Below, one piece after another: positions 1 to 64,000 of a DNA stretch of 64,000 bases (its first letter is position 1; each line of letters opens with the position of its first letter). The translations under genes were made by a program, and so were the position numbers. Below the pieces are notes generated by a model. The model saw only the letters and a list, made by a program, of their open reading frames with translations, was not told the origin of the DNA and ran no database searches. The DNA is from Lingula anatina. Lineage: Eukaryota > Animalia > Brachiopoda. The stretch is taken from positions 1,488,001 through 1,552,000 of the forward strand of contig CM120640.1 of NCBI GenBank assembly GCA_051362555.1, written 5' to 3'.

Positions 1-912
1 ATTATTTAGGACTTCAGAGTAGTAGCATTAAAACTTTTTTCATTGATTTTAATCATATAAAAAATATTGAAATACAATGAATTTTCTTTAAATAATTCAC
101 GGCACACATTTTTAAAAAATGGCACACTTTTTTTGACCAAGTGGGCCAAAATGGCCCGACCAGATTTTGACCCAGGACAATCCCTGCTAACAGACAAGCA
201 TTTTTCCAAGAGTGAAAATCTAAAAAACGTTACAAAAGTTGGAAGCTCCACTTCACTATGACTTATGTTTTAATTTAAGTCAAAAATTGGAATAAAATTT
301 ACAAAGGATACATGATCTTGTGTTAAAAGATTAGAAATTAAGATAGGCAACCCAGATGTAAAAAGGATAAAACTTAAATGCCAGAAAGCAACCAAAATGA
401 AAGACGTTTAAACTTAAACCTTTAAACATCCTATTACATCTGGCCTGAAAATTAAAAAGCAACGATTTAAAATGCCAGACAATAATATTCATCAAAAATG
501 AAGTGAAAATATACAGCTTGATTATTTTGTTGTGGGCCGGTAAAAAAAGGTGTGGGCTGACAAAATTTAATTTGCTCCAGCCCACATGTCTGGTAAGTTT
601 TCAATCTCTTTCGCAATCACTGTCAGTGATACAAACTAGGAGCTTTCTTGTTCTTTTTGTTTGTCAGGTTGACAAATTGTTAAAAAGTGGGTAGGGCTAT
701 GCAAACATACGAGTTGTTTTTGCACTCTTTTTGGATTATATTCAGACTTCAAACAAATCAGTGCATACTGCATTACATTAAGATTTTGCATAACTGCTTT
801 ATGAAAATATGTTTTCTTTTATTTAGTTGCACTGTACATGGAGATAATTTAAGTTCATTTCTTATCACTATGTAAAATCAGTACAGGGTTAGAGGTGGTT
901 GTATATTTCCAG

Positions 913-3900
913 AATTTGAGTGAAGTTCTCCATGACCATGATGAGACCAATGAAGAGCTTGAAGAACAAATTCTTGAAGAGAGCGCAGAAATCAGCAATG
1001 ATGAAAATGACATTGATGAAGAAACCATGTAAGATTAACACAATCCTTGTTATACAGTCCTTCTTAAACATAAGAAGGAGTCCACTTTACCAAGTGAAAA
1101 ATAAAAAGCAGTTGTGTGAAAAATGATATCAGAATAAATTGATTTATACCTGTTATGTATTTCTCAAGACAAAATTAAACATATAAGCATTAAGATTTGA
1201 AGTTTAGAAATATTGTGTATATCTTTATAACTATGCTATATTTCCAGGTCTCTTGACAATGATGTTGAGAACAGCCGGCAGTGGGAGAGCCAGGAGACGG
1301 CTGCCTTGGGTGGGGGAGACTCTGCCAGGAATAGGTAAATAATACCACCTTTATTAGTACAGCACCTCAGTGGGAGACCTAGAAAGAAAAGGGGGGGGGG
1401 GGGGGCCAGGAGTCCACCGACTAACATCAAAATGCCAGAGGATAGGATGTGGCGCCAAAGGAGGAGGGAAGTGTATTTAAAAAAGAGAGGTGTATTTGAT
1501 ATAAGTGTGGAAGAGAATGCTATATTTGGTATAACTGTTCATGTTGTCACTTCCAGAGAAGGAGATGATGATGAGCTGGTGTTGTTACAGCTGTTAGACC
1601 TGCAGGACAGGGGGTCAGAAGAGAGGAGGGTCCCCTTCCCAAAACCCAAGAGATACACCTCCGCCACCACCCTGAATGCTACTGCTGCTGTTCCTACCAG
1701 TGCTGCTACTACTGCTACTGTCACTACTGCTACTGCTACTGCTGCTGAGCCTGCTGTGCCAACGGGTGACAGACAGTTTCCTGCATCTGGTAAGACAGTG
1801 CACAGCAATTGAATAGCAAAAAATTAGCATGTTTGAGCGAGTGCATGCTTGAACGCATGTGTAGTTCTGTTTTATGGGATCAAGTGTTCTGTATGAAACA
1901 ATTTGCTGCTATGTCAATCAAATGGTGTTTAAGGAAATTGTTATGTTTTGGAATTTGTGTATGAAAATGCCTGTCTGCCACCTTATATAACCTGTATGTT
2001 TCAGCATTTATTTGAAAATTTATTTTATTTTTCTGTGGTATTTTGAAAGTATTGGCCTACAGGAATGAATCATTCAATCTTTTCAATGGGGGAGAATTAT
2101 TAACTTTTCAGAGGAGTGATTTTAGAATCATTAAAAATATAATTCTTGGTTGCATTTGTAGTGCTTTTTCTCTGTAATAAAAGTAGAATTATAAGGTAGC
2201 CTACTTTTCAGTTTTCTTGCTACCAATCAATAGAAATATTCTCATTTTAAGAAAATTGACTTTTAAAAGATACAGTACCTGTGAAAGTCACAATTTTCCC
2301 ATTGAAAAGATTGACTCATTACCATAGTGATCAGAGACTTTAGCATGTACACTACAGTAATAACAATAATAATAAACTTAATTTAACAAGGGTAAAACAT
2401 GTTAAGTGTATAATCTTATCTTACACATGGCCCTCTGAGGGGTTAGAATGAAATATTGTGAATAAAATATTGTTAATGAATAAAAGATAAAAGAATACTG
2501 GATCACACATCTACGCCTTATGATAATAATAACAATAATAATAATAATAATAATAATAATAATCATCATCATCATCATTATCATCAAGCCCTATGTTGTC
2601 TTCCAGACCTTCACCAGCAAACTGAGCAGTGGATAGAGAGGGTCAAGTCTTACCTGGAGCGGGTGTCCAGTAGCAGGAAACACAAGTCTAAAGACAGCGG
2701 TCAGAGAAGACCAGCTCATTCTAGTCGGGTCAGCAGTGCCAAAGATCGCTTCCACTCTGAGCTGGCTGAGTTGGGAGTCTCCTTGCCACCTGGGGGCAGC
2801 AGTAGTGGCAGTGCAACAGGGTCCTCTGCTCAAGGTGGGATGATGCTCTTACTTTTAACTCATTGTTAATTTTTTGAGGAAGTTGGTGAGATTTTTTTTT
2901 ACTTTTGCCACATTCCTATTATTTTTTATTTCAAGCAGCAATTTTTGAGATCATTGTATTTAAGCCTACCTTTTAAAATTAATTAGACAATTTGTCTTAA
3001 AATTCATCTTGTATCTTAATTTGTAATGAGGTGGAATTGATTTTCCCAAAGAAAATATAGTCAAACATGATCTTTTTGTTATTCTACACATTAAGGTACC
3101 TGTTCAAAATTTTCCTGCTTAAACTTCACACTTTCTTAATATATCTTATATAATTGCTAATGTTTATTACTGCTGTAGAGAGACTGTCAACATCTCGTCC
3201 CACTGCCAGACTGTCTAGTCCAGACCTACAGCAATCTCCCAAACTACAGGAAGATGGTGCAGCCAATGAAAGCCATTCTACCACAGGTAAACTTAGTGTC
3301 CTTTGTCAGCCAATGAAAGCCATTCTACCACAGGTAAACTTAGTGCCCTTTTTCAGCCAATGAAAGCTATTCTACCACAGATAAACTTGCCTTTGGTCAG
3401 TACTATCTTTAAAAGATTTTTTTGGCATTTCCAGATATTCAATTTAAATTTTGTATCTTAAACTAGGGTCTATACTATTTACAAGAATTAAGAATTTATA
3501 AACCATTGATTCGACATGAGTAGAAATCTAAAATAAAAATTTATAATACAAGATAGCCCTAAAAAGAAACAAGATTTTTAAAAATATCTTTTAAATATTT
3601 TTTATTATTTGACAGAAGGGAAAGCATTGTTCTAGTCTGTTAGCTCAACTAATAAATAAACTTTGAGTTTAATATATTTTGTGGTCATTTAAGCTGAATG
3701 TCTAACATGGGTTTAGTTTGTCTAAGTGATGTTACAATATTTGTCACACTGTTATTTGTCAAATATTATTTTATCAAAACATAACTTAACAATATATTGC
3801 AGTAACAGTGCTGTCAGGAATTTGAAAGTAATAACTCCCTGTATATTATGATTACATCTTTTCTATGACATGTAACTTACAGCTTTGAGCACATTCACAG

Positions 3901-6077
3901 TCAATTTTTAGAAGTCAAAATCAGAAGTCAATATCAGATCTTTCTGTGATATTGTTGTAGTAGTTTGTACCAGTTCACCGAGTTCTTTAATCATGTCGTT
4001 ATATTCCTGTTGACTAAAATCTGAGTGGATTTTATGAGATCTGTTATTATCAAAGTTTTTATGATCAGAAATATTATTCTCCCAAGCATTCAGTACTTTC
4101 CTGTCACAAGGTTTACTGGAGGTATTTACCTCTGTGGAGTTTTGTCTGGAATAGATTTTTGGAAAATCCTCTGCAGCCTTTCTGCGATGGTGTTTGGGCT
4201 TTGTGTTACAGTTTCTGTTCCGTTTGTTGGCAAACCAAGCTTTAACTTGCCCTAGAGATATCCCTCCCTGCTCAGCCAGGTCTCTCTTCTCCTCCTCTGT
4301 GGGGTAAGGATTCTCACAGTGCATGTCATACCAGTTTTGCATGATTTCTACAGCCTTAGGATTTAAAAGTCTGTTCTTGGTTTTTTTGGTTGTGCAGAGC
4401 TCTGGGTCCTCAGGGAGAGAGTCTTTGAGCAGGTTTAAACTGGCACTGACTCTGAGAGTGAGATGGACTCTCTGCTGGTCGTGGAATTTATGGATCAGTT
4501 TCAGCTGGTGCTCAAAGCTGCTCCTGTCCATGGTACCAGCCAGGTCGGCAATGGCGTCGCTGCGCTGGGTCTCGATCACAGCACACTGCGTGTTGAAGAA
4601 TGACTCCAGCTGCGCGACTTTCTCGTTCTGTAAACTAGACAGTTTACGGAACTCGGAGTGCAAGACGGCCTCCAGGACTGGCGTGGCCTGACCCTCCTGT
4701 TGACCACTGCTCATTTTCTCTGGACTGACCAAGGAGTAAGGGACGGCTGCCTGCTGACACTGGGTGGCCAGGGTGGCCTGGAGTTCTGAAAACATGGGGT
4801 GAGCACTCAGCTGGAGGAGTTTCCCATCTCTGACCTGGAGTCCTGTAGACTGGTGACGGGTGGCCTGGTCCACTAGAGATGCCATGGGGATGTGGACTGC
4901 CTTGCTCCTTGTTTACTTCCCCCTTGATTTGCTCTCTTGTTGTAATGTGCCACTGACCTCAGCAGTAGTTTCTTGTTAAATTAAATTAATTACTTAATCC
5001 TATTCTTGTGAGGTGATATTTACAGTTCCTTGAACTAGATATATTCACCAATTTGAGGAAGATACAGTTTCAAAAGATACACTTTAGTCCTCCATTCTCA
5101 CACTGATGTCTGTTCTCTGCCAGTGGCTCTCCTGTAGCTCCAACAGTACTCTCATGAACTGGTTGTGTTACTCTCATTAACTGGCTGTGTGGTATAAGTG
5201 CCTTGTATCTTATATGTCACCAAGACCAATAGGGACAGCTAATTTAAGGCTGGGTGAATGGGGGAAAACTTCCTCTTCCATAAGACCATTGACTCCATTA
5301 TTATCACCTTACTGCTGCACTACAGGAGGTCCCCAGTCTCTGTGGCCAGGTAGTGTTAACATCAGTGCACTAGACTGTGTGATAATTATTACAGGTAAAG
5401 GTGGGCAGTGAGGGGAGGGGGGGGGGGTCCCCCTTGACCAAGTACTACAGGTAGTGTTAACATCAGTGCATTAGACTGTGTGATAATTATTACAGGTAAA
5501 GGTGGGCAGTGAGGGGAGGGGGGTCCCCAGTCTCTGTGGTCAGGTAGTGTTAACATCAGTGCACTAGACCGTGTGATAATTATTACAGGTAAAGGTGGGC
5601 AGTGAGGGGATTGGGGGGGGGGGGGGGGTCCCCAGTCTCTCTGTGACCAGGCACTGTTAACATTGTGTACTGTGTGGTATGATAATTATTACAGGTAGAG
5701 AGGGCATGGAGGACTGACAAGGGGGTGGAAGAGGTCAGACTGTCAGGGTGGGGCAAATTAATTGAAGGAGGGGGGAGGGCTTACCTGCTTGATTGGTGGT
5801 AAGGACAGTTGATTCATATAGTCTTCCAGACTGACATGAAAATAGAGGGAAGTGTTACAATGGCAGTGAACAAGAACAGTTGAATCATGCAGTCTTCCAA
5901 ACTGACAGACATTCTAAGTCCAATAAGAAATAATCCCAGTTTGGATTAGGTTCATTCAAAAGAAAACAAAATGTGTGCCTCTAAAGACCTAGCTGTACCC
6001 TACTCTTGGGACTGAACAGGTTTTGATGATGTTAATATAAACAGAAAATGCTTTTTGGGCCACTTATTTACTAGAAT

Positions 6078-6125
<48 letters not shown>

Positions 6126-8390
6126 ATTAATGCTATGCCTAAGCTTTTTCTTATAAGGAACTCTGCAAGTTTTATATTATACTATACATTGTATAAATTT
6201 AATTATTTGGTTATTTCTTTGCTTCCCATCCTTTAAGTGTAGAACATTAAATAAGCAGAAGAATTTTAACCCTGTGAGTTTAATATTCATTGAAATCTTT
6301 GTTTCTTCAAGAAGTTATAAAGAGAAGGCCTTCTCTTTATAACTTCTTGGTTTCTTTAAACCTATTAATCTGCTGAAGAGATTTGTTATTTATGATTGAT
6401 GTACAAGTAGTGTTCTTGACATGTGAAAGATATAGTGTATAAATAGGGATGAAAGAAATGGTGTATAAAATAACATGGCTGGGAATCATATTTAGGTATA
6501 CAAACATCACAGGAGAAATCAACCTGTAGATGTGAACAACACTTGATTCCTGTGTCACTGAAATTCCTATTACCTCCAAGTTGTATTTCCCCATTCTGTC
6601 CACAATGACTGTAAGTTATTGTTCCCATGACAATTAGCCTACCTTGCCTTGGCATGCCCTCCAGATATCAAACACCATTGTAGAACAGATGGACAAACAA
6701 CCACTTATCCTGCTCCCTCAAGTCCCCAGTTCCTTGCCAGTCCTCTTTGTTTTCCTCCCACAGTGTAACATGCCTCCACATCAACAGTCAGGTATCAATT
6801 GTTTAAAGTCAGCTGAGGATGTGGTCTTAATGCTGTTCCCTGGGGGCACCTGCTGGGCAGTACACACCTTGGTGGTGGTGGTGTCAGTTAGGAGTGGGGG
6901 GAGGATGGCAGGTAAACACTGAAGGTGAGCTTAAGGAGGTGTGAACACTGCATCATTGTGACCCCAGGGGTGATTGGGTCTTTGATTGGTGGTCAGTTTC
7001 TCTTTTGGTGGTCAGGCTCTCTTTCCCCTCAATACAGGACAATGATGTCCACTTTCTGGAGTAGACTTGGGGGTTTTGGTAAAGACAGGAAATATAAGCG
7101 GCTGGACAATGGGGGTTGAGAGGAAGGGACAAAATTGACTGAAATTCAGTGTTAGGTATATATAATGTCAGACTACAGATTGTTATAGAGATTAATGCTG
7201 TTAGGATTAATATAATTGTTATGAAAAATATTTGGAACCCAAAAGAAATAAAATGAATCAGATAAATAATGTAAGTTAAATTTGCAACTACTTTTAACCA
7301 AGTAATCACTGTAAAAAAAGAATGCCGTTGGCGTAGAAAGCTTGCAATACTCTTAAACTTTTTTTGCTGAATTCTCAAAATTCCAGGCTATATCAGTACG
7401 CCTGCAACATCTGAATCACTTTTGGAGCAATATTGCAAAGTTGACTTCATGATGTCAGGTAGATGTTTCTGATTATTGCAAGTTAAGCCCCAAGCAGTAA
7501 CCTGGAGTAATTATCAATATTTGTTGTCCACAGGTGACCTAGATGGCGAGCACAGCACCCCGAGTCTCCCGGGGAGTCCTCTGGACAGTTCCCTAGAGCA
7601 GTACCCCATCTCAGACATCTCCACATCAGAGGTGGCCTGCATCCCTGCTCTGAACACTGCCAGACTGGTGGCCAGGATGAGGTGAGGTCACACCACCATT
7701 ATCCACCAATGAGAATGCAGTTGTTTGCCAACTGAAGGGTGTCTTCATGTGACTTACATAATTATTAACCAATAAAAATGGAGATAGATTTCAGTTTTAG
7801 GATGACATTATATCTGATAATATTTATTTAATTGTTTAAAAAAAAGATAAGATTTTTCAAAGATTTGCTATTTTTTCTTTCCAGTCAACTGGTAGAGGAA
7901 GCCACCAAAGCTGAGGCGGCTGCTGCGGCAGCCAATGGGGCTCCCAGTGGGCCAGGAGGAGGAGGTAACACGGGGGTCACAGATGTCATGTTGTTTAAAG
8001 AAATCAAATAATGAATGGACTGGATTTGGTGCAAAAAACCCTTTCATATTAATGGGTTGTTTGGGGTCTTCAACAATTTTTCTGGTACTTTTTCTCTCCC
8101 TCTCTCTCTCTCTCAAATTTGAAGAAAAATTAATTGGGAATCCTTTTCCTATTCATCAAAATATTTGCACCTTTCCTCCCTATTTTCCTCCAGATGCATC
8201 CAGTGACAGTGCAACTCCAGGAGGAGAAGATGCCAGTGAAGACCCCAGTGCTGACAGAGGTCCCAGCTCCCAGGGAGACAGCCTGGGCCCAGGTGGCAGA
8301 TCCCAGGGAGACAGCCTGGCCTCAGGTGGCAGATCCATGGGTCCCAGCAGGGTCACCCCCACTGTGGAGTTTAGCACCAATGACAAGTAG
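913..8390 (+). CDS. TRIM37: E3 ubiquitin ligase TRIM37, C-terminal exons (gene begins upstream of window)
   Basis: In-phase GT-AG exons 913-1028, 1248-1334, 1557-1789, 2607-2834, 3179-3286, 7534-7681, 7885-7964, 8194-8390 (TAG). The spliced peptide contains NDIDEETM|SLDNDVE and ELVLLQLLDLQDR, matching recalled TRIM37 acidic-tail motifs (DEETMSGENDVE; LILIHLLDLKDR). Tail-to-tail position with PPM1E matches human. Confidence 0.75.
2058..2326. mobile_element. MITE-like inverted-repeat element, family A copy 1
   Basis: Imperfect terminal inverted repeats tcaatcttttcaatggg...cccattgaaaagattga with TA-like ends; a homologous copy lies at 23830-24094. Confidence 0.6.
2522..2586. repeat. (TAA)n/(CAT)n microsatellite
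   Basis: Direct inspection. Confidence 0.9.
3260..3389 (+). repeat. 47-bp tandem triplication spanning a TRIM37 exon end and splice donor
   Basis: cagccaatgaaagc(c/t)attctaccacag-(g/a)taaactt at 3260, 3307 and 3354. Confidence 0.9.
3908..4885 (-). CDS. Intronless TALE-class homeodomain protein (divergent PBX-like; possibly a spiralian-specific TALE/SPILE-type gene), nested in a TRIM37 intron
   Basis: 325-aa ORF. Homeodomain at ~aa168-230: KNRLLNPKAVEIMQNWYDMHCENPYPTEEEKRDLAEQGGISLGQVKAWFANKRNR, with the PYP loop extension and WFxNKR helix 3. Candidate TATA (TATAAG, minus strand ~5208-5213) and minus-strand AATAAA at 3601-3606. Confidence 0.9.
   Translation of the reverse strand: MASLVDQATRHQSTGLQVRDGKLLQLSAHPMFSELQATLATQCQQAAVPYSLVSPEKMSSGQQEGQATPVLEAVLHSEFRKLSSLQNEKVAQLESFFNTQCAVIETQRSDAIADLAGTMDRSSFEHQLKLIHKFHDQQRVHLTLRVSASLNLLKDSLPEDPELCTTKKTKNRLLNPKAVEIMQNWYDMHCENPYPTEEEKRDLAEQGGISLGQVKAWFANKRNRNCNTKPKHHRRKAAEDFPKIYSRQNSTEVNTSSKPCDRKVLNAWENNISDHKNFDNNRSHKIHSDFSQQEYNDMIKELGELVQTTTTISQKDLILTSDFDF
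5328..5700. repeat. ~95-100-bp tandem repeat (4 copies) upstream of the TALE gene
   Basis: Unit caggtagtgttaacatcagtgcactagactgtgtgataattattacaggtaaaggtgggcagtgagggg repeated 3 times almost exactly, plus a degenerate 4th copy. Confidence 0.9.
6078..6123. repeat. (TTTA)n microsatellite
   Basis: Direct inspection. Confidence 0.9.
6550..6660 (-). mobile_element. Possible degenerate non-LTR retrotransposon (APE endonuclease N-terminus) fragment
   Basis: Minus-strand translation ...VIVDRMGKYNLEVIGISVT resembles the RTE/L2-type endonuclease segment (ExxRYxxDILGISE). It is frameshifted and short. Confidence 0.35.
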
Positions 8391-11300
8391 GTGATTGCTT
8401 TGGGTGAAAAACAGAATAAACAGAAAACAGAAGTAAAGTTTACAAATTTTAATGGTTGTCGGTAAGATAATATTGCTTTGAGTAAGATTTACAAGATTTA
8501 ATTTTCTGAAGAGATAGTATTTGGTCCCATATTGAACTCCAGTGCTGAATTTTGAAGAAAAATATTATGTTTAAAGTAGAATTCGTATATTTCTTAATTG
8601 ATCATATTAACCATGATCTAACATAGAAATCTTTCTCTCCAGGAAAAGCCCAAGAAGTTCTGTCATATGAATCCTGATATTTAAGGAAACAGAGTTGAAG
8701 ATATACCGAACAACTGCATAATGAACAAGTTCACTTGGAACCAGTGGTGTAAAATCCTCTCTCGGATTCTCAGTAACAATGACCTGTTGTTTATATCCTA
8801 CATATGAATAGAGGGAGGAACAAGAGCAGGATGTAGAATGTTTCAAGAAAAAATGTGCTCCCAGACACCAAATGTTACATATAACAAAGAGAGAAGGGCA
8901 CTGCTTTGTTAAAATACACACGAATTGCCAAATATGCAAATATTTCACATTCAACTAAGTAGATTAGATTCTGTTATCAACACAATATGTATGTATGCTG
9001 TTTCAAATTTCTGTTGAACAAGCCTACTTGCACCTCTAGCACTGTTATATAGCCCAGTATTACCTTGCTAAAAGACCATTACAGTATTTTTCCTTTGTAA
9101 TGCACATTTCCTCACATAATTCTTTATAAGCAAAAAGAAAAAAAAAGCAATTATACCTTGTTTAACTCTTTTGAACTAAGTTTGTGGAGCACTAGTAATC
9201 AAATAACACTACAGGAGGAGATGGGGGGGGGGGGGGGGAGGCTGTCATTTTGACCTTTGGCTCCAGCTTACAGCCAAGAGCACTTGCTATTTTCCCTATA
9301 ACATGCTGAAAACTGCAGACCATGTAGAACACTGGATTAATGAGGTCAGCATTTAGTTAACATTGCTTGAAGTTTCTAAGTTTTCAACCAATTTTGTTTC
9401 TAGAGAGATATGAAGTTGAATTGACATGCTGCACTATATATATATAAATAAATTTATTTATATATATATATGGAAAAGTGCAGATAGACTACCAGTAACC
9501 AAGCTTGAATGTGGTCAGGAGGTGAATGTTTGGTGTCAGAGCTAACATAACATGCAGAGACCTGTTAAATATGACAAAGAATTCCAGTGTCCACAAAAAA
9601 GCTATGGAAAATTTTCCACCTATATATATACTAATTTTCTAGATACTTACAACTGTGGACGAGGATTCTGTACAATGATGCTATTTGTTTCCTTTTTTTC
9701 CCACAAAATATGTATTTAATTTTTTTCAATCTGTGGACCAAGTTCATCTGTGTTCACATTAGTTTACCAGTAAAAAGTCATGGAGGAATATGTGTAATTC
9801 TTATTGTGAAAGGTCAGGGTTAGAGTAAAGATTTTGCATGCTACATGGGAATTGGTTGTCTTTGGGACCAGGTACACACATTCCCTGAAATGTAACTGAG
9901 GTTTCCATTGATCAGCATTAGACAGGAGTTTTAAGATTATCGAATAAGATTGTCAAATGCTACAAGTGGTGCTGAGGATTGACTGTTTTTTTTTTTCTTT
10001 TTCTTTACTTACTGTTTTTGTGCAATATGAAATAAAATGTTTATTACTGTATGTAATTGCTTTATCTGTTTGACACTGTGTGTATGAATATGCAAGTTGA
10101 ACTTGTCAGAAATATGAAAATATCAAGACTGTTTTTAAAGAACTATGTTATTAACACTTGTATAACAATTACATATCTTATCCGATAGGTTAAACATGCA
10201 AGAACATCTTCAAATTTGAACCGTACAACTCATCATAATATGGCACATAGACTGACATCTGGCTCTTACAACTTCAGACACTAGGGATCTGTAAAAAGAG
10301 AGCACTTCCCAGCTCTCCAACTAACATCACAATCCCAGTTCAATGTGCACATAAAATTATTTTAAAAACCCAAGCACAATAATATGACTTGTGGAGAGTT
10401 ACATCTTTACAAAGTAAGTATGGCTCAATCTACAACTTATAAACTTGGGCTTATAATATTGAACCCATAATGTTTACTTTACTGTTTAAAACGTTGATGC
10501 CCAAATGACATTGAACAGCAAGACAAGTAAAAATAATGAACAAAGTTAAATTATCTTTAAGGTACAATATATTACAGTTTATATTTTAACACTAAGATGT
10601 GTTTCTTTCTTAAATATGAACAATTTATCTAACTACTAGTGTAAAAACAAACAAAACGGGCAAAAATATATCATTAGCCAACAAAAGTTATCAAGAAACG
10701 ATGGACCCAACTAAGGCATCAAACTTCAAACAGTAATTATCATTTTTTAATCCATATTAGTATTTTCAGGACCTATTTATTAGTATCACTATGGACGTAC
10801 TGAGTTGCAGGGTAACAACAGGAGGCTCTCTTAATATAGAAGGCCAGCATGTACTGGTATGGCAGTCTCCCATGGGACTCTGACACGCAGGGTGCAACCC
10901 ATAATGCATCACTCTCAGCTGCCTTGATGGGTCTTAAAGATGGAGGAAAAATCCATTCCAAATTACAATTAAAATATTTAAATCTGTGAGCATAACAATA
11001 TATTAACATTCTAAGGCTTCATCTTTTGGGTATTATAATTAAATAATATCAACAACAATAACAGCACCAAAGTAGGCACAACAATTCTTAATCAACTTCT
11101 GGGAGATGCACATCAGTAAACAAATTATTTCTACTCTTTATGAGACAATTTTGTGCAGACTGTCCTCTGTACAAACTGCAAACTAAAGGGACTGCACTGA
11201 ACCTATTATGCAGCTATCTAAAATGATTTTGCAAAAATATCATATATATTAATCTGTGATTAGAATAGTTATAGAGCTGTACCTTCAGCTGGTTACATGC

Positions 11301-13049
11301 ATTTCACTTAAATTACTTTACCTTGAATTTCTGTATCACAACAACATATACAACATAAAACATCCCCAACTTTTCTCAGATCTACCTGACATCATCTGTG
11401 TCAATAATTTATCATTATAACAATCCCATTCACAGCAGATCAAATAAAAAGTCTTCAAGAATTACTTCAAACATAAATATATGTCTTTTCCCCTGGGTAG
11501 GTACCAATTCTGTCCTAGCTGTCCTCAGAACTGGGTATGTTTAGATGGTCAGTATTAACAGGTGTGCTTGTACTGACACCAGTTATTGATTATTTTTCAA
11601 GAACAGAAAGGGGGCGGAGAGCTGGGTCAGAACCTTGACCAAAACTAAAGGGAGGGGGTAATGAAGGCAGACTCAACTACCCACTTTCAAGACTGCACCA
11701 AAACTTAAGTTCCCCTATACCCTTTATCGTAACTACGCCTTAGTTCAACAACATAGGCTGAGGACAAAAAAACTTATGAAAACATCGGGGTCATCTGTAC
11801 TTTGGCAAAGGGCTGTGTGGATTCTATACCAACAAAGGCAACAACCTATATCTCACTCTCCCATTAATAAAATCTTTCCAAGTAAAAGGGCCAACACTGC
11901 CTATTAGAGGAAATATAATATCTTATTAAAATACCTACTTCTTTATTTATGATGAAAACCATAAGCTACAAGTTTATCATTAAAGAATTATACATATAAA
12001 AATACAGAAATCATTCTAATCTAGAAAATAACTTCACAGACGATTCAACAGCTGCCTAGACAAAAAGTTTTAGCCTAAGTATTAGACATAGAAAAAGGAC
12101 CGTTTTTTTACCTGAAATAATTCACAAGGAAGAATCTCACGGGTAAAGAGGTAGCCTCTCTGTTTGAGCCCTAACCTTAGTTAAAGTATCAAAGCTTAGT
12201 ATTATTTATGAGACAGGTGGTTGGAAGTCCAATTAAAGTGACTAGTTCTTGGGTCAGTCAGTTTCTTGTTTTTTTTCCTGAGAGAGAAAAGTGACCGATA
12301 AAAGTAAAACATAAATTTGTGCTTTAAATTTAATCTGTCAGTAAGTGTCCATGTGTAAAACAAACCTCTACTTACATGGCAAGTCAGGGCCAAATGTGCC
12401 TAGGATCTTCAATTACCCCAAACTTAAAATAATGTAACAATTAAAGCTCTACAGACCTAGAACACAATGGACAGACTCGGGTATGTTGATCATATAAAGA
12501 GGATCCCATTTTAGCTCAACTTAATTTTACTTTGTAAATATTTCTACTGTTCACAGATGTACTACTGCAGTACTAATGCCCACATAGGGTCCACATTTTA
12601 GGTTAAAAAGGCCAAAAGTAACTGGGCATATTTTAACTCTAAAAGTGGAACCAGTCGGATATGTATTCAGAACTGTAAAGGATGGATCTGACAAAATATC
12701 AAACCAATTAGACAATAATAAACTTATCTTCGTGAGGAAAATCTGGGAACACCATATATAAAAATGATGATAGTGATCAGTACTATCTGGAAAAGAACAC
12801 CATAAATCAATAAGAGAAAAAAACACAGTTATGCCTGTTTAATTCAACTGCAAACACTTCAATTCAAGCTTGTAGTAGGGATGTATTGGGTGGATAACAA
12901 ACAAAACAACGTTAAATCTTAATTTCCCAAAAATTCTCCACTCTTATCAAACAAAATGGCACTTCATACTACAAAATGATATCTTATTTATCACCCCATG
13001 GCTGTTACAAAAGCAACATATTCAAAGAATTTATGTGCCAAAGGCAATA

Positions 13050-13224
13050 CTGGGGTAGCGCTAACACTCGACAATTTAGCCAAATGCTAAAACTGACTTA
13101 AGTTGGCTAAACAAAAAATGGTTGATTTGACTTGTTTAAACCATTTAAACCATTTGGAAAAAAAAATTGGCGTTGAAAAAGTAGCGATTTGGCTATGAGA
13201 AAAAAATTGCCAGTGCTAACCCAG
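13050..13224. mobile_element. Possible small non-autonomous DNA transposon downstream of the PPM1E stop
   Basis: Ends ctggggtagcgct...agtgctaacccag are imperfect inverted repeats, flanked on both sides by the direct repeat caata. Confidence 0.4.
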
Positions 13225-13355
13225 CAATACCATAATGCTGCAAAGAGTGGCCTTTCATTGAAGTCTTACAGATATTTTTCGGTAATCAAAACCTAAATTG
13301 AGTGTTTTACTCCACCAATTAAAAAACTTCCACTACTATATATACAACCCTTGTT

Positions 13356-16300
13356 TTAAGATATAGAGGGGTGTTTGCCTGGTAGAAGATTCACACTCAC
13401 AGTCCTGGGGCTACAGTTTGGGGGGAGGGTCCCAGCTGGATTAAGTCCAACCTTTTTATTTGGTAATAATGAAGATGTCTTCCCTGTTTTAGAAAGTTTT
13501 TTGCTTTCCAGCCCCCCAGCAGTAGAACCGTTATCCGCTTGTTGATCAGAGTGTAAAAAGCGTGGGGAAGATGAAGATAAAGAAGAGGAGCTGACTTTAT
13601 GTCCTGTGGTAGATGGCGCTAGATGCGCAGGAGGAGATTTCAAAGATTTTGAACCTCTGGGTTGCTTAATGTCACCAGGATTGATCTTTCTAGAAACTGA
13701 AGAAGCACCTGTGGATGACGATAATGATGATGTTGTTGAGGAGATTGGTGATGACACTGAACACTGAGAGTGATGGATTCCAAACTTTTCCTTCTTCTGC
13801 TGTAGATTTGACTGTTTCCCATTCTTGGACATGTCCTTCGAATCTGTTGTCCCCCCAGAACTATGACTGCCAGGTCCTCCAAAATTCACCTGCAATGGGA
13901 TGTCTTTCTTGTTATCTTTGCCTCTATCATCTGACGGCTTCTTATCATTAATGTCATTTTTCTTCTTGCCATTGTTGCCGGACTCTTCCTCATCTATTTC
14001 ATCATCCACATATTCAACCTTGGGTGTGCCTACAGTGTCTCTTAGAAACACCACAATCACAGAGATATTGTCACTTGAGCCCCGCGTCTTGGCCTCCTTC
14101 ACTAATGCCTCGGCTATGTTGTCCCGAGTTCCCTTGTTGGTGTCAAAGTGTTCATAGATTAAGTTGACCAGATCGTTGTACGGGATGGTGTCCCACATGC
14201 CGTCGCAGGCCAGGATGATGTAATCTTCTGTCCCGTCCAACTGGACAGTGGACACGTCAGGCTCTCCGCTCACGTATGGCTTGTGGTCAGCATCACCTGG
14301 AAGAAATTTATCGTAAAATTAATATCTTGTTGGACATAAGTTATTTATGTCTGTCCACTTAGAGAGAGCTTGTGGTCAGCATCACCTGGAATCAAATCAT
14401 ATATCAATGAATATAAATATAAATCTGGGCAGTGGTCACAACTGGCCGTTCACAAGTCAGCATTTTCCATAATCAAATAATTCATCAGTAAAATATAACT
14501 CAAATAAAGCTTTTTTCCCTAAGTAAGCTAAAACATCTCATTAAAACCTGTACCCACAAACCTGTAATGGAAGGGAGAAAAAACAGAGACAAAACACAAA
14601 ATAATCATGATTCCAATTAGTTATCAAGCTTAACTTTAGCAATAAGGAGCAGAAAATCCTAGTGCTAATAAATTAAAACTACACTTGAGTGCCTCATTAA
14701 AAACAGTCCATAAAAAGTAAAAGGAAGACTTAGTAAATTAAAGCTGATGAAGTATTACCTATTGCCCTGGACACAGAGAGAGCACCATTGACCCTCCAGG
14801 CCCCAAACCATATCACACAGCCCCCCAGACCTTCTATCCTCTTCCTCTCATCCTGATAAATAAAAACAAGAAAACCATATCAAACAGCCACCCAGACCTT
14901 CTATTCTCTTCCTCTCATCCTGATAAAAAACAAAAATACAAAAAATTTTCAGAGAGAAATGTTAAAACTACAATTTAACGCAATTTATATAATCTTCACT
15001 GACACCATTATCTGATTTTGTTGATAATATCTCAGATATTCTTTCAAACTCAAGTCAACAGAAGACAACTCTTACATGATAAACCAGATAAATGTATTTA
15101 AAAAGTTTTTTCACCAGCCAAATCAAACATAAAGCTTCACCTCTCTCTCTGGTTTATGTGGTTTCATCAGCTGTATGGGAGTGCCGTCTCTAACTAGCAG
15201 TGCCTGGGAGTCCCCTAGCCAGGCCGTGTGGAGTTTGTTCCCCCTCATTAACACCGACACACCTGTAGAACCACTGTTTAATTTCTGCAATAGGAGAATA
15301 TTCCAAAAAAAATATACTTTACAAGTGCAGGAGATAAACGTAAAATAGTTTTAACTTTTAAATTCATTTATAGTTTAAATACAAAGTTTACTCCACTTTA
15401 AATATTCTTTACATATCAGTGCAGTAATGATTATCCACAGAAATCTACACAGAAAAAAGTTACCCCAAATGTTTTAAGGCAGTTATTTACATGATAGTTT
15501 GATAACTTTATCACAAATATTAAGTGCAACAAATTTAAATGGTAACAATTTATCACAAATATTCAGTGCATTAAATTTACATGGCAACGGCTTATTACAA
15601 ATAGTTCAACTTGCAACAAATAATTATCACACCAGTTCACCTCTCTGTTAGATCTTGCCACAAAGCCCTCATCTGTGGCTATATAACCCTCCTTCATGGC
15701 TGTCTCCATGTCTTCAGGGAAGGCTGGGTGCTGGATGATGTTCAGGTGAACATGTGCAGCAGCGTACGCAGCAGCGTCTGTGCCGCCGTGACCATCAAAC
15801 ACTGCATAGTAGGACTGTGGTGGATGACCCTTTAAATCATAAAACACATACAACATGTAGCACCTTGCCTTGGACATAGTTCTAGTCGAAAACCAAGGCC
15901 CCATTCAGAACAGGGGACTTATTAATCCGAGGGTCAAATATGGCGACACACTACACAGCTTGCCATCTAATCCGCTAATAGACACTAAATAGATATCCCG
16001 TTGGGAAGTATTCAAGTGGGTCAGCCATATTTGACCCTCGGACTACTTGGTCTCCTATTCTGTATGGGGCCCAAGTTACTTCTACAACATGAGCTGTAGG
16101 TACAATAAGCAAACAAGGGAGCATTTCTCCCATTTAAATATTGTGTTTTTCCCAAACTGCATTTATTCATGACAATTTTGTTAAATTTGTCATACAAGAA
16201 CTAAGGCCGCTTTCACATCGAGTTGAGCCATGGCTCTACAAAGCCACGACCTAAATATGACGGACGTACATGAAAAGAAAACCGCCTAATCTTTTAATAG

Positions 16301-18721
16301 TCTCCCCGCCTCTCACACGCCTCCCCATGCGTCGTCCCTGCGGGGTACAGTCATTAAATCTCGGCTCCATTGGGACGATGCATGGTGAGGCGTGTGAGAG
16401 GCAGAGAGACTTAAAAAATTAGGCTGTTTTCTTTTCATGTACTTCCGCCATATTTAGGTCGTGGCTTTGTAGAGCCATGGCTCAACTCGATGTGAATGCG
16501 GCCTAAGTAAATTTTGTTTATCTCCTGCCTCAGCAGCTCCATGAAGTGGATACAGAGAGAATGTGGATTACTGGAACAAAACTCTTCATCTCCCAGAAAC
16601 AATTTCTCAAAGAATTTTGCAAATCTCTTAACTATCATTCCTTTACAAAGAGGAAAATCGCTTTTGAAGAGAGGAAATTCTCCAATCATACAACCCCACC
16701 TCTCCTTTTTTTTGGTTTTGCATGCAGATTATTCAAAATGAAATTGGATATCTATCACAGAATCCGATTGTCTCTGCCTCAGTGACTTAATCTTAATGTA
16801 AAAACGAATAAATTACACCATGCATAAAGACGCTAATACAATTCAGCTTCTTCTAACTTATTAAAAGACTGATAACAAAAAATCCATCATCAAATCTAAA
16901 TTGAGTTGAAGTTAATTTCCAATGCTAATACATATGCTTTGGATTTGGCAAAGTATCAGCTGGATAAATATCTAACAGCTGGAATCACATATATGTAATG
17001 AAAGTTTAATTACCAACTGGAAATTAATATATAAATAGATAAGCTCTGGGTTCAAAAAGTAATAGCTAAAGAAAATGACATGTGAGTTCATAGATATTGA
17101 TATGTAATATGATAACAGCTGCAATGAAGTTGGCGTGTTGAGAGGTAGTGCATCTTTCAACACATAAATACCTCATCACCTACTGGGGTACACTTTTCAT
17201 TATCACTTAATAATCTTAAAATTATTAGATATCTAGTTGAAATATGATGTGCACAAAAAATTCTTCTGAAAGCAATTAAAATATCTTCCCTTGGTTTTTT
17301 ATAAGTCTGTTGCTATAATTATGATAATGTTTATTTATAACTTTTTGATTTATTACTCCATAAAATTGCCTTGAGTCCAAAAAGAAAGTTCAAATCATAA
17401 AATGCCTTTAAAGATGGCCAAATCTTAGAAGGTAATGCCAGTTACTAAGTTCTGAACATCGTCAGTCCATACAAATACATACAAATATATACAAATGCAG
17501 GCTAAACATTTAAATTGAGAATCACTTACATTAACTGGTGATAAACAGATCCAACTTAAGGCTCTTTGTCCAAAGTTCTATATTTTTTACCTTGAGTTTA
17601 AACAGAGAGTTCAAATCATCGATGATCACGTGTCTGTCTTCCATCTTCCTGCGCGTGTTCTTGATGGTGTGTACAGAGATGGAGTGGTGCACGCTGGGAG
17701 TGGGGAGTTCTGGGATACCATGTGTTAGCCACTGGTTACACATTTCGTCCACTTTATTAAACAACTCACGGCCAAATGAGTTAGCATCTAATCCTAGGGG
17801 ATGAAGAAATTTTACTCTGGTTAATAGGATTTACTGAATCTTAAATCAAAACCACTTGTGATTAAAATTAATCTACATTCAAAGAATAGACTATCAAGTT
17901 AGCATGATAAAATTTCAGCGCTCCTTTATCCTGCCTTAGAATGAGATAAACATTCATCTGATCAAGGTAAAGTAATTCACAGTGATCAATATGCAGATAA
18001 ACCACAGCAATGGCAGCTGACAACAGTGTAATGGAATCTGGTATCACCTGCAGCAGAAAAACCAGCCTCTTCTAGGAAAGAGAGAGAAAACTGCCCATTG
18101 ATTAAAACCAATAAGTTTTAGATATATACTGAACTAAAATGTAAATGTACACAGAAAAGAAGAATGATTTATTTTTATGTAATTGTTTACAATGTAAGGC
18201 CAGCAATAACAGCATATATTCCTTTACAACTGAGCTTTAATTTGTGGGCATTACAGTGAATATGGAATCAATAATCCCAGAGCAATGACATCAAGTACAC
18301 AGGAGAGGGGGGGGGGCGCAATGGTCTGAGTTCACAGAGGTCAGTAAATCGAGTACGTCCACTACCCCATTGGGTGGAAACATTCACCCTGGGTGTCTAC
18401 TCACTGGCAGTTCCAGACATAGGGAAATTGCTGGTCTGACGGGTCCTGACTGCCTGAAAAGCCAGAGGTCCTGCATGATTTTTTTTTTTTTTTTTTTTTT
18501 TTTGATGCAGGTCCTCTGGACTGGCAACGTTTACGTGGAAATACAAAATTACATAAAAATGAATCATGCCTAAATATCATCAAAGGCACCAGCTGCATTA
18601 CCTCCAAAGCTTTCCCCATGTCTATGGAAGTGGCCAAATCCAACAGATCCAGTTGGTTTGAGCAATACAAACTAATCAATACAGAACTAATACATAAATA
18701 TCAGCACCTTTCATGTCAGTC

Positions 18722-18797
<76 letters not shown>

Positions 18798-21700
18798 CTC
18801 AACAGTTTAGGTTCATGTGGTTACATTTTGCATGATGAATACAAAGCCAAATCAGTGTTCACACATATGTAAAATTTTGTCAACTGTTTAATCATTTAGC
18901 TTGGTTATGGAACATAATTTTTCAATTTGTTGGTTTTAACTCAAAAATTTTTTTCAAGACTGAAAGTTTTTCACCTGCCTAGACTGATGCTCAATCCTAA
19001 TCAGTTAACAATCAGCAAAATGAACAGAAAAAGAATCGTCTGCTAACCTGCACAGCAATATGAATTGGCTTTCTAATTTCATTACTTGACTATATAAGAT
19101 ATCACTTTTAATGAACATGGTCAAGACAAAGGGCATCTTAGGGTCAATGATCATTGCAATATCTCTGCCAGGGTTTCAATAAATATGATATCTTAGATAA
19201 GATGAAGTGGGAAGTGGACTGTAAAACCAGGATTTTTTGCTGAGCTTTAAAATTACTTTTTTTTTATTCAAGTGTCATTTAATTTTTTGCCTACTGAATG
19301 AATTATACGTTTTGACATTTGAAGTTGTCCAACCATTTTCTTTTTTAGCGTTCTTTTTATTCTTGTCATGAAATAAAATGAATGACGCACAAATATTTCT
19401 GGGTTGACAGTACGCATGTCTTGGTCGACTTGAATACGTTTATATGATATACAATACATCCCCGCTTTCATGTACTATTTTGAAAATGATTTGAAATGTT
19501 GTCTTAGACAAAAATTTACTCAAATGAAAAATCAGGAAATTAATTTCATACAAGATTCATGTTCTACATTCTATTACTAGGTGAGAAATTGTGAAGTATT
19601 ATGTGCACAATACTGATACAAAATGATGAGCTCTGAAACCCAAATGTCACATGTACTTTCTTTTGACAAGTACAAGAAAAACTTGATTTGACAGAAGAAA
19701 ATGTGAACATCCTTACACTTTTCAGAAACTGTCAGTGTTTTTAACTCCAAGTTAAGAAATTAGTCTCATCAGTATTCCTGCCAAATTTGACAAATACATG
19801 ATTTTAAAAAATAAGGTAAAATCCTGTCCATAAGGTATAGGAAACCAAAGAATAGCCCATTAATGAAATTGTTCTGGCTGACATCTCTCAGGTTTCTGCC
19901 CAAAGACCAGAAGCAGCAAGAGCTGGTCCACGAAGCCTGTATAACATGGACACCTGGCGACTAGCACTCACATCTCAGCCCCAGGTGTTTCATCTGCTGG
20001 GCAGTCAGTCAGGACCAAGAGGAAATCACACAGAAAGATTCCTTGCCATCATAAAATGTCAACATTACATTGATACGACAAAAACTGCACTTTCATTTGC
20101 ACTTGAATAACCAAACGGAAAATTGGACCATTTGGCTTATCTACGCCACACTGGTACTGTAATGAAGAATTATGCAGTGAACATGTATGTATGTACGTAT
20201 GTGTGGAGAAGGAAAGTAGGCTACAGACCCAACAAGGACCATAAAGCCAATACCACTGCAGTTTTGCTGTGGAGATAATTTTGGCAGACACACACACACC
20301 AAATATGGATTAAACAACAAATTATGCCTCCTCTTCAATGCCTTATTAACAGGCTTGTCTAAAATGTTTCATTTACCTGAAAAGGCTTTGAAGTTGTGGT
20401 GTGCATATTTAAAAAGATCTATCACTGGCTTTAAAAATAGTATTTGCATCTACCTGTAAGGAATGCTATATTTTTCAATAAAATAAAATAATAATAATAA
20501 TAATGAATAAATGAAAAAAATATAACAATAATAATCAGAAAAGAGTAGATCGAAATTGCATAATTACAAAATGCAGAATTATTCATGCAACCCTACAGTT
20601 GTGTGAGCCAAGTACAGAAATGCAATCTTTAAAGTTAATGCATCTTTACCACAAATTTAGAAATCAATGAAGTGCGGCTTTGTAAGCACTAGCCTAGGGA
20701 AATTTTTCCACAAAATTTCAGCATGAAACACCTAACCTGAGTCAAATCAATCTGTGCAAATGCTGTAGATTCATGCTTAAAATATGCACATTTTATAAAT
20801 TTTGTTGACCAGTAGAAGAAAAAGTGCATAGTGTGTATGCATATGTGTGTAAAAGGAGAAAAGAGGATAGATGGTCGGGGTAGAGGACGGGGAGGGGAGG
20901 GGGGCAGGGGAGGGGGGGGCAGGGGAGAGAGAAAGGTCCCTTTTCACTCTGAGGAGAAGTACATAGCATTAAATGGATTATAAATCTTAGCTCCGAGGTT
21001 TAATTGCTCAGCTCCTGCAGAAATGGCATGTGGAGGCAGGGAGACCTTCAGGGGATTAGATGGCTTGCTTTTAAGTGGATTGGCCATATCTGATCTGCAG
21101 ATCTGTTAGTCTGTAGATCAGCTTATTCTGAATGTGATCAGTGTCATTTAATTTTTTGCTTTTTGTGAAATGGAGTAAAACTGAAGCTTTAATTTCATGT
21201 TAGGACCTCTGCAAGGGTATTAATATATATATACAGACTGTATGGCTAGGGTAGGCCAGGATATAACAGGGGCCAGAGAGTGCAGGGTTAATGTGAGCAT
21301 ATAACAGTACATGAGGCCTACGCTCAAAGTCAACTATCAGATTAAGGCCAGGAAAGGCTCCTAAAATTACACAGTCCAGTACATAAAATGCTGCTTTACC
21401 CTGACCAATTCATTTAATCAAACTATATTGATTTTACTCTTGAAATTTTTTATCTCAACCTAAAATCTCAGCAAACTGGCAAGCAAAAGTCAATGTCATC
21501 GAGGCACTTATGCATAAATTATGCAAATGAAAGTACAGCTTACATGTAACGTGATGGACTAATGAAAAGCAGTTGCATTTTAATGAGCTTTCACACATAA
21601 AGGAATAAAAACACCGAATCAATGCCAACAAACCAGAGAAATCAGGCACACTTTTCATTAAGAACCAGGCAAAGTAAAAAAGGTCCAAAAATTTTAATAT

Positions 21701-24700
21701 ATCTTCCCTGCTATCAAAGCACATAATAAATGTTTGAAAATGACAAAGTACCAGTACCTTACGTAAGGCATAAATACATCATTACTAATACAATGGCTAC
21801 CTTTATACCCTCACAGTCAGATACCATTAGAGTCTTGAATGTGAACCGCCTGTGTTGGCATCCTATAAACTTTGATAGGCTGTCTGTATATTACTGCTGG
21901 TACTGTTGACAGACATTTCAACTGATAAAATGGAATATAAAATATACGAGATAGAGACATAGAGTGAGAGAGAAGCTTAAAGAGAACTGAGAAATCTTCA
22001 GGCAGTTAGTACCAAGTTCTATTCTCTCCTCAGATCAGTAGTTTCACCTGGCCCCCATGTGGAGAGTAACACTGATCTCCACATTTACACGCCCACAACT
22101 TACGCTGTATCTCGTCCTCGCTGCTTTCACTGTGGATGTGTGATAGGTCACTTTTCACCATCTTGACGGCCACCGCGTGGGCAATAGCATATGCCAAGAG
22201 AGTAGGACATTTCCTGGAAAAAATGAACATATTGAATCACACTTCATTTGCTGCTGACAGCTCAAGCCAGAATACTAAATTGTGCTGAATATATCTGAAC
22301 ATATTCAAATTCAGCAAAAGAATATAACACACGGTTCAATTTTTCTATTACACATTTGGCTGAACACAAAGAACTGTATTTATTTGGTTAATATACATTT
22401 TACCATGTTTTCCATTGAATGTCAAATGGAAAATAAAGCATAGGAAGAAAGATTTCAGAAGTTGATAATTTTTCTGTAGTATTGACCAAAACAGAGATTT
22501 TGTAGGTTATGAGATTATGTCCCTATTTTAAGCACACAACCATTTATGGGGTGCATGCTTGATTTGCTAAATAAAGTTTGGATATTAACAGCAAGAATTT
22601 AAAACTCTGATTGGAAGGTTCTGAATTAAAATACAGCCACAAGAAATCCCTGGAGCATGTATCTTAGAAGCATATATCACAGGCAAGATTGAAATGCAAA
22701 CACAATCTCGCCTAGACTGATTTAAAATCTGCCTGACTTCCATCTTGTCAGCACCATATATGTATTCATTCCTGCAGCAAAATAAAAGTGTTCTAATGCC
22801 AGAGATTATGGGCACTTATCTTCATGCTTCCAATAGTGAATTAACTTCTTAATGCCAATTAATAAACAATTTTTCCTGGGAAACTCCCACAGCAAGACCT
22901 TAAAGGCAAGTCTTAGAGCTCATTAATACAGCGCAGTGACAGCACAGCTTTCTCTTAGGGAATCGGTGGGCATCTTGATTCCACACAGAATATCAGATAA
23001 AAAAGTGCAACACTCTTCAGTTTGCTAAATGGCAAATCAATATATCTGTTCAAGGAAACGATGTGCAATTTAACGAATATGAAAATTGTTCATTTCTTTA
23101 GATGTCCCCTGCACCTCTTTATCCACAGGAAATTAAAAGCATAATTGAAATATTGTGAGGCTTACTTGTACAAATCATAGAAGAGCATTCAATTCTCAGA
23201 CTGGTAGATTTTATTACGCTTAGGCTCCACTTCTGTGATTTCGTAGAACAAATTGTTGATTATATATGTGAACAAATTGGATTATTCCTTTATCTTTATC
23301 CGGAAAATCTTGTAATGGCTTCTTTGCTCAAAGCCGCAAGTGGAATTTCTGCTTATTGCTTAAATTTTCTACTTAAACAAAATAAAATTTAATTTTTACT
23401 TTACACAAATGTATCACTGATGTAGCAGTTTTAAAGCTGATTAATTAATTAATTTGCTGAAGCACATTATCTGATTGAGTCTTAATATTCCTTTTACATA
23501 TTTGTCAGGACTGATGCAAAATAAGCTAGTAACCATAGTGAAAGTTGACTGCATAACCTGGTAAAGGTGCCACTTCATTTTTTTTTTTTTTTTCTAAAGA
23601 TGCCTTACAGTCTACTTAAGCCAAAATGCTGTCAATCTTCACTGAGATACCATTTTAGGTTGTTTTAAATCATATTCACAAGTTATGTTTTTATGATGAC
23701 ATTCCCTGTCTAAGAACATCCAAGTTCTACATATACATATATCCATCACATCTGAAGTAACCAGTACATATCTGTCCCAAATACACCAGAGGTTGCTAGA
23801 AACTAATCTCTAGAGCTGGATACAGCAAATACAGTCATGACTGAATCTTTTCAATGGGAGAAATTGTGAACTTTTACAGATACTGCATTTTTTTAGTCCT
23901 AAATTCTTAAAATGAAAACATTCCATTGAGCAGTTGCAACAAAACTGAAAAGCAAGCTACCAATTAGTCTCATTCTAAGTTTTTCTATTAAAAAGTACCA
24001 TAAATGCTACACAGAAATACATTTTTTATTATTCTAAAATGTATCTGAAAACTTGATTATTTGTCCCCATTGAAAAGTCTGAGTCATTTCCGTAATAGAT
24101 GTTTCCAGCACTGGTTTCTGACAAAATCCGGCTTCAAATGTGTAGCATTAATAATAATTGCTTTAGTCAAACTTCAGCCCGTTCAATAAAATTCTGAAAT
24201 ATCATAATCAATGTCTACTTAATTGGATTTTGTTTATTGATTAATGCAGTATAAAAGCCATGCTCAATTCTGGCGTGTTCAACAGGGTGGTTATCCTGAA
24301 GTGCCCTATCATACAGACAAGTATGTCATATCAATAGACACTGCTTGATACAGAACAGACCTAAACTTGACACCTGTAATCTCATTATCAATACAGTCTG
24401 CTGTCTATGACAACACTCTATACAACAAAACTTAGAGAAAACTGTTGTAGTAACCCTCAAACCAGCAACCATTTCTATTTGGATATATACGTAAGGAAAT
24501 ATCAGTGAAATCAGGTCCATGCCCAGGGGAGTGGGGGGGGGGGGGGGGGGATGTTGAACAAAACCCCTTTTGGCTGGGAAAAGGTCCACCCTGTTTTTTT
24601 TTTTTTTTTTTTTTTTTTTAATGCTTAAAATTACCCTTGGCTGGGAAAAGGTCCACCCTGTTTTTTTTTTAATGCTTAAAATTACCCAAGTCCTTGGATG

Positions 24701-26114
24701 ATAAGCAAGATGACCCTATGAAGTCATAGGCTGTTTCAGACAGATGCACTCAATCAGGACAGTCGTTCTTAATTCAACAAGATGCAGTAGAAAGGAAAGT
24801 AACAGACAGTGAGAGAGGCTTCGACTGATAGATAATTAACTTTTAGCTTGCTTCAAAGATTCACCAACCATGTAAATAGGTTACATTACGTTTCCAAGAG
24901 GTCTGTGTTATTTTTGTCTTTGAATTACAAGGGTCTACCAACTTGAAAAGGTTTCAAAAAGGTTGCAGTCTTCTCAGTCATACCACTAATTGCTTTTTCT
25001 CACTTTTTATATTTCAGCTGCAATTTAGAGACTTGCATTGAAAGATTTTTTGTCTTACATCGAAACCCCTGAATAAAACAGCTACTAATAGAAACTGTGA
25101 CCTGCTGTAACACATGTACACGCACGCACACACGCACGCACACACGCAAGCACACACAGACACACACACACGTTCTGTTTCTTATGTAAGTATGTAGAAA
25201 AAAATGATTTTCAGACTATTAAAAACATTTTGCTTGAAAAACAAGCATCATGTCCTGTCCAATGAAATAAGCTCCCATAATCTATGCCCCTTATATTCCT
25301 GAAAATTTATGTCAATCTGATTTCAGAGAATTTGAAAACCTGGCCTTATGCTGTGCACATCATATATCAAGAATTTTTGGCAGGGCCAAACAATATGAAG
25401 AACATTTACCTTGGCAACTATATCAAAGGAAAATGCATATTGATATTGTAAATTCTTTATTGGGTTTAAACAAAACTGACAACAAGAAAAGCCCAGCTCT
25501 ACAAGGCACTCTTGTTTTACCCCTGAACTTCTTCCTGTACATCTCAGCTACAGACAGCCATAAACCATTCCAACTTTCTCTCATCACAAGCCTAAATGAT
25601 ATAAAAATCCCAAAAACAAATTTCCACACTCAAGGACTGATGCTGTATTTTTTTTCCTCTGTGGCAGTGTGAAGTGGCAGATGATGAAAAGACCTGGAGG
25701 GGATCAATACCAGATGAGAGCACTGTCAGGATGTTCAGTCCAGTTCAAGTACCCAGTTTCAATTTAGCTGCCGTACTGGAGTTTTTAAAGCTTCACCTGC
25801 CAGGGCACTGTGCTAAACTGAAGAAAATATGGATAGCTGGTCCATTCACCCAAATGTCTGAGCAGTACAAAGTTTTTGTAAAATCCATGCAGCTGATTTA
25901 CAAAAGCAAACAGTAATTCTTGATCTATAAATTTGAGTAAGAAAACATAGCATTTATTTCAGAATCAAGCCCACATATTAAAATCAGAATTTTAATCATC
26001 TTCAATCGGAAGTTTTTGTTTACAAACCTTGTATTAGTAAGGAGACAAGGACATATGCAGGTTAAATTTAAACTTGTGATTATGCAAACTGAAGGTTGGA
26101 TTTGACACACACGT

Positions 26115-26175
<61 letters not shown>

Positions 26176-26204
26176 TACACACAAACATACACAAAGGCAC
26201 CCAT

Positions 26205-26239
<35 letters not shown>

Positions 26240-29200
26240 CACAAACACACACTACCATAAAAAAGAGCTTCTACCTATTTTTTTTTTCAGAATACTTGCT
26301 TAACAAAAGTGATCTGTCTACAGTCTGTTCTCACTTATGACAACCAACTTGGCACATTTCCTTTCATTTGTCTACTACAGAATACCTGTAAAACCACATC
26401 TGAATAAGATCTTAGACAACCTTTCAAAGATAATCTTCGTGAAGAGTGGATGAATAGAAATAAGTAAAGAAGCATGCCAAATGACCCTTGTGGAAAGAAC
26501 AAAAGAAAAAACATTTTCCATCAAATTAACCATCTTTCATTTATATGCAAACTACTATGTGTTATAGCTATCTGTAGTCTACATAAATAAAATTGAGTTA
26601 TCTTTTCTTCAAAGCTTAGACTTTACCTAGATATATATTAAAAATTCTATAGTGTAAAATACTGAATACAGTAATTTGCTGTCTGCTTTAATTCAGCAAT
26701 ACCTGGATCTGTCCCTGATCATCATCATCATAAGCAATCCAGGTAAAATAAAGGAAAAAAAGTTCCATACATTCACCTGAAGTGAATTTGGCGGATATTA
26801 AATCCTTTATTGAATACATTGCATGTAAAGAACTGCATGGCGTACAGCTTTTCATTAAGCTACAACCACCAAACACAATGGGCAGAACTCAATTAGCTGG
26901 CTATTTTAGCTCATTCTCCCACTTAACTGCAGCAGATTGATCTGTCGTACAGTAAGGTCAAGAAAACAAGAGCTGACTGATTGGCACCATTCGCAGACAA
27001 CTTGATTTCATCCTCCAGATTATAACCTGCTTCAAAACTGTTTGTCAGATATTGAAGTCATACAATGAAAATAATTACTACAGGCGGTCGATGGGCAGCC
27101 ACTGCTTATCTCCACACATCCTCACATCCACCCCCCAGGGACAGCCCCACCCCCAGGAAACCTAGGGTCCTATTTCTTATATATATATATATAAATAATA
27201 AACATGTTCACATTTCCACTAAAACACTTTCTATCATAGTCCAAACATAGAAAAGAAACTTTCAGACTTCAACTCAGCGTGATTTATTATGGGAATGGTT
27301 CGGGTTTTGGCATGAAAGAACAGTGAATCACTTTAGTAAGTAATTATCTTATAGCATAAGCTAAAGATTAAATGTTAATATTACTATATCCAATATTCAC
27401 ATCTTATGTTAGAACTCTTTTGGTCAAGTCTCTTAAATATATATATATGGTACAATGATGTAAATATATAAACCATGGTGGTTTAATTTACATTTGAATT
27501 TCTTTCATCAAATACAGAGCAAAAGACTTTTCAGTTTTTTATGTTTCCAAAAAGCATTTTTCCAGCACATTTCACACGACATCTGTGCCTTCAAAAAAAG
27601 TATAAGATTCTATGGAGTGATTTCCTTTTTCTATTTTTTCAAAGGATGTGAAAAGATGGAAAAGTTTTTAAAGGGCAAAACATGATGCAGTGCTTAAAAA
27701 ATACTGTAAAAAGATTTGTAATCACTAATCATCCCTAAAGAAGTTTTTGAGATCTATGTGGAAGTATTTCAGTGCAGATACATGCTTTGGGGAAAGTAAT
27801 TTTCTCAGCAAAGAAATAATGACACTGTCCTATATAATTGGGATGTTGTCATCTTTGGCCTAAAGTGTTCCCAGGATATAAGCTCCTGCTAGCTGCCAGA
27901 AGTCACTGCTGTGTACTGTGTACTGTGGTTTGCTTGGGAAATTGCCAGTACAGATGAATCCCTCATAGCCTGAGTTTCATAGTCTTTCAGAAACACTCAT
28001 CAATAAACCAGTATATATATGCTCATATGCTTATAGTTTCCAGTGGATGAAACACTGACAAAGATCAGTAAAAGGACAGTTCCAGCTGATACTCTGTCAC
28101 TCAGGGTGATGGAGAACATATACTGGGTAGAGGAGAGTCACTGTCAGTACTCTCAAACTCAGGGTGATAGAGACCATATACTGGGTAGAGGAGAGTCACT
28201 GTCAATACTCTCAAACTCAGGGTGATAGAGAACATATACTGGGTAGAGGAGAGGCACTGTCAGTACTCTCAAACTCAGGGTGATAGAGACCATATACTGG
28301 GTAGAGGAGCATCACTGTCAGTACCCAGAAACTCAGGGTGATAGAGAACATATACTGGGTAGAGGAACGTCACTGTCAGTACCCAGAAACTCAGGGTGAT
28401 AGAGAACTTATACTGGGTAGAGGAGAGGCACTGTCAGTACTCTCAAACTCAGGGTGATAGAGAACATATACTGGGTAGAGGAAAGTCACTGTCAGTACCC
28501 AGAAACTCAGGGTGATAGAGAACATGCCTATTAGAATAGTTGTCAGCCACATTGGACAAGTTCCTAATGGGAAACTGGGGAATTTACCAAGAACTGGCTG
28601 CCTGTTAAGACTTAATTACTTGGCTGCTTGGCTACAGTAAAATGCCTGAGGGTGCTTCAGGGGAAATTTGTCAGAACAGAAGACCTCCAACATAAACTAT
28701 AAAGATATTCAAACATTGATAAACTAGTATTGTATGCTTTATAATATACAGTATAAATGTCTGGAATGCCTTCCTTACAATGCATGGCACTGATACTTGA
28801 TAGACAGTTATTTCTACTGAGTTTTCATTAGCACCCAATCAAATGTGTTAACTAACTGGTTACATATGCATTCTATATGTCTGTGACCATCATTACTTTC
28901 ATGCATTTTTCATATGAAACAATTAGGAGAACTTATTAAATAAGACATGATTTGATTAGTATATTATAATGTCAGATCAAGCAGATCAAATAAAATTTAA
29001 AAAATAAATTAACAAGGTTGCAGGTTGCATTCATGGCATCGCTATCATTTTAATGACCTTTATCTAAATGAAACTATGCTCCATTGATCAACTGAAGAAT
29101 TTTATTGAGCTCAACCCTGAATGCAAATTTCATCTGAATTTCTTGTACATAGGACTCTAGATGTGATGGTTAATTAAATATTATAACATAAATAGCCTGT

Positions 29201-29980
29201 TGCTCATCAAGTCAGGAATAACCTAAGGTTACTTATCATGTTTACCAGTTTGGTGTCTGATTTTATTCAATATCATTTTTTATTCATAAGACAGCTTGGA
29301 CATAGAAGAAATGTCCTAGAAAAGCAAAAGTCAAATATGTTATTGTTTTACTGCACTTCCAAAGACAGCTGAGTAGGTTGCTAACGTTACCGATACCTGC
29401 ATGCTGGTGTATTAAAAGTGTAACAACTTGAACTGAAATATTCTTATTTAGTTTAAAAACTAAACATCATAAGTGAAAGCTATGCAGATCAAATCAAATA
29501 TATGTTGACTTCTATTCCACTTGCTGTGACATTATCATCAAAACTGGCCTGAATGAGCAATGCACAGAAACTTCCACTAACATTTAACGTATTAAATCTG
29601 TGCATTTGCATTTGTTTATATTCGTCGGCAAAACATACACAATTTCACTGGATATATAGAGTTTTAAGAGATTCTCTTGTTACCTTGCACGGCCTATGAT
29701 AGATATATACGTTGGCTAATTGTAGAGTAACAATTAAAGTGATCGGATACATCTGATGTTTAATTCGTGAATATTTATGATATGGAGTATTTTTAACTTA
29801 CTTAGTCTCCAGGTACTGCAAGGCCAAATCAAGACTTTCTCCTTCAACTTCTGTGATGGAGAGGGTCAGATTTTCGATTCTTATTGGCAGACGATCGGCA
29901 TCTGTGTATGTGCCTTTATGCTCTTTGCAGAATTCTTCCAGAAACTGCACATAACTCGACGCATTGCCCGGTTTTGCCAT
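13356..29980 (-). CDS. PPM1E: Protein phosphatase 1E/1F-like (PP2C family, CaMK phosphatase/POPX)
   Basis: Exons 29980-29802, 22213-22104, 17793-17591, 15829-15641, 15284-15141, 14852-14759, 14296-13356, all in phase. PP2C motifs [76 protein letters not shown]; long Ser/Lys-rich tail. Confidence 0.9.
15897..16071. mobile_element. MITE (PIF/Harbinger-like), 3-bp target-site duplication CAA
   Basis: ggccccattcagaa...ccgagggtcaaatatggc / gccatatttgaccctcgg...ttctgtatggggcc inverted repeats; caa on both flanks. Confidence 0.75.
16205..16503. mobile_element. Tourist-like (PIF/Harbinger) MITE with long inverted repeats, TSD TAA
   Basis: taa|ggccgctttcacatcgagttgagccatggctctacaaagccacgacctaaatat ... 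atatttaggtcgtggctttgtagagccatggctcaactcgatgtgaatgcggcc|taa; the arms pair over more than 100 bp. Confidence 0.9.
18725..18794. repeat. (TA)n microsatellite
   Basis: Direct inspection. Confidence 0.95.
23830..24094. mobile_element. MITE-like element, family A copy 2 (opposite orientation to 2058-2326)
   Basis: atgactgaatcttttcaatggg...cccattgaaaagtctgagtcat inverted repeats, homologous to 2058-2326. Confidence 0.6.
26115..26235. repeat. (CA)n and (CT)n microsatellites
   Basis: Direct inspection. Confidence 0.9.
28099..28525. repeat. 58-bp minisatellite, ~7.3 copies, in PPM1E intron 1
   Basis: ctcagggtga recurs at 28100, 28158, 28216, 28274, 28332, 28390, 28448 and 28506. Confidence 0.95.
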
Positions 29981-30274
29981 CCCCGATCTACAAAATTCTG
30001 CGGCTTTCTCACACCTCTTGTGTACCTACACATAAACAGATGACGTCAGAAAGGTTCTCACCTCCATTTAGAAATAATTGCGTTTTCTTTGGCTAAATAA
30101 TTTTTGTTAGTTTGTTTGTATGGTCTCGTGTCTGTATTTTGACTTCATATTATTAAATTGTTATTTTTGAAGAAGTAAAAATGAGTAAATTAACTATGCA
30201 ATTTCCGTGACGTCATTGTGCGCGAAAAGACTTGCGCGAATTTCGAGTGTGACCCACATTTATCTGTTTGAGAC
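29981..30274. promoter_or_regulatory. Bidirectional promoter PPM1E/RAD51C
   Basis: The two ATGs are ~295 bp apart and divergent. Two perfect CRE palindromes TGACGTCA (30041-30048, 30208-30215) and E2F-like GCGCGAAAA (30220-30228) and GCGCGAA (30234-30240). Confidence 0.75.
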
Positions 30275-33200
30275 ATGGAAAACAAGGAGAGGGAACTTAG
30301 CAGTTTTCCCCTGCCGCCGATCTATCGCTCAAAGCTTGTTGCTGCTGGCTTTATCACAGTGGGTGACATAAAAGATGTCAGACCAGTGGAACTTAGTAAA
30401 GGTGGCATATTTTTGAAGAAACTAATCCTCTCAAAGATATAATCTAACGTATTAACTAATATCGTTTTTGTACATAAACACATACACACACACTCACACA
30501 CACACACATGCACTCACATTGATCATTTGATGCATGATATTTTATTCAGTGAGAAAACTATTGAAAATTGAAATGCTATTCATAATATCATTGTTCATAT
30601 TTTTACTTTAAATTTGGAGAATTCGGGCCATTCAAAATAAAAGAACCGAGTATCAACTGGTCCCAGGCTCAAATATGGTAGACCTTACATGAAAGGAAGA
30701 CTGCTCTTACCTGTAATGGCATGTCCACCTCTCACACGCCTCCCCACACGTTGTCCCTGCAGGGGCACAGTAATAAAATCTCAGCTCCATTAGATCAGAC
30801 CAGGCCCCCGTAACTCGAAAGCATCGCGTATGGCAAAAAAGCAGTATCACATAGCAGCTAAAATGTATTGTATGGGCGAGTTGTGGAATCGAGATGCTTG
30901 CTCTCGATTGCAATGCATAATGCTTTCGAGTAACAGGGCCCAGATTATCAGTATCTTTTTTAAGTACTGACAACTAAACTATCTCTTTTAATTTAATGCT
31001 TCCCCTGTGGCATTTCTTTCAGAGTTATCAATATCCAAAGAAGCAGCCCTGGATATTCTTCAGACTATTGAGAACCATTCCTCAACAAAACCTGGCAGTG
31101 GACATTCATCCAGTTGCTCTCAAGCACGAACAGCATTAGATATGCTGAGAGATGAGAGCCTGCAGCAGTACATTATCACATTCTCAGAGAGGCTAGATGA
31201 CATGTTGGGGGGCGGGGTCCCACTGACCAAGACAACCGAGTTCTGTGGGGCACCTGGTATTGGGAAAACACAGATGAGGTATTACTTTGTACCTTATGTG
31301 TATGTCCATTATCCATATGACCAAGCAGATTAACATTATTAACATATGTAAATTTTTAATTTTCTGACTTTCTTTCCAGAACAAGTTGAAGCCTTGAAGA
31401 ATTTTTCTGTGGAATCCATATTAAAAATACATTAAATTTTGAATCAATATTTGAGATGGTGTGCATTCAGGGACAGTACCCAATGAGTTGGATTGATCTC
31501 CTTAGATCAATAGTTTCATTGTGAATGGGTCTTAAATGTCAGGGAAGGGAAAACATATCCTCATTGAAGATTCGTGGTATCAGTTGCAATGATGGATCGT
31601 TGCTGCATAATATCATAAATCCAGTATTATATTTATATTTTTCTATATAGTGACATCTCAATCCTGGATGAGCAATGAAACTCTCTCAATAGTATACATG
31701 TGGTAGTCTAGTCTGGACTTACCTTATTGTTTGATGTGCCCAGTATGCCACAATTTTTAATTACACTGCCCCTCGTGTCCTAATGTTAATTATTAAGAGA
31801 TTTAATATTTGAAAAGGACACCTGCTTATTTTGTTTCAACCTGAACACAGGATTTTTATTAATGATAATTTTAGGAATAAAATGTCCCTGAAGCATTTTG
31901 ATCACTATAATATGGGAAAGACAGACTTTTTTAATAAGATATATTTGTGTATTTCAATTTTTTATATTTTATACTTTTATTTATTTATTTATTTATTTTA
32001 TTTATAATTATTATTGTTTTATTTCTGTAGTTTTCAACTCTCAGTTGATGTACAGATTCCAGAGTGTTTTGGGGGTCTAGGGGGAGAGGCGGTTTATATA
32101 GACACAGAGGGAAGCTTTATAGTAGACAGACTAATAGATGTTGCCAAGGCTACAGTCGAACACTGCCAGCACATTGCAGCAGCAGAGAATAGTGCAGGTG
32201 AGAAAGAAAGCACAGCAACTTCCTTTAGATATTTCTAATGACATGAACAATTTTCATTCTAACAGTTTCAGTATTACAAACCCAAGAAAAATGTATCCTC
32301 ATGTACCAACACTAATCTAAAATAGTATAAATTTTGATAAATGCAATGGTATGATAAATCCTGTGACTTTCTTTCCAGAACAAGTTGGAGCCTTGAAGAC
32401 TTTTTCTGTGGAGTCCATATTAAAAGGAATCCATTACTACAGATGCCATAATTATGTAGAGCTCATTGCCACAGTGCATCTTCTTCCAGAATTTTTAAAG
32501 GAACACTCGCAGGTGTAACTCATATAAGACCATATTATTAATATTATATGTGAAGTCTCCTTGTATATTCCTTTTATTAGCTTGCATGATTGCAGCTGTT
32601 AATCTTGTAAAAATTACTTGGGCATGGTACAGCACATTTACAGTAAAAAATACACATACTGTAGCACGTCAGATTTTATAATAGACATCATCAGTGCTGA
32701 GAGACATATATCAAAACCCTCCAAGATATATGAGAAACTTGTAAGAAATAGAACTATACTTGGACTCCTTGTGTGCATTATGGATCCAAGATCATTAGAA
32801 CTTATACATGTGAAACTTTCCTTTCTTTTCTTTATTTTAGGTCAAGCTCATAATTGTAGACAGCATAGCTTTTCATTTCCGGCATGACTTTGACGATCTT
32901 GCTCTAAGAACCAGGCTACTTAATGGAATGTCTCAGAGTTTCATTCGGTTGGCAAATGAACACACTTTAGCTGTAAGTGACCTGTCTGCAATAATTTATG
33001 ACCTGTTTCCATTAGCCTATGACCTTGTCTAAGCTTTTTTCAAACAAAATGTTTTATCAGTTTTAGCCTAAGAAGTTCATATTATGTGCAGCAATGATTC
33101 TAAATAATGCTAGCTAACATGTTTGTTTAATATTACTCTAGTACATTGTGCAATTCTTGTTCTTTTTAAATTCAAACTAACAAAAAATATGGAAATGTAT

Positions 33201-34029
33201 ACCAGTGTTTTTACAGCTTATTTTCTGCTTTTTGTCTGTACATTTGACAGCTTTGCTGCCTTGTTTTAAATTCAAATTAACTGAAATTTGCAGAAATGTA
33301 CACCAGTGTTCCTTTTTACAGTTTACCAATTTATTACATTAAAACCATCTATCCCAGGATATTTGAGAATCATCCCACAATTCCAGGTGGTGCTGACCAA
33401 CCAGATGACCACCCGTTTCAGTGTTGACCAACAAGGACAGTCGTACCTGATTCCGGCCCTGGGTGAGAGCTGGGGGCATGCCAGTACAGTCAGGGTGGTC
33501 CTGTACTGGGAAAACAGCCAGAGATGGGCCAAATTATACAAGTCGCCCTACAGGAAGGAGGACACGATACCATATCAAGTCACAGTGAGATATGTCTGGG
33601 ATGTTTTGTTTTTAATATGACACATCTGTCGCATGTTTTAAAGTACTGAATAGAAACACCTAACATGTTTAGATCAAATATGTTATGGGACATTTGGATC
33701 TCAGTTATTCAGAATTTCTTTCTCACATTTGTCCGTTTGATGAAACTGGATATTAATATCTTTGATAAGTAACGTGATAGAAAGATATATATGAAATTAC
33801 ATATTAAGTTCTTTATATCATCATACTAGATAAAAATTGTTTCTTTTCCTTGGCCTTGATAGAATGTTTAATGCGTATAATTTTTAATACAACATCCATA
33901 ATTTTGCAATTCCAGACAGGAGGAATAAGGGATGTACAAATTACAGATCCTGTAACACTACCCACACATACACATTTACAAGATGAGTCACAACCTTGTG
34001 GTAAGAAAAGGAAAATAGATACACAATGA
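30275..34029 (+). CDS. RAD51C: DNA repair protein RAD51 homolog 3 (RAD51C)
   Basis: Exons 30275-30401, 31023-31278, 32031-32197, 32379-32512, 32841-32972, 33387-33584, 33916-34029. [11 protein letters not shown]-terminus, Walker [27 protein letters not shown], Walker [34 protein letters not shown]-terminal KKRK NLS. Confidence 0.95.
30669..30940. mobile_element. MITE fragments in RAD51C intron 1
   Basis: 30669-30792 is homologous to the interior of the 16205-16503 MITE (cctctcacacgcctcccca...aaatctc.gctccatt). 30803-30940 is a separate element with TIRs ggcccccgtaactcgaaagcat...atgctttcgagtaacagggcc. Confidence 0.7.
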
Positions 34030-35115
34030 ACAGGAAAAAAGTAATGTTAGCCCCCATGGCAGCTTACAGAATGGATATGCCTGATATATTCTGGTGCCCT
34101 TTAAGGAAGACAATTACCAAGAGCATTGTACCTTAAAGGAGGATTGACAGAATGGAGATTGACTTCTAGTATTATTGATGTTGACAGGAGATGGTGGGCA
34201 CTAGGATGTTTAGTTCAGCCATTGGTTGCAGCAGATGTGCTAAAATCTAAAATCAGATTTGGCAGTTACAAGAAATTTTGCTGGAACAATGAACTTTTTT
34301 CCAAACAGACTGTAAATTCAAAATGGCAGCTTTAAAAATTGTTTCTAATCACTTGGAATGCCTGAACACAATTTAATACAGGTCCTTGAAAATTTTTAAA
34401 ATCATTCATGACCAAAAGGATGACAACTTCAGTATGTCTGCTACAGTGTTGATGAGCTAGGGTGGTTGCCTCCTTTCCTCCACAAATAACAGGTTGATTT
34501 GTTATGATTTGCCAACCTTCATGGATACTTCACTATAATTTGGAAACTAAGAAGATGGTAACTGGCTAGCATTGCCAGTATGTTGTTCACCAAGAGTGTG
34601 ATTAGATCTGTCAAAGATACTGGAGGAGACTTTTAACCTTTTTCTTCACTTTCATGGTCAATAAGTGCCCTTAATAAGACCATAGTCATACAAATGATGT
34701 AAAATTAACTGTTCAGTTTATGTCAAAGAACAGTTTTACAACTGTTTATGTTTAATACAAATATTTAACGAAAGTTTTGTTTGTGTCTAGTCTAGGCATT
34801 TGTGAAAAAAAACAAGGTTAGTTTTAGCTTACAACCTGAGCAATGTTACAACAACAATTCTGCAAATATGTATTATCAATATTATATTTTAATTTATGTA
34901 CATATATACATTCATTGCTTGATAAAAATGAATCTTGTAAAGTTTTTAATTGTCCTACTCCTTCAACTTATCGCTCCATTGTTTGGATGCCATTACATTA
35001 ACAGCCCTTGGTATTGTTTATCCCCTCTAGAAAACATGCTCTCATGGAGTGTGTAATTTGAAATTGGCTATTAATAGCCAACATTGTTCAGAGTTGTGCA
35101 ATGACCTGCAGACAT

Positions 35116-38104
<2,989 letters not shown>

Positions 38105-38274
38105 TTCTAAGTTTGATCTCTGCGGTTGATTCTGGCAGGTGGGCTGCAGCGTTTTTCAATATGGCGACGTTGCTAAGAGAAAAGTGTCATTAATGACCAC
38201 CGATGTAACGTTCATGCTGGCTGTTCCCGCTGTGGCACTTATGGTATCTTTATATTGGCCGTTTCGTTTGCGTG

Positions 38275-38288
38275 GTTACCCGTGAAAC
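38275..38288. promoter_or_regulatory. Candidate RFX X-box upstream of CFAP119
   Basis: GTTACCCGTGAAAC (reverse complement GTTTCACGGGTAAC) ~170 bp upstream of the ATG; second half-site GTTGCTA at 38169. RFX X-boxes are typical of ciliary gene promoters. Confidence 0.45.
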
Positions 38289-38437
38289 TCGGGTGAATTT
38301 AAGAAATTTGAAATGAAGTTGTTATTTTTTCTAATTCTGAGATCCTGTTTATTATAATGGCAGTTTTTCTGGAACGCATTTAAAAGGGCAAATTTGTGTG
38401 TGGGATCGGCGGGCGAGAATTAATTAAGAGACGTCAT

Positions 38438-38468
<31 letters not shown>

Positions 38469-40129
38469 CTTATTTATTTATTTATTGTGTTTGAAAGGAT
38501 CACACAAGCATTCGAAGCCTAGCCTCTATTCACGGTCAATCCTGTAACCAAATAACAATCCCAACTCATCGTTTCAGTTCATCGCCGTTATCAGAAGATG
38601 CTCTGAGCGCTATAGAGCAATCATCACTTTGTCAGTTCTGGTACAGATATTAGGGCATTTACGTCTAACGCGTCACTTCTCATTTCCTTCGGCGTTTTAT
38701 TTATACCTGACTTTAACGCCTTAACTCGCTGCCTCACGACAGGTGTTCGCAATGTCCAATATAACGCAGGTGGATCGGGAGTGATGAAAATTAAGCGGAT
38801 GAAATTTGTTATTGAATATATTGCAGCAAAGTATCATAATTTTCTCTTCCCATGACCTTTACTTGCCCTTTTTAATTTTATTTTTAGAGGATGACTTATC
38901 ACAGGCAATTAGGGAAAAACGAATTTCTCTTTTATGTGGTGCAACTATAGTTCACTGAAACATTATATACTATTTTTAATCCAAGATATACAATTTTGCA
39001 AAATCATTTAGCCAGAACACATGAAGCAGTCTACGGGCCACACATCTAGACTTGTACCCTAATTATTCTCTGTGGTTATTTATTAAGCTAGTTTCCAATA
39101 AACACCGACTTATCTTATAAAAGATAATCTTCTGATGATGCTGAGTCAGTTACGTTAGGGTCTGGGAATTTCTCAGGGGATCCCGTTTCTAAGTATTAAA
39201 GAGATGTATAATAGATAAATAAGTATCATAGATAAAGAGATTCCAAACAACACCTATGATACAGTAGTTGGGTAGGGTACCGATTAGGAGGCCCATTCAC
39301 GAACGATTGGTGTTAACCACAGTTTTCTGTGATAATATTTACAAATTATTATTGGCAATAATTATGAATATGGTAGCCACATGTAGGCCTACCACACCAG
39401 GTGGACCGCATCTGCTACAAAATTAAACACTTTTGATTTTTCCCTTGAATTCTGATAAAACGAAATCAAAAATATGTTGGTCAAAGTTCCACATTATCAG
39501 GATAAATAACATTTCACGTCATTGGGTTGGATAACATACTGTGTACGTATAAAACAGAAAACGCGATGATTCTTGTCGTTCTCCAGGTCCGCGCGCGCCT
39601 CCTCAAATCGATGTATGGAATCTGACGCAGTGCCGCGGCCATGCCTCGGATGAACGCTCTGAGTCACTCAGCCCCCGAAAACAATTTTCGTGGAAGATGC
39701 CTGATGAAGATAGACCCAATTTTAATAAACAACGTTGATTTAGACGTTGGTACGGTAACATAACGATGATATATTAGACACTTGTATTGCCGCAAGCAAG
39801 CTACGGACTGAACTAGCACTGAGATAGCTTGCAAGAGCTCTGTATATCCGTCTAGATTGCAGAATCAAGAGGCCGAGAGCTAAGTAAGCATTTGATACAC
39901 CGCTTATAATAGTCTGAATGTTTGCCCTTTACTGTTAGTTGGCGGGGAAATGCATAGCCGAGTCCAGGTAAGTGCTTCAGTGTCAGTAATACCGCAGAAA
40001 AACAACACGGGCCAAGGCTGACCATAGGCTATTGAAATTACAGCTTGTTCCTGACGAACTGTTGGACTGCTTAGCGGCCAAGTCTGTGATAGTGAGATAT
40101 AGTCTGTGATGTCGAAATATACATGTGAA

Positions 40130-42474
40130 GCTTGATAGACACCTTCGCTGCATGAGGACATCTTGCTAATGAAGAGCGACTGAAGATCAGGTAAGTTTCC
40201 TTTTTTTTTTTTTTTTTTTTGTTTCATCTTGTTCTTGCCATTATATCCGGTCTTTAATGAAGATGAAATTCATCATATCTCCCTCTCTTTCCCTCTTTCT
40301 CTCTTTCTCCTGCTTTTCCCATTGTTTTCTCTCACACACTCACATACCCCCCACACACACAAACATACCCCCCCCACACACACTCACATATCTCACACAC
40401 ACATACACAAACACACACACACACACACACACAGCAGTCACACGAGCACACAGCCAAGAAAAGTGAGAGTAAAACAATGTCATTCAATTAAAGTTATGGT
40501 CTTTCTGGAAAATGGAAGGGTTTCATTAAAGTAATTTGGACAGTAGGTGTGATTGAACGGCAGTCGAAGTGATTAAAACGGTCTAAAGGTGTGATTGGAA
40601 AGCTGTCTTTACGATTATCGATTGAGGCGTTCAGCTACTCATCAGATCTTGAACTTTGGATGAACTCCTCAAGAAAAGAGTACATGCACCTTTAGATGGA
40701 GTTTAAGTGGTTTTAACACCAAGCGCTTTAAATATAGGCTTTAGAAACACAGAAAACAATTTTCGAGATTTATCTGAAACTTAAACTTTTATTGAAGTGG
40801 GCAGTGTGACACATCTTTCCGTTTCACACTTCGTGTGACATTTGGATTCACTGACACCCTGTCAAAGGAAAAGGTCGCTGAGCAGATCATGTACAGGTTT
40901 ACTAAGTGGTTGATCAAATTTCCTCATGGCTGGCTTATTATCATACCCCACCACATACCTCGTGTTTGAGTCGAGAGTGTGAGCATACGATACGTTGCGT
41001 GCAAAGATAAATATTTATATACATACATCCCCTCGCTTTTATTGTTAAATGAAAGTGCAAACGTCGAAGAATATGTGCTCAATTCAGTGGAACTAAGAGG
41101 CCCAAACAGCCAGAGAGGGTAAGAAAACACGCCTGTTTGTGCTTCAGTTATTCATTTGTTAATTATGTGAAATGATAGATTTTGATTTGGGGGATTAATA
41201 GCTCATGATTCAACAGACATTTATTTCATATTAGCCCAAGAAAGATGGGTTGCATACAGAGTCTAGCGTATACTGAGAAGCAGCTGTTTCAATGAACCAT
41301 TTCCAGTGTTATTTTTAAATCCCATAAAATGACTCAGTGTGTCTTAGTATCTCTTTTTACCTGTTGTTTAGATACTGAACCCCGTGCACTGCCATGAAGA
41401 TTCTCCTCACAGCGAACTCTCACCAAAGGAACAGAACTTGATGGTAAGTCCCATATTTCTTTGATGTTTTGGCTTGAAGTGTGGTTTGAAGAGTGCTGCG
41501 GCTCAGGAAGTTTCTTTCGTTCTTATTCCGTATCAAAACAAATGAAGTAGTAATTCATCCTGAAAATGATTCCTGAGATGACCTGAGATGGCCGTTTGAA
41601 TGGAGGGGGTGGGGGTGGATGGGGGTGAGGGGGTAGAGGTGGGTGGGGGGTGAGGGGGGGTAAGGGTGGGTGGGGGTGAGGGGGGTAGGGCTTAGGGGTG
41701 AGAGCGGGTGCCGCGGAAACAATGAGCTGGTCCAGACACTCGATAGACCAAAGTAATTTGGTAATAAATAAATTTATTGGTAAAGAACTTAGAAATAGGG
41801 GTTAATTTAGTTGCGAAGTTAAAAAAAATACTACTTGGCATATCATCAATACCCTCCAAAAAGGAACCTCAGCCCAGTGTTGACATTTTTGCTCTCTGGC
41901 GAAAAAAAACAAAACACCGTTTTATTTCCTGTGTAAACTTGGCAACGAGCATAATACCCTTTGCTTTGCAAATTTTTCAGCAAATTACGCGCTGGCATCT
42001 TAATGACACATCCGAGTGCGCAATGTTGAGAGTGCCAGAGATAGATTGGCACACGTTTTTCGGCCTCGGCTCCCACTTGATTACATAGCCCAGTGCCACA
42101 TTACCTACAGTGTTGTAATCACGGAATATGCAGGGGAACACACGGCACTGACGTAAGGGGTGTTAGGGGGAGGCTTTTTTTTCACCGACTTTTGATCGAG
42201 AAATACCAGAGAAGCCAAATGATAGACCTAAGTACAGATCTTTGTTGTAAACATTGAAGTAAATGAGCGAGTCTGTTAATTTTAGAGGATTCGTTTCGAA
42301 GTTTGCATCATGACTCATCATTGCAGGTATGGCTTCAGCGTCAACTTTGGAACCATGCCTGTTGAATTTGTTCTAACTAGGAAGGACAGAGCGCGGAAAA
42401 GGACTTGCAGGGATATTGCACTTCTTTGTTGCTTATGGTAGTATACCTTGATATACATAAGTCATAAACACGTA

Positions 42475-42521
<47 letters not shown>

Positions 42522-44494
42522 TTTCCATGCAGTGTTCAGAGGAGGCAAATCCCCACAAAATTTCACAAGTAAACAACGTAAAGGAATGGATTTATCTGAA
42601 AATTTGTAAAGGATCTGCTCCTTGTAAAAAGTCTCATTGAAGCCAGTGAAGAAAAAGGAAACTGAAACGAAATAAAAACACCATAATTTGGATTTGCTTA
42701 AAACGCGTGTAGGTGGTTTGGGTTTGGCATTATATACTAGGCAGAGAGCCCTAGCTATCATTACATTAATTCCTTGTTGTTTTTCTTGGGCCGAGCTGTT
42801 TTAACCGTTGGAGCGTTAAAGGTTGCTTCTAGGTGGTTGTTATGGTTTGTTGACTGTTATACTTTCCTGCAATTTTTAAAGAACGTTTTGATGAGGTTTT
42901 TCGTCTTAGCAAACAAGAGCCGACATGAAGTGGAACGCGGTAACATTCACTGCCCCCTCCCTCACCCACTGGGAGACATAACAATTTTCCAGATAGAAAA
43001 TAGAAAAAAATATTATTAGACTTATTCACATCCTTCTTGGGCTCAGATGCCGTTCCTCTAAAATAAAAAACTGCATGTGCACTCCCAAAGTAAGATTATT
43101 TGTCATGAAATATAAATTTTTTTATTTTTTTATAAGGAAGAAGGAAGAATGGAAACTAAAAGGGCACCGCTGAGATGCCATATATGTTATATCTTTATCT
43201 TTAATTGGATTGAAGGTTTCTTACTAGCGTGCTTTGATTTATGAACAAGCGTAAATAAATCACATGTTAGAGAATGTTATTCTTATGTACTTTACATAAA
43301 GGATAGCTTATGGGCCCTTGTAGATGGCAGATAGTGGCCACTTTTTATTAATTTATGTTTTTTTTTTTCAGACCAACTGGCCCCGAGTCACCCACCGCCC
43401 AAGAATATACACAACTTTACCTCGAAAACAACCAATTACGTTTGAAGACGCCTCATCTCGCGTTACCTAAAAGACCTTTTATCGCCAAAGAGATCCTTAT
43501 TCTAACTGATCCTTGTAACAGGAGAAATTTCAGACCAAAACCACACCTGTGCTGGCGTCTTGCACTGAAGCGGAAACATTTTAAGAGAGAATCATGGATA
43601 TAGCTGCCAAACGCGGTTTAGCTTTTGATGTTCTCTGTAAGACCACTTGCTGGGCGCCGGCGTGAAATAACACGGAAAGTTACCTCAAGTTGTGCCTTAA
43701 AGAATGAACATCAGATTTACTGGAGACGTAAGCCCCGTAAGATGAGAAGTTAAACTGTCTCTTGCCGCATATTTCGGCGTCTTGCATAAGAGCTATGTGA
43801 GTGCAAAAAATCAATCACGCGTGAAAATTACGCATACCTCGTTTTTCGCTGGAATGGATATTAAGATAATTCCTGGGAACTTTGCTATATTGCCGTAGAG
43901 AGTTATTATTAACGTGGAAACAAATCAACAGTTGTTATCTAGACGACTGAAGGCTACATTCTTGCACGTGGAATCATTCCTTTTCATCGCCAATCAAAAT
44001 CACTCTCGGCGCCAGGTAACTTGGAAGGGAAAGACGCATTTTCTACGTACAACGGATTTATTTACCCGAAGAAATGAACTCATCACTCGTACAAAACTAT
44101 TGCGTTGCTAAATACTCGCGCTGCGCGTGAACACTAACAGTTAGATAATATAACATTTTTTTCAATTTCTATCCCAGTCGATCTCTTATTTCACCTGTTG
44201 GGTCAGGTAAACAAGTTTAAAGAGGCCAGAAAAGCCTATATGCTCAAGCGAGGACGGCTCTCTCTACTCGTGTTTGTTGATTCCAAACAGGAAAGCTGGG
44301 ATTATGTTTAAGAACGAAGGAGTGTCCACATGAAATGAAGTTTAAGCAGGGATATCGGTATTGGAAGAGTCCTGTGACGGAGCCGTAATTGTATTCTGTA
44401 CATATTTAATTTAAATATTTACGGTAAATCCGGCCTCAAGTACTCATACCTAGGACAACACCACTACAGTGGCTTATAAATTCCATCCGGCGAA
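40130..44494 (+). other. Probable 5' non-coding exons/5' UTR of the giant TRIM gene
   Basis: Strong donor gatcag|gtaagt at ~40189; internal exon tttag|41372-41442|gtaagt; acceptor ttttttcag| at 43370 leading without an obvious further intron to ATG 44495; CpG-rich region near 39580-40190. Confidence 0.45.
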
Positions 44495-47400
44495 ATGGCG
44501 TCCCAGCTCACGAAAGAAATAAGCGACCAATTTTTGGTCTGCAAAATATGCTTGGAACCATACAAGCAGCCAAAGACGCTGGACTGTCTTCATGTATTTT
44601 GTTCTGACTGCATAGAGAAACATATGGACGCCCAAATGGAGCGGACGTCGTACCGCTACGCGTCTTACATGAGAAATGTCTCGTGCCCGTTGTGCCGAAA
44701 ACGAACAGACATACCGAACGGAGGAGTCCGGAAACTGCCGGACAACTTCCTTGTCTCCAACCTCACCGAGATTGTCAACAGAAGGAAGCCCAGTGCTGTA
44801 CCCCTCTGTGATATATGCCACAATCTGCATTCTAAAAACAACGAGGCTGCGTCCAAGTGTCTTGAGTGTTCGAAACTCCTGTGTAAGTCCTGCGTAGATC
44901 TCCATACCCGGACTAAGGTGACGGCCCACCACAGCCTGTGTGATGTAGAGGTGGAGAAGGACATTCAGTGTCAGAGTCATCCAGAGGAACAGGTCAGTTG
45001 AGAAATTCGAGTGCTTTTGGTAACATTTTTAATTGTTTGAAAATTACTATCCTCTGATAGCAGGGGCCTATTAAATAGTTGACATGATTAAAGTAAATAG
45101 GTCGTTACAATAATTTTGAAAAAGGCTACCAGCGGTACCCTGTGATCAGAGAGTAGTAAATTATTGCAGTTAAATATAACTTTGGACATAATAACGAATT
45201 CGTAATTTTATCCATGACATAACATTTGTAGTTATAATATATTGTTCTGACTGTTGTTAAAATTGGGACAGTTGAGTAAGTTTTTTATAATGTCAGTCGT
45301 AAGCAATCGCCTGGAAATAACAAAATTGCTGTAACCATTTCTAGACGATTGAGGCAGCCCAGGTTTGAATGCATTAAAAAAAACTCAGAAGTTTCTGTAG
45401 TCTATACAACCAGAAGTTACTAAAACACGAACTGTTTATCCTTAACTGTTACTTTAAAGTGTTTAACCCTAATCAGTTTTATCAAGGAAACAAATCCGTG
45501 CTTTATCTCCTTATATCAATTTAGAACGCTTTGTGATTTTGCAATCTTTGTTTTGACTTTTTAATAGCTGCCTTAGAAGGTTCACGATTATTCGCTTTTT
45601 GAAATATTAGTTTTTGTTGCACAAACGTTACTAATAAGTATAGTATACGCTGCATGTATCCTAAAAACTATTTAAGTACAGGGTCATATTTCCGAATAAT
45701 GTAGTATATATCAAATTTGTAGGGCTTAAATCAACTGCTGAATTAAATTATATGTTTCTTATTTACAATTCTAATGCAAAAATTTCTTTAGACATTTACG
45801 TTTGACTGAGGACTGAAAACCATTGGAACATACGTATAAATATTCTTCTCTTGGACATGTTTGAATAAGTATGTTGATGTTTCAATCATTATTTGTTCGT
45901 TTTACTTTTGTTTATTTAACTAAGTTTATTTAGTGAATGGCAGAGTATCAGTATATGAATGCTACTTGCTTTTTTTATTAAGTCTTCTCTAAATCATTTT
46001 GATTTTCCAGATTCGCTTTTACTGCGAGCCTTGTCAGAAATGTATATGTGTCGTCTGCGCATTTCAAGAACACAAGGGCCACGAGGTGTCGTCATTCAAC
46101 GAAGGCATGCAGCGCTATCGAGATTCTTTACAAACTTTGGTGCAGTCAAGCAAAGTTCGCATCGAACAAATCAAATCTCAGTTGGACTTCATAGACGATT
46201 GCGATAACAACAAAAGTGAGGCAGAAAAAGCGATAAGGGAAATGACAGAGATTTTTGTATCTCGTGTTCGCGCAAGTGAGAATCAGCTTATAAATCAATT
46301 GAACGATATGTACGGCGCAGAACTCCTGGAATTTCTGCAGAAGCGAAACATGTTGCAAGATAACCTCAACGGCTTGCAAAGCACGTGCAATCTAACAGAA
46401 ATCCTCATACAAAACCAAAACATCGAAATGCTACTGATGAAAAATGATATACAACAAAAACTCGAGTCTCTACTGAGATCTGGCGTCAGAACACCGCCTG
46501 CTAATGCAAAAAAGCACATCTCTTTTATCCCAGGCTGCGTATCTCTTGGCCATCTTTCCACAGACTGCGACGAAACAGAATTAGCCGAGGGGAGAATGGC
46601 GCTGCTTCCTAAAGGAGTCACGGTAGACACCCAGACGCCAATAATAACCAACAGTGAACAAGAAACCTCCATGGGAAGTAGCATGATTGAGGTGCTATCC
46701 CATGATATTCACACCCAGACGCTACGCAGACGGCAGAAAGACCAGGCAACAGCGCCGGAATTGCCGTTCACGTATACCACGGGTACGATGACCGCCCAGG
46801 CCATAGTCCGCAGCTACGGCGTCGTGACCGACGAGCCCGACTTCAGACACAAGCGAATCCAGACGGAGGAATTCTTAGAGAGAGGGCAAGAGAGGCGGGA
46901 CAGACGCAATCGCGATCGTTCCCTTTCCCGCGTTTCTCATAAGGAAACGAATACCGAACGCACCGCGTCGCATGAAAAGACAACGTGTACTGAGATCGTA
47001 GAACACAGCGATCAATCTACCTCAACGGCCGTCGTCACAGTGGACGCATGGATGTCAACAGCTAAGATTAAAACAAAAGACGCTCAGACCGAGTCGAGAC
47101 CAGAGACGGAAGATAAAAATGTGTCAATTATCCCTTCATCTTGTCATCAGAAAACGATGACAGATCCGGTTGAAACATGGGACGCTGGGGCTAAGGAGAC
47201 AGTTGACGCTTTTACAGATATGGTGTCGCTGCCGGAGACAATTGAAGTTGGGACGGGGACCACACCCGTAGAGTGTACTGATAAATACGTGGACGCTTAC
47301 CGCGGCGAACAGAAAGATCAGAATAGCATGACAACCACATGTTCGGTGACAAACAAAAAAGTTGGTACGATACAGCGACAACTGATTGAAGTCGGTATCT

Positions 47401-50400
47401 CTATGCCTCCGTTAAGAACTGCTGTTGCCGGCGTTTCTACGGATGACTTGCCATGGCCACCGAGGGCGGCAACGTCGGATAAAGGCACACTGATGGATAT
47501 TCTGCCAGGATTTGATCAAGAGACAGTTGGCGCTGACGTATGTACAATGACATCTCCTTCCGTAGAAAACAAGGAAACGTCTACAGATAAACTTTCACTA
47601 TCAGAAAAGGCTGTGATGACGCCTAAGCCACCAAGGGTTCACAGAAAATGCGGCACCACTCGCGTACACACTGTTGAAACTGGCATCGCAATGCCAAAGA
47701 TAGTTATGGTAGATCAGGCCGTGTCGGCGGAAATACCGCCTGATAAACCTCCAGTCTCCGATCAAGGGACTTCTACAGAAGTCGCAAGCCGTGAAATCGC
47801 AACGGAGACGGCAATGGGTGCTCCAGTAGACAAAGCGACAGGTACGAACATTTCGATGTCTGACAGTAGCACGGAAACTGTTGGTACATGTTGCGTTGAT
47901 ATCGGTGTAGGAGACTCGGTGTTAATTTTTACAACCGATTCCTCAGTTGGAGACGCATCAGTCTTTACACAAGATACGTCAGTGGCAACAGTGAACGCCA
48001 AAACAACTGACAGCGCCACTGCCACGCCCACACTGGAGACAAAAGACGCTCTAACATTTACGGCGCCACCAGTGTGTTATACAAAAGCCACAGCGACAGA
48101 CATATTAACCGGTATTGATAAGCTGTGTCAAACACCAACTGTTTCTACCGTTGAAACCGGTACGTTGGTTGCCGCTGCCACCAAAGACGCAGAGACATTT
48201 ATGCCTGTAAAAGAAAGTCATGATAAAGAGACACATACATTTGTAATGCTTTCTGATAGCGGTGTTGGTGACGCGTGTGTTTTAAGCCAGGATTGTGCCA
48301 CATGGACACCACTATTTTACTCAGACAAGGAAACGGGTATGGATCTTCGGCCGAAAGATGCCAGCACTGCAACAACGGCTCCCGAGCTGCGCCATTTTGG
48401 TACTGATACCGTGATCAAAGTCAAAGACGGCAGCACAATAACTGAACGTGCAACTACAGCCGACGTCTCCACAGCAACTCCTCATATTACCCGCGCGGAG
48501 AAATCTTCAGAGACGTACTCAACGCACCTTGACGTGGCAAGTATAAGCACAATGACAAAGATTAGCACCAAGGACGCCGCGTCCGACTCTTTCCCCGTGT
48601 CTGTGGCGAATAAGGCGACCTATGTCCAAGTTGCTACTCGGGATACAATGGTTGGTGATGGTCACGTTACATCTCATGATAAACATACGGAGGCAATGGT
48701 GGATACAGCGGACGGAGTTACGTGTACTGAAGCTGTTGGTATTAGTGATATGGCAACTGACGCATATAAAGCAGTTGTTGTAGACACGGGTACTGCAACT
48801 GAGCATGCAGAATTAACTGATAAATCGTGTGGTTCTGAAATAATGTTCAGTGAAAAGTTTACCGGAACAGAAACAACAGAAAGCTGTGACAAGCAAACGG
48901 GTATGGAACATAGGACTTACGCCGACAAAGCCATACGAGCCTTTCCTCATATGAAACATTGTAAAATTGGAACGAAAGAGAAAGATCTTGCGCACAAAGA
49001 GACTTCCACTAATGTTATTATCGTTGACAATGGATGCGGTGATGGCGTCATTGAATGTAAAGATGCAACAACTACTACAACTCGACCTCAATACTCAGAT
49101 TTTGGTACGGGGTCAAACAATGTGATAGCAACGTCCAAGGGTACAAATACACGAAGATTTCGTATGGTAGATAAATCTATCGTCTGCTCAATGAGACCAC
49201 TAACTGCCAATTCTACAACCGAAATGGATGTCTTACAAACTGCGGAAGTTGGGGTTTTGACTGACAAAAATAATTATGTGGACAAGAATGTTGGGTCTAC
49301 AATATCAGTGGTTGACTTTGGACAAGGGGATAGCACCGTATATACTGCTTCCATATATTCTCAAACACAAGAAATTGTAGTTTCAACATCTGACAAGGGA
49401 TGTGAAGCTACTATAGAGATGCACAATAAAAATGTTGGGACACCGCCTACTATTCAAAGTGATATGTCCACTGCCACCCGCCCTATTGTTACTGCTGACA
49501 GGTCAACCCTAACAAGACAGACATCTTTCATCGACAAGGAGTCAGACGCTTTCACCATACCCATGCCTAGCAAACAAACAGGCACAGACTTGCCTGAGAC
49601 ATTTGACAAGGAAAGCAACACCGATGAAATAATCACAGATCCCGAAGCAGAATTATTAATGGCCAAAGAAATAAAGGCCATGGTCAATGGGTTCCAAAAA
49701 GATATTGGTGAGCACGAAAAGCCATCCTTTAGTGACAAGGCTACATCGGCCAGAGTAAGAACAAAAAGCAAGAGTACTACATGTGACAGCGAAATGAATA
49801 CAAGCAATGAATACACCCAGACCAATGGTTTGGAGGGAAGGGAGGATAAAGCATCAAGTCCAATCAAGTTCATCTACTCCAATGATGACATTTCCCTTAC
49901 CAGAGAGGACAGTTTGGAAGAAATTTCGTTATTGGCATCAGTTTCGTCCAAAGTGGCCATGTTTGATCCAAACAAAGTCTCCTCTCCTGAGCAGGGGAAA
50001 GTACAACATGTGCACAGACGCCCAGACCCCCCATCAACTCTGGACATTGGGAAATCAGAAAAGAGCACGTCCACTGATGTTTTATTCCAAGTAGATCAGC
50101 AAACGTCACCTATTGGGTCTCCAACAGACAAGTTAAGTTTTGTGATGAAAGTTGATAAAGACGTCTCCAAGTCGCTTGTTTTGACGAGAGGAAAGGGCGG
50201 TCAGACAGCACAATTTACAGCAAGTGTGAAAAAGAAACAAATGGTGGAAAACAGTACAATGACAGACCCACTCGTATTTCCCAGTGGGTTTGTATATCCT
50301 TCATACGAGGAAAGAGATGACAAGGAAAATGTAATTCCTTATACCTCTAAGAAATTTATTCAGAATCGTTCTGTAGGAACTGGAACTTTACCCGTGTCAG

Positions 50401-52292
50401 CTGAGAAACTCAGAGATTTGGACAAAAGTAATCACTTGATAACTCAGTCAGTATCCACTCAAACTGCACTGAAGAAACACAGGAAAGCTGACAAGTGCGT
50501 GGGGACAGATATGCAAACTTACAATGGTGAACTGACAAAATGCATCAGCAAGTTGAAAAACGTCACTCAACGCTTGGAGTCCCCCAAGCAACAACCTTTA
50601 GCGAGAAGCCAAAGACTAAACATCAACCAATTGCTCTCTGATTCAGAATCAATGGATTCTTTCAGTAGTGGCTCTTCCAAAGGCAGAGGGTCATTGGGTG
50701 AGATGGATGGTCATACCAAGGAATCTTTGTTAGTATCCCCTGATCACCAAGATTTGCAAGAAAGAAGCCCTGCACAATCCTCTTCACTTGAACACCATAC
50801 AGAGCAAGGCCAACAATCTGCAGCCAGCTCCTCACCATCAGGCCCTTCCAGTACGACGTCTTCTTTTGCAAGAAAAAAGCTTCATGATATGCCAGAGTCA
50901 CATTCTAAAGACCTTGAAAGACTGCAGAGGCTCACTATGATGCTGAAGGACATTGAGGCCTACAAGAAAAATACAAGTGATACTAGTAGTCATGAAGGAA
51001 CACATGACATATCACTGGATGATAGCAGTACCCAGGGTCATCATTACCCATCACAGCCACAAGTCTCCACAACTAGCAGTGTTCAAGACATGAGCAGAAT
51101 ATCATTCAAAGAAATGCCAACTTTTAAGGCCAAGTTAGGGAGATATCCCAGGGTTTCCCCAGAACCGAGTAGGTCGCCAAAACCTACTGAGGCTAGCCCC
51201 GAGTCGAGAGCAACAGAACCTGCCAAATGTGGTCCCAGTGAGCCTGATAATGCCACCAAGGACCGTAGAAAAGCTCTAGATGACCTCCAGAAGATGCTGT
51301 CCACCATAGGCACTGATGATGTAGCATTTGGGGTCCAGGTGCCCTCAGCTAATGGTACTGTGGCACCTTCAAGGCATTTGCCATCCCATCCACCACATGC
51401 TTCAGAGGATACAGAACTTACCACTGCAGAGCAAGACCCACTCATGACAAAGCACAGAGCTGTACCATGTGTCACATACATGGTTCAAGATCAGCCTTCA
51501 CAGGAACAATGGGAGAGAGCTTCTCCAGCTGAAACAGCAACCTCAGAAGCAAATGTTTCAGTGGACCAAAAAGCTGATAAACTACCCCCTGCTCTACCAC
51601 CAAAACCCCCTTTGCCTAGACTAGGCACTACTTTACCAAGTGCTCAAATGGCAGCAGAAACCAAGGCAACACCACCCAGACAAAAGCCAAGGCTTCCACC
51701 AAGAACTTACAAACCGAGTTCTTTCAGTGCTTTGGGGGCACCAAATCAGAAAGATCCGGGGACCCCTAAGCAGAAGTCATATCAAAGAAGCCAAACTCTG
51801 AGCAGCCCTGCTGAAATGTTGACACCAACTGATAACCAGATATCACAGAAGAAACAGTCAGGTGTTTATGACATACGGACTCCAGCTGTTTCACCAGTAA
51901 GGAACACCTCTATCACAGGTAAGAGGGCGCCCTGGAGGAGACAAACCTTAGGTGGCCCCATTGCTGCACCAAAACCTATGGAAACTCCAAGAAGTAGAAG
52001 CGAAACCAGAATCCACCACAGTCAACAAGAGAACAAACCATCACCTGAATCTGTTCCCATGAACAAACCCCTGGAAGGTCAATTTTCGAACCAGCCACAG
52101 TTTAAACCACCATTAAATGTCCGTCAGAAAGCCACTGTTCACTCTCCTCCCTTTGAGTCCCCAGTACTTCACTCCCCAAAACTGTCAAGGAAATTCATGA
52201 AGGAAGAACGCCAACATCAAACACTTGAAATCCAAGAGATGATCACTTGGGTACCAAAAGTGGTTCTACATGATGAACAGTATCCAGTTTGA
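44495..52292 (+). CDS. Giant tripartite-motif (RING-B-box1-B-box2-coiled-coil) protein, ~2259 aa, with long TxT-repeat region and Pro-rich tail
   Basis: Exon 44495-44992 (RING CKIC...CLHVFCSDC...CPLC; B-box1 CDIC...CLEC...C..C...H) joins in phase 0 (CAG|gtcagt...ttccag|ATT) to a 6282-bp exon 46011-52292 (B-box2 H...FYCEPC...CVVC...H.GH, coiled coil). N-terminus resembles the TRIM2/3/45/56 type (ISDQFLVCKIC). Confidence 0.9.
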
Positions 52293-54848
52293 GATGACTA
52301 ATAAATAACAAATACAGGGGCATACTTGACAGTAGTGCTGAAGTTGAAAACAGGACTTAGCTTAGGGCTCATCCCCAATAAAACCATCTGTCTAGTAGAT
52401 TGATCAAACTCTGTGGGAACTGTTGCTGAATGTAATCACATAAGTCGATTGACATGCCTCCACTTGGCATTGAGTAGAATACTGAAAAGCTGGTGATACA
52501 AGTATGTTGGAAACAAGAGGAAGTGTGTTAATCTGATTGCATTCAGTGAGAGTCCTTATGAGTTGGGTTTATCTACGTAGACTGATATTTTCAGTGGGAA
52601 TGAGCTATTACATAGACTCCTATAAATTTTAGCCCAGTTACATTAACAAGTAAATTGATGATTTCTTCATTCATGTTTTTTTCTACTCTGAGTGTCATCC
52701 TCAGTAGGTGTTTGACTACCAGTATGTTTGGATGTCAATCTTTGAACACCATAAACATATTGTTGTATCAAAAAATGTAACATGACCTATGAAATATGTT
52801 TTTGATTGCATTTATATTGCATGCTGTTTATACAAGTTACTAATATCATATAATGTAAGTGCACATGCAGATTTGCCTAACAACTTCCAGAAAACATTTA
52901 TTTCAAAATAATTTATCTTGATATAATAAATGCTTTAATATTTGTTTTATAAATGAAAAAGCCAACATTAAATAAAAACAAAATAGAGCATTAACGATCT
53001 CTCTATGAAACAAAAACTAAAAGATTTAAGAAAAAAACGGCTGCCTGATACCTTTGCATGATATGTCAACAACATATAAGTCGGACATTTCTGACAGAAA
53101 TATATTTTTAAAACTTCCCAGCATGTAGGTCTTTAAGCAAATGGAGGAATACCAGTAATTTAAGATGATGCAATACAGTTTCAGTGAGATGTAACTTGCC
53201 AAAGGCGTTTAAAATACCTCAACAAGTCATGTTATTTCAGACAAGTCTTGCATTTGTAAGACATGTACAAAACCAATATGATAGGGTCCAGAATACGGTA
53301 CAATTTAAATATTTAAAGTTGAATTCAGTTTAAGAAATAAATTTAGGTTTGGTAGGTAGTCAACGTGAGATGTGGTTTATGCTTGCTTCTGAAGCTTTGT
53401 GTCAGATCTGCATATTTTGCTTACAAGTTTTGTTGATTTTTAAACAAATGTAATTTTAATTCTATTTCAGTAATAAATGTTTTACACGTGTGTCTGATTT
53501 CCTTTTTGTCATGATGTGTACTCTATCCACTAGACATGTTAAAACTCATGATTTCTTAATTTTTTTATTTGGTACAACAAAGTTATAACAGTATACCAAA
53601 GTAAATCTTAAAGAATTATTTAACTTTAACTTTTACAAATAAAATGTCATTTTTCTTAACATGAGATCTAATTCAAATATCTAAGCAATCAAACACAAAG
53701 TATTCAGCATAAACCTTGAATTATGGTTAAGTAGTTGTGGCATAGTTCTGAGGACAAGTTTTTGTGCAAATAAAACAATTGGTTACAATAATGATATATG
53801 AAGTGTGCCACTAATAAAAATATATACAAGTGTATATAAGATTAAAACAAAAGTAACAGGTATGTCTATTGCTTTTTTGTAAAAATTACAATACCATCTA
53901 GTTGACGGTACAACAAACACTAACAGAAAATGTGCAAAAAGATTGAATACTAAACGAAGGCATATGGAATATAACTGTAATAACCATTTGTTTAAGTATA
54001 TTCCTTATAGCATAGTCCTTGTCATACTATAAGTAATTCAATGCATAATATATTCTTTACTCTGCAACTGGTGTAACAATAAATAAGATTTTCACCTAAC
54101 CTTATGGAAGGTGATTTGCTAACAATAAATAAAATCAGTACCACAGAATCACCTTTTTGCAATATAAGAACATGCCTTTTTTGGGTTTTTTATTTGGCTA
54201 CATCACAACTTCTTTGACATTTATTGAGATCACATTTTGGTTTCCCTGGTATTGATTCTTAAATAATCCCTGACAGAATTTGAAAAAAAAATGATCACTT
54301 ATCATATAACATACCAGGATTGGCAGCATTTTCAAGACAATTATAAAAGAAAAAAAAAAAAACAATGATTCAAACTTATAATTAACAAAAATTAAAATAA
54401 TGTGTATAAATACAAATTGTGAATTTGCTGTATAATATAAGCATTTACATCAAAATTTCTAACATAAATGAAGAAATGACTAGAACTTCTTGGGAATAAG
54501 TTATGGTTGAAAATCTATACTTAAACAACAATAATAATCTTATTCCAAACACTTCAAAAAATCAGCAAAAAAATCACTGGTATGGTAGAATTACATGATG
54601 AAAAAGTTATTTTGAACGTTCAGAACTTACAGTGTTAAAGCATGCACTGTGGTGCTTCAAAATAAAATTTTCATTATCAAAACAATTCATGAAATTAAGA
54701 CAAAAATAAGAAATTGCTAGAAATTTTGTCAGCACCAGAAGTACGCACCAATCACCCTGAGATACAGGAGACATGGGAGTCATACTGATAAGAGAGGTTA
54801 GATTCCTGAAATCTCCAAAACTCAGGGGAAATCACCCTTCACAGGGGA

Positions 54849-57800
54849 TCAAACTTCCGATCCTTCACGGTCATAGCACGCCAAGCTGTGTCTACGATAC
54901 GGCTCGTATTCCTCCAGTGTATCCAGCATGGGGCCTATCACGATGTTGGAGGCGCTCTGCTGGCGGACATGTTGACTGAGGACCCTGGATGCTGGATGCT
55001 GCATACTGAGAGGACGGTGCATTTGTGGTTTGCTTTTACGCATCTCCCCTAGTATGTCACCTGAAAGTTAAATTAGATTTTTTCATAATATATGGATAGC
55101 CCCAGTAAATTCTGATTTGGCAAGGTTGATTAAAAAAACATCAATCTTTATAGGATTCTTTTGTTTCATTTATAAAATCATGAGATTTTAAACTGATTTC
55201 ATTGATGTATTGCACTGAAAAGATTCTAACCTTGCTAAATTAGTGAAAACTACATTTACATCACATTTAAATTATCATGCACAACTGTCTTACTGAAAAC
55301 ATAATAAACATTTAAATTACCTTATGAAAATTTCTTTTAACACAAAAAGTAAAACTATTACTAAACATTCAGAGTTGCAGGCTAAGTAAAAATAATAACA
55401 AAGTTGAAAATGTCACTTAGACTGGGTTTCCATAAACCTATCGTACGAGTACTCTGAGGGGATTCTCACTAAATTGCATTCAGTTTAAAATATCTGGCAC
55501 ACCCACTGAAGCTGCTAGGGGGGTAATTAACTTTCATGCACGCTTAAACTGAATGCAATTTAGCAAGAATCCCCTTGGAGATAAATCAATCCTGCTAGTA
55601 CAATAGCGTTATGGGAATGGTCCCTTAGTGAACATGAAGTCTTGTACCTGAGGACTTGGACCTCAGCAGGACCTCTGGTACCACTGTTGCGGGAATGATG
55701 GGCTCTGAGCCACCCTCGTAGTAGCCTCGTACCCCAAGATACGGGTCTACTATCTGGGCTAACAGGGACTCCACCTTGAAGAAATTCTCTGTTGGGGGGA
55801 GACTCTCTCTTAACCTCTGGAAAAAAGTTATGATGATTTAATATATAGTATTCCATCTCCAGGCACAATGTTGTTTCCCCATCATTCATTTGGTGCTGAA
55901 TATTTAAGAGTTTTCTGAAAGTTTTTTATCACTCAATTTTTTCCTCTTACAGACGGGTTCTACAATTCCAAAAATTAATCTAAAGAAATTTATTTCTGCA
56001 TGATATAAATAATAAACTAAAAGATACTTAAGTCTATAATTTGACATTTATAACTATAATTAGTCTATAATAATTAGTTTATCATATCAGCTTATCTCAC
56101 CTGCAACACTAACAACATTTGAGTAACGGCAGGTGGAATTTCAAACCCTGCCCCTACACATGCTGAAAAAATATATAAGACAGATAATAAATATAAACAA
56201 TAATACTGTGAGGGACATGCTTGACATGCTTGATGTTAATTACAGCTACGTGCAGTTCACTAAATGTTATAGTTGGTTTAAATGTCATGTTAGTCAAAAC
56301 TAAATATTCTAAAAATTATCTAAAGGGCACACTAGATCAATATTTACTGATGGTCTGACACATCTACTGATTCAAGTGGACAGCAAAATAGTAGGAAAAT
56401 ATTTGGGAAGTAAATAATATTAGCTTTTGTCATATTCGTGAGAGGATAAAATTATATCTTGATAGCACTTTTTCTTTTGCCATTTTGAATAAATTTTGCC
56501 GAGATAATTTCTTTAATGATAACTTTTTAATTTGAGAAAAGGGTATTAAAAAAAAAACAAACAAAAAAATTAAATCTGCCTTACTAAGTACATTTTAAAT
56601 ATGTATGTATTCCCATTTCCAAAATGAAAATACTTGACAAGAGGCAAACCAAGCAGAACAAATTTTTTTGGGAAAAAATCAGCAAAAGCAGGCCTACCCA
56701 ACTACCAGACTTGGCACCGAATGATCCAGAATTCACCGGTAAATCGGACCACACTACCCATTTTCAAGGTGTGTATCAGATCGCATTACATAGTATCAGA
56801 CGCGACACCGCTCTTGCCTAGTACGCGATGTGATAGTGACGATTCTCAGCGGGGTTGAAAAGCATTGCATCACCACTCAAAATTGGTTCAGGGAAATACT
56901 GTGAAATGCGATCTGATACACACCTTGAAAACGGGTAGTGGTAGTTGGGTAGGCCTGAAAAGGCAGTTAAAAATAAAATTAGCTGGAAAACCATGATCAT
57001 GTAGTAACTGTGATCAGTCAAGTCTTTTTCTTCACGCTGTAAAATGAGTCTTTCTGCATGGTTCTTAGCTCCTTACTGACACGTAGCAACAGAAACCAAA
57101 AGTTAGTTACTGTGGAAATTAATAAAAAAGCAAAACAAAAACCAAATACCTTCAAACTCAGTTTTTAGCAAAACAATATCTCTAAATCCCAACAGAGTGA
57201 CTTGGCGGATAGAGAGTTCCTTTGTCTGGAAGTCCCAAGGTTAGGAGGAACAAGAGATAGTTTAGTAAGGGTGACAGTGACGTGTGAAAAAATGCACAAA
57301 AGACACAACACTGAAGAAAAACAAAGTCCAAAGCACAAGTAAATTAGGTGAAAGATTAACACTATATTAAACTATGTGCACATTAGTCATATTAACATAC
57401 ACATTTTATATAAATACTGTAGCAAAATGTTAAATACATAAGTAAATCAGCTAATTTGTGCACAGCAATATAGGTACAGTTTTTGAACAATCCAAAAATA
57501 TTTCAATATTTTCAGTTAATTCTACACTAAGTCTTATGCATGCAGTTATTCTGTAGCCATCATAATGATTGTAGTTTATAATTCTGAGAGTATCTTTCCT
57601 ATCTATTTTGGCATGCAATGTGTAAAGAATAAATAAAATACAAGCAGACCACCCATCCCTTGTTGACCATAAATTAGACTGCTCGGTGGTATGCTCAATA
57701 AAAAATAAGTGAGCACAGGCACCAAAAATGATGCCAAGAGCTAATTCAAGGGCTTGAAATAATTTTTACATAAAGGAACAACTAATCTTGATATATACAT

Positions 57801-58158
57801 CATCAGAAATAAATATCTGTGCTCAGAAATTTCAATTTTCTTTAATTTCCTCCAAGTCATGTTGTAATAATGACTGCAGGTGTAAGACCCATGATCAAAC
57901 CAACACATCATCATTTCATCCACAACTATTAGTACAAGGAAAATTCAGTTGATTGCACACACCAGGTAGTTAATTAGGAAAGGTGTGAGTATACTGGTAA
58001 TACAGGTGTGCCAGGTAGACAGGTATCAGATCTGATCCAAGTCTGACATCATGCAAAGAGGATCAGGTGATCATACAACAATACATACAGCTACTTAATG
58101 TGTGCACGTGTGTGTGTGTGTGTGTGTGGGTGGGTGGGCACATGCATGCATATGTGTG

Positions 58159-58189
<31 letters not shown>

Positions 58190-58356
58190 ATGAAAAGGGC
58201 ATATTCACCACATCTGTATGACAATACATATGTATAATTTATTTACTTCCTGCATTTCCCAGAGGTTAGGGTAATTAGTTTTGGAATTAACGATGACTAC
58301 ATACATGACTATACACCAACATTCAATATATAAGTGTGAGTATGTATGTGTGCATG

Positions 58357-58392
<36 letters not shown>

Positions 58393-60517
58393 TGCATGTG
58401 TGTGTGTGTATGTGTGTGTAGTATATTAGACAAAATGATTTATATTCCTCAGTATTATATTCCTTCTACACAGGACTCCACACTCCATACTAAGGCATAC
58501 ATGTGGGTGAACCCAATCATAAACATGCTGCAATATATCATGGCATATGACAGACCACTCCATTTCATATGAACTGTCTGAACCCCAGCTTATCTCTGCT
58601 GGAGGTGATAAGATACTCAAAATGCATGCTTTGGAGCAAAGTTTTTAGCTTTAAGATTTTACAGCACTTCACTTTTACATAAGCCTAGATTCCAGTAGTG
58701 TGAGCGTTTTGGAGCTTCACTTTTAAAGAAAATGTACAGTGTACCTGATACTTAATCCCTATAGAAGCAATATAATGGACTTCTTTTTTTATTGTCCCAA
58801 TCTCTTTTTCTAAACAATTACATGTGTTTATTGCTTTTTCACGCAACATTACATTCACTTTTTGAGCTGTGGTTTCAATTTCACTTTTTATTTCTACCTT
58901 GGCTCAAGCCAAAGAAAGGCAAAATTGATAAATATATCTCTCTATGGTATTTTGAAGTTGGAAAATTATTATTCTAAAGAGTAAGAATCCATTACAATGA
59001 TGAAATTGTTGAAAATGCCAGGAAAAACGGTTTATAATATTTTTTCAAGACCCAAAATTCCATGTGCTGTCTCTACAATCTATTAATTTCATTTCCACTC
59101 ATTAAAATTAATCATGTTACAGTTTAATAGTAACACAGAGTTTAAAAAATAACACAAGGCAAGCAAATACAAAATAAAAGTAGCTTATGAGGCACCAGTA
59201 ATAAGAATATGATTAATCAGTGTAACATTCTGACTTGCCATACTTTATATATTACCTGTATGGGCTGAAGTATGGCCTGAATCAAGGGCAAAATCTCTCT
59301 GAAAAATTTGTTCCACAATTCCCCAAGGTGGTATAATAGCTCCTTGTCTAGGAAAAAAAGTATTCTATAATAAACGTATCATTCTGTAATAAACGTATCA
59401 CACCTAAAGCTAGTAATTCTTTAAGTTATATGGTTCATACCTGTTGTTGTCTTCAAACTAAATATTGCACAACAAATCAAATCACTCAACACATTGAATC
59501 AATTTGCAATACTAGTGCTTGTGTCTTTTTAAATCACAACTCTAAGCAGGCAATTATATCACAGACAATATAAATCCCTCCTCTAAGAAACATGCTACAT
59601 CCGGCTCCCTTATCAGCTTATCATAATTAACAGAATTAATGCATATGCAGCTCTACCAAGTAAACAACAATTCAATCATATATCAAATCAAAACACAACA
59701 ACACCTACTAGCATATCATTTTTTTCAGCCAAACGTATGACTTTCACTAGTAAGTTCAAAAACATTTTTTGTTTTCTATACATGGTACAGACTACAATTT
59801 GCAGTGTAGTGTATCATCACCTCAACAATATTATGAACCTGAACTTTAACCAAGTTCACTGGTTATTAAGGGAAAAGAGTTATATTGAATTTCCTTATTA
59901 ATTTTCTAAATCTTCAAAAAATAACATTTTTTCACTTGCTGATTTACGGTTTCAAAACATTTAAATAAATTATTACCTCTGTAGTGTTTTATCTTTTCTC
60001 TTAATATCACCATTCCCTTTTTCAGCAACTGGTCCTACAAAGAGAAATGTCTGATTGTTAAAATTACAGCCATAAGCCATATCCACATTGAAGTTGGTGT
60101 AGTTTAAGAATTTGGATGAACCTAAGGAATATACAGAATTATTTGAAACAATTAGCTTAATGAATAAAACAATTCCTACATTATCATTACTAATACTTAT
60201 AAATCAAACAAAAGCATTTTCTTGCTATACTGTAAAATTATGCAACTTTAAAATACAACTGCAATGAATTTACCCCCTTCCAATAAATGGGCAACATTTA
60301 AACATACCCTGTAAAATTCATAAATGAATGGCCCGACATCAGACTTGACCAGGTCTCTAAAAATAAAGAACATGAGCGTGATCAGAAATATGGAGTGCAT
60401 GTTATTACAGTACATGTGTTGGTACTAGTACAGCTATAATGTAGGGAGTGATGCAATTCCTATAACCTGGGGTGGGGGTGGGGATTGTTTTCTAAGTTTA
60501 TAAATTTATATGGAGTG

Positions 60518-60579
<62 letters not shown>

Positions 60580-61727
60580 ATAAGATGTGGGGACATAGCA
60601 ACAATTTAAGGACTGATGCCAGTATAACCTAAAAATCAATATTGAGAAAGACAGATGTAGCTTTTTTTTAAAAAAAACATAACACTGTAATAAATACATT
60701 GGAACTAAAACACAGGAAACCAGACAAGAAATAACCACTACAGACGACGTGATGCCAGTCATTACCGGCCATTATACCTGACTATTTCCAGGATTTCTGG
60801 TAACTCAAGTGGATCTATTCTCTTCTGTTGGAATACTGTCACTATAGCTGATTGAACCCTGGAAAACCAATTTATGGATTATCTCTACTGCATGAGAAGG
60901 AAATTATAAGACCTAACAATTTCATGGCAGGAAATTGGAGCTTAAAATAATTTCCTGTAAAATGTCATAGCCTACTGATACCATACATGCTGTTAGCAAC
61001 ATATACATATAAACTGACAGTAAATACAAATGGAAGTACAATAAAATGCAGACTTCACAGTGGTCACAGATAACAGGCATTTGTAAACAGTTAAAATAAA
61101 GGACTAGTACTTGTGCTCTAACATTACTATTTGTTTATGGTGAGTCTTTCTCCCAAAATAAGTTAATAGATAAAAATAATTATATATATAAAAACTCAGA
61201 GAGGTAGGTCAGGTCACAGCTTGCAAATGATATCTGTGACATGTACCTTCCTTGGCCCACTTGTGACCCATCCTGAAAATTTTATCAAAATCTGTGCATG
61301 ACTATTTTTGCAAAATGCTATAAATAGACAAACAAATAAACTACATATACCTACCTACCTTACTAACTATTTAACTAACAAAACCAAAAACATTACTAGT
61401 ACAGTACCTCCTTAAAATATGTCATAAATCAATCAATAATTTGAATAAACAAAACAACAACAATAAATATTGGAAATAAATCAATAATAAATAAACAATA
61501 AATTTTATGAAGTGTAATAATGCACATATTAAGTAACGCGGACACACGTATTTGGAGTACCTGTTCCAGTATTCATTTCTGGAGCCAAATCCCTCGTGAG
61601 GCAGAGAGGACCTTGTCGGGCTCCTTGGAGGAGGCGTCATCATCGCGGGGACAAAATAAGGCGGAAACTCTCCAGGACTGCCTCGACGATACAACTCGCC
61701 CAAACTTGATGAGACATTCCTGTTCAT
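54849..61727 (-). CDS. PRR5: Proline-rich protein 5 / PRR5L-like (Protor, mTORC2 subunit)
   Basis: Exons 61727-61561, 60858-60778, 60356-60308, 60034-59977, 59347-59256, 57225-57150, 56162-56101, 55816-55648, 55060-54849 in phase. Motifs WNRVQSAIVTVFQ, DQLLKKGMVILREKI, LWNKFFREILPLIQAI, ELSIRQVTLLGFRDIVLL, PPAVTQMLLVLQ, IVDPYLG match the Protor (HbrB-like) domain. Confidence 0.88.
55457..55573. mobile_element. Small MITE, apparently nested in an older inverted-repeat element (~55423-55624)
   Basis: ggggattctcactaaattgcattcagtttaa ... ttaaactgaatgcaatttagcaagaatcccc; weaker outer inverted repeat ccataaacctatcgtac / gtacaatagcgttatgg. Confidence 0.7.
56689..56957. mobile_element. MITE with CAGG termini (hAT-like)
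   Basis: caggcctacccaactacca...tggtagttgggtaggcctg plus an internal ~45-bp inverted repeat (ttttcaaggtgtgtatcagatcgcatt / aatgcgatctgatacacaccttgaaaa); aaaag on both flanks. Confidence 0.8.
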
Positions 61728-62025
61728 CTTGGATAAACCCCCGTGGGTGTATAATTCTAAGTGTACATGACAAAAGCGGTGTTTGCAGCTACTTTACAAA
61801 TTGTTTGACTTCACTTCCGCAGTCATCTCTCTCGTTTGGCAAAGCGCCTTGCAGCACAGCTCCCGTTTACTACCATCCACATATAGGTCTCATTTTCAGT
61901 AGAGAACGTATTCAATGAAAATAGGTATGATTGGGTCTCAAAAAGAGGTTAAAGCGTGGATAGTAACCAAATCGGAGGTTAAAATCTCCAAATGCAAAAG
62001 AGTTGCAAAGCATGTTAGCTGGAGA
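61728..62025. promoter_or_regulatory. Bidirectional promoter PRR5/LYRM2
   Basis: Divergent ATGs ~300 bp apart; ETS-like CACTTCCG at ~61812; CCAAT-type ATTGG at ~61930. Confidence 0.6.
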
Positions 62026-62678
62026 ATGGTAGCTTCAAAGCTGCCGGAGAAAACCCTTTCGTTTTCCCGGGTGAGTATTTTTCCGAGTTTTGTTATAAAT
62101 TTTATCCTTATGATCCAAAGAGTTACGATGCACCTATTACGTAGAACTGTTAAAATTGACTGCAAAAGTTCAGATATCCACGTTTTTCTTTCGCAGTTCT
62201 TGCTGCGTGCCGAGGTGTTGAAGCTGTACAGGCAGTTTGGCCGCACTCTGCAGTGTGTGCCTGATAAGAGTCACAGAGCAGAGCTGCAGACCTGGGTGCG
62301 GACTGGGTTCAAACAGAATATCGGACTGGAAGATGAAGTAATTTTTGAAAAACGCCATTGTGCAATAAATTAGACACAAACTGTAGATGAATAAAGAAAT
62401 TAAAATAAAATAAGTGAATTAAAATAAAATTGTTGAGAAAAAAAGTTGTTGGCTGCTTATATGTACATGTAGAACAGAACTTGTACACTGCATTTGATAT
62501 GTAAAAATATACATCTTTTACATTATTTGCAAATATAATTTTGTCAAAAATCAAATGGTTTTTACATTAAATTTTTGTTCTCAATTGACAGCTAGCCATC
62601 AAGATGTGTATCAGCCAAGCTCAGAAGCAGCTGAAGGAACTTGAGAGGATGTTGAAATTGTCTCAGGTATCAAAGTGA
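62026..62678 (+). CDS. LYRM2: LYR motif-containing protein 2 (mitochondrial)
   Basis: Exons 62026-62070, 62197-62337, 62592-62678: MVASKLPEKTLSFSR|FLLRAEVLKLYRQFGRTLQCVPDKSHRAELQTWVRTGFKQNIGLEDE|LAIKMCISQAQKQLKELERMLKLSQVSK*. LYR motif and downstream F; closely parallels recalled LYRM2. Confidence 0.9.
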
Positions 62679-63307
62679 TCTTCATGTCACGGCATTTGCC
62701 AGAAAAAGTTCAGTCAAGAAGTAACATATGGTAAAAAATGGAGCCAGTGAAGACTTCTGTTACTTTATTTCCAACAACTGCACAAGTGTGCAGTGAACCT
62801 CAGATAAGCTAATCTATACATACAGCACAAATGTCATGTGATGACTCTACCTCACTCAGTTGTCACTTTACACGTGTCACTCCACATGACACATGGCGCC
62901 ATGCTCTGGCTGCAGTGTGTCCCAGTGATTTTATTATTGGTGACAGATATCAAAACATTTCTGGCTGAGAAGTGATGTGACAGCTCTGCACACAATTCCA
63001 AAGTATGGACCTCCAGGAGGCACAGAGTGTGGACTTTCTGTGTGAACTGACATCTGGCATGTTTGCATCTGACAAATTTCCGTGTTGAGAAAGAGATTAT
63101 GAAACCATTTTAAATGCCTTAATTTTTTCACCTTATATGGAGACAGAGAAGGTTTGCAGCGGTTAGTCAAACTCCCTTCAGTTGAGTGGCAAATGTGAAA
63201 TACAGTACTCTCTATTGAATACAGAGAAGGTTACTCAGTGGTTGAAGTGAGGTAATCACCCTCTCCACCACACCTGCTCTGAAATCCTGTGTGTCCTTAA
63301 AGACAAT

Positions 63308-63568
63308 GGCCCAGTTTTATAAAGGACGTTTAGCACTAACCAGTGTTTAACTCTAACCAGACCTTAATAGTCTGTTAGTAAACTGACCTTTAAATAATTA
63401 TTTAATCCAGTCAGACACTGGCCAGTTAACTAATTGGCTGTTTTCTGTTAGAAGACTGTATATAAAACACATTTTAACCATCTTTTAGTTAATGGGTGTT
63501 AGGAGAATTTATCCACTGGTTAGGCTTATCCACTGGTTAGTGCTAAACGTCCTTTATAAAACTGGGCC
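63308..63568. mobile_element. PIF/Harbinger-like MITE with perfect ~38-bp TIRs, TSD AAT
   Basis: aat|ggcccagttttataaaggacgtttagcactaaccagtg...cactggttagtgctaaacgtcctttataaaactgggcc|aat. Confidence 0.9.
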
Positions 63569-64000
63569 AATATTGATAACACATTTTTCCATTAAGTAAA
63601 AATTCTGAATTTCATATAACTTATTTTTAAATCATACTAGTATAATCTTTATGTCATCAGTTAAAAAGGAAATAAAATGGAATTATAACTGAGGATATTT
63701 GCCCTTGTTTTGCATGTTATTTATGCAGGAGTGTGCCAGATTATTATTTAAGTAGTTTTTTTTTTTTTTTTTTTTTGTAATATAAGATACAACCTGCTTC
63801 CGCCTTAGAACTTCTAGATTTTCAAATAATTATCAACACCATTGTGTTAGTTGAGACAATCCAAGCAATCAACGCAATTAACGTCGGCTCATCTTGTGGT
63901 TCTTTTGTACAGGAGATTGGATTCATTTCGGGAAAAGGTATCGTCTAAAATTTCTCACGGGTTTTAGTTTCTTTTCTTTTGCTTACATACGTTTTATACA

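What the first reader, a model, noticed from the sequence alone, without database searches (positions are those of the whole stretch)
46620..50510. TRIM E3 ligase carrying a ~1300-aa array of 11-12-residue D-K-x-T-x-T repeats: candidate very large multivalent LC8 (dynein light chain) scaffold
Seen: after the coiled coil there is no filamin/NHL/SPRY domain. Instead the protein has a strikingly regular 11-12-aa period with consensus roughly x-x-[D/E/H]-[K/A/Q]-x-[T/V]-x-[T/M/D]. Examples: HDIHTQT, HKRIQTE, HKETNTE, EKTTCTE, DQSTSTA, HQKTMTD, NKETSTD, DQGTSTE, DKATGTN, DKLCQTP, DKETHTF, DKHTEAM, HKETSTN, DKESNTD, NEYTQTN, ENSTMTD, SVSTQTA, DKCVGTD. By eye there are on the order of 80-100 units (estimate from length/period, not counted). 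The repeats are diverged at the DNA level, so the periodicity appears to be maintained at the protein level rather than being recent satellite expansion. Known: LC8/DYNLL binds [D/S]K-x-[T/V/I]-Q-T motifs, tolerates variants such as myosin-Va DKNTMTD, and zips two disordered chains together; ASCIZ/ATMIN and Nup159 have only about 5-11 sites. Inference: the coiled-coil dimer pre-aligns two chains that could be loaded with dozens of LC8 dimers, giving a long rigid rod with a ubiquitin ligase head and SH3-ligand tail, or an LC8 sink/sensor coupled to ubiquitination. I know of no described TRIM class with this architecture.
Basis: partly seen in the sequence, partly recalled or inferred. Interest (0 to 1): 0.88.

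Follow-up and report, generated by a model that had tools for sequence, protein, structure and literature searches.

The report
Giant LC8-docking array on TRIM ligase
A brachiopod gene, also found in molluscs, annelids and their relatives, encodes a TRIM-type head (likely a ubiquitin ligase) followed by roughly 50-80 evenly spaced short motifs that resemble docking sites for the small clamp protein LC8 and would likely zip two copies into a rod several times longer than the longest LC8 assembly we found described, but binding is untested.

Summary
The feature is real. A spliced, expressed gene encodes a 2259-aa TRIM protein, 98% identical to an uncharacterised Lingula anatina protein. After RING, two B-boxes and the coiled coil come 1,320 residues of 11-12-aa units. 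A matrix trained on four homologues finds 68 units (14 in shuffles; 34-84 by threshold), so '80-100' is high; 5 of 68 carry the canonical Gln. The architecture marks a lophotrochozoan clade (27-77 units in 21 named proteins, closed by a conserved short helix in 20), sister to a short paralogue with canonical TQT-type sites. Unseeded motif discovery gives V-D-K-G-T-[S/G/N]-T-[D/E] and ranks 6 of 7 published LC8 ligands in the top 0.06%. Human KANK1 is the precedent: 15 weak, mostly non-Gln sites with 3-4-aa linkers form a 50-nm LC8 rod. Best reading: a several-fold larger KANK1-like LC8 rod on an E3 head. The scan had not noted this family on other DNA, only an unrelated fungal 8-site array.

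The parts
41376..41443 (+). Non-coding first exon (5' end approximate)
   Evidence: Reads join 41443 to 43372 across a 1928-base GT..AG intron in 3 of 4 runs
43372..44494 (+). 5' UTR part of exon 2 (1123 bases, 11 upstream ATGs)
   Evidence: RNA depth; ATG count
44495..44992 (+). First coding stretch, aa 1-166 (RING, B-box 1, start of B-box 2)
   Evidence: ORF after an in-frame stop; matches the start of P0001
44540..44695 (+). C3HC4 RING finger, with Arg right after the last Cys (linchpin position)
   Evidence: PF00097 E 9e-12; Arg after the last Cys in 6 of 7 proteins checked, Lys in Lineus; nearest solved relatives TRIM3, TRIM2
44804..44935 (+). B-box 1
   Evidence: PF22586 E 5e-5, below the curated cut-off; Cys/His pattern conserved in alignment A1
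44993..46010 (+). Phase-0 GT..AG intron inside B-box 2
   Evidence: Junction reads in 6 of 8 RNA runs
46011..46094 (+). Rest of B-box 2
   Evidence: PF00643 E 6e-7
46101..46484 (+). TRIM coiled coil (about aa 197-324)
   Evidence: Long helices in the model of snail homologue P0040, pLDDT mostly 78-98; limits carried over by homology
46617..50510 (+). Array of about 50-80 LC8-type units at 11-12-aa pitch (aa 369-1666); most regular at 47565-49625
50520..50582 (+). Conserved short amphipathic segment closing the array (G-x-[IML]-x-x-C-I-S-K-L-[RK]-x-V-x-x-R-L), likely a helix and possibly a second dimerisation point
   Evidence: Found in 20 of 21 named long-clade proteins and in 0 of 12 short paralogues; no Pfam match; helix and dimer role inferred
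50589..52292 (+). Ser/Pro-rich C-terminal tail (aa 1693-2259), with PxxP cluster at about 51573-51713, and stop codon
   Evidence: 6 class I/II SH3-type matches against 2.0 expected; 2-4 LC8-type hits only
52293..53500 (+). 3' UTR (end approximate; AATAAA at 53472)
   Evidence: RNA depth falls in the 53325-53705 bin; signal position

Best explanation
This is an expressed, lophotrochozoan-wide TRIM protein with about 50-80 evenly spaced LC8-type motifs, which likely load dozens of LC8 (dynein light chain) dimers cooperatively and would zip two chains into a stiff, hinged rod carrying a likely active ubiquitin-ligase head at one end and a motif-rich tail at the other. Shown: gene structure and expression, RBCC head, number, pitch and consensus of the units, conservation of the unit core, of the closing helix-like segment and of the whole architecture. 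Inferred steps: (1) the RBCC dimerises and releases both tails side by side; (2) the Gln-rich sites next to the RBCC nucleate loading; (3) the weak non-Gln sites with 3-4-aa linkers fill cooperatively as in KANK1; (4) the closing segment clamps the far end; (5) at about 3.5 nm per LC8 dimer (53 nm for 15 in KANK1) 50-70 sites would span roughly 175-250 nm, broken by hinges at the longer gaps; (6) the rod sets the distance between the E3 head and whatever the tail binds. In many relatives, though not in this protein, the tail has SxIP, LxxIxE and RxxSxP motifs, which points to microtubule ends and phospho-regulation as the far anchor.
For: Unseeded EM on 9 tails returns V-D-K-G-T-[S/G/N]-T-[D/E] (log-likelihood 1232 for the best register against 171 on shuffles), and the register used for scoring gives 6 of 7 published LC8 ligands 8.6-11.4 bits (top 0.06% of random 8-mers). 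Published consensus is [D/S]-K-x-[T/V/I]-Q-[T/V]-[D/E] with small residues at -2 and Pro inhibitory (PMC3078936); anchors N, M, S and G are known (PMC12057147). In 191 sites fixed only at -4, -3, -1 and +1, free positions follow this: G/A/S at -2 in 88 (background 20%), Q at 0 in 21 (4%), Q/M/N/S/G at 0 in 117 (26%), Pro at 0 in none, D/E at +2 in 54 (15%). Positions -4 to +1 are 59-86% identical between 9 orthologue pairs against 38-46% for the flanks. 394 of 856 gaps across 21 proteins are exactly 12 aa, that is an 8-aa motif plus 4, the linker length called optimal in KANK1. Gln anchors are 21 of 63 among each protein's first three sites against 54 of 637 later; 12 of 12 short paralogues carry 1-3 xQT sites after the RBCC (23 against 4.4 expected). 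No autonomous fold is predicted. Self-association domains commonly flank LC8 sites (PMC12017986).
Against: No binding was measured or modelled. Only 5 of 68 sites have Gln and 1 matches the strict pattern; non-TQT sites tend to be weak. Val at -5, preferred in phage display, is not enriched in the 191 regex-fixed sites (16, 8% against 7%), and the GRINL1 ligand scored only 1.0 bit. The 191 sites include orthologous positions, so their p-values are inflated; the 11 Lingula sites alone show few significant trends. Unit number varies from 27 to 77 between taxa, which fits a fixed-distance spacer poorly. The SxIP, LxxIxE and RxxSxP motifs are absent from the window's own protein. Low pLDDT is weak evidence of disorder: the RING and B-boxes also scored only 45-75 in the same model.
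Confidence: 0.65

Rival explanations
1. LC8 does bind, but the array works as a sink or concentration sensor (ASCIZ-like) rather than a spacer: occupancy would control clustering or self-ubiquitination of the RING heads and so the protein's own turnover.
For: ASCIZ uses 7-11 sites as a rheostat; TRIM activity depends on higher-order clustering and self-ubiquitination is common; unit number is not fixed across taxa; no folded substrate-binding domain exists after the RBCC.
Against: ASCIZ-type sensing goes with strong sites and uneven linkers, whereas uniform short linkers and weak sites gave a fully loaded rod in KANK1; here 12 aa is the dominant gap. A conserved closing segment and conserved tail motifs in molluscs suggest two functional ends.
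Confidence: 0.17
2. Only the few canonical Gln sites bind LC8; the rest is a disordered Thr/Ser-rich linker whose units are decayed copies or serve another partner or modification (phosphorylation, O-GlcNAc).
For: Most anchors are S, G, A or M; isolated weak KANK1 peptides did not bind measurably; databases label orthologues 'mucin-like' or 'serine-rich adhesin-like'.
Against: Decay would not keep a 12-aa pitch and a conserved -4 to +1 core across phyla without DNA-level repeats; the de novo motif matches LC8 ligands position by position; mucin labels are automatic and the protein begins with an intracellular RBCC.
Confidence: 0.12
3. The T-x-T units stack on themselves as a beta-solenoid (as in ice-binding proteins) or a cross-beta fibre, with no need for LC8.
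For: T-x-T arrays on neighbouring coils are typical of beta-solenoid ice-binding proteins (PMC4838330); a 12-residue coil in a beetle antifreeze protein is recalled, not from a call.
Against: There x points into a core and the folds are disulphide- or aromatic-stabilised; here x is S, G, A, M, Q, E or N with no fixed Cys or aromatic ladder; long irregular insertions occur; AlphaFold2 gave pLDDT under 50 for 297 of 300 residues and no strand of three or more residues in a homologue's array with a 49-sequence alignment.
Confidence: 0.06

Closest known systems
KANK1 linker L2 - LC8 rod (bioRxiv 10.1101/2025.07.16.665182)
   Same: Disordered linker after a coiled coil; weak, mostly non-Gln sites (VNT, TNT, TST, IGC, VMA); 3-4-aa linkers; predicted cooperative rod; the KANK1 site ASRGVNTE scores 10.4 bits on this family's de novo matrix.
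   Different: KANK1 has 15 sites over about 250 aa (about 53 nm) and ends in ankyrin repeats; this protein has about 50-80 units over 1,300 aa, a RING/B-box head and no folded C-terminal domain; no homology outside the motif; binding shown for KANK1 only.
Nup159 (5 sites) and ASCIZ/ATMIN (7-11 sites)
   Same: Multivalent LC8 clients that zip two parallel chains; Nup159 sites lie beside a coiled coil and form a rod.
   Different: Strong, mostly TQT sites, far fewer, and for ASCIZ uneven linkers with partial occupancy.
TRIM2/TRIM3/TRIM56/TRIM45-type RBCC proteins
   Same: RING, two B-boxes and coiled coil; best solved relatives are TRIM3 (E 5e-23), TRIM2, TIF1-beta and TRIM56; orthologues are auto-named TRIM56- or TRIM45-like.
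   Different: No filamin or NHL match after the coiled coil; that these classes carry filamin/NHL domains is recalled.
Short spiralian paralogue (about 590-710 aa; Patella P0253, Physella P0245, tapeworm P0088)
   Same: Sister clade by RBCC tree; 1-3 canonical xQT sites plus one or two non-Gln units at 12-aa spacing right after the RBCC.
   Different: Only 2-5 units, no closing segment; itself undescribed in the papers searched.

Membership tests
TRIM/RBCC family | N-terminal RING, B-box(es), coiled coil in that order | tested here: met
   Pfam RING and B-boxes, helices in homologue model, exons joined by RNA reads; definition from PMC13591260
TRIM/RBCC family | Active RING E3 (zinc ligands, linchpin, dimerisation) | tested here: inconclusive
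   C3HC4 pattern and Arg after the last Cys present; activity not testable
TRIM classes defined by a C-terminal domain (filamin/NHL, SPRY, PHD-bromo, MATH and others) | A recognised folded C-terminal domain | tested here: not met
   No significant Pfam or PDB match beyond the B-box/coiled coil in this protein or 8 relatives
Multivalent LC8 clients (KANK1, Nup159, ASCIZ) | Several motifs fitting the LC8 consensus at positions -4 to +2 other than the anchor | tested here: met
Multivalent LC8 clients (KANK1, Nup159, ASCIZ) | Anchor residue: Gln (canonical) or N/M/S/G (accepted variants) | tested here: inconclusive
   Gln in 5 of 68; Q/N/M/S/G in 44 of 68; A, E, L and others in the rest
Multivalent LC8 clients (KANK1, Nup159, ASCIZ) | Motifs lie in an intrinsically disordered region | tested here: inconclusive
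   Low pLDDT and no fold, composition T/S/V/D-rich; no dedicated disorder test or experiment
Multivalent LC8 clients (KANK1, Nup159, ASCIZ) | Adjacent self-association domain | tested here: met
   TRIM coiled coil before the array (homodimer); conserved closing segment after it, whose dimer role is inferred
Multivalent LC8 clients (KANK1, Nup159, ASCIZ) | Measured binding of several LC8 dimers | not testable with these tools
T-x-T beta-solenoid ice-binding proteins | Self-folding solenoid with inward x and Cys or aromatic core | tested here: not met
   against the description in PMC4838330

The most novel reading that the evidence does not exclude
Lophotrochozoans have kept, across brachiopods, molluscs, annelids, nemerteans and bryozoans, an undescribed TRIM class whose dimer is threaded with 30-75 LC8 dimers into a 100-250 nm hinged rod, the largest LC8 assembly on one client, acting as an LC8-switchable molecular ruler that holds a ubiquitin ligase at a set distance from microtubule ends or another cytoskeletal anchor; it arose by expansion of the 2-5 sites still seen in its short sister paralogue.
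Probability: 0.4. Interest if true: 0.85.

Novelty: new variant of a known kind. Interest (0 to 1): 0.66.

Why it matters
The KANK1 preprint LC8 dimers among the highest occupancies known and asks whether other assemblies use the same trick. This family offers a natural series from 2-5 sites (short paralogue) to 27-77 (long clade), and several hundred weak non-Gln motifs kept by selection, which is the data that LC8 predictors are said to lack. It makes testable how far cooperative weak-site loading scales, whether rod length is set by site number, and whether LC8 level can gate an E3 ligase. It also corrects annotation: orthologues filed as 'mucin-like' or 'serine-rich adhesin-like' are intracellular TRIM proteins.

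Tried and rejected
LC8 proteins were gathered for it (L004 differs from a solved LC8 at 2 of 89 positions) and not used further. No whole genome is held for the window, so Lingula's own LC8 and paralogue were not checked. No RNA holder was listed by index; raw-read runs were laid instead. ESM Atlas gave one weak hit (0.78, unnamed fungal cluster) for a window fragment and none for the Patella array: uninformative. PDB and Pfam searches found nothing for the array. One search crashed part-way and was rerun. The careful tree did not finish; the quick tree is used. Rejected: artefactual ORF or unspliced DNA repeat (junction reads, no DNA repeats, orthologues); secreted mucin (RBCC start); orthology to TRIM37 suggested by PP2C and RAD51-family neighbours (no MATH match, two B-boxes; synteny recalled, not tested). 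A matrix from the full published list of natural LC8 binders was not built; 7 published ligands were scored instead. Paper searches for a prior description listed no paper on a TRIM with an LC8 array, judged from listings; searches returned nothing. Most subscription journals are outside the library, and supplements of the KANK1 preprint (AlphaFold titrations) were not seen.
Full report
Gene and expression. The window is eukaryotic DNA. A short ORF at 44480-45001 encodes a RING and B-box, and a 2099-codon open frame at 45993-52292 holds the rest. Joining ATG 44495-44992 to 46011-52292 across a phase-0 GT..AG intron gives 2259 aa with no internal stop. RNA reads cross that junction in 6 of 8 runs laid (X4, X7, X9; X5, X6, X8; none in X1 and X2, which have little depth here). 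Depth is continuous over the long exon in X4, X7 and X9, on the sense strand in stranded X4, and no splice joint inside it is listed. A non-coding first exon ends at 41443. The protein is 98% identical over its length to Lingula anatina LOC106154916, 'uncharacterized' (35 differences).

The array is real. A matrix seeded with an LC8-like pattern and trained only on four homologues finds 68, 48 and 34 units at 3, 5 and 7 bits against 14.4, 5.5 and 1.7 in shuffles; 31 of 67 gaps are 11 or 12 aa and 11 more are 23 or 24. The signal is directional (19, 8, 2 on the reversed sequence) and tops out at 84 units at zero threshold, where shuffles give 34. A fair count is 50-80. Only 5 of 68 have Gln at the anchor. 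There is no DNA-level repeat, and no Pfam or PDB match past the coiled coil.

It is a family. Searches found relatives in annelids (Paralvinella), chiton, octopus, gastropods, bivalves, a nemertean (Lineus) and a bryozoan (Watersipora), auto-named mucin-like, serine-rich adhesin-like or TRIM56-like. In 21 named long proteins that I picked, the region after the RBCC holds 27-77 units at 3 bits and 13-67 at 5 bits (2-5 in shuffles); 394 of 856 gaps are 12 aa and 66 are 11; three of the 21 were in the training set. A short segment with consensus G-K-[IM]-x-x-C-I-S-K-L-R-x-V-S-x-R-L closes the array in 20 of 21 (not Lineus). A quick tree of the RBCC of 62 proteins, chosen by hand from about 250 held, puts 32 rows (long proteins and some fragments or shorter forms) in one clade (SH-aLRT 100), beside a 14-row clade of short paralogues (91; joint support 90); the careful search did not finish. 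All 12 named short paralogues checked, including a tapeworm protein, carry 1-3 xQT sites after the RBCC (23 against 4.4 expected) and lack the closing segment. All named members of the two clades are spiralians; the searches do not prove absence elsewhere.

Why LC8. The published LC8 consensus is [D/S]-K-x-[T/V/I]-Q-[T/V]-[D/E], with small residues at -2, Pro inhibitory in the core, and non-Gln binders such as myosin 5a and Pak1 (PMC3078936, search listing and passages); N, M, S and G anchors occur (PMC12057147, outline and passages). To avoid circularity I ran unseeded EM from 40 random starts on 9 tails: the best motif was [VPI]-x-T-V-D-K-G-T-[SGN]-T (log-likelihood 1232, shuffles 171), and a shifted register from the same run (1137) that reaches +2 scored 6 of 7 published ligands at 8.6-11.4 bits (at most 0.06% of random 8-mers), the GRINL1 site only 1.0. 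In 191 sites fixed only at -4, -3, -1 and +1, the free positions showed G/A/S at -2 (88), Q at 0 (21, background 4%), no Pro at 0 and D/E at +2 (54); Val at -5 was not enriched (16); these sites are partly orthologous and not independent. Between 9 orthologue pairs, -4 to +1 are 59-86% identical and the flanks 38-46%. Gln anchors concentrate next to the RBCC (21 of 63 first-three sites, 54 of 637 others), as a nucleation zone would.

Precedent. The KANK1 preprint (10.1101/2025.07.16.665182; parts 1-5 of 7 read: introduction, results, discussion, start of methods) shows a disordered linker after a coiled coil binding 15 LC8 dimers through weak, mostly non-Gln sites with 3-4-aa linkers; single peptides did not bind, the array bound at sub-micromolar affinity and formed a hinged rod of about 53 nm. 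ASCIZ (7-11 sites) and Nup159 (5) are the older cases, and self-association domains often flank LC8 sites (PMC12017986, passages). The present array has the KANK1 signature at three to five times the size.

Mechanism. Shown: head, array, closing segment, conservation, expression. Inferred: the TRIM coiled coil forms an antiparallel dimer (PMC13591260, passages) whose tails leave near the centre (recalled), so both chains can run parallel as LC8 requires; Gln sites nucleate, weak sites fill cooperatively, the closing segment clamps the far end, and 50-70 dimers would span about 175-250 nm by the KANK1 ratio. The RING has Arg after its last Cys, the residue seen in all TRIM RING/E2-ubiquitin structures, so it is likely active. 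The far anchor is unknown. In 27 long proteins, [ST][KR][IL]P occurs 28 times in the tail against 3.9 expected (16 proteins), LxxIxE 28 against 5.0 (22) and RxxSxP 38 against 14.6 (22) after the RBCC; SxIP targets EB1 and LxxIxE binds PP2A (PMC7308724, passages); the 14-3-3 reading of RxxSxP is recalled. None of the three is in the window's protein, which has a PxxP cluster instead (6 against 2.0). These counts are dominated by related molluscs.

Against. Most sites are non-canonical. Unit number varies more than twofold. AlphaFold2 found no fold for a 300-aa piece without alignment (mean pLDDT 36.5) nor for the array of the C-terminally truncated snail homologue P0040 with 49 sequences, which argues against a T-x-T solenoid of the ice-binding type (PMC4838330, passages), but the RING and B-boxes were also poorly modelled there, so this is modest evidence.

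Novelty. Six paper searches listed nothing on a TRIM with an LC8 array or on six gene identifiers of the family; this rests on listings of an open-access library. The scan's own index held no look-alike sequence and one unrelated fungal 8-site array. The protein is a TRIM by RBCC but fits no class defined by a folded C-terminal domain; it likely works like KANK1 without being related to it. Verdict: new variant of a known kind, interest 0.66; confidence in the rod reading 0.65, and in multivalent LC8 binding of either kind about 0.8.

Noticed in passing
window 35100-38170 (-), with a joint to 41361: A spliced gene matching Pfam CLAMP (flagellar C1a-32, CFAP119-like by recall). Three reads in run X6 join 37638 to 41361, so an alternative first exon lies head-to-head with the TRIM's non-coding exon at about 41376-41443. 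The two genes differ in level between runs X5 and X6.
   Followed up: partly
window 13356-17830 (-) and 30992-33620 (+): A PP2C phosphatase gene and a RAD51-family gene. PPM1E, RAD51C and TRIM37 are neighbours in human (recalled); the TRIM here is not TRIM37-like, so the TRIM link is likely coincidence, but the PP2C-RAD51 pairing may be old synteny.
   Followed up: partly
window 3908-4912 (-): A 334-aa open frame with a TALE-class (Homeobox_KN) homeodomain.
   Followed up: partly
window 43372-44494 (+): The TRIM 5' UTR part in exon 2 is 1123 bases with 11 upstream ATGs, a possible translational control.
   Followed up: no
window 52300-52560: Many loose read ends and opposite-strand joints in the 3' UTR point to a short dispersed, partly palindromic repeat.
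   Followed up: no
window 62170-62373 (-): An exon-like stretch with L-Y-R spacing resembling a LYR-motif protein (resemblance recalled, not scanned).
   Followed up: no
runs X7, X9 over window 43800-55200: Most reads are only 90-95% alike to the window although filed under the same species label, which suggests strongly diverged populations or cryptic species.
   Followed up: no
P0253, P0245, P0047, P0088 and relatives: The short sister TRIM has 1-3 canonical xQT sites plus a conserved [ED]K[AG]VNT unit close to the KANK1 site type; it is a small, easy test case for LC8 binding to a TRIM.
   Followed up: partly
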